The notes under the pieces: generated by a model
What the model saw: only the letters and a program-made list of their open reading frames with translations
What the model was told of the DNA's origin: nothing
Database searches by the model: none
Assembly (NCBI GenBank): GCA_036867785.1
Contig: CP145421.1
Coordinates: forward strand, 1,054,001 to 1,118,000
DNA from: Plasmodiophora brassicae
Taxonomy: Eukaryota
Length of the DNA: 64,000 nucleotides
Direction of reading: 5' to 3'
Shown: in pieces, positions 1 through 64,000 of the stretch
How positions within the stretch are numbered: the stretch's first letter is position 1
Layout: the number at the start of each line of letters is the position of its first letter
Program-made: the position numbers and the translations under genes

Positions 1-164
1 TCGTCTCGGACGTCAAATGGTTGAGGACGCATCGAGCACCGCCCGGGCCGCGAACCTGCAGGCGAACGGGCGTCGCCATGACCTACCTACTGTACGTACT
101 GCTGACGAGCGGCGACCCACGGCAGACGACGCAACCCCGCGCCCGGCGCCCCGGCTGAGCGGCC

Positions 165-190
165 GCCCCCCCCCCCCCCCCCCCCCCCCC
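165..190. repeat. Poly-C tract
   Basis: Run of about 26 C. Confidence 0.9.
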
Positions 191-1189
191 GGTACGGCAG
201 GTCCGCTCCACTGACAGGCGGACCATCCACTTCCATTGTCACAGGATCGCCGCGGTGAACGCCATGCTGTGGCAGCCGCCGCTGCGCGATTCGGCACTGC
301 CTCCCGCGATCGACGACGACCAATGAACCGTCAAGCCCTTGCTGGCGCACGCGCACAAGATGAAGCGCAGGCGATTCGCACCGCACATGCTGCAAGAGGG
401 CACCGTTGACGGCGCTGGGGGTACATGCATGCTGCTGTGTACGTAACGAAAATGCAAGCGAACGTACATCCAAACAGACCGCTCCGAACCGATTTGCCAA
501 GAGCAAGCGGTTCCGTGCTTCTCGCTGCATTGACGAAGCATCGACATGATACAGTGGTGCTGCACACTCGACTACCAGATCGGATTGTGGCCAATCGTGT
601 GGTACGAGCCCGCGGGCAGGCCACCAGGATTTACGACATCAAACGTACGCACTGATGGAATCGTTAAGGGTCAACGTTATGCCTTCCATCGACCGACCGA
701 CAGCACGCACTCGTGCAGGCTCAGGGAACGGCCCGCCAGACTGAGGTCCTCAAGCAGTGGGCATTACAATACCGTACCTTGTATAGCGTAAACGATACCT
801 CAGCAGCCTACCACCATCGTCCGCCGTCTTACGGGCGTGTCACCCATGCCAGAGCAGGCATAGCGCGTAAAGGCGTTCGCACTTGCGGGCCCTTGACGTG
901 ATAAACATACGATGACCTGGCCCATTTTGTTATCAACTCATAGCAGGCGGATCTTGGATGGCCGATCAGATGATATTGGCCCGCAGTGAAGTGTTCCACA
1001 GAATTCATCGAAGCGGATAGTCTGACACTGACAAAGCGGCGCCATCTGCCTGATAACAGAGGTCGCAATCGGCAGTTCTTGGTGGCCATGCACTGGTATA
1101 TACTGTAATTGTACGTAGGAGTTGGGATCGAACCCTGTAACGGGTAACTGTATGCTGTTCGGTACGCCGGAACGATCCCAGCCATTCTC

Positions 1190-4100
1190 TTGTTGGAGTC
1201 GGAGGTCATGGATGGCGCTGGAAAGGTCACGTCAGACGCGAAAGAAGCACTAGGCCAGGTCGACACGAGTCAGATCGCCGCAGATGGCAGCGCTTTGGCT
1301 CGCGATGGCGCAGATGCCCTAGCGAGAATTCACCCATCGGACATCGTGCACGAGGCGGAGGACATTGCCTCCCGTGCGGAGCAGGCCATTCGGCACCTCC
1401 GTACAGAGGATGCAGTCAATGGTGCAAACAGAATTGCTTCGGGCTCCAGGGACGCGCTCGGACACGTAAACGAGCACGACATCGTCACGGGAGCAGGGCG
1501 CGTCGCCTCCAGTGTCGAACACGCGTTTGGTCAAGTCCACAGTAGCGACATAGCCCAAGGGGCTGGTCGTTTGGCTGCCGACGCCAGAGACGCTTTGGGG
1601 CACACAAACGTCAGCGGCGTGGCGTCAGGAGCCGTACATCTCGTATCGAATGCCAAAGACGAGTTACAGAGCGTCAACACGAACAATATGGTATCCGGCG
1701 CCGGACAGTTCGCGTCTCATGCGGAAGTCTCTCTAGGGCACATCCGCACAGGAGAGATCACATCGGGAGCATCTCAAGTGGCTTCCAGCACGAAAGAGGC
1801 ACTCGGCCAAGTCGACACTAAGGAAGCGCGGGACAAAGCTGCGTTGCTGACGTCGACAGCGAAATCGGACATGAAGGACGTCCGAGCGGCCATGGAAGGG
1901 GTCACCAAAGTGGCCGGGGTCGCCGCTGTGGGTGCAATGGCAGAAGCATCACGCCTAGGAGCCGCCGCCAAAGTCACATTCGGGCGGGCCGATGCCGTTC
2001 TCGTACCCGCATCTCGCGAGCTCTTACCCGTTATCGGCGCTGTCGGACGAAACGCCAGCGCCCTGTTCGATTTGACCAAGTTCGAAATCATTCGAGATTT
2101 TCAGCAGCTGGTAAACGCGACGTTGCTCCCTGGTCCGACTTGTAAACGTGCGCCTATGCCGCTTAGATCTCTCTGTTCACAAGTGGGCAGCGATTACCAC
2201 CCGGGTTCCGTCGGTTCTGGGGCGCCCTATCCGGCGTATTCTCCATCTGCTTTTCGTGCTGGTTCGCGCAGAACGCCGCTGGTCTGGCTGTAGCAGTGTT
2301 TATCGTGGAGACCATCGTCGCGAGTGTGACCGTATCGCTCTTCTGGAATCTGGAGCGGCGACTGCAGCCGAAGGAGGAGACGGCAGGGCTGGAGGTGATC
2401 ACATGGGCCATGGTCGATCCGAGTAAGGGCTTCAAAGTGTCGGTAACGGCTGTCGGTGTCTGACTGTCAATTTCGTAGAGGACATCAAGCGAATCCAAGT
2501 GTACACAACGATCTTGACCACTCTGTACCTTCCCGTGTTCCGCGACTCGTTGCAGGCCGGTTCCTTATGCATACGGGCGCAGATTCCGTTCTGACATCCA
2601 ATGAATGCAGGTTCTGACGTGCGACCGGAAGTTCGCGGCTGACCCGACGCAATGCTACCAGGGAACACACGGGTTCATGACCTTCCTGGCCGTGGTCTGT
2701 CTGGGCGTATTCGCAGTGCCGATGCCATTCTATTTCTACCGAATCATCCAAGCGAACATCCCGAAACCGTCCATGTACGATGATGACGGGAAGCTCCGGG
2801 AAGGCGGGTACACCGACGCCAACTAGTAAGACAGGCATCGTGGTCGATCCTGCAGTAATCGCCTGACATCACTGCAGTCGCGAAGACCTAAAGAAGAACA
2901 TCAGCCCGTTCAAGAGTATGTTCCAAGCGTATGAGCGGAAGGCGGCATACAGCAAGGTGATCGTTATGGTGATGAAGGTGCTGCTGGTCCTACCAGCGAC
3001 CGTCCTCGTTGTCGACAACAAGTCAGTGCGAGCGGTCGACGAAGGCACTGATGGATGTGTTGATACCCTCCTCTCTAGAGTTGGCAACAGCGTGTCGGCA
3101 GCCGGTGTCACAGGTCTGCTCGTGGTGCAGGCTGTCGTGACAATTGCCATCCTCGGCATATACGGTTGAGTTCAGTACGTCAACCTGCAGAACGGAACCG
3201 CTAACGTGACAATCGTGCAGCGTTGTGGTGCTGGACGATCAGGCCCTACCTGGACAACGAGAACGATCTCTTGGATGGGATCTGCCGGTTCACGGCGCTC
3301 ACCATCGCGGTAATCGGCCTGATAACGGGGGCGGTCAGCTCACCGGGTGTCATCATCGCGTTCGACGTCATCTCGAACACTCTCGCTGCCGTTGCCGGTA
3401 TTGCAGCGGGCGCCATGGCCCTCTCTTCCATACCCGCCGTTCGACACAAGATCAAGAACTTTCGCCAGATGATGTAAGCCTCGTCCAGAGCGGAACCTGT
3501 CCCGTGTCGACGCCTGACTCCCATGCCCAGCGAATTCACCAAATCGGGCAATGACCACCTTGTCCTCAGCGACGCCTTCTCGTTCGACAGAGCTCGCAAA
3601 CTGCGGATCTGGCACGAATTCTGGGACGTCCTGTTCGCTCAGTACGTGCCGTATGGAAGGACGTCACCACTTGTTTGAAAGACGTTGAACGCCCAGGGAT
3701 GAGGAATACCGGGTCCCAATGGCCGACCCGACGAGTAAGGAATACGCCCCGAAGCACCTGGACTTCAAATATGGGTCCTCCCCGCCGTACCTGATGGGGT
3801 TCGCCGGCACGGTTGGCGAACGCCATGGCGAGAACTGCGAGATCGCCAAGTACGAATCCCTGCAGTCGTACCGCGACGCGATCCTGTCGACCATCAACAT
3901 GCACAGGCAGCCGTCTACTCTGGCGGCCGATATTGCCATCATCGTCAAATACCTCATCGGATACGACGTCTTCTGGGACGGTACTGATATATGGCACCCC
4001 AGTCGTACACGCCTGGCCGGCTCAGTGGTCGCTGTTGAACAGGATCCGTCGAGGCGAAAGTGTCTGCCGTCACGCAAGAGATGAACCGCGTTCAGAGCCC

Positions 4101-6034
4101 ATCGTCTTCAGCGACACATTTCGGCAGGTGCGATGAGGCTTGAGCGCGTGTGTCCCAGCACAGTCGACGCTAATGAACCGGTGCGTGCTCTGCAGGGCGT
4201 ACTGCATCCCCTTTCCGTTCTGCGTCGTGCTCGTGATGGACGATACTGACGAAGAAGCAATCTTCTCCCTGGCGTCGGTCGTCTCGGGTGTCAGACGCAA
4301 CCAGAACGAGTCGATCGCTCAACTCCAGCTGCTGGTCCAGCAGAACTTCAGCGGCGAGATTCGTCGCCGAAGGCAGGTGCGTTCGCAGGTGCGGGAATCA
4401 ACGTCGCGAACGTTTGCCAATCTGCTGTGTGTATAGGTTCGCCGCATGCTTCGATGTCTCGACGGTACCGTTCACTCCGGATCGGCAGATCGGGATGGGA
4501 TGTTGAAATTTGAACCTCCCAGGGGAGCAAGTCAACCATTTCCATCAATGCTGGAAGAGGAAGACGAAGGAACGTCGGGTGTCCGACGGCAAGGGCGGAA
4601 GCCGTATCGAAACGTACACCGTCAATGTGCTGTTTACGTTTCGCACCGGTAATGCTGTTTAATGTATCCTTCAAGCGAGAAGTTTCCGGGATCATAACAG
4701 CGTTGCACAGGGAGGTTCTCGATTGGGCAAAAGTCGGGCGCCGACTGGACCGATCCGGCGACCGGTACGACGGTCAACATGGCAAACGGGTTCAACCCGA
4801 GCGTCTTCTACAGCGATGGGTAATCCTACGGCAGACAGCTCATGTGTTTAATTTCCGAGTACTCCATTGACAAGGCTGCGATTGATGCACAGGACCGGCG
4901 TTGACGAGGAGGGCAAGCACTGGAACAACGAAACGGAATGTTTATCAGGCGCCCAAATTGTATGTCCTTCGCATCTACAGCTGGCAATGACTCCAAGGCT
5001 ATGTGCTGACCTCGATGCTAGGGTTTGACGCCTGATTACCGATTCGATGCGGGCGACCCGGCCTGTCGGGATCTCATGCGCCTCATGTACAACAACTGGG
5101 CGTCCTGCGCCAACGTGCGCAGCGCTCGTCTTATCGAGATTGAGCAGCAACTGGAACGGTACCGGTTGGCCCGACTGCAACAGTTCGACGCCAAGGAAGC
5201 CACCATGTCGTATTCGTTCTGGGTAAGTCTACAAACGCGGTCCCGTGCCCGTGACGCCAACTGATTGCACCTTCTACGCTCTATCCAAGTACTTCTGCTA
5301 CCATTTCGACCGTATCAGCTCATTCGCATTGTTCCGCGTTCTGCGAGAATGTGAGCGGAACCCAATCCTGCAAAGGCTGCCCGATAAGCATAGTGCCGGA
5401 CTGATGATGGTGTACCAAAAGTAACGCTGCCTTTCGAATGTCGATCAGGTACCATGGGTTTGACCGTGCGCTGCTGGTTAGGCTGGCCTTTTTCGATAGT
5501 CACCCGATTAACGCTCTATGGTTCTCGTTCTGGCATGACCTGTGGATATGGAACCAAGACGTTGAACTCGTGATGAAGCACAAAGCGCTCCTGGACCCGA
5601 ACAGTTCCGACGCGCTGTGTTACACACCGATGACTCGTGACCAGCTCCATGAACGACTAGGGCAGACGAGCCTGCTATCCGTCGCCAAGACGTTCGGCAT
5701 CTTCAAGGGCTATATCAACACAGTGCTGCTAGACAGACTGTACAGCCGGATCGAGGCGTTATCCGGGACACAAAACGAAGCGACGACGCAGTCGACTGCC
5801 GCAGGACAATCGGGCGCTGGCGGGCAAGTTGTCATCTCGATCAACAGTACAAAGACGCCAGTGGCCAGGATGGAGGATTCCGAGATCGGCCTCCTGAACG
5901 AGATGACCATCGTGGATTCGTACCGCGACTCGCAGCGTTGCACGGCCATAGATAGTGATGTCAATCCGACCATCGCGAACTTAACCGTCGTCCAGGTTCC
6001 GATTATCTTCGTTCCCGATCCTCCACCGTTGTAG
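1190..6034 (+). CDS. Multi-exon predicted multi-pass membrane protein with an N-terminal 23-aa tandem-repeat region (function unknown; 5' end uncertain, probably further upstream exons)
   Basis: Plus-strand ORF segments (1190-2110, 2611-2825, 2918-3021, 3223-3474, 3719-3980, 5025-5222, 5438-6034) are separated by short GT..AG introns, e.g. gtaaac..ttag 2111-2167 and gtaaga..gcag 2826-2877. Several hydrophobic segments (FMTFLAVVCLGVFAVPMPFYFY; LTIAVIGLITGAV). Stop TAG at 6032-6034. Confidence 0.75.
1208..1880 (+). repeat. Coding tandem repeat, about 9 copies of a 23-aa unit (e.g. ANRIASGSRDALGHVNEHDIVTG / AGRVASSVEHAFGQVHSSDIAQG)
   Basis: Periodicity is directly visible in the translation of ORF 1190..2293. 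Confidence 0.8.
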
Positions 6035-6477
6035 AGGAAGCTGCTTTTATACATATAAAAGAAGCTACAAGCTGCCCCGAGAAAGCACTCTTCAGGTACG
6101 CTGGGTCACGAATAGCGGTACAGGCACAGCGTCGATTTGGTCATTTGGGAAGCAGTGAGCGGTCTTTGCGCCACCGATCATATATGCTCGTGTTTGAGAG
6201 GCACGGGCAAACAAGACTGGTACGTACACTGTGCAGGCGGTACTGTTTGGCTGGAGGTGGAGCCTTCAACCTTAGCGCGATGGCACTACGGCGAATGCAC
6301 ATGTGTATGTCAACGGGCCAACCCGAGTCGGGCAGGCGAGGTACCTGTCTATTTGGGTCTGCTCCGGGTCGTGCCATGAGGTCCACGGGGCTGACCCGGG
6401 TCAACCACGAATCTCAGGCCACAAGCTGGGCCGGGAATCTTTTCAAACAGGCGGCATGTGTGACGTCCAGATGCGTC

Positions 6478-7375
6478 CACGTGTGCAGCACGGCGCCGAC
6501 TCCGTGGGGGCGGGCGACGTCGACGCGACCGACCACCCGACGACGCCGCCGATCGCCTCGCCGCTCGCCGCCCACTGCAACGTCCTACAAGGCCGCCCGA
6601 TATCCAGTTGTGCTCGGTACTGCGTGGGGCAGGTCGTCGACGCCCTGGCACCTAAGCCTGCCCGCTCAGCATCCGCGCCGACATCCCCGCCTAGCGACGC
6701 CATGGGCCAACGGACCCAGTGCACCACAACACGTCCTGCTGGGTGCTTGCCGACACGTACGACGCGTCTGGGCGGAGGCTGTGCACCTCCAGGACAGGTA
6801 TGAGGTGTTCCTTGATGCACAGGCGCGCGACATTGTTGGCAGGACCAACCTGCAATCGACCGTTCAGCAGGGCACTAATCGTCGTTCCTAGAGGGGCGGA
6901 GCCAACCCCCGGCCGACCTACTCGTGAACTGGGGCGGGGCGCCCTGTCCGCCCGCCGATCGCTGCATTCCGTCCGACGCGCCCCTGCCCTGCACCATGCA
7001 TCGACGACGGGAGGACCAGCCAAGGGCGTCGCCAGTCTTCCCGATTGCCATCGAGTAGCGTCTTCCTGGCCTGGAGGTCGCCCAGCAGGGCAGTGGCGCC
7101 CAGCGCCCGTTTCTACTACCCGACATGGAAACGCCTGCCTGCCGTCGACTTCCTGCCGCCATCCCTGCCGACATGTTGCTTGAACGAGAACCATTCGAAT
7201 ACAATCAGACTGGATCGAAAAGCGCGAACGTCGTCCCTGCAGGTCGACCTGGCGTCAGCCGGCACCGAGCGGCCGCATTCGATGAATCCGGGGCAGGGAG
7301 CTGCACCGTTTGCCGACTTCGCCCCCGCATGGGTGTGCACCATGGTAGATCAGGCATGACGAGCAATGTAAGCAG
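6478..7375. repeat. Copy of the dispersed degenerate ~1 kb unit; closely similar to 18745-19660
   Basis: Long shared stretches, e.g. gcccactgcaacgtcctacaaggccgcccgatatccagttgtgctcggtactgcgtggggcaggtcgtcgacg at ~6570 and ~18838. Confidence 0.85.
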
Positions 7376-7399
7376 GTTTGTACCTCGTGACACACACGA

Positions 7400-8040
7400 G
7401 GCAAAGCGCTGGTCGCCCGCCGCCCACCCGCTGTACAACGCCCTTTCCTATCTGATCATGTTTTGGCACGGTCGCGAAGGCTGGCTTATCGCATTCAAGC
7501 AAGACACGGACGTCACGTTGAAGGCGTACACGCGGTACCTCTCCAGCAACGCGACATTGGCGACAACGTCCTTATTTCGGTGTGGCAAGCTGTTTCCACA
7601 GTCGTGGTGCATCAGTATCTTCGCATCGAGCAGCAGAACCTGCTGTAAGTTCGTCAGAACCAGGACCCCAAGCTACGACGTGGTTCTTCGTGGTGCTGTT
7701 CGCCGCAAGATAGGCCAGCAACCCTGCAACAGTACTTACCCCTGGCCTCCGAATGTACATCTCCTTTCCGATTGAAGTTGAATCCTCACTCGCCGTTCAT
7801 CCTCTATTTCGACGCCACAAGCACTCTCCCGCCCCTCGGCACCAGCATATTCGTGCGGCAGACGATAACGGATCGATCGGGCGACGCATCATCCTTCGGT
7901 CAACGTGCCGTCGTCACGGGGGCGACGACCCAAATGCGGCGTGAAGGTTGGCTGGCGCCGGCGCCGTACGCCACCAACAGACGACAATGCTGGCGTACCA
8001 GACCTCCGCCGACATGCCCATCTTCGCATGCGGGCGGAAA
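7400..8040 (+). pseudogene. Helitron Rep (Helitron_like_N region) fragment, frameshifted
   Basis: Frame-hopping translation HPLYNALSYLIMFWHGREGW...VTLKAYTRYL..QQRD..CGKLFPQ..HQYLRIEQQNLL*VRQNQ..KLR..SIGRRIIL. This matches the Helitron RepHel pattern H..YDPLQYPLLFP.GE.GW...GRLFQQ..D.Y...E..RL.YIR.NQ..LR...GRR.ILPS. Confidence 0.7.
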
Positions 8041-8247
8041 GGCCTTCTCGGTGGAGTAAGTTCACGGTATGTATTGTCGACAATCGTGCCATGCTCAGGC
8101 AGTCGCCTTCTCGCGCCAACAACAGATGGCAGAGCCCCATCTGTGGTCGGCCGACGGGCCATCATCGTCATCGACCAACAACCTGCATGTCCGGCCTTGG
8201 CGACCGATACCGACATGCGCTTGGCCATGATGGCGACCTGAGGTGCC

Positions 8248-8307
8248 TGACTGGTGGCCTCGGAGCGCCGGTGGCCTCGGAGCGCCAGACTGGTGGCCTC
8301 GGAGCGA
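8248..8307. repeat. Short tandem repeat, 3 x ggtggcctcggagcg
   Basis: Directly visible; two degenerate copies at the paralogous site ~23411-23452. Confidence 0.8.
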
Positions 8308-8389
8308 CGCTCACAGTCACAAGTCACAACCTTCTCTGGCCAGGTCTGTCCACACGGACTTTCATTCCAGTTTGACGTGGGCGGCCATC

Positions 8390-9533
8390 ATGTCGCAGTC
8401 TTTGGAGGAGCTATTCAAGCAGCGCAACGCCGACGCCGCGGCCGCGAACAGGGCCGTCAGGGAGGCGCGGGACGCCAACCCCGATGACCCGCGCCTGCCC
8501 GACATGGAGCGCGACGCCGACCGCGCCGGTGCTGCCCGCGACGCTGCCCTGGCCGCCCTCCAGGCCGTTCGCCCGGTCGGTACGTAGACCGGCTACACGC
8601 CATTTCCGCCCGTTTTGCTAAATCCAGTGTATAGACGAGAGCATTCGCGATCGCCTGCGACGGCTCAACGTCCGGGTCACAACCAGGGACCTTAATTTCT
8701 TAATTGACAAGGACGTTGCCGCATATGGCGAGCTGCGCCATGCGGATCGGAACGAGGCCGAGCGAATCCTAACCAAGGCGCGGTCTCAATTCATCACGAC
8801 GGACCGTTTCTACATTGGCGAAACGCACGGGTTCATTTTGGACGGCGTGCTCCCAGTCGCTGGCCAAGCGAAGTCTTGGTTGTTCTATGCGTACGGAACC
8901 GGCGATGGCGTCGTGCGGGTCGCAAAGCGGTATTCCGTGGCGGCTCAGGAAGACTATGAGCGTGAGGTCAAGGCAGCCGAGACGATCGGGCAGCATGCAA
9001 GCATCGTGCAGGTTGAGGCATCGTTTCGCCACAACGGCTTCGGCTATATCATTATGCCGTTTTTTCCACGAAGTGCATCGGATCTCCTGTCGGTGTGCAA
9101 ACCTCCAGCCACTGTTCCACGCTCTATAACCCGCTCCATTGGCGAAGCTGTCGCCAATGCGCTTCTGTTTATGCACGAGAAGAACATTTGCCACTGTGAT
9201 GTGAAACCAGCCAACATCATGCTCACCGACCATCGTGAAATGCTTCCGGTTCTTGTTGACCTCGGATCCGCCGTTCGCAGTGGCGATGCCTTGGTCGAAC
9301 AGACCGTGTCATTCGCCCTGGACTTCCAGACGCCACATGCCGTGCCGGAACTCGATTGGACGTGCTTGGGAAGCACTATCTGCATGTTACTCGGCCTGGA
9401 GATTCAAGACGCCACCCGGCGGTCCATGGTCAATATGCTCCGCTTCATTCAGGACCCGGCCGCTCATCTGGCCATTAATTGCTTGGAGAACAACGTTGCC
9501 CGCCTGCGTCAAAATGTCGCGCCGCCGCCCTGA
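8390..9533 (+). CDS. Two-exon Ser/Thr protein kinase with an Ala-rich helical N-terminal exon
   Basis: ATG at 8390 (MSQSLEELFKQRNADAAAA...). A phase-1 intron 8580-8635 (gtacgt..gctaa..gtatag) joins it in frame to DESIRDRLRR... and the kinase ORF. Motifs VAK, YEREV, HCDVKPANIM, DLG, DWTCLG. Confidence 0.85.
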
Positions 9534-9552
9534 ACAAAACGGCTGTCCCTGA

Positions 9553-9605
9553 AGCCGTCGCCGCCGTGCAACGCAGTGTTATTGCGTTGCACGGCGGCGA
9601 CGGCT
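9553..9605. other. Perfect 23-bp-stem hairpin 20 nt downstream of the kinase stop
   Basis: agccgtcgccgccgtgcaacgca-gtgttat-tgcgttgcacggcggcgacggct. Confidence 0.9.
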
Positions 9606-9654
9606 GAGTTACGGGTGTGAACAGGCTGTCCGATACCTTTAGGGACTTCTGTAA

Positions 9655-12600
9655 TGTATTATGAATACATGGCTAATGCGTCTGAGAGATCGGCGTTTAC
9701 GGGCAGGGCAGGGGCAGGCGTGGGTCGAATGACAGGAGCGGCGGAGTGCGCAGCATTCACGGCGGGCGCCATGACTGCGCGCGGCGCTCTAAGTCGGCCG
9801 CACCGTGCCCATCTAGTGGCGACGGGACGCGGCCGGGCGGCGATGCAGGCGACGGCGCGTCGTTGGAGGGCGACATGCATGCTTCATGCTCCGGTCCAGC
9901 ATTGACTTCCGTCGACCGACCGACGGCGTTAGCAATACAGCGAAGGACGATGGCCGTCATCATCATCGTCGGCGTGTGATGCTGGACGCGTCGACGATGT
10001 CGGGCGGCGGCGTCTCTGCCTGGGTCGGCGGTATCATCTTCGGGCATGATGGCGGCCTCCTCATGGTCGTCGTTCGCAATGCTGCCCCCGGCAGGGTCGG
10101 CGACGTCGTGTTCGCGATCGGCCGGCACGGGATCGTCACGGGGGCGACCGGGTGGTCCTGCGTCCGCACCGCCCAGGAACCCGACCAGTGCAGGGTCGTC
10201 GAGGACATGTTCGGCGACTTCAACGGCGACTCGCGCGTTCTCGTTGTCCTCATCGTCGCTGATCTCGTTCCATAGCGTCGCGTCCAGGCCAGCAAGCGCA
10301 GCGACGCCCTGAGCGGAGATGGCGAGCGACTCGCCGCGGATGCAGCGGGCGGCAACGGCGCGGATGAACGTGCCCAGGACGGCCAGCCAGCGTCGCTGGC
10401 GATCGCTCAGCCGAAACGTCGGGTCGCGCGGATCCGGCATGCGGCGCGGTCGTAGACGGTCGTCTTCTCTGGCGGGCGGCGCCGTCAGGCGTGCGTAATC
10501 GTTGAGCTGGATGGCGACGTAGTCGATGGCGACGCCCGTGTCCGCCCTGTTGAAGTGCAGGGCACGGATGCGCCAGTCGATGATCGGCCTAAGCAGGCGC
10601 GACGATTCAGTGCACCTGGCAGCGACGTGATACCTCGACAGGTTCTTGACGTTGCACGCCCGGCTCTTGGCGTTCGATCCCGGTATTCGGTTCGTGATCC
10701 ACGACGCGACCGCGTAGGCGTCGTCCCCCGAATGGTACGCCGCCGGAAACGGGAGGTTATACGGCTGCAGCTGCAGGCGCATCAGCTTGCAGGACGCATC
10801 AGCGGCAGCTCACGTGTGGAGCTCGAGCGCTTGCAGCAGGGCGTCTTGCCGATCGGGCAGGCGTGGGCGCTTCCGCGTCGGGCGGCCGGCTTCGGCGTCG
10901 GCGAGTTCTTCACGGGCGCGTTGCTCGCGGGCGTCACGGCCGTTCCTGTAGATGGCGGTTGCGTCCGCGTAGACCTTGCAGCCCCTCAGCATCATGTTGA
11001 ATCGGCTGCGCAGGTTGTTGAGCGCCCAGCGCGTGACGCGGACCAGGAACGGGACGCGTACGGCATCCTTGATCTGCTCCGACCATGTGATCTGCTTGAA
11101 GGCGAACCGGGCGCGCAGCTTGGCTTGGCGGGCAGCGGCGGGCACGAGTCCCGCGTACCGGAGCATCAGGGACGAGCCGATGCGGCGGCGGTACCCACCG
11201 AAGAACAGGGCGGCGCCGGCCGACTTCTGCAGCTGGTCGAGCTTCTTCAGCAGGCCGACGTGGCTGTTGCTGATGGTGAGTCCGTACTCGGCGCGCGAAC
11301 GGATCCAGGCGCCGACGACGCGCGTCTTCCGGACGATCGACAGGTGCTTCGTGCTGAACACGCCCGAGTGCATGATCCCGATCATGGCCTTCTCGGCTTT
11401 GGCTGTCCGCGAGGCGAGCTGGGCTCGATGATCGAGGCGACCATCCTTCATGACGACGCCCAGGAAGCACACCGGCTTGTCGAGCTCGTGCTCCTCGACG
11501 ACGCGGTTGCCGCCGATGGTCAGGGCTGCCGGCTGCGCGGCGGTCGACGTCCTCGGCCTGGAGACGATCGATTTCGTCGCGTTCCACTCGAGTTCGTGCC
11601 GCTGCGCGTACTCCTGACAGAGGTCCATCATGGCCTGGGCCATCTGGTCGGTGAAGGCGTGCAGCAGGGTGTCGTCGGCGTAGAACTGGCAGGGCACCGG
11701 CATGTGGTCGAACATCGGGGCCTCGTCGCCGAACCGCGACACGATCAGGTACGGCAGGTCGTCGATCAGGACGTTGAATAAGTCAGGGGAGCCAATCGCG
11801 CCCTGGAATAGGCCGACGAGCGCGGCGATCCGCTCGGACAGCTGCCCGTCCAGAGCAATGATGAAATGGCAGCCGTCAAACAAGGCCTGCAGAACGGCGA
11901 TGATATGTGCAGGTACGCCTCGTCTGCGTAGCTTCGAGTAGACATGAATGCGGCGGGCGCTATCATACGCCTTCCTCATGTCGAGGAGGACCTCGATCAG
12001 CGGCTTGCGTCGTGCCGCCCAGTGGGTGGTCAGCTCGTCGGCCACCCACACGGCTTCGGGGACACCGATGCCTCGCCGAAATCCAAACTGGAGGAAGTGC
12101 ATCTGCAGCCACCCCTTCAGGTGCATGTACGTGATCAGACACGTCTCATATGCCTTCCGGAGGTGGGACTGCAGCGCAATGCCTCGCCAGTTCGACGGGT
12201 CGGCGGGTTCGGTGTTCCGTTTGTGCACGGGCACAACGAGCGCCGACCGCCAGTCAGACGGCACGAGCTGCACAGTGTACAAGCAGGTGAACATGCAGGA
12301 TATCCAGGGGCCGGCGGCATCCGGGTCACACTTCAGGAGGTCCATCGGTATGTTGTCCGGGCCGACCCCCTTCATCCACTCATGCCGTTTGATGATGGCG
12401 GTGACGACAGCGGGGCCGAACGCATGGCGCTCCTCGTCGTCCAGGTCGGTGGAGAGGCGCGGGGAACGCAGGCGCGGGCCGTCGTCCACGCCCGGCTTCT
12501 CGAAGACCGCTTTCCAATGGTCGGCGAATTCCTCGATGGACGGGCGCTGGCTGGGCTGCAGCTGCGACGTGGCCGCAAAGACGCGTCGCATCGAACTGAG

Positions 12601-12960
12601 GTAGAAGCGCAGGTCGCAGCGCTGCAGCGCCTGCCAGTCGGGACGCATCGTTTCGGTGCGACCTCGCTTGGACCGGGAGCTGGGCCAGCAGGCGATGTCC
12701 TCGAGAACGGCGCGAAGGACGTCAGTGGTGTGGCGGAACAGGCTGTCAACGGCGTCCCGCAGGGCTGCGGTAGGGTGGTCAGCGATGTCGTCGATATCAC
12801 GGGTGGCATCCAGCCACAGGGCTCGTAAGTAATTGTAGGCCGGGGCCAGCAGGACCGACAGGGCTGGGCGATCGTCCGGGTCAGCGAACATCCTGCGCGC
12901 CCAGGAGTAGCGCTTCGGGTCAACGCGTTCCGGCACGACGTGATCGCTCGCGACAACCAG
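9655..12960 (-). mobile_element. Non-LTR retrotransposon (LINE) copy 1, 5'-truncated; RT plus C-terminal Cys/His region, with one in-frame stop
   Basis: RT motifs WRGIALQS, QFGFRRG, LLDMRKAYDS, GLFQGAIGSPDLFN, FYADD, FLGV. The TGA at 10810-10812 lies where copy 3 has Trp, and ORF 9757..10782 continues in the same frame with similarity to copy 3 (AYAVASWITNRIPG vs AYRIANWLTNRLPG). Confidence 0.9.
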
Positions 12961-15900
12961 CATGAGTAGACCCGTTTGACAGGTGACAACCCGTGGAGCA
13001 TGATTGCAGCATGACTGCATGAAGAAATGATCACCAAAAATAGGCGCATGGCTGGATGCCCGATTCCGGGGCGCACCGCGCACGCGTGTCTGCGGATTGC
13101 GGAGGCTGCTTTCCAGGCGTCATTGGCGAACTGCCATTTATGGGACCGTGCGGAGCAGGTGCCATCTCCATGGTGGGCGTCGTCAGCACGGCAGACGACC
13201 CGACGACGCTGCCGCCAACGCCGCGTACTGCGATATCGTACACTGCCGCCCGGTCGGCACCGTACGGCACAAGTGGTCCAGACCCAGATGCGCCTGCCTG
13301 CCCTGTCCGCTCGCGCCGACGTCGTCGCCGCCGAACAGAGGCACGGGGCAACGCGACCGCTACGACCTCAATACGGCCTGCTGGACGCCAGGCGACGTTT
13401 CCGACACGTCTGCGAGATCGTACTGCACCTTGACGATAGGTACAAGTCATCGCCTGCTGCACAGTCACGCAGGCCTTCTGACACGCTGGACGTCACAGGT
13501 CTGCCGTCGCCTGCCGTCGAAGCGGGATGGGTACAACGTCGCGCAGGCCTGGTGACGCACTCGTCGTCCGACGATTGCTACGACTTGGCATGCCGCGCCC
13601 CAGCCCTGCACTATGCGCCGGTGGCTGGCTGACCAGCCAGGGTCGGCGCCGACCTTCCTGTCTGCGCGTCGAGCGGTGCCTGCCTGCCTGCGCTGTGTTC
13701 GGCATCGCATGTCGCAAGTCTTCGACGTCCCGAGGTGCCTGATCGCCGTACCAGCGACTGTTACGACATCGTCGATGCATCCTGCAGGATGTCTGCAGAC
13801 GCGCCGAACACTTTTGGGCGAACGCCATGCACTGGTACGGATTGTCGTCTAATGCAAAGGATCAGGTCCTCACACGTTCTGCACAGGACTCGCATCTCGC
13901 GTGTCGCCGACGACCTGCCGCGCCTGCTTGCCCTGCATGCGTCCTCGCCGTGGTCGTCGTCGACCGGCGCCACCGGCAAATGTGGCCGCCTACGACCATA
14001 ATAGGGCGCTGCTGGCCGCCTGTTCACCTCCTGGTCAGCGGCGTGTCGTCGCCCTGATTGCCCTAGTCATCGACGCCCGGATACGCCTTCCTGCCCCTGC
14101 TTGCGTCCATGTCGACGTCGCAGCCGACCATATCTGCACGGGCCAACACATTCACGACGAAGACAACGCCCCTGCGACGCCGCCGCCGCGCAACACCACG
14201 GGTCAATATAGATCCACCACGACCGCGACACGTCCTGCAGGACGCCTGCTGACGCACCAGATACATGTGGCCGGACGCCCTGCCCGTTCACGACAGGTAC
14301 GAGTCGACGTCTGATGCACGGGGTCCCGGGACATTTGACATTCTGGACAGGACTCGAGTGCCGTCGCCTATCCAGCATGAGGACCTGCAGCGCAGCAGGC
14401 ATCATGGCGATACTCTGCTTTTCTGCAAGGTGAAGGCCCATTAACCTGTTGCCTTTCGAACCGGCTGACATTCGTGTCGTTCCCGGCAGGCGCCAGCATT
14501 GCTGCTCAGAATCCAGGCGAGTTCGGAACCATCGTTGTTGCCGCGTCGGCCCCTGCTGGTACTGGTTTGACGAATTGTGCATCCCCAGCCTGGCTGACAT
14601 CCCCGGTATTCTGTCAGACGCTGGCGATGCTGCTAAGAATCCTGACGAGTGCTGTGTCACCCCTGTTGCCGCCGTGCGCCTATTCTGATGCTGGTCGGCA
14701 GGTGTCACGTAATCGATTTCCTGTTCTGGTCGACCTTCAGGCGACTGCAAGCTGCTTGAACCACTCCATTCTGGTACGCCGTCCGCTGATTCCCCTTGGT
14801 ATCGCATCGCTTTTGAACGATTCTGCTTGTATTGCAGGTACCGCCCTGGACCGGCTCGCCGCCATACGACGCGGTGTCCCTTCGCGTATGTCACATGCCC
14901 ATTCCATTCGGTGCAAGAATCTGATCCCGACCACTGAAGAACTGTCGCCCGGTGAGGCCGTCATCGTGCGTCCAGATGCGCCACCTGTCCTGTATCGCCT
15001 GGCTGACCCATAGATCAGGCCGTCAGTTCCATAGCACGTACAGTGACAATCCGCTCAGACATTCTAACCGCTGTCCTACAGGTCGGCCCTAACGCGCCTG
15101 CCTGCCCTGCCCGAGCCCACGCTGATGTCGCCGCCCACCATCATCACTGACGGCCGGATTCACTACGACCAGAACACGTCCTGCTGGACGCCTGCCAGCG
15201 AGCCCGATACGTCTGGGCGAACGTGCGGCGCCTCCTGGACAGGTACGATTCTTTGCCTGATGCATCGAGTCGGGCACTCTAACACGTGGTGGACAGAACA
15301 GGCCTGCAGTCAGCGCCGTTTCCCGTCCAGCGTGAACACCAGCAAGACAGCAGTTGTGCTGCGTCGACGGGGTGGGGACAACGTCGCGCCGACCTGCTCC
15401 TCAGCTGAGGTGGCACGCGGGCGGCACGCCCATCGCTGCAATCGGTCGCGAGCTCACCTGCACTGCACCATGTGTCTACGCCCGGCCGACAAACCAAGGT
15501 CATCGTCGAGGCCCCCATCTGCTTGCACATCTGCGCCTGCCTGCCCTGCCTGCCGTCGAGCAGGGCGGCGCCGCCTATCGTCCGTTGCCGCCGGTTGACA
15601 TGCGAACGCCTACCTGCCATCGACGACCCGCCGCCATCCCGGCCGGCGTATTGCCACAACCAGACCCGTTCAATACAAGCTCACCGTGTCGTCACACGCG
15701 TACAACGACAGTGCACATTCGTCCTGGCGTCACCGGGCGCCCAACGGTAGCCTTTGCTGCAACCGTTGCCGTGGAGGCGAACTTGGCGCTCATCGGGGTG
15801 ATCGTCAGCTATGCATGCATTCGTCAGGCACCAGAATGAGGTCAACGGACGGATTCGAGCACACGTCGTCGATCGCGATGGGATGATGTCGCATTACGGT

Positions 15901-16119
15901 TCGGACGTCAAGTTCACGAGCCTTCGCCCACAGATGGTCGGAGATACCATCCACAGTGTCAGGTAGCTGCTGCACGTCCGGCACCGCTCCCGCCAGACTC
16001 AGTGGCAATACGTTGTCAGCGCACACCATCATCAATCGGTGATCGACGAGGCTGATGAAGGCACCGGCTGACAATAATGCTCATTTGGGTCAAGCTTCTC
16101 CAAGTATCGGTGAACAAGC

Positions 16120-16470
16120 GAAAGTTTCGTTTCCATCGACCACCCGTGGTCGTGTAGAAAACATTCAACTACTCAGCGCCTGCGAGGAACGGTGACAATT
16201 CCTATTGCTTAAATACGTAGCTGTTGCTGTAGAGTGCTCGTATATTCTCTGATTGTCACTATCATCGACAGAACGATCAGCACAGAGAAATGAAAAGATT
16301 CGTTTCCATTTTGACCACCCGTGGTACTGAAGAAAACATTCAACTACTCAGCGCCTGCGAGGAATGGACTCAATTACTATTGCTAAAATACGTAGCAGTT
16401 GCTCTAGACTGCTCGTTTGCTCTATGATTGTCACTATCATGTACAGAAAGAGGAGCACAGAGAATTGAAT
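16120..16470. repeat. AT-richer tandem duplication, 2 x ~175 bp
   Basis: gaccacccgtggt...agaaaacattcaactactcagcgcctgcgaggaa...tgattgtcactatcat occurs at ~16138 and ~16313. Confidence 0.9.
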
Positions 16471-16772
16471 CCACGCAGGGCCCGCGCGCGGCGACGTTGG
16501 GTCCGTCTGCATGCCGACCATTTCAGATCTGGCGAGACTAGCAACCGGTAAAGACGCGGTAGCGCAACGCGCACGTAGAACAGTTGGTCCCGCCCAATTC
16601 CAGCCAAACGCGTCTTCGCGACCACCTTAACCATGAGCATACGTGTGGCCACGGGCCAAGTCGAACGTCTCGGATGAGTCGACCTGCCACGACGCTCTTC
16701 TGCCAGGTTACGCCATGCAATGCAGACCCGTCCATTGCGTTATTGAAATGGAAAGCATCCGGGGCAGGTTTA

Positions 16773-17160
16773 TTATACACGGGCGGCCATGCACCGATAG
16801 AACAGCATGCGGTAGACGCGCCTGGTTAGCAGGCCGGCGACATGCGGGTCTCGATACCGCACGAGGCGACTGGTGTCGCAGAAGGCCCAGCAGCCACTCG
16901 CCTGCTTCACCCAGGACACGTAGTGTCCTTGGTCTTGACCAAGACGCTGGGTGTCACCACCCTGGTAGTCGACGAGACCGACCAACTCGAAGTACGCCGG
17001 GCCAACCTGGACAACCGGCATCTGATGCAGGCCTGTGTCCGCTGAACTGCCCCTGTTCATCAACGAGTTCCGCGCCCTGTCCATGGTTCGAACAACCACA
17101 TCTCTGGGGTCAGGTTGCACCTTCACATCCGCCGACCCGTGGCGCGGCACTGATATTGTT
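16773..17160 (-). pseudogene. Remnant of the USP (C19) C-terminal His-box region, paralog of 30183.. and 44876..
   Basis: YFELVGLVDYQGGD...GHYVSWVKQASGCWAFCD...VYRMLFYRC; no Cys box upstream. Confidence 0.85.
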
Positions 17161-18744
17161 CGTATCCCAGGCGTTTCGGCACCTCTGTACGCAACCGGCG
17201 AATGAAGATGGATGCCGGGCAACGTAAAGCAGACGCCGATCCCGCGGTGGGTGCAATCTCGGCGCGATCGTCTACGCGACGTCGCTGCAAGTCGCGAAAG
17301 CCGTCCTCTGCGTCGTCCTGCATGGCCGCCCGACATGCCGTTGTGTTCGGCATCACACGGCGCAGGTCGTCCCTGACGTCGCGCCTGCCTGCACCCGGGC
17401 CGACGTCGCCGCCGACCAGTGACATTCTCCCAACAGACCCGCTACCACCTCAACACGTCCTGCTGGACGCTTGATGTCTCGCGCGTCATCGAACTCGTTA
17501 GCCGCATGCAACACGTCCTGCTGATGGGGTATCGTCGCGTCCAGCGCGTCTGTGAGAACGCCCTGCACCTCGAGGACAGGTACGAATTGTCGCCTCAGGC
17601 ACAGACCCAGGCCGTCTAACTCGTGCTGGACAGGACACGCCTGGCATCGCCTGCCGTCTTTCGTCCAGCATGAGCTGCTGCGGGACAGTGGTCGTCCTGC
17701 CGGGCCGGGCCGGGTCCAGCACCGCGCCGGCCAGCTCCTCAGCTAAGGCGGCGTTTAGACCGCCCGCAGCAGCTCGCTGCGTTCGGGCTGGCGCGCCCTT
17801 GACCTACATCATGCATCGATGGGCGACGAACAACCAAGGGCGCCTTTGCTGTCCCGTCCGCCTGACGAGCGTCGCTTGCCTGTCCTGCAGATCGTCCAGC
17901 AGGCCAGCGGTGTCCAGCACCAGTTGCCGCCGGTCGACATGCGGGCGCGTACGAAGACCCGCCGCCATCCCGCGGGCCGTCACATCTTCACAAGTTGATC
18001 TTCTTCAATACAAGCAGACGAGGTCTATACGTGCGTGCACCGCACCTGCAGGTCGTCCTGGCGTCAGCCGGCACCGAGCGGCAGCGTTCGAAGAATGCGG
18101 TGCAGGGGGGCGGCGCCCGTTCCCGGGCGTGGGCTCTGCCGTCTCGCGCCACCTGCGTGTCGATCATGGCTAAAGGCCGATCACCTCAATCCAGCGACGT
18201 AAGCAGGTCTGTCATGGCCGCGGGCAGGTACAGCAGTACCTGGCACCAGATTCCCAGCAGACGGTGTCGTGTCCGCCGCCGCCTGACAACGACCCGCCAT
18301 CCTCCCTGTCCGACATACATCCACAACCAGAACCGTTGAGAGCAACTAGACAGTTGCATTCGCGCGGATAGCCCCCTGCAGGCCGCCCTGGCGTCCCGTT
18401 GCGCCGAACAGCGGTCCTCGCTGCACTGGGTGCAAAGCGACGGCGCACATCGCCGATGACGTTCGCCGACATCGCCTCACCTGCGTGTCGATGACTACAA
18501 GTCAGGCCAGACGATCAATACAGGCTTGTCGGCATTGACGCACGCATGTAGGGCAGTTGATCGCGTCCGTTTCCCAGCAATGCCTCGCGTTCAGCGCCCG
18601 CCACTGTGCGTACGTACGCGCCAGGTCCACGTCGAGGTCGACCATGGCGCCATCCTACATTACCTTGTGGCCAGGTATTCAGTTCGGATACCAGGTCTGT
18701 GCACAGCGATCGATCGCCTGCAGGTAGGCGCCAGTCCAGATTCG

Positions 18745-19660
18745 TCCACGTGGGCAGCAGGGCGCCGACTCCGTGGGGGCGGGCGACGTCGACGCGACCG
18801 ACCACCCGTCGACGCCGCCGATCGCCTCGCCGTCGCCGCCCACTGCAACGTCCTACAAGGCCGCCCGATATCCAGTTGTGCTCGGTACTGCGTGGGGCAG
18901 GTCGTCGACGACCTAGCGCCTCAGCCTGCCCGCTCAGCATCCGCGCCGACATCCCCGCCGTCCGACGCCATGGGCCAACGGACCCAGTGCACCACTACAC
19001 CTCCCGCTGGACGCTTGCCGACACGTACGACGCGTCTGGGCGGAGCATGTGCACCTCCAGGACAGGTATGGGGTGTTCCTTGATGCACAGCCGCGCGGAT
19101 TCACTGACATTGTTGGCAGGACCGACCAGCAATCGACCGTTCAGCACGAGCACCTGCAGGGCACTAATCGTCGTTCCTAGAGGGGCTGGAGCCAACCCCA
19201 GGCTAGCCTTCTCGAGGACTGGGGCGGCGTCCTGACTGCCCGCCGATCGTTGCATTTGGTCCGACGCGCCCGTGCTCTGCACCATGCATCGCCGACGGGA
19301 CGGCCAACCAAGGGCGTCGCCAGGCTTCCCGTATGCCAGCGAGCAGCGTGTTCCTGTCCTGCAGGTCGTCCAGCAGGGCAGTTTCGCCCGTTACTACTGC
19401 CCGACATGGAAACGTCTGCCACCGTCGACGACCTACCACCATCCCTGCCGACATCTGCCTGAACCAGAACCGTTCGAATTACAAGCAGACCAGGTCGACA
19501 CACGCGTACGTCTTGCCCGCAGGTTGTCCTGGCGTTAGCCAGCACCGCGCGACAGCATTCGATGAAACTGGGAGAGGGAGCAGTGCCCGTCGCCGACATC
19601 GGCGCCGCATGTGTGTGAACCATAGTAGATCAGGCAAGACGAGCAACCCCAGTCAGGTTT
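18745..19660. repeat. Copy of the dispersed degenerate unit, closely similar to 6478-7375
   Basis: Colinear shared sequence by eye. Confidence 0.85.
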
Positions 19661-21342
19661 GTGCCTCGTCAAACGCACGTGGCACAGCGCTGGTAGCCCA
19701 TATTTCCTGCGAACGTTTCACGTCCATCGCCGCGACGACTCTCCGACCACCGACACGGGTCATCGCACCCACTTCGAACGCAACACATATATCGTCCTGG
19801 ACATCTGCCGTCGCGTTCCCGGTGCCACTATGACCGCAGCGCGCCCTGATGGATGCTTGCCGTCGCGCTAAGCTCGTCTGGGAGGACGTCCTTCACCTCC
19901 AGGAGAAGAATGTTTGTTCGCCTGAAGCACGGAGCTTCATGTTCAAAGGGCACTCGTGCCGTCCTCCGCCGTCTCAAGTCGACAAACAGTCCCCGCAAGG
20001 CAGCCGTCACCCTGCCTAGGCTGGACGGAGCCAGCATCACTTCTGTGGCGGCGTCCTGGCCCCCCGTCGACCTTGGCAATCGAGGGCGTGCGCCAGTGCC
20101 CTGCACCGTGCGCCGATGGGCAGGCACACCATCCAAGGGCGTCGCTGAGCTCCACGTCTGCTTCCATACAGAGCGCCAGTCTGTCCCGCGTATCGTACAT
20201 CTGGCCCGTCGTTCCCAGCGCCAGTTGTTCGCCCTCGACATGCGCACGCCGCCCTGCCACCGACGACGTCCCGACACCATCCCTGCCGGCATATTGCCAC
20301 AACCAGAACCGTTCAATACAATCCAATGAGGTCGACGTCGCGCACAGCACCGGTCGCATTTGACATCGTCACGACAAACGGCACTAAACGGCAGGAGATC
20401 GCTGACATCCGTGCAGGACGCATATCACCCTTTGCAGAACGAGGACACCAGCCTCGCGCCTACCTGCGTGTCAACCATTTCCGGTCAGACCAGCTGAGCA
20501 GTGCAGTCATACCAGGCATCGCAGCACACATGTGGTACAGTTGATCATGGCAGATTCCCAGCAACGCCTCGCATCCAGTGACCCAGTTTGCAGACGTTCT
20601 GGCCAGGCCCTAGGCGTAGTCGACTGGTTGTGCGGAACGACATCGATCGCGAACGAGTCGCTTGCGATTGTGCCGATGTGTGCGATATATACATTTTGTC
20701 GAGTCCATACATGAGCCTGATACGGGGACTGTATTCAACCACCGCATGACGACGGACGCCGGTCAAGAACCTGAAGGAGGCGCCGGCTCCGTTGTGCGCC
20801 GTCGGCGCGACCGATCACAAGTCATCGCTGCGGGTCGCGAACGCCGGCCACTGAATTGTCGTGCACGGCCGACCGACATGCCTGTGGCTCGGCGTCGCGA
20901 ATCGCATATCATCCACGTCCAGACGCGCCTGCCCGCGCCCGCGCCGACCAGCGACGCGGGACAACGCACCCACTACCAGAACAACCGTCCTGCAGGAAAG
21001 CCTATCGACGCGCCCGAGTCGTCTGGGAGAAGGTCCTGCACCGCCGTGACAGGTGCAATTCGTCGTCTGACGCACAGAGCCAGGCCCCCCTCTAACCCGT
21101 GCTTGACAGGACGCGCCTCCTTCTGTCTGCGGCCCCACATGCAGCGCCAGCAAACGATCTGTATCTCCAAGAGAAGAACGTGTCGTTGCATTTCGCACTT
21201 GCGCCCAGGCACAACATGCTATCCCGGCACAAAGGTGACAGGCCGGCACTGCCAGGCCGGGAGAAGCTGCCGTTCTGGAAGCGATCCTACGGTCCTCGGA
21301 ACCGAAACCGAGGCGCCTGCCTGAAAAGCGCGAAACACAAAT

Positions 21343-21368
21343 AAACTAAACTAAACTAAACTAAACTA
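21343..21368. repeat. (AAACT)n microsatellite
   Basis: aaactaaactaaactaaactaaacta. Confidence 0.85.
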
Positions 21369-21662
21369 GGCACAACATGCTCTGGATACATATGACCTCA
21401 ACATCTCCCGCCTTTCCACCATGAACACGAGCAGGGCAGCAGGGAAGCGTCGTGCTGACCTGATCCGCAGCTGAGCGGCGCCCTGCAGGCCCGCCCTCGG
21501 ATGACAGCAATCGCTCGCGCGCGCCGCTCCAAGCACTGATAGGGAAGACCCACCAAGCATACGTGGCCGTCGCCTCGACATGTGGATGCCTGCCTGACGT
21601 CGACGAACCGCCGCCCTCCTTGCTGAAATATCGCAGCAATCCGAAGCGCCCAGTGCAAGAAT

Positions 21663-22008
21663 ATTAGGTCGACACGCGCGTCCGCCGACTCAGCATGACG
21701 TCGTCCTGCCGTCTGCCGAAGACGGCGCTGGGTGCGGCGCCCGTCGCAGGACGTACATCGGTGTCGCGATCGGCAGACCAGCCAAGGGTGTTGCCGACCT
21801 CGCCAACAGCATAGAATGCGTCTCTTCCCTGTCCTGCAGGTCGTCCTGCAGAACAGCGACGTCTAGCGCCGCCTGCTGTGGACGACCCCAGCGACATAGT
21901 CTGCCGACACCGATGTACGTCCTGCGATGGGCGCCGCACCCAGCGCCGTCTTCGGCAGACGGCAGGACGACGTCATGCTGAGTCGGCGGACGCGCGTGTC
22001 GATCTAAT
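21663..22008. repeat. Long near-perfect inverted repeat: arms 21663-21766 and 21905-22008, 138-bp spacer
   Basis: The left arm tcgacacgcgcgtccgccgactcagcatgacgtcg...catcggtgtcg is the reverse complement of the right arm cgacaccgatg...cgcgcgtgtcga, with about 2 mismatches over ~104 bp. Confidence 0.92.
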
Positions 22009-22399
22009 GCAGCAGCTGGCCTATACTCGTGCACACCAGCCCCGCAAGTCGCCCTGGCCGCAGCCCGCTCGCAGCGGCAGCAATCGCTGGAGTCGACAAA
22101 GGGCGAGGAGCCAGTCGTCGTTCCGGGCCACCGGGTTTGGCTCCGTCTGCGATACGACCATGCCAGACCCTGACCAGACGAGAAAAACGGAATGTCGTGC
22201 ATTGGAGCACGCAAGTAGGACCGAATGCCACGCCTGATCAACTTGACGGCACACACCGTGGAGCGCGTTGCTTGATCAAGCAACGCGCTGTGTCAACGCC
22301 GTCAATTTGCATAAATGCACCCCGCTGTCAGGGCTGATTCGACCTTGGTGCCCGGTCCGAAATCGGTTGGAAGGGCCGCATGTGCAAGTCGCCAAATCT

Positions 22400-23200
22400 G
22401 CGAGTGGTTGTCATTGCCAGCGCCCCAGCAGGGAACATGTTCGGCGCTACAACGAGCCCACGGTCCCGAAGTTCGATGCTGTCGTTCTCGATGCAGACAA
22501 TGTCGACGGGCGCGCTTGACAAGGGACGCAACTTGGTGCTATGTACATGTACGTGGTGGCGGACTGCGCTTCGTTAAGGAGACACACCCGCTGTACAACG
22601 CCCTTTCCTATCTGATTATGGTTTGGCACGGTCGCGAAGGCTGGCCTATCGCATTCAAGCAAGACACGGGCGTCACGTTGAAGGCGCACACGCAGTACCT
22701 CTCCAGCAACGCGACATTGGCGACAACGTCCTCATTAATTCGGTGTCGTAAGCTGTTTCCACAGTCGTGGTGCATCAGTATCTTCGCACCGAGCAGCAGA
22801 ACCTGCTGTAAGTTCGTCAGAACCAGGACACCAAGCTACGACGTGGTTCTTCGCTGTGCTGGTCGCCGCAAGATAGGCCAGCAACCCTGCAACAGTACTT
22901 ACCCCTGACCTTCCAATATACATCTCCTTTCCGATGAACTTAAATCCTCACTCGCCGTTCATCCTCTCTTTCGACGCCACAAGCACCCTCCCGCCCCTCG
23001 GCACCAGCATATTCGTGCGGCACACGATGGCGGATCGATCGGGCGACGCATCGTCCTTCCGTCCACGTGCCGTCGTCACGGGGGGCGACGCCCCAATGCG
23101 GTGCGAAGGTTGGCCGCCGCCGGCGCCGCGCGCCACCAACAGACGATAATGCTGGCGTACCAAGCCTCCGCCGACATGCCCATTTTCGCATGCGGGAGGC
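22400..23200 (+). pseudogene. Helitron Rep fragment, second and longer copy, frameshifted
   Basis: VRRYNEPTVPKFDAVV...RNLVL..HVRGGGLRFVKETHPLYNALSYLIMVWHGREGW...SIGRRIVLPST matches the Helitron pattern RRYN.PT..EVA...RDIVL..R.G.L.RI.E.H. Confidence 0.75.
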
Positions 23201-23520
23201 CCGGGCTTCTCGGTTGAGTAAGTACACTCTATTGTCGACAATCGTGCCATGGTTCTTGCGCCAACAACATCTGGCCGCAGAGCCCCATCTGTGGTGGCCG
23301 ACGGGCCACCTTCGTCATCGATCAACAACCTGCATGTCCGGCCTTGGCGTGGCCCGATACCGACATGCGCTTGGCACTGCCCTCGGACATGATGGCGACC
23401 TGAAGTGCCTGACTAGTGGCCTCGGAGCGCCTGACTGGTAGCCTCGGAGCGACGCTCACAACCTTCCTGGCCAGGTCTGTCCACACGGACTTTCACTCCA
23501 GTTTGACGTGGGCGGCCATC

Positions 23521-24150
23521 ATGTCGCGCGCAGTCTCTGGAGGAGCTATTCAGGCAGGCGCACGTCGACGCCGCGGCCGCGAACAGGGCCGTCAGGGAGG
23601 CGCGGGACGCCAACCCCGATGACCCGCGCCTGGCCGGCATGGAGCGCGACGCCGACCGCGCCGGTGCTGCCCGCGACGCTGCCCTGGCCGCCTATGTCGC
23701 GTCACGTCCCGCCGCCCCGCCCGCCGGTACTTCTTGCCTCGATTTACGCGTGGCTATATTTTGATAACGCTGGTTGGACTTCTAGAGGACACGACGACCC
23801 TCGTAGGCGATTGGTTTCTCGTCGCTGCAAGAAAGACGGTTGCCCATGTATATGCTTTATTTCGGCGTCCAGGGCCGGATTGGCAACAATTGGGGTCCAC
23901 TGCTGATAGTTCTCAACGGCGTTATCGCCAACATGCACCCGCCCTCAGCCGTTGGTTTTCGCTGATAATGTTCGCGAACAGTTCTTTGATATTATAGCGC
24001 GCAGCCGTACCTGTCGGGGACGGTTGGGATCGCGGCGCTGTTCCTGTTCCTGTTTCGAGTCTGCAACCGCCGTCGTTAAAGGCTGGTGCACTTCGCCGAC
24101 GAGCGAAGCACAACTAAACCTATCCTGTTGTCCCGCGTCTGCAGACCCTT
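23521..24150 (+). pseudogene. Paralog of the kinase N-terminal exon (frameshifted near the ATG) followed by an unrelated, non-kinase sequence
   Basis: 23521-23700 is nearly identical to 8390-8560 (gacgccgcggccgcgaacagggccgtcagggaggcgcgggacgccaaccccgatgacccg). Probable intron gtactt..ttctag at ~23727-23784. The downstream sequence lacks kinase motifs. Confidence 0.65.
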
Positions 24151-24189
24151 GACGGCAGTGCATGACATTGGGTTTTAGGAAATTCTCAT

Positions 24190-26525
24190 GTATTCACCCG
24201 TTGTTCAGGCGGGGAAACGAAGCTGGACGACGCCCGGCGTCGCTCGGAAGCGATGCCGGGTCGACAGCGGGGACCAGTCGCCCGAGCAGCTGATGATTGT
24301 ACGCACTGCGCCGCTCAGCCAAATATGGCGAGCGGCGGCAGTGCGGTGCTCGGCGCGCGATGCGATCGTGTCGCATGGCGCTGGTCGTGATGGAGATTGG
24401 GATGTTGGGTGCCGTGCTGCGGTTCCCGAAGGCCATGGCCACCGACGACTTCATCAACGAGTCCATGCCCGCGAGCGACGCTTTCGAATGATCCGAGAAG
24501 GCGAGGCCGTACTCGGCGCGGGCGCGAACCCAGCAGAATATGAGCAGTCGCTTGCGGGCCAGGGACAAGTGCTTGGTCGCCAGGGCGCCGGTCCGTCCGA
24601 TCGCCATCAGCAGCGACTTGGCCTTCCCCGTCCGGTCCTGGAGCTGGGCATCGTGGGCGAATCACCGCCACGCATACCCATGCCCAGGAACTTGGTCGGG
24701 GACGCCAGGTCGGCCTCGTCTGGGATTTCGTCCCCATTAATCGTGAACGTCGCGCCGCGGCGGTCCCTCGTCACCTGCGACTTCCTCGCGTTAAACACGA
24801 ACCGATGCCGGCGGGCGTACTCCTCGCAGTAGTCCAGCATCCGCTGTGCAACGTCGTCCGACAACGCGTACAGAGACGTGTCGTCGGCGAACATCTGCGC
24901 AGGGACCGGCTGGTCGTACAGCGAGGGTGCAACGCGCCCGAAGACGCGGCACAGCCCGGCCGGCAGGTCGTCGATCTGAATGTTGAACAGGAACGGGGAC
25001 AGCACGGCGCCCTGGAAGACGCCGACCAGCACGTCGATCGCGCTCGACAGCTGCCCGTCCAGCATCACCTGAAACGTGCACCCGTCGAACAGCGACTGGA
25101 CGACAGCGACAACGTGAGCGGGGACGCCGCGCGCCAGCAACTTCTCGTAGACGAGCTGCCGCTCGGTCGTGTCGAACGCCTTCTGGATGTCCAGGAGGAT
25201 CGTCGTGACCGGCTGCTTCAGCCGCCGGTACTTGTCGATCAGCTCGCTGGCGACCCAGATCGCCTCCGGACACCCGATCCCGTCCTGGAACCCGAACTGG
25301 AGGCGGTGCACGCGCAGCCAGTCACGCGACTGCATCAGCCAGACGAGGCAGCGCTCGTACGTCTTCCGCAGGTGCGACTGGAGCGCGATGCCCCGCCAGC
25401 TGCCCGGGTCCATGGAATCGCAGTCCTTCTTCAGCAACGGCTTCATGAAGGCCGACTTCCACGCCGACGGCACCAGCTGAAGCGCGTAGAAGACGACGAA
25501 CATGGCCGAGATCCATTGCGAGGCAGCCTCCGTGTCGCCTTTGAACACGTCGAGCGGCAGGTTGTCCGGGCCGATGCCCTTCATCCAGGCCTGCCGTCCG
25601 ATCGCGCTCGCGACGGCGCCGGGGCTGAACGCGCCGGCCTCTTCTGGGTCCAGGTCGGCGGGACGGCACGGTCGGCGGTAGTCGACTCGATCGGGAGCGT
25701 CGGCGGTGCGGTCGAACACGTCGCGATACTTGTCGGCAAACTGCTCGAGCGACGGGCGCTGCGACGGCCGCAGCTCGGCCGACTGGGCGAACACGCGGCG
25801 CATCTTGGAGAGGAAGAAGCCCAGATCGACCGTCTGCATGGCGCGCCAGTCGACCGGCATGACCCGCGTGTGGCCTCGCCGGGACTGGTCGCGCCGCCAG
25901 CAGGCCCGCCGCTCGACCGTCGTCCGGATCACGTCCATCGAGTAGTCGTACAACGCGTCGATGGCGCCCTGCATGGCCTGGCGGTCGCCGTTGACCAGGT
26001 CGTCGGCGTCGGCGGCCGCCTGCCGCCACATGCTCAGTAGATGGTTGTAGCAGGGGTGGAGCAGCTCGGCCAGCAGGGGACCCGTCTCCTCGTCGGCAAA
26101 CAGCCGGCGACCCCACGACCAGCGCTTGGGGTCGGACAGATCCGGTGGGTCCAGATCGAGTCGCGTCAACAGGAGGCGGTGGCCGGTCGAGTGGGGCGGG
26201 TCCGTGATCGTCAGCGTGGCGTCGACGCCCGCGAGCGAGAAATCGACAATCGATCGCCCGCCGCGTCCGCCCAGGTACGTGTACCGCGTCGGCTCGTAGC
26301 GCAGGTCAGCGTTCAGCAGCTGCAGGGCGTTCGCGCCGGCAAAGTCATGGACGACCTCGCCCCGGGAATCAGACTGGTGGTCACCGGTCAGACGCCCGAG
26401 GTGGGCGTTGAAGTCGCCCGTGACGATGGCGACGTCGTCCTCGCGGACGACCTCGGCGAGCGCCTGCGACAGGCCGGACAGCACACACTCGTACAGCGGC
26501 AGCGGGAACGACTGCGTGCAGTGTG
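24190..26525 (-). mobile_element. LINE copy 2: C-terminal half of an APE endonuclease plus RT; frameshift near 24650, 3' part lost or diverged
   Basis: APE motifs VTGDFNAH, TY...SIVDF, TGHRLL. RT motifs WRGIALQS, QFGFQ, LLDIQKAFDT, GVFQGAVLSPFLFN, MFADD, KFLGM. Similarity resumes in ORF 24194..24607 (TKHLSLARKR..WVRARAEYGL). Confidence 0.9.
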
Positions 26526-28284
26526 GAGGTTTAGGGACTTTTCTAATGAGTAGGGCCGTCTGACAGCTGACAACGCATGACGCAAGAAGAAATCGGCCCA
26601 AAAAAATCGCATTTATGGACCCAGTTTTTTGGGACGTTAAGCCCCTTTGCCGAGCAACGTTGCCGCTTTAGCTTTCGCCCACGCCGGTGGCGGCAGTATG
26701 GGACCTGTGGACGACATCGCGCCTCCGGCCGACGGATGCCGTGTCGGCGTGAATCAGTCGCCGACTCCGTGTTGCGCTGCGACTGACGACGCTGACGATG
26801 CAGCCGATCGCCCACGTCCCCTGCCAATCGCCGACGATCCGACGACCAAGCCGGTGGTCGACGCCGCCCACTACATCGCCGTACACGGCTTCCCGATACG
26901 CCACGATGTTCACCATCGCACCTCGCCGATCGCCGACGACCTGTCGCGACCGCGTGCCCTGCCAGTGTCTGCGCCGTAAGCCGTTGCACCTCGAGGACAG
27001 GTACGAGTCATCGTTTGTTGCACAGTGTCCCAGGCCCTCTGACGCGTTCGACACCGCCCTTATGCAGTCTCATGCCGTCGAGTCGGACCAGGTCCAACAT
27101 GACCCCGGCGTGGTGGCTTCCGACGCTTGGAACAATTGGTCATGCACGCCCCATGCCCGGCACCATGCGTTGATAGCGGGCTAACCAGTCGATGTCGTCG
27201 CCGGCCTCCCTGTCTGCGTGTCGAGCGGTGCCTGCCTGCTGCGTTGTGTTCGTCCTCGCGTCTCTCGAGTCGTCGACGTCCCGAGGCGCCTGCTCGCTGT
27301 TCCTGCGATCGACTGTGACGTAATCGATGCATCCCACTGGACGTATTGCCAACGCGCCCAACACGTCTGGACGACGCCATGCTCCGGTACGGACCGCTGT
27401 CTAATGCAAATGATCACGGCCTCACACGTTCTGCACAGGACACTGCCGTCGCCAGTTACGACGCTGCCGGTCGTCAATGCCGCCCACTACATCGCGATAT
27501 TCGACTAAGTTCGCGTCTGCAGGCTGCGGGTCCCCAACGACCCGTCGTGCTGCTCGCCGTGCTTACGTCCGCGTCGAAGTCACCGCCGAGCACCGACATG
27601 GGCCAACGGGATCACCTGCAACGCGACCATAAGGGGTCCTGCTGGGCTTCTGTGCATCTCCTGGTCAGGAGCGTGTCGTTGCCAAGATGCCCCATCGCCT
27701 GATACGGCTGCCTGCCCTGCTTGCGTCCGCGCCGACGTCGCTGCGACCGGGCCAACACATCGTCTACTAGGACAGCGGAACGTGATCATCTTCCTTAAGC
27801 GCGCCCAATATCTCTGGGTGCGATTCCAGGACAGGTATAGTTTCTCGGCTGATGCGATATGACCTTCGCCTCTGACATGTGATGAACAGGCTAAGCCAGC
27901 TGCCGTGGGACGTCGCTTGTCCATCATGGGAGCCTTCAAGCAGCCGTGGTTCTGCCAAATTGTCATTCTGCTCCACACGTGACGCGGTCGACTGCCCCAC
28001 CCTAGCCGCCGGATGCAATTCGCCGTCTGCCCTGAACCGTCCTGCGATGACGGGCACTGGTGCAAATGCGTCGCCGGCCCCCCATCTGCCTGGTCGGCTG
28101 CCTCTGCCAACTCTGCTGGTTGCCCAGCAGGGTAGCGGTGCCCAGCGCCCGTTGCTGCCGGAAGCCTCGCGGACACCTGACTTTCGACAACGATCGTGCA
28201 GCATCCTTGACGCTATATCCCGATAACCGTGGCCGTTCAATACACGCTGAACATGTTGACATGCGCGTACACCCACACGTGAAG

Positions 28285-28870
28285 AGCGTAACCAAGGAAC
28301 AGTACATTCGTATGTGTGAGACCCGCTGCCCGCAACGGGCGGAGGGTGCCGTGTTGCTCCTCGACGTAAGCGGGCGTTAATACATTTTCAGAATTTCAGT
28401 AAGGTGCAGGTGCCGTACATGTACGAGTTGATGACAATAAGACCAACCGAAGGGGATCGTAGCCAAGGAACAATACTCTCGATCGGATGTCTCAGACCCG
28501 CTATCCGCAACGGGGAGACAGTGCCGAATTGCCCTTCGTCGTAATCGGGAGCGTTAACACACTTTACGAATTTCAATACGGTGCAGAGGCCATCCCTTTA
28601 CAAGTTTACGACAATAAGACAAACCTAAAGGGAAGGTAACCGAGGAACAATACACTCGGAGGTGTGTGGCCCGCTGTCCGCAACGAGGAGAGAGTGCCGA
28701 ATTGCTCCTCGTCGTAACCGGGAGCGTTAACACATTTTAACAATTTCAGCAAGATGCAGGGGCCAAACGTTTACGAGTTCCCGACAAACGTAAAGGGAAC
28801 GTAACCGAGGAACAATACAGTCGGATGTGTGGGACCCGCTGTCCGCAAAGGGTGGAGAGTGCCGAATTTC
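28285..28870. repeat. Tandem array of about 3.5 diverged 165-180 bp units
   Basis: gtaacc(a/g)aggaaca.tac..tcg.atgtgt...gacccgct..ccgcaacg..gagagtgccgaatt recurs at ~28288, 28458, 28636 and 28801. Confidence 0.85.
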
Positions 28871-30182
28871 TCTTCGCGGTTCTTCGGAGGGAAGGTACTC
28901 GACATTAAACGAGGGCAGTCGAGTTCGTACCTACTGATCTAGTTCCATCTCGGTATATGGATTTCCAATGAAGGCTGGCCTCGGCGAAAGTCCAGCAGGG
29001 CGCACCACTCCGTAGTTGCGTCGTCGTCGTCGCCGACGACCCGGCTACGCTGCCTGTCGTCAACGTCGTCCACGACATCGCCGTAAACGGTTCAACGGGT
29101 GTTCTGCGCCGTCGCACATCGCGGGTCGCCGACGACATGTCGTGCCTGCCTGACCTGCTTGCGTCCCCGCCGCCGTCTCCGCCGACCATATCGTCACGGG
29201 CCAAGGCGTCCCCAACGAAGGCAACGCAACCTGCTGCGGCTCAGTACCTCTGGATGATGAATTGTATTCAGAACAGGTAAGTAGTATCGCGTATGACAAG
29301 CAACCATGGGCTGAGACATGTGCTGGACAGGAGACGGCAGCCGTCGATGCCGGGCGGTGCCAGGCGGTCCGACCACCTGCTCCACACCTGGGGCTATCGC
29401 ATGTCGCGTATCCCCGACGACAGGTCCACGCCGACGTCGCCGCCGACCATATCGGCACGTGTAAAACGCATCCCCGGGGAAGGCAATGCAACCTGCTGCT
29501 GGTGTGTCAACGCGCTCAGTACCTCTGGATGAAGTATATCCAGAACAGGTACGCCGTAGCGCGTATGACCAGCGACCATGACCTCTGACATGTGATGGAC
29601 AGGAGACGGCAGCCGTAGCTGTACCGCATCGTCAGGCTTGCGACCACCTGGTCCCACGCCTGAGGCGACGCCTACCCCCTGTCGATCGCTGCGGTTGGTC
29701 GTTCGCGTCCCTGCCATAAACCCGTCATTCCATGTCGGCCACAGCGAGCAAGGGCGCCGCCAGCGCCACCGTCCGCAAGCCCAGCTGCGCATGCCTACGC
29801 TGCTGGTTGCCCAACGTCCATTTCTACCGGCCGCCACGCGAACGCCTGCTATCTGATGACGATCGCCACCATCCCGGCCGGCGTATCGCGGCAACCAGGA
29901 CCGTTCAATACAGGCAGAACCAGTTGTCACGCGTGTACACCGGCCATGCATGGCTTCCTGGCGTCAGCTGGTGCCGACCAGAGCAGGGCGGGACGCCTTC
30001 CGTCCCCAGCGTGTTCATCGACGTTGCGCCCGTCCCTTCATGTCGACGCATATGAAACCCATCCCATGACGTTGCCATGCCTGGTTAGGCCAAGCAATGC
30101 CTACCCTTACAATCGACCATCGACGCTCTCGATGCTGCACCTCAAACAGACCCGTCCCGTGTGTTAAGTTACAAATACAAGT

Positions 30183-33100
30183 TTATGAACGGATACCATT
30201 GCATCTGTAGAAGAGCAGCCTGTAGACGCGCTTGTGGAGCAGGCTAGCCACTTGGGACTCTCCATACCGCACTAGGCGATTGGTGTCGCAGAAGACCCAG
30301 GAACCACCGGGTTGCTTGACCCAGGATATATAATGCCCTTCATCGTGCCCAGCCAATTGGGTGTCACTACCCTGGTAATCGACCAGGCCAACGAGATCGA
30401 AGTACGCTCTGCCAGTCTGAAACGTCACTTCTGGCACCACGTCCTGCCCACAGGAGATATCAGACATCCAAGAGATCCACCCATCATCATCGCTTGATGT
30501 CCTGCACCTACCACCGTGGTCCTACGACGCGCCATGCTGATCTGCGCTCCGTCAGGGCCGGGTTGCTGGACGATCTCCATCGGATCCTGCCGAACAATCA
30601 ACAGTGACCCCGGCGTTGGACTCCTGGCCATGTGGCGGAACGTTGTCGACCGGTGCTCGACATCGTGACCAGGTTGGCAGGGAACGTTGGAGGTGCACCT
30701 CCTGGTGATCGTCTCCGACTGCTCCCCGACCAGAACCGTTGAGAGTTTGACTCGCCGGTGGCAGCCCTGCAGCATGACGACGGGCTGCTGACAAGGCGGG
30801 CGCGACGAGGCATGGCCGCAGGTGGCACACGTATCAACCACGTGTTCGACGAACTCGACGAGACTGCCAACAATCGGCTGTCCATCAGCGCCGACCATAC
30901 GGTATGCCTCCATCTGCGATAGCAGTTCCAGGACGAAGTCGTCTGCGTCGTGCTGATGTCCGGCAGGAAACGACCGTGTCGCCCGGTCGGCGTTGCCCAG
31001 GCTGCTGATGAGCTCAACGAGCGCGTACGACGCCACGTTCGCATCCAGGCGGGGGTTCATCACCTGGTTGAACAGGCCCACCCAGGGCGCGTCGCCCGAC
31101 ACGCGGTGCCATCCAGGCAAACGACGCAGGATATGGACCGGTGCAATGGCGAAGCAAATCTGCCGGCAGACGCCGGCCGCATCCACGTTCGATATGCCCG
31201 CTGGAAGTAGCGTGTCAGCACCACACTCCTGAACGTCAACTTCAGCAGCGTCGATGACAATTGGATCGCGTTTCGTACCTGCGCAGGAGGTTCCGACCCT
31301 TGGGCGGGATCGCTGTGGGCGATTCGTTCGGTGCGGCTCGAACGGTCGACAGCAGGTCGTTCGTGGACCTGCAGTTATTGCACGCATGTCAGCTGTCTCC
31401 CTCGCCACAGTACCGGCGTTGGCAATTGGCAAACCTGTCTGCGCTTCCTCGCTGGGCGTTTCGCGAGGAGAGCCACTTGAACCCTCCTCCGCTTGCAAGT
31501 AAGCTTGGGTGCCTGCAATGTCACGGGGGTTCAGTCTACACCCCGCTCGCAATACCTTCTAACCCAAATCACCCTGTACTCCGACGACCTGGAGGACGAC
31601 TCGCAAACGTCGTTCGTGTCCTGGGACGGTGCGTCGCTGTCGTCGTCGCTCGACATCGGGTCCACATCCATCGTACTCTGTTCAGGCCCACAGTGGATCA
31701 GCAGGATTGCACAATCAAGGCGAATATCATCAGTACACGTACAGTTCGTCGGCACCTGATTGCCGACCGGTTCTGCAGTAGTGCTGCCCGCCGACTGGTT
31801 ACTGTCCTGCGTACGGGGCGGCGCTCGTCACCGGCGTCGTCTCCTGCACCGCCGTCCTCAGATCCGTTGGCACCGGCAACGTCGATGCCGCTTCGCCGCC
31901 TTCGGACGGCGTCCAGGTACATCGGCACAAGCCGGGCAACGAGCGACGCGATCCGCTCAACGACGACATCGTTCTGGCGCCTCGACGTCAGGACGATGAG
32001 TTCGATCGCCACCAGCAAGACGTCGTAGGTGTGCTTCGTCGCGCACCAGACCTCGTTGAGCTTGGCGCCGACAGCGCCGATCAGCATGAGTTCGTGGGCG
32101 AAGTCGTCCCACTCAACCGCGCCTGCGTCCAGCGACCTGAGGACCGCCGACATGTCGACGACGTGGTCATCGCCGTCCCGCTCGTCAGCGTTCCTCTTCT
32201 CACCCACGTACGTCAACACTCGTCGACCGAGGCCGCGCGCATGGAAGATCATAAGGATGATCCTCTGCTGCAGGCCCCACTTGGACAGGTCCACGGGTGA
32301 CGGCCACAGACCAGACACGCTCTTGACGAGTTTGCTGACCTGCGTCGACATCTGCCGGGGCGACTTCGACAGTTCAATCGTGTCGTCGACGCAGGGCCTC
32401 TGAACCAGCACCGCGTTGTGTGGATCGCCCAGGAACCCGTCCCAATCGACCAAGACCGGGGTGCCTTTCCCGTCCTTCCTCGAATGCATCACGCCCATGA
32501 TCAGGGCCATGGCTTCCCACGGCCAATGCCGGCGATGCTTGTTCCCGTGGAAGGCGGACGGCAGCGGCAGCTCCGCCCACGACCCTTGAGCCTGCGCCAG
32601 GGTGACCGACCGCGACGACAGCGGGACCTTGCTGATCTGCAGCGATCCAGCTGACGTCAACGGTACGATCAGGTCGGGATCACAGAGTGGCGGGACCAGC
32701 ATGACGACCTGCTGGAGGATGTTCTTGAACTCGGCGGTAGGCACCCATCGACCCGCCGGACGCTGGCGCAGTGCACGACGCTGGGCCGGGCTGCTGTCGC
32801 CGGACGCCATGAGCATGCGGAGATAGGCGTCGGTGACTCGCTCCGGAGGCGCATCAACAAGGACGACGGGAGGATGTACGACACGGCCATCCCAGCGTAG
32901 ACGCAACGACACGTGAATGACATCACGCCCCAGGGCTCGGCGCCTGCCTTGTACCCTCGTCACCAACGCGCGCATGACGTCGGCCTCTCGGAAACGACTA
33001 AGCGGCACGATGGACATGACGTCACGCCAGAGCGCTACGTGCGGCAGCGTGTCCACGCCGGGCGACATCCAATTGAATGCCACCCACTCGGCGAACGTGA

Positions 33101-36100
33101 TGTGTTGCATCGACGCGACTGAGGGGTCCAGCACGGATCCAGGGCTCGCCAGGCGATGCAGGGCGGCCGGTGACGGAAGGAACGACTTGAACAGATAGTC
33201 GTAGTCCTGGTCCAGGTCTGGGCGATCAAGCGCATGGCTGACGTACGGCGCGAGGACCTTCCTGGACCGCAGCTGGTCGAACGCGTACGCGCCCTCTGTC
33301 TGAAGCAGGTTGAGCGCCACAGCGGCTGGCGTCAACATGTCCGAGAGCATCGACGATAACGTTCGAAACCAGGAGCGGACCAGGTAGGTCAACGCATGCC
33401 GGCACCCCTTAACCGAAATCCGAAGGATCGTCGACATCACGTCGGCGTTGTCGAACCCATGGATAAAGTTCAGGAACTGGCCCTCGTGAATGCGCAGGTT
33501 TAAGGGGTCCATGAAAGCTGGATCGATGAACACCCTGCCGGCCGACATGCAGAAATTGACGTAATCCAGGCGCGTCCCGGGCGACATCCACACGCCGACA
33601 TTGCTGTCAGGGGTACCGCCCTGGAAGAACCGGCTTGCCGAGATGAACGAACCGTCGAGCAGTGCGTTCAGCAGGTCCTCCATGAACTGCAGGCAGTTCA
33701 TCTGCCGCCGATCAATGTTCGTGACGAACGGTGATCGGCGCCCGCCCTCGATGGGTCGGAACATGGCCCGATACATCAGACGGGGGAAGTGGGCGTACTG
33801 CTCATGTTTCCGCAGAAGATGGGCCCAGAAGTCGTGCGCCGCGATGCACAGGATCGTGTCGTCGTCGTTCAGGTGGGCAACTTCGCGCCACATCGACTGG
33901 AACACAGCGCCGCGCATCGACAGGTTTGCGATGTACTCGCAGCGGTGAACGACGGGGACCCTTTCGCGCATCATCTGGCGGCACCATCGTATTCTCTGCG
34001 TCATCGACCTGTGAACCGGCTTGAGGGCTCGCTTCACGTCCGTCTTGCGGATCGGCCCGTACTTCCTCAGAGACCGCGGCAACGAAGCGATGAATTTACG
34101 AGTGTTACCGCGATCGAAAGACGCCCGCACACAGGCGCTGAATGTGGCCAGGTGCGAGTAGCGCACAGGCGCCGCCAGTATTCGTGATCGATCTCTTGTG
34201 CGTTGAGACACTGTCGCATTGTACGCTGATCTCGCTGAAGCCATTGTCGAGCCGCACCGCGTTTTACATCCCCCAAACGCGGCAACCTCACCGATCGGGT
34301 AATAGGAGTGGGATCGCGCAGGAGCGCCGCGGTTGGCGTCTCGGTCGCGTAGAGCGCTGTAGTCGCGACAGACGGCCACAGGTGTCTGATCCGGAAACGG
34401 CTCAGCGGCCACGTTGCTGCCAATGTCAAACCGGCCGCAGTCAACGATCGCGGTCGGCCAGAACGTTCGGAGGTAGTGGCGCTGCTCCAGGATCGAGCCG
34501 ACGTTGTCCATCCTCGTAAATGATCGAACGCCCAACGATTGCATCAGAACCATCGTCGAGTCCTGCAGGTACAATGCCAGTGTGTCCAGCATGGTTCGCG
34601 CGTCTCGCGGCGCGAACCGTACAGGACGCTTGTGGTTGTTGTACTGCTGGCTGTAGTCGACGAGTTCGTCGGGAAGTCGATCAGAGCACGCGGCGATGGC
34701 CTCGCTGACTGCGGCGCGGCAGGAACTGGAGAAGCCGCGTCGTGTCGAGTGACGACTCGTACTCACCAGGAACAACGTGATCGTGGCCATTGGCGAGCAA
34801 TACACTTCACCGAGGAGGAACATGGGAAACTTGGTTATCGGCGTTGGACGCGGTTCGCCTTCCAGCTGCACCCGAAGGTCGTGAAATGTGCTCCCGTTGA
34901 CCGCTTGGCGGCCAGCGTGCCGTCCCCAGGCTGTCATCAAGTGCAGCGACGTGAACGCCGTTGCCCTCTCGAGCGGGAAGACCTGAAGCCATCGCTGGAA
35001 CGACGTACAAATGGCCTGAAGCGAATCGACGTCCATGGTCTGGAGAATGTCGGGCACGCCGCCATGCCTCTCAGACGCTGCGCGTGCCTCGGCTGAAACA
35101 TCGAAGCGGTACTTGCCAGAGAAGCAGTCGGCTTTCGGTAGCCCATGCTGTGTCCAGAACAGGTCACCAGCGAAGTCTTGCAGACTAATCGTCTCAAACG
35201 CGCTGCAGTCAGTATGCGGTTGGCTTCCCCTTGTCAACTGCTTTTCTTCCGATTCAGCCAAGAGGGCGAAGGACGGATCCGCGCCATAAGGGTTACCTAA
35301 CCCGACCTGGCCGTCATCGGACGCAGCAGCATCGTCTTCCGAAGAAACCGTGCCAGATGAGTCCGACGAAGGCGCTCCATCGCGGTCGTCATCACCTTGA
35401 GCGGTGGCCCTCCTTGAATTGTCTTCAGGTACGCGGACGCTGCCACCAGCGTCGTCACCGTCTTCCGCTTCGACATCGACTTCGTCGGCTGCGGCCAGCT
35501 TCTGCCGTTCCCGGATATCGCGAAGATAATCAAACGTTGTTCGCGAGAAGGAGTCGGAACTAACAGCATCATCGTCGCTGTCTCGGTTCGTGTTGCACAG
35601 GCCGACGGGAACCCCGGAAGAGTCACACATCAGTACCATGGGTGCAGGACGCAAAGCGTCACCCATGACCAGGTCGGACGGCAGGACAGGGATCAGATCG
35701 AAGCTGTTCAAGTTGCCTCGATTCGTCTGCAAAGGTAAGACCACGGTCGCCAGCACTGACAACGCCACGACGTGCGGCACGCGACTCGTAAACTCCTGCA
35801 ACACATTCAGCCGTTGGTCTGTTGACAGCATCCGTTAAAGCAATTCATCATCGTACCGTAGACATGCGCCTTTCGGCAAACCGGAGCCCGACAATCTCGC
35901 GACAGTTATCCCGCGAAGTCATGGGATGCACGTGGTCAAACAAGGCGTCCTCGGGAACGGCGAATTCGTCGAACAACGCCCTCTGATGGTTAAAGGGGAC
36001 TGGTTCGTCCAGAATTACATCTAAGACGACGGGATTTGGACACAAGGCGACGGCCGCGACGAAATCAGGCACCCAGAGGCCATTGGCAGTGAAGTGCCGT

Positions 36101-38170
36101 TGGTCCACGATCATGACATTACCATCCTTGTTATTTTCTGCGAGTGCCTGCCGCTGCCATTTGTCCAGCTGGGCCCGGAGGATCGGTGGCGAGGTCTGCA
36201 ATCGGATTTCCAATTCCCTGATGTGGCCTGCGAGGACTTCCCTGTTCGCGGGAACCTTTTGATACCAGCACAAGTACGAAAGCAACCAGGTCGACACGTT
36301 CTCGAAAGATTGCCAGGAAAGATCATGCCAATTCTGGAAAATGTGCCTGACAGACGGGTCAACGGTGATCCCATACGTGTCATTCAATTCCGCCAGTCTG
36401 AGTCGAACAGCGTCGGTGAGCGGCTTAGGAATATCGACGTTCGTACCGGCCCTCCTGCGCCCCACGAACCACAAACGTGGTTCCCAAAGCCACTCCCCCT
36501 CGGAACTAGCGTCATCCGGCGCTTGGCAATCCTGATCGTCATGGGCGTTTCCGCCGGGGTCGTCCGGCTTGGCGCCTGCGTGCATGTCGTCCTCGTCTTG
36601 GTCGTCGAGCTCTGCGTCATCGATTGGGTATAACTCAGATTCGTCCAGATTGTCAAGATCCATCACCGCATCCGTCAAGACTGTTCTGGGGACGTCACCG
36701 CGATGGACGGCTACAGAGAGAAGATTGTTTGGTGTGCAACTCGACGGCTGCATTGAAGGAATATTGTCGTACGCTTGGCGACGAACAGCAGGCAGGAACG
36801 ATACACTATCATCTGAGGAAGATGATGTTCTCGACTCTGATGGAGGCGGACGGACCGGCATCTTAAGCGAATCAGGAGACGTTCGAACAGCGGTGATTGA
36901 CACGAGAGCAACTGCAGACGACGATTCCGGTTGGCACCCTGTCAGTGGGGGCACATCACGAGGCCAAGACGTCGATGCGGTTACGCAATTCATGTTAGGG
37001 TCGTGCGGGTCAAGCGTTATCTTACCTAGTTTGGCGTCACAATATGGAATACAAACAATTATTCCAACACGTAACCAACCATGAGGCGAATCATCAGCTC
37101 CCGTATCGACGGCAACGGTGGCGACTTCTTGAGGTGCTGCTGCAGTGTAGACGGGTGCACCAGAAGGGAGCGGCCCAAGTCCATCGGCGTGTTGCGGCGG
37201 CGCACGTGTCGGCTCAGGCAGCGACAGATCAATGGGCATCAGAGCCGATTCCCCTGCTACAACGTTCATCGAACCACCTAACTCAAAGTAAGAAAGTCAA
37301 CTATCGCGTAATTTGCCGGTCTCGATACCAACCATCACGGTCGTGTTCGTCGTTCACAGCGTCCCCAACGGCGGTCAAAGTCGTACCCGACCCGCCGGTC
37401 GTGTGCGAGTTGACCGCGCTATTGGAATTCGGAGCGCAGTCATCAAACTGGATCGGGGGGACATCATCGAACGCTGGAGACTCGATCGATCGTCGGTCGC
37501 ATTCCGCAGGCCCGTGGTTAAGGTTGCGTTCTTCACGCGGGCAATCGAGCATGTCCTTTCGTGCGATCTCCACTGTCCATCGACGACGATAGAAGCTGAT
37601 ATCGGTACCGGAAAACGTCATGGGCGACGAGTTCGCCAAGTAGTCAGCATACACGATCACGAAGACGACACAGTCGGTCCCATTGCTCTGCTTGGGAAAC
37701 CGACCGGCAGCACGGCGACAGGTCCATTCCGTCTCCCATGGGCGGCCAGTCATGTCCAGATACAAATCCCGCACGTACCGGATGATGTTGCGACCAAACT
37801 CAGTGCGGGGTGGTGTGTGCTGCAGAGAGTCGTACCACTCCACAAGCTTGAGCTTGGGTTGGACAACCATCAGGAACCAATGGTAAGCGTCGCAGATCGG
37901 GACAAATATAAAGTCGTAGTCAAACACGGGCTCGTGGGCGAACCATCTGGCCCACGTCCTCACATTCTCGTAGGCGTACTGGCCGCCCTGCATCATCTTC
38001 GCGTACAGCTGCGAGTCGAGCGCAAAGCACGTCGGGTAACGCCCAGGCATCGCGACTCGACGCGTTTCGTCACGCTGGACGATCAGAGACAGGCATGCCA
38101 TGATAACGGCATCGCTGAGCCAGCATTCGTCTTGTAGGCTCCGGATATCCCCCTAAGCAAAGGCATTCGT
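30183..38170 (-). pseudogene. Giant Ulp1-X-USP gene, copy A: 5' exons lost at the LINE junction, 1-nt frameshift in the USP near 30467
   Basis: Ulp1 motifs WLSD, HWFL, WYDSL, QSNGTDC. In-frame introns 37278-37332, 35796-35856, 31678-31742 and 31229-31278 (plus two more in 31370-31575) link ORFs 37301..38101, 35848..37269, 31698..35831 and the USP. USP motifs GISN..ICFAIAPVHIL, HQHDADDF, GHYISWVK, WVFCD. Confidence 0.8.
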
Positions 38171-38171
38171 G

Positions 38172-40960
38172 GCTTAGGGTTTTAGTCTTGTGTGTATTAG
38201 GCGTAGACCACCCTTTTCCAACCGATGCCGAGCATAATACGATTGCCAGTGTCGTCTTGAGTAGGTAGATGAAGGGTCACATGATAGAAATAGCGCTACG
38301 CAGTGGCCGCCTGTGACGGACTGCGCAGTGCGGGTGGTGCGTGTCGATGCTGGCGGCGCCGATGGTCGTCGTCGCCAGCATGTCGCGATAGGCCTGGTGA
38401 TGGCCTCGTCGGCCGGATGAAAAAACCCATCCGGGCGTCAGACGCTGATCGGATGGGAAAAATCCGGCCGGGCATGAGCGATCGTCACGGTACCCGGATC
38501 CAGATCGGCGGGCGCCGCTCGTACCGCTTGCCGTTGCTGCCCTGGTCGCCGCCGTTGCCGTTGCTGCCCTGATCGTCGCCGTTGCCGTTGCTGCCATCAT
38601 CGTCGCCGTTGCCGTTGCTGCCATCATCGTCGCCGTTGCCGTCCTGGATGCGGAGCTCGACAGGTCCATCTTCGCCGCCGCCGTCCCCATCATCGCCGCC
38701 ATTGTCGTCGCCATTGTCGCCGCCATTGTCGTCGCCGCCATCACGACCCTGTCGCGGCCTGCACAGCTCGTCGATGTCCTTGAGGACAGTCGCGATCGCC
38801 GTCGCCACCGGTCTGGTTCGCTCGTCGAGTCGATACGCCGCCTCTGACGCTTGCTTCCTAGGTCGCCCATCATACGCCGGCGCTTGGATGATCGACGGCC
38901 GTGTCAGCTGGAGCAGGCAGGCGTCGATCGCGTTGTCGGCATCAGTCAACCACTTCAGATGCACCTCCGGGCGATACACATGCTCCAGCCGCTGCTGGGC
39001 GCCGACACAAATCGTACAATGGTATCGATTCGTCTCGTACGCCCCGTTGCAGTTCTGACATGGAGCAGGTATGCCCGGTAGGCGATTCGTCAGCCAGTTG
39101 GCGATCCGGTACGCGTCCGCCGTCGCTTGGAACGCGGTCGCGTGCGGTCTGTTCCACTCCTGCTTCTGGACCCGCATCAGTTTCGCACGCGCCCACGGCC
39201 GCCACGCCCGTTCCTGCAGCGCCTGGACCAGCGCGTCCCCGGGTCCGCCCTCGTTCTTGTCCGCCTCCTCCAATCGGGTGCCGTGCCTGATCTTCCACTC
39301 GCGCAGGTCCCTCACCCGGGCCTGCTGCCGCATCAGCGCCTGCACCCGCGACCAGACCGGGCACTTCTGCACGATCGTCGACAGCCTCGATGCCGGGTTC
39401 GCGAACATGGCCTTGGCGATCTTGCCGCTCATGGTCCTCGGGTACTCGTCGGCCTTCTCCTTCAGGTGGAGCAGGAACCCGCCACGTAGCTGTGCCTGCC
39501 GGATCGCCATCGGGACAATGCCGGCGTAGCGCATCATCAGGATCGACCCGTTGCGGTGGCCGCCGAGGAACTCGGCGCACGTTCGCATGACCCACGAGTC
39601 GATCTCCTTCAGCGTCGAGCTGCTGTGGTTGGCGATGCAGAGGCCGTACTCCAGCTGCGATCGCACGAAGCTCATAAACACCACGCGTTTCTTGCTCACG
39701 TTCAGGTGTTTCGTCTTGAAGCAGCCCGATTGGCTCAGCGCGAATAGCGTCGACCTGGCCTTCGCCGTCCTCGTCCTGAGTTGTGCCGCGTGATCGATCC
39801 GCCCGTTCTTCATGCAGACGCCCAGCAACTTCACGGCGCGATCCTCGCCATCGGCAATGGGTTCACCACCCAGCGTCAGGGTCGGCAGCGGCGGCAGCGC
39901 CGGGTGCTTCGGCACGCTCAGGACGCACTTGTTGACATTGTACCTATAGTGGTATTCGATCGAGTACTTGTGGCACTCGTCGAGCATTGCCTGCATAACC
40001 GCCGGGCGGTCAGCGCGGCAGAACAACGTCTGATCGTCAGCAAACGAGATAATGGGGATGCGAATCTTCACCAGTACTGGGCAGTCGGGGCCAGCAATCG
40101 CCCGGAGCCGTTCGTGCAGCGGGTTGACCAGCAGGTTGAATAGGTCGGGCGCATTGACGACGCCTTGAGCGACACCGATCGCCATTGGTATCGGTTCTTG
40201 TGCACGACCATCGACGAGCAGGACGACCGCGAACACGTCGAAGAGCGACTGCATGTTGGAGACGATGGTCGCCTCAGCTCCTCGGGACTCCAGCTCCCGC
40301 CAGATCAGCTCGCGATCCGCGTTGTCGTACGCCTTCCTGACGTCGAGCAGCGCCGCCATCAGCGGTACACCCTTCCTGGCGTACGTTTCCAGAAGCTCAT
40401 CAGCGACCCAGACGGCTTCGATCGGGCCAATCCGGCGCTGGAATCCCATCTGCAGCTCGTGCACCTGGTAGAGGCCCTTGTCGCGCATCAGCTCTCGAAC
40501 GCCGACTTCGTGCAGTTTTCGAATGTGGCTGGACATGGCCAGTCCTCGCCAGTTGCCCGGATGCCTCCGGTCTTCGCTCTTCTTCGGTATCGGCCTGGTG
40601 TAGCCGCGGTTCCACACCGTCGGCGCGACCTGGTGCGTCCAGCAGATCTCGCTGATGACGCTCAGCAGCTTCGAAGATGCCTCAGGGTGCGCCTTCAGCA
40701 GATCAGCGCACATGTTGTCCGGGCCCATCGCTTTCATCCATCGCGCCCGACGGATGCGACCCTCCACGCACGCCGCGTTGAAGTACTTGAGCTCAGCTTT
40801 GTCGACATCGTCTCGTTTCCTGGCAACGCGTCGCGATCGAGGCGGTTCGTGGCCCTCCGGTGCTGCGTACAGCTGCTGATAGTGCGAGACGTGCTCCTCG
40901 TCCGATGGGGCTTGCTGTTCGATCCCGTTGTTCATCGCTTGCGCCGATGGTAAAGTTTCA
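38172..40960 (-). mobile_element. LINE copy 3, 5'-truncated; open RT ORF with C-terminal CCHC-type knuckle and an acidic repeat tail
   Basis: WRGLAMSS, QMGFQRR, LLDVRKAYDN, GVAQGVVNAPDLFN, SFADD, LLGV; CQNC..YHCTIC. ORF 38485..41007. Confidence 0.92.
38524..38740. repeat. 27-bp (GNGDDDGSN) and 12-bp (DNGG/DNGD) coding tandem repeats in LINE copy 3
   Basis: About 4 x gccgttgccgttgctgccatcatcgtc-like units and 3 x gccattgtcg(t/c)c. Confidence 0.85.
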
Positions 40961-40964
40961 TTAC

Positions 40965-43570
40965 TGTCGTGGTAGGATGGTAGGAGGGTCACAAAAAATG
41001 CGCGCACTGCGCACTTTTGTGACCGCTAAGGCCTATGTACTTAGCCGGGCGGTGCAAGCAAACCGACGCATTGCCAGCTGGGAACGCAGGTAGGCCCGGA
41101 ACGCATCATCCAATTTATTGGGCCGGCTCCACACAACCGCACCCCTTCGAAAACCGGGAGTGTGAGAAGTTGGCCCCCCACTTGTCGACGAATTCGGGCA
41201 ACGACGAGGCGCAATGTTCGCGGTAGCACCGCAGTACTGGCGTCGCGACCTGATTGACGAACGTGCGGGCACGCTCGGTCAGGTCTTTCTTGCTGGCCGG
41301 CAGCGACGCCTCGATGGATAGAAGCAGCACAATCTTCTCCGACGAAGTCGAAAGCTTGGCCAGCTGTGAACGCCCAGGAAGATCGACATTACCGCCTCGC
41401 CTCGCGCGCCCCCGGTTGTCATCGTTCGGATCAGGTTGCGGCAGCGGCGGCGGAGGTGACAATGACGACGCCATCGGCGGTTGGACTGGGGGCGGGGCCG
41501 GTGGCTGCTGGATGGCTGGCTGAGATTCCGAATTGTTGAGTCGTTGGAGAACGACCTGGTTAACCAGCGACATCATCGTCTGTGCCAGCTGGGGCACATG
41601 CGTTTGAAGCAGTTGTTCCAATTGTTGAGACGCCGGCGTCTCAGGGATATCGCGCTCTGCCAGAGAGATGAGCTGCATCAGGGACACGGACGCCGGATCG
41701 ACCCGGAGCTGTGTCGCGACGTACGTCGATGCCAACCCGGGTATCGAGCTCGACTGCGGCGGGCACCTGCTATCGAGAGCGATCCGCCGAGCGTTGCGCA
41801 GGTTCTCCAGGAAGATCGGCTCCCACTTGGGCGTCAACGCCAGCACGTGGCTGTTCGTCCTGCGCGCCCGGGCCAGCAGAGCTTTCGAATCGCGGTAATA
41901 CAATTCCGCGTTCTTGAGCGTCTTGTGGCGCGCCGCTTGCCTGATGTGATCGAGGTCGCCACCACCCCAGATGGCGAACAGGTACGCCGTCTTGCGGATC
42001 GAGTGCGGGCCGTACCGGTGCATCGTGTCGTCGCCGACGACAGGCCTGCAAACACGAACGAACTCGGCGTTGAACTCGTCGTAGGACAATCCATCCGGGA
42101 ACGATTCGAACGAAGCGGCGCCTCGGTCGATCGCGTCAAGGTGTTGCTTCGTGCCGAAGACCAACCCGGACTTGATGCGTGTCCGAGACACCAGCGTGAA
42201 CAACGCCCGGATGGGGCATAGCTTCGGGTGCGAATCAAGCCGGTACAAGACCAGATTGACGGGACCCTCGGCCTTGGCCCTCTCCGACTTGCCGCAGACC
42301 TGCACGACGAGCTGATCGACGCGGTCCAGGTCGTCCTTGGCCGTCATCTCGAGCAAGAAATCTTCAAGCGCGATGTCGACGATCTCGTCGGCCCGCAGGA
42401 ACAGGTGGACGCCCAGCAGGATCGACACCCAGGTGGAATAGTCTCGGAGGGAGCCAGTCGCAACGAGCTGCCGCCTGATCTCCAGCACCTGGTCAGGCAG
42501 CAGAGCGAAGTTACCCTCTGCCTTGTACCCCTGCGTCTCGCGTTTCACCCATTGCTTGGTGTCGACCGCAACTTGACTCAGCACAGGATTGCCGCGCCGC
42601 CACAGACGTGGCTGTCCGACGTGATGAAAGCAGCCGAAAGACTGATTCGATCTCGAGAACGTCGCCCAGCATGTGTCGCAAGAATCATCATGCTGTCCAA
42701 CATGCAGGCCGCAGGCACTCGCTTGACGCGCCGCCTGGAACGCGTCCCAGCAGGCGTTGCACGCGTCTTCAAAGTTGCCACGTTGATCGCGCGCCGCATG
42801 CACCGCCGTAACGGCCGACTCGAACTGCTCCACGTTGCCAGGGCCATTCCACCCGCCTTGGCAGACGACAGGCTGCCCACGCCGATCCAGGACGGGCACG
42901 CCCGAGGCATCGACAAGCGGCGTCCCCTGGACGCCCCTCTTGAACCGAACAAAGTTCGATAAGGTCTTCGCACTCATTGACGGGCAGTGGTCAGATGGCG
43001 CATCGTCCTGCAGGACAAGCAGGCTGTCGTAGTCACCGACCAGGCAACAGTAGTACCTTAGTCCACGTATGTGCTTGCCGTAGGCATGCACCGAGTTCTT
43101 GGCCAGGGGCTTGCTCCCGGTGACAGGGCGGCTCGCTCCTTCCGAGACGCGAAGGCGGCGACGAACCAGGCCCAAACCGACAACGGCGTCCGCCCATAAC
43201 TCGGCGGGGACATGGTACTTGGCCCGGTTGCTGACACGGAACTGGGCCGCTGTGCGCGTTCGTTGCCCTCCAGACGATCGTGATCGACCCATGACGTCGT
43301 CGACAATGCGGTGTGGAAACCTGCGTGGGGATGCGTGCGGCGGTGCGCTTGGTTGTACCGGGAGGGGGTGGCGGCGCCGTCTGGTAGGATCCGTGGGTGC
43401 GGTAGGATCCGTGGTAGGACCCTGGTAGGACCGTTGGTAGGGACGATACACGGCGTATTTTGAGGTAGTATATAGTTATAAATACAGGATGATATGACAG
43501 GTGTATCCCTTGTCTTGGTTACGCAAAAAACTCCTGAGACCTCCCAAAAACAGCCGCGTTGTTTTTTGCT
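40965..43570 (-). mobile_element. Putative Crypton-like DNA transposon (boundaries approximate)
   Basis: The YR ORF is flanked by tggtagga direct motifs (40970-40985 and 43382-43442) and short inverted repeats (ggtcacaaaa..ttttgtgacc 40987-41024; gcaaaaaac..gttttttgc 43523-43569). Confidence 0.6.
41115..43292 (-). CDS. Tyrosine recombinase of Crypton type (intronless; probable start MGRSRSSGG at 43292, ORF open to 43451)
   Basis: Catalytic set R (LFLRADEI), K (GKSER), HxxR (GPHSIRKT), H (ARHKT), Y (AELYYRD). LCPIRAL motif; Cys/His-rich insert; C-terminal helical domain. No linked gag or RNase H, so not DIRS. Confidence 0.88.
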   Translation of the reverse strand: MGRSRSSGGQRTRTAAQFRVSNRAKYHVPAELWADAVVGLGLVRRRLRVSEGASRPVTGSKPLAKNSVHAYGKHIRGLRYYCCLVGDYDSLLVLQDDAPSDHCPSMSAKTLSNFVRFKRGVQGTPLVDASGVPVLDRRGQPVVCQGGWNGPGNVEQFESAVTAVHAARDQRGNFEDACNACWDAFQAARQASACGLHVGQHDDSCDTCWATFSRSNQSFGCFHHVGQPRLWRRGNPVLSQVAVDTKQWVKRETQGYKAEGNFALLPDQVLEIRRQLVATGSLRDYSTWVSILLGVHLFLRADEIVDIALEDFLLEMTAKDDLDRVDQLVVQVCGKSERAKAEGPVNLVLYRLDSHPKLCPIRALFTLVSRTRIKSGLVFGTKQHLDAIDRGAASFESFPDGLSYDEFNAEFVRVCRPVVGDDTMHRYGPHSIRKTAYLFAIWGGGDLDHIRQAARHKTLKNAELYYRDSKALLARARRTNSHVLALTPKWEPIFLENLRNARRIALDSRCPPQSSSIPGLASTYVATQLRVDPASVSLMQLISLAERDIPETPASQQLEQLLQTHVPQLAQTMMSLVNQVVLQRLNNSESQPAIQQPPAPPPVQPPMASSLSPPPPLPQPDPNDDNRGRARRGGNVDLPGRSQLAKLSTSSEKIVLLLSIEASLPASKKDLTERARTFVNQVATPVLRCYREHCASSLPEFVDKWGANFSHSRFSKGCGCVEPAQ

Positions 43571-43699
43571 GGCGGCCCCGGTGGCGTGCGGCGGTGCGGC
43601 GTGCGGTCGCCTGGGCGGATGCGCTATACACCATGGAGCGTGCGCCGTCCTCCGACGCCTCCTACACGAGGTCGCGATGCGCATGCCCGTTGGAGGGCG

Positions 43700-44640
43700 G
43701 TATACGGCACAGACGTGGAGTCCTCTCAACGTGAAGCAGGCGCCGACTCCATGGTGGGCGTCGCCCGCGACTGACTACTCGACGACGCTGCCGGTCGCCA
43801 ACGCCGCCTACTGCATCGTCGTCCACGCCCGCCGGATATGCTGTTGTGTTCAGCCTCGCACGTCGCAGGACGCCGACACCCTGACGCGCCTGTCTGCCGT
43901 GCCTGCACCCGCTGCGACGTCGCCGCAGATGGGCAGCACGGCCCAATGGACTCACGACGACCATATCGCGTCCTGCTGGACGCCTGCCGGCGTGCCCGAT
44001 CTGTCTGTGTGAACGCCCTGCAGTTGCAGCACTGGTACGTGTCGTCGTCTGATGCACAGGCGTGCAGGCCCTCTAACACGCTGGACAGGACGCACCTGCT
44101 GGCTGTCGCCTGCCGTCGTCCGTCCAGCATGAGCACCTGCCGGGTAGCTGTCATCGTGTCTTGGCGGGGCTGGTCCAGCATCGCGCCGGCATGCTCCTCA
44201 GCTGAGGCGGCGCGCTGGACGTTCGCCGATCGTTGCAATCGGTCGCGCGCGCCGCTGTCGTGCACCATGCGTTGATGGCGGACCGAGCAACCAAAGGTCT
44301 TCTCGCCGATGTCCCCGTCGGCCTGTCGAGCGGCACCTGCCTGCCCTGCAGGTCTTCCAGCAGGCAGGTGGCGCCCAGTGCCCGTTGCCGTTGATCGACA
44401 TGCGCACGCCTGTCTGCCGTCGACCACCCGCCGCCGGCGTATCGCCTCACCCAGATCACTACAAGCAGATTAGGTCGACACGCGCGAACGCCGGCCCTGC
44501 AGGTCGTCCTGGCGTCAGGCGGCGCCGGACGGCATCCTTTGCTGAAGTGGCCGGCGGTCGACAGCGCCGACGTCGTCCCTGCATGCGTGTCAAGCATGGC
44601 AGGTCAGACCAGACGAGCGATGCAGGCGTTTCGGGTGTCG
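43700..44640 (-). repeat. Well-preserved copy of the dispersed degenerate ~1 kb unit (possible decayed gene)
   Basis: Shares landmarks (ctgctggacgcc, gatgcacag..aggccctctaac, tccagcatgagcacctgc, ctcctcagctgaggcggc, cctgcaggtc.tccagcagg, caggtcgtcctggcgtcag, ggtcagaccagacgagc) with about 10 other loci. Confidence 0.75.
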
Positions 44641-44875
44641 CAGCATGCACGTGAGGCAGGTGATTGCGCTCGACTCCAAGCAAACGCGGTTCAGTACGTG
44701 TCAGAGCGGTCCTACTTCATTATCCCTGAGTTGTACTGCAGCGTGCGGCCTGGCAAGAAGGCGTGAGGTACAACTTCTCAACAACGCAAACGAATACAAC
44801 GTCTTTTACGGATCATATGTTCCACCATTCTTTCTACTGCATGGCCTGGCAGATGAACTCGACGATGGACAAGCT

Positions 44876-47800
44876 TTATTGCCTTCGCAGTGCGAAGCAC
44901 CTGTAGAACAGGAGTCGGTAGACCCGCTTGCTGAGCAAGTCGGCGACGTGCGCGTCGGAATACCCTTGCACGCGACTGGTGTCGCAGAACGCCCAGCCAC
45001 CACGTGCCTGCTTCACCCAGGACACGTAATGGCCTTCGTCGTGTCCAGCGACGTGGGCATTACCCCAGTGGTCGACAAGGCCGACCAACTGGAAATACGC
45101 ATCTCCAACTTGGAAGACCGCCTGTGGCACCACATCCTGCTCAAAGAAGAAATCAGATATGCCCAGGTTTCCATCCATCATCGTTGTCGGGCCGGCACGT
45201 ACCACCGCTGTCTTGCGCCGCGCCATACTGATGGTCTGACCATCGAGACCTGGCTCCTGGACGATTTCGATGGGATCCTGCCGCACCAGCATCACTTGGC
45301 CTTCCTCGACCTTGCCCTTCAACTGACGAACCGTCGTGCTTCGGTGCTCCACGTCCTGCCCGCGATTGCACGGCCGTTCAGCAGTGCACCTCCTGGCGAT
45401 CGTCGTAGTGTGCTCTAGGAGTAACGCGTCGGCGAGGGACGTTCGGCCGTGCGAACCACCCAGCATAACAACCGGGAGCTCGCAGGGCGGACGCCTAGTG
45501 ACATGGCCGCAGGTCTTGCACGCGTCGACGACATGCTCGACAAAGCCAATGATCGCTCTTTCGATCGGATGACCTAGGGCCCCGACAACCTCGTACGCCT
45601 GCATCTGCTGCAGCAGCTCCAGCGCGAAGTCGTCGGCATCGTGCTGTTGCCCGGGATCGAACGACCTCGTCGCCCGGTCAGCGTCGCTGATGGCCTTGAT
45701 GAGGTCAACCAGGATGTCGGACGCCGCGTTCAGATCCAGACGAGGGTTCATGACCTTATTGTACAGGTCAATCCAGGGCGCGGGGCCGGAGACACGTTCC
45801 CAGCCGGGCAATGACCGCAAGATCTGCACCGGTGCAATCGCGTAGCAAATAGATCGGCAAACGCCTGCCGCATCATTGTTCGATATGCCCGCTGGCAGTA
45901 ACGACCCAGCGTCACGCTCCTAAATGTCAATTTCAGCGCCGACTATGACAATTATGCAGTATACCACACCTGTGAAGGACTTTGTTCTTCTTTCACCGGT
46001 TCGCGGTTGACGCCTTGGGCGGGCCGGCTCGCACGTCCGCCAGGTGTACGTTCGGGTGCCTATGGTCAATGCGAGCGTGTTAGATGTTATCTTCGCCTGA
46101 GTACCGGCGATGTCAGTTTCGAACCAGTTTTGGCGCTGTGAAACGGCGGTTCGCATGTCCAGTCTGTGCCTACAGCAGGCGGACGGTCAGTAACGCAGTC
46201 GAGGCGGGGTACAAGGAATGCCAACCGAAGCAGGCGGCATGGTGCGCGTGTTAGGAGGGTCCTTGATCACAGTCGTCGACGTAACCGGCAGAGGCCTCTG
46301 CAACGTTCCGCCAGTTCAGTCTACATCCCGCTCGCATCACAATATAGCAACTGACCACAGGGCGTGTCGTCGTGCCACACAACTTTCGGCGCTTCGCACC
46401 CTGATGGCTTCGTTTCTTCTGTGGCACACATCCATCGTCAGTCTGCAAACGGCGTCCAACGCTGTCAACCTGGCTTTCGCGCGACGTCGACTGGCACAGC
46501 TCGCTGGTGTCCCTTGACGAGTCATCGCTGTCGTCTTCCGAGCTGGACATCGAGAGGGCGTCTGCAGCGGCCTGTTGGGAACGCAGTCAGTACAGTAATC
46601 CGTGATCAGCAAAGCAGCCAGCGACGAACGATTCGCCTGCGTTTGACTGCTGCGCGGCTCTGCAGGGTAACGGCGCGTCGACTGCTCCTCGTTCGACGCG
46701 TAGGTCCATCGCCGTCGGCAGCAGCGTCGTCGTCAACGGCCTCGTCAGCCTGGTCGGCTCGGTTCCCCCGGCGCTGGCGAATGGCGGCGACGTACGCGCC
46801 CACCATATCGTCGACGATGCCGCGAAACCTCGACGACGTCGCCTCTGCCATCGGCCTTGGTCGTGAGTCCAGGATCACCAGCTCGAAGGCGTTGACGAAA
46901 TAGGCATGTGCGTGCCTCGAGCTCAGGCCGATCTCGACGAGCGTGCGCCCCACAGCGCCGATCAGCGCGAGAGCGTGCTTGTAGGGGCGCCAATCGATGC
47001 GTGCAGCGCCGAACATCTCCAGTAAGTCGTCGACGACGAGGACATGCTCAGCGGGGTCACGAACGGCGTCGTTTCGACCGGCGCCGACATACGTCAGCAC
47101 GCCGGGGCCCAGCGCGCGTGCGTGATACACGAGAATCAGGATTTTTTCCGCCGTCGACCAAGTCGACAGGTCGACGGGAGACGGCCACCTGTCCTTGACG
47201 CCCTTGACAGCGGCGTGCACCTGCGTCGACATTGTCCTGTGGCCCTTGGACAAATGCACGACCGCGTCGACGCCCGCTGCCTGGACTAGCAGGCCGTTGT
47301 GCGGGTCGGCCAGGAACGAGCCCCAGTCGATCTTGGTGCAGGCGCCCCGCGCGTCCGGCGACGAGTGCAGGACGCCCTGGATGAGGGCCAGCGCCTCCCA
47401 TAGCCAGTGCCGCTTCTTGCTCCCCTGGTTTGCCGACGGGAGGGGTACGTCGCGCCAACTCTTGCACGCATCAAACAGCGTGACTGACCGTGGTGCCAGC
47501 GGCAACGTGCTCAGAGTCATCGGGTCAGACGACGCTGGCAGACGCACCACAGCCGATCGATCATGCAATGGCGGGACAATCATGACGACGTGCGCCAATA
47601 CGGCCAGAAAACGCGACGACGGCGCCCAGCGTCCATCGGGGCGAGCACGCATCGCTCGACGCTGAGCGACGGTCTTGGTCGCAGACCCCATCAGATCGGA
47701 CACATACTCATCGGTGATTTCGTCAGGAGGCGGGTCGACCAGGGCGACGAACGGATGGATGACGCGTCCCGACCAGCGGAGCAACAGCGTCACGTGGATG

Positions 47801-50800
47801 CCATCACGTCCCTGACGGTCCCTGGTTCTCTTGACGCGCTCCACCAACGCTTTCATCACGTTGTAATCGTCGTATCGTGATTCGGGTATGATGGACATCA
47901 CGTCGCGCCACAGGGCCCGGTGTGGCAACCGTTCGACGCCCGGCGACATCCAATTCGTTGCGATCCAGTTGGAAAAACTAACGGTTGGCAGCGACGACAG
48001 CGACGGATCGAGCGTCGATCCACGCCTGCCCAGGCGGTACAGGGCGTCCAGCGACCGCATGAAACCCGCGAACAGGTAATCGTGCTCCTGGTCCAGGTCC
48101 GGTCGATCCAGAGCATGCCATACCCCGGGCGCCAAAATCTTCCTCTTCGCCAACTGATCGTACGTATACGCAGCTTCAGTCTGCAGAAGGTTCAGAGCAA
48201 TGGCGTCCGGCGTCAGCATTGAGCTCAGCCCTGATGAGATGACCAGGAACCACGACTGGACCAGGTAGTGGAGCGCATGCCGGTTTCCTCTGACGGAGAT
48301 CCGCAGGACTGTCGACATCATGTCGACGTAGTCGAGGCTCTGAATGAAATTCATAAACTCGCCCTTGTTGATGACCAGGGCAAGCGGATCCATGTACGTG
48401 TCGTCGACGAAGAAGCGGCCAAACTGCAGAGACGAAGACACGTAGTCGAGAGGCGACCCGTTCGACAGCCACGGCCCGACATTGCTGTCCGGCGTGGCCC
48501 GGTGGTAGAACCGACCTGGGTTGATGGACGAGCCGTCAAAAACCGCATTGAAACAGTCTTCGAAGATCTGCAGCGCGTTCAGCGACCGCCGATCGATGTT
48601 GGACACGAAAGGAGACCGGCGACCGCGCTCCAGCCGGCGAAACATCGCGCGGTACATCTTGCGAGGGAACACGACATACTGCTCTAGTTTCCGCCGGAGA
48701 TGTGCCCAGACGGCTTCCGCGTCCAGCAGCAGGAACGTGGCATCGTCGTTGAACCCATCGGCCTCCTGCCACATGCTGTTGAAGCACGCATGGCGCATGG
48801 TCAGGTTAGCGACGTACTCAACGCGGTGCACGACAGGAACGCGTTCGGCGGCCATCTGGCGACAGAATCGGATACGCTTCCGCATCGCGTCCCTCACCGG
48901 ATTCAACGCCCGCTTTACGTCTTCCTTCTTGACCGGGCCGTACTTCCTAAGCGCGGCGGGCAACCCAGCGATCGACTTCCGGACCTTGCCCTTCTCGAAC
49001 GTAGCGCGGACGGCCGCGTTCAGGGTACCGATGTGGGCAAAGCGGACGGGGTCCACCAGAACGCGCCCACGATCCCGCGTGCGCTGCGACACGGTCGCGT
49101 TGTAGCACGAGCGCGCGGATGCCATAACGGAACTGCAACGTGACTTGCATCCACCGAACCCGGCGACCTCCCCGACCGGATAGTACGAGCTCTTGCGTGG
49201 CGCGATGCCACAGCCGACGTCCAGATCTCGCAGCGCTGAGTAGTCGCGGCAGACGGCAACGGCTGTGTTGTCGGGGAAGGGTTCGGCCGACACGTTGGAC
49301 CCGATGTCGAAGCGCGCGCAGTCCATTAACGTTGACGGCCAGAACGTTCGCAAGTAGCGGCGCACCTCGAGAACGTCGGCGACACACGTCATTTTCATCA
49401 ACGAGCGCACACCTAGCGCTTGCATCAACACCATGATGGAGCCGTCAAGCTCATCCTCAAGAGCCTCCAGGACAGCGCGGGCGGACGAAGGTGGCATAAC
49501 CACGGGGCGGCGGTGGGCCCCAAACTGGTTAAGGTAGTCGTTGATCTCGTCCGGCAGATCTGCTTGGCAGGCACTGAACGCAGCGGAAACCGCCCTGGAG
49601 CAGTGCTGCTTGAGGGAACGATGCGTCCAACGGGGTGCGGCAGCGATTAAGAAGATCGAGACATTTGCCATGGGATGGCAGTCAACCTGACCCAACAGGA
49701 ATCGCGGCAACTGCGCCACTGACCGCGACGCCTTCTCGTCGTCTCGCTGCACACGCAGATCGTGTACCGAGCTTCCCGTATCCGACTGACGTGCACGGTA
49801 GTTCCCGTACCTCTGCATCATGTGCAGGAAGGCAAACGATTTGGCTTCGTGCACAGGAAAGTGCTGCAGCCAGGTCCCGATCGAAGTCGTGATTGCTTGC
49901 AAAGAGTCGACGTCAAACACCGGCCGCAATCGCGGGCGACCCCCGTGAGCGTCTGAGGCGCGACGCGCCTCATCCGCCAGATCGAAGCGGAACCGGCCGC
50001 AGAAGGCCTCTTTCCTGGGGGATCCGAAGACATCCCAGAAGCGTTCGCCGGCGAATTCGTCGAGGTGTATGACCTCAAACGTGGACAGATCCATTGCTGG
50101 TGCACTAGCACAGGGCGGCGTCGACTGGCGGACGAGGTGGTCTACGGAGGGGTCGATGCGTTCGTCATCGCTTCCGTCGACATTGCTGGGGTCAGGGACG
50201 TCGCCGTCATCCATCGAATACGAAGAGTCAGAATCAGTTTCGACGTCGTCCCCGATTGCGTCGCCTGGGTCAGGGTCATCGCACTCGGAGTCTCCCACCG
50301 GATCCTCGCAATCATCACCGACTTCGTCACGCTCAGCGGCTTCGTGTGCATCCCTGATACGCTCCAGGTATTCTATTGTGCGGTCGTCCTCGTCCCCGTG
50401 TTCGACTGGATCTTTGTGCCCGGTGCACTCCTGCTTAGGCTGGCCATGTCCGTCGCAGACCATTATCATCGGGGCCGGCGCCCTTTCACAACTGACACGT
50501 ACCGCTGACGACGGCAGTACTTCGAGCCAGAGCATCGGCGAGCTGTTCCGCAGGTGCATCAGGGGTAGCGCTATTGTAGACAGTACCGCCAAAGCTGCCA
50601 CTCGTTTGACCGGCAACGAGTCGTCGCCCCTTCCTAACCGCTACATACGAAGTCAGAAACGTACAGGAACAAGGAATCGCAAAGGCTTACAGCAACGACG
50701 TCTGACGTGCCAAACCGCAAAGCGATGATGTGGGACCGCCGTCTGTCGATCAGAGGGTGGACGACGTCCCACAGGCAGCCGAACGGGACACCGTATTCGT

Positions 50801-64000: not shown

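Follow-up and report, generated by a model that had tools for sequence, protein, structure and literature searches.

A telomere-oriented element with one fixed end in Plasmodiophora brassicae and the possible Rep_trans-type core of its long protein

The analyzed DNA, hereafter the window, is a stretch of 64,000 nucleotides of the Plasmodiophora brassicae genome (assembly GCA_036867785.1, contig CP145421.1, positions 1,054,001 to 1,118,000 of the forward strand) that lies about 5 kb from the telomere, and its features are collected in Table 1. Two units, A and B, carry the same series of coding regions: a Ulp1 domain, ORF2, a long open reading frame with a central core and a C-terminal half, and a USP/UCH-like protease. 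Unit A is truncated by a LINE at its Ulp1 domain. Ulp1 and UCH were recognized by Pfam (PF00443 for the UCH of unit B, E 3e-7), and the core, ORF2, and the C-terminal half gave no family match in Pfam, PHROGs, or NCBIfam. Elsewhere in the window, a protein kinase ORF (PF00069) was found at 8622-9533 (+), with a copy near 22585-23692, as part of a duplicated subtelomeric block, and a 104-nt inverted repeat (98%) and a near-perfect 55-nt hairpin were located at 21663-22008 and 9552-9606.

The coding regions of unit A are joined by splicing. Three sequencing runs from three studies, whose RNA nature was guessed and in which splicing was seen, contained minus-strand GT-AG joints, five of them in all three runs and two in two runs; none was present in a DNA run. 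With the seven introns removed, the exons form a single continuous reading frame (2,514 codons) in the order Ulp1, ORF2, core, C-terminal half, and USP. Because this frame was assembled from separate contigs, we infer one mRNA spanning Ulp1 to USP. The introns are kept in copies at least 99% identical, all seven within units of 10-13 kb. On the opposite strand, the antisense RNAs of the non-coding tail showed five GT-AG joints, again in 3/3 RNA-like runs and not in the DNA run, and their longest Met-ORFs had 107 and 113 aa. These RNAs are apparently non-coding, and the window contains numerous repeats of related sequence (families D1-D19).

Table 1. Features of the window discussed in the text (positions counted from its first nucleotide).
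Feature	Position	Strand	Basis or remark
Fixed end of related type (…GGGTCTACTCAT), where a non-coding element adjoins another LINE	12962..12990	-
Fixed inner end of unit A, …CTACTCAT	26546..26575	-	8 copies, 8 flanks
TGACAGCTG box in unit A end	26561-26569	outward strand	common to B-type ends
Spliced antisense RNAs in non-coding tail, one contig starting at fixed end	26546..29884	+
USP/UCH-like protease exons, C-terminal part of spliced frame	30182..31552	-	introns; homology to unit B UCH
ORF A, 1377 codons, long central exon (core and conserved C-terminal half)	31698..35831	-	no Pfam match
Candidate nuclease core, copy A residues 205-680	33792..35219	-	invariant in A, B, P0004; ordered-motif test
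Core candidate residues D267/D269, G434-x-R436, R467-F-D469, Y511-P512, G520-G521, Y537-N538, R630-x-E632			invariant in A, B, P0004
ORF2 of unit A, no recognized domain, spliced to core exon	35848..37269	-
Intron between Ulp1 and ORF2 parts of unit A	37278-37332		splice joints
Ulp1/Peptidase_C48 domain, N-terminal part of spliced frame	37301..38152	-	PF02902, E 5e-22
LINE-type RT element, target of B composite at CAT site	38173..40946	-	RVT_1, E 1e-20
Tyrosine-recombinase gene within end of unit B	40947..43482 (gene 41115-43451)	-	PHROG integrase, E 0.004
Unit B: remnant 144-bp repeat, Ulp1 (51581-52633), ORF2 (50634-51542), ORF B, UCH (44876-45919), non-coding tail	43483..53871	-
ORF B, 1336 codons, 50% identical paralog	46606..50616	-	all candidate residues present
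Paralog C, C-terminal half only, without core	58628..60883	-	30% identity

The genome contained 25 matches, headed by ten full-length core matches (four A-type and six B-type), and blocks of 7-13 kb with at least 99% identity are common to units on different chromosome ends. Eight near-identical A-type inner ends have eight different flanks, and 12 B-type inner ends read …TTTACCAT. With the C3 end outside this check, 19 of the 20 ends lie at most 43 kb from a contig end and run from telomere to centromere. Both types carry a TGACA[GC][GC]TG box about 16 nt inside the end. The composite of unit B and the tyrosine-recombinase gene still ends …TTTACCAT, at 40947; this Crypton-like recombinase gene interrupts the final 10 nt of unit B and travels with it on C14, C16R, and C20R. 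Two more LINE ORFs of the window (24607-26667 and 10810-13119) had their 5' parts replaced by element ends of the CTACTCAT type. A further pattern, GNCNTACTCAT, was dropped as too loose, with 140 matches vs 84 in the control and the paired matches lying within a coding repeat.

The joints were then compared with their empty sites. The junction search patterns demanded CAT at the element end, and one B copy ending …TTTACC|GT stands for that reason outside the 23 distinct junctions. Empty sites were recovered for seven of these; one was discarded, as it was the end of another element, and CAT directly preceded the joint in five of the remaining six (background 0.016 per position), the sixth reading TTTACAC. 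The B composite had entered the LINE of the window at …GATGGCAT^CGGC. No target duplication was found at the element joints, which lie at internal CAT sites and not in telomere repeats. Cut-and-paste elements of the DDE type that carry Ulp1 are found among Zisupton/KDZ and MULE and have a DDE/KDZ domain, two ends, and a duplicated target; membership in this group was rejected upon the lack of a family match, the single end, and the lack of duplication. Subtelomeric segmental duplication through microhomology-mediated break-induced replication, with the gene as a host subtelomeric family (e.g., a protease-bearing secreted or chromatin protein), would fit the long blocks common to chromosome ends, the 3-nt homology at the joints, and a gene that is spliced and transcribed. 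However, the same element base was used at 23 distinct junctions, and the two families share the box at equal distance; random template switching is thus disfavored, since it would not fix the donor breakpoint. Besides one metagenomic protein, no homologue of the gene was found in other eukaryotes, and we consider this explanation very unlikely.

No conserved outer end was found in the copies examined. Four copies were cut at four different points, each capped by telomere repeats, other copies were cut by the fixed end of another element, and the outer side of the longest B unit continued into a 144-bp tandem array on the telomere. The element is multi-copy, with one fixed inner end and CAT joints without duplication, and it points away from the telomere. 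A strict rule of end and orientation is contradicted by diverged relatives that are interstitial or inverted (C10, about 100-110 kb; C4, 18 kb; C20, 228 kb; C7, 406 kb; C9, 358 kb). Inverted element clusters were seen on C10 (about 98-111 kb), C6 (about 95 kb), and C4 (about 18 kb), and these are possibly relics of former chromosome ends. A third family was also observed, whose fixed end, …AACCCCTTG, precedes TAA in 13/14 junctions; 6/7 of its empty sites likewise have TAA. Its loci include C7:10696, C15:920113, C16:890480, and C9:1303889, with further ones on C8, C12, and C19; it is devoid of the TGACA box, no long unique ORF was seen in it, and a 169-bp array adjoins the telomere on C16R.

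A fixed 3' end, variable 5' truncation, and telomere-to-centromere polarity are typical of telomeric retroelements in the part of PMC6431247 available, and the same source describes Terminons, HeT-A, and TART with the polarity, the 5' truncation capped by telomere repeats, and the head-to-tail arrays found here. As Penelope-like and LINE reverse transcriptases occupy the same chromosome ends, retrotransposition is the main alternative: the units would be passengers whose unspliced RNA, with CAU at its end, is copied onto chromosome ends by one of these reverse transcriptases, and the protein would be structural or cargo. Such elements encode a reverse transcriptase and finish in poly(A) or in a 3' hammerhead with the telomere complement. 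Unlike Terminons, HeT-A, and TART, the unit has no reverse transcriptase, and neither ribozyme, poly(A), nor telomere repeat stands at its fixed end; an Rfam scan of the ends gave no ribozyme and two chance matches. The neighboring LINE, in contrast, has a telomere-like end and poly(A). This APE-LINE (window 38173-40946; also on C1L, C7L, and C15R) has the 3' end TAAAACCCTAAG, a telomere-like repeat, joined to truncated A/B units, and showed a loose poly(A) end in one RNA-like run; it is a telomere-attaching LINE. The internal CAT targets and the seven introns retained in the units also argue against passengers, although Penelope elements are able to keep introns, and this alternative appears quite unlikely. 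A terminal reverse transcriptase ORF, with an open frame of 699 aa and an upstream ORF, was observed at about 0.4-3.0 kb from the telomere on C15R and 0.3-1.3 kb on C5R; by its motifs it appears Penelope/Athena-like.

Among DNA elements, the ends resemble those of IS91 one-ended rolling-circle transposition. IS91/ISCR, as described in the portion of PMC13181058 available, rely on a single essential end, which lies downstream of the gene, insert at a short fixed word without duplicating it, and vary at the far end, as the element does; IS91 differs in its HUH enzyme, tetranucleotide target, and terIS, whereas here the target is a trinucleotide and neither an HUH motif nor a terminator was found. 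H317 was the single invariant histidine of the core, and no Pfam or NCBIfam family matched. The telomeric Helitrons of Paramecium share very long transposase frames, absolute orientation, satellites, and ORF-less derivatives, and differ in having RepHel, two defined ends, and insertion in telomere repeats (PMC13085455, in part). The element has no Rep, helicase, or Helitron/PIF1 match, one end, and CAT targets within other elements. Such Helitrons support a further alternative, namely that the units are non-autonomous rolling-circle elements mobilized in trans by a RepHel of the genome, where Helitron_like_N matches were indeed found, the best in an open frame of 849 aa. Against this, the nine Helitron matches are interstitial and most have stops, and the Helitron end test gave only weak folds at …CTACTCAT and …TTTACCAT, with neither TC…CTRR nor a strong terminal hairpin; mobilization in trans is highly improbable. 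Bacterial telomeric transposons (PAST, Tn7-like) also have one specific end and the telomere as second boundary, but they use DDE enzymes and two ends bridged by protelomerase or terminal proteins, according to the excerpt consulted (10.1101/2024.11.13.623437). The element thus fails membership of IS91, the Paramecium Helitrons, and the bacterial telomeric transposons, and its membership in PF02486 could not be demonstrated either.

The initial annotation had proposed that six motifs mark a conserved central core, and they lie where it placed them, from DVDSLQAI (35033-35010) to VHRCEY (33950-33933) in copy A and at 49914-48814 in copy B. Its claim that copies A and B are most alike there holds only for the part from RFD to YN. 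Identity is 50% across 1,355 columns and maximal at residues 451-550 (76% and 74% per 50 aa); the DVDS/HDL stretch (residues 251-350) stands at 44-52%, and residues 801-850, outside the proposed core, also reach 72%. Paralog C lacks the N-terminal half, as had been suggested: it aligns to A 679-1323 only, and its N-terminal half was detected in the window neither by tblastn nor by a profile search run without filtering. This paralog is single, and its relatives in the genome are fragments. Core residues 431-650 gave pN 0.24 vs pS 0.71. The 11 assembled chromosome ends supplied 11 copies with a complete core region; the five tested motifs were intact in ten of these, and the copy on C9 was frameshifted.

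The sole full-length database match was the P. brassicae gene model of copy B, which carries the automatic annotation 'cysteine proteinase'. Among 1.84 billion proteins, 14 were matched in a profile search, and only P0004 spans the core (990 aa, metagenomic, JGI/IMG, cluster of one, E 2e-57). Non-conservation among homologues had been named as an argument against a nuclease; P0004, 23% identical, retains the candidate residues (D267, D269, H317, R436, R467, D469, Y511, Y537, N538, R546, R630, and E632). Comparison of the core rests on three independent sequences, A, B, and P0004. Apart from this metagenomic protein, no homologue was found in other eukaryotes, and none in phages, viral contigs, metagenome contigs, or prokaryote genomes; as the contig and genome searches gave no match, the P0004 locus was not recovered. 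A sequence search of 5,623 candidates matched only the gene model of the species itself, two homologue searches of 8,000 candidates each returned nothing and only P0004, respectively, an ESM Atlas search was blank, and the core had no match among PDB sequences. Searches of the literature listed no description of the element or of a eukaryotic Rep_trans transposon, and the available part of a genome paper on the species contains neither 'subtelom' nor 'retro' anywhere (PMC11191646). This is a real and apparently undescribed telomeric element, and Repbase/Dfam or supplementary repeat libraries may hold it unclassified.

Rep_trans enzymes require an N-terminal D (N'), RxD, Y, and RxE, according to the sections seen of PMC5714925 and PMC13107129. 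This D/D/Y/E order is matched by D267/D269, R467-D469, Y537, and R630-E632, none of which varies among A, B, and P0004. The earlier likening of the core to Rep_trans therefore stands as to the conservation and order of RxD, Y, and RxE, and fails as to the full motifs: RxDxAxD lacks its second D and RxYxK its K, with YNAT or YNET in place of YxK, and the R is also missing in P0004. A fifth motif, unused in that annotation, reads IHVLVRVRGCR vs IHVEMTGQGCR and has the right spacing. Motif II (T/SxY/ExG) was unmatched, with negative scores for GCKTRCG and GMAASLP. HH-align against 19 Rep_trans proteins was not significant (E 0.4-0.58, probability <1%); its best segment paired the IHVEMTGQGCR strand with STMVLMQSLGVR and TIHVLVRVRGCR, 30-31 aa before RxD. 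Global HH-align gave nothing, and neither PF02486 nor any other Pfam family matched the core.

A six-block ordered score fell on DVDSLQ, the IHVEMTGQGCR-type strand, RFD, YN, and RCE, and was matched by 0/150 column shuffles in both gap regimes, free and semi-fixed (z 3.6 and 5.1; with free gaps, the best shuffle reached 5.3 vs 5.6 observed), in a test where two spacer limits were loosened post hoc and column shuffles lose periodicity. The C-terminal half and the reversed core scored far lower, the former below the shuffle mean. Taken alone, P0004 scored 20.0 (0/100 shuffles and 0/75 natural negatives as high; M13 gII, 18.8), copy B 8.6 (10/100 shuffles as high), and copy A a noise-like -2.5 (69/100); true Rep_trans proteins score 61-100 (4/19 tested by leaving one out). 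The inner spacings of the core (40, 56, and 12) are within the range of the 19 members, and two spacers of 158 and 95 aa exceed it (54-100 and 16-31), so that the Rep_trans reading requires two large insertions. In Rep_trans, the catalytic tyrosine lies on a strand of a TBP-like fold. Two AlphaFold models of the core had pLDDT of 46 and 33, too low for use, and in both Y537 is in a helix (pLDDT about 25-30 there). Foldseek with these models gave no match at E<=0.001 (PDB twice, BFVD once), and the VIA structure search gave a best Z of 7.2, from generic helices. The proposed nuclease core is thus backed by conserved residues, rolling-circle-like ends, and the extra motif, and a fold match was not obtained; nor did a confident non-nuclease fold appear with models of this quality.

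The core shares the order D, GxR strand, RxD, Y, and RxE with Rep_trans/MOB_T (PF02486; RepC/RepD/RepSTK1), Phage_CRI (M13 gII), and the archaeal Rep-Arvir (DUF7845), and its tetrad would be equivalent to D46, D142, Y191, and E214 of RepDE, as given in part of PMC13107129. In that text, Rep-Arvir likewise departs from YxK, and the Rep_trans family is reported solely for bacteria and archaea. Unlike Rep_trans, the core has no profile match, YxK lysine, or motif II, contains two long insertions, and is fused to Ulp1 and USP in a eukaryotic, intron-bearing, chromosomal gene. Collectively, the protein with the core is probably the element's own mobilizing enzyme (putative). Our favored explanation, suggested by sequence motifs and given nearly, but not quite, an even chance, takes the core for the putative catalytic part of a transposase and for a far-diverged tyrosine nicking enzyme of the Rep_trans type (TBP-fold, non-HUH). 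The element might instead be self-mobile, one-ended, and CAT-specific through an enzyme of another fold, with a chance likeness to Rep_trans. The DNA-end evidence is independent of fold, and HH-align was not significant; moreover, the C-terminal half, with 90/460 invariant columns against the distant P0004 (59/476 in the core), is by this sequence measure no less conserved and might itself contain the enzyme. Yet only the core shows the ordered D, GxR, RxD, Y, and RxE pattern, and paralog C, without core, is single with fragmentary relatives; we hold this explanation to be unlikely.

If the core is a Rep_trans-type nickase, the enzyme would bind the TGACA box near the fixed end, and Y537 would nick the outward (G-rich) strand at ATG, with D267/269, D469, and E632 as metal ligands. 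The nicked 5' end would be joined to a 3'-OH at an ATG of a different chromosome, and synthesis by the host would displace the strand out to the telomere. The chromosome end would act as terminator, the distal segment of the recipient being replaced. With run-off at the telomere, no terminator would be needed, insertions would be tolerated only close to chromosome ends and in a single orientation, and nested arrays would be built as each element truncates the previous one. One-ended transfer running off the telomere would explain the fixed end, the absent second end, the strict orientation, and the nested arrays. The Ulp1 and USP proteases may act at the site by removing SUMO and ubiquitin; in the part of PMC6431247 available, cysteine proteases accompany Helentron RepHel proteins.

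We tentatively propose, with somewhat less confidence than an even chance, a novel class of DNA transposon in eukaryotes, in which a Rep_trans-fold nickase fused to SUMO/ubiquitin proteases drives one-ended rolling-circle transfer, uses the telomere as terminator, and swaps a whole chromosome end at CAT in each event; non-coding families ending in TAA or CAT would be moved by a reaction of this kind. The rolling-circle transposons described so far from eukaryotes rely, to our knowledge, on HUH enzymes. A eukaryotic transposase with a Rep_trans fold would, if true, be a new transposon class, and the automatic annotation 'cysteine proteinase' masks a probable transposase. Even with another fold, the data point to an enzyme-like, sequence-fixed turnover of chromosome ends, which accounts for the nested subtelomeres of this organism.
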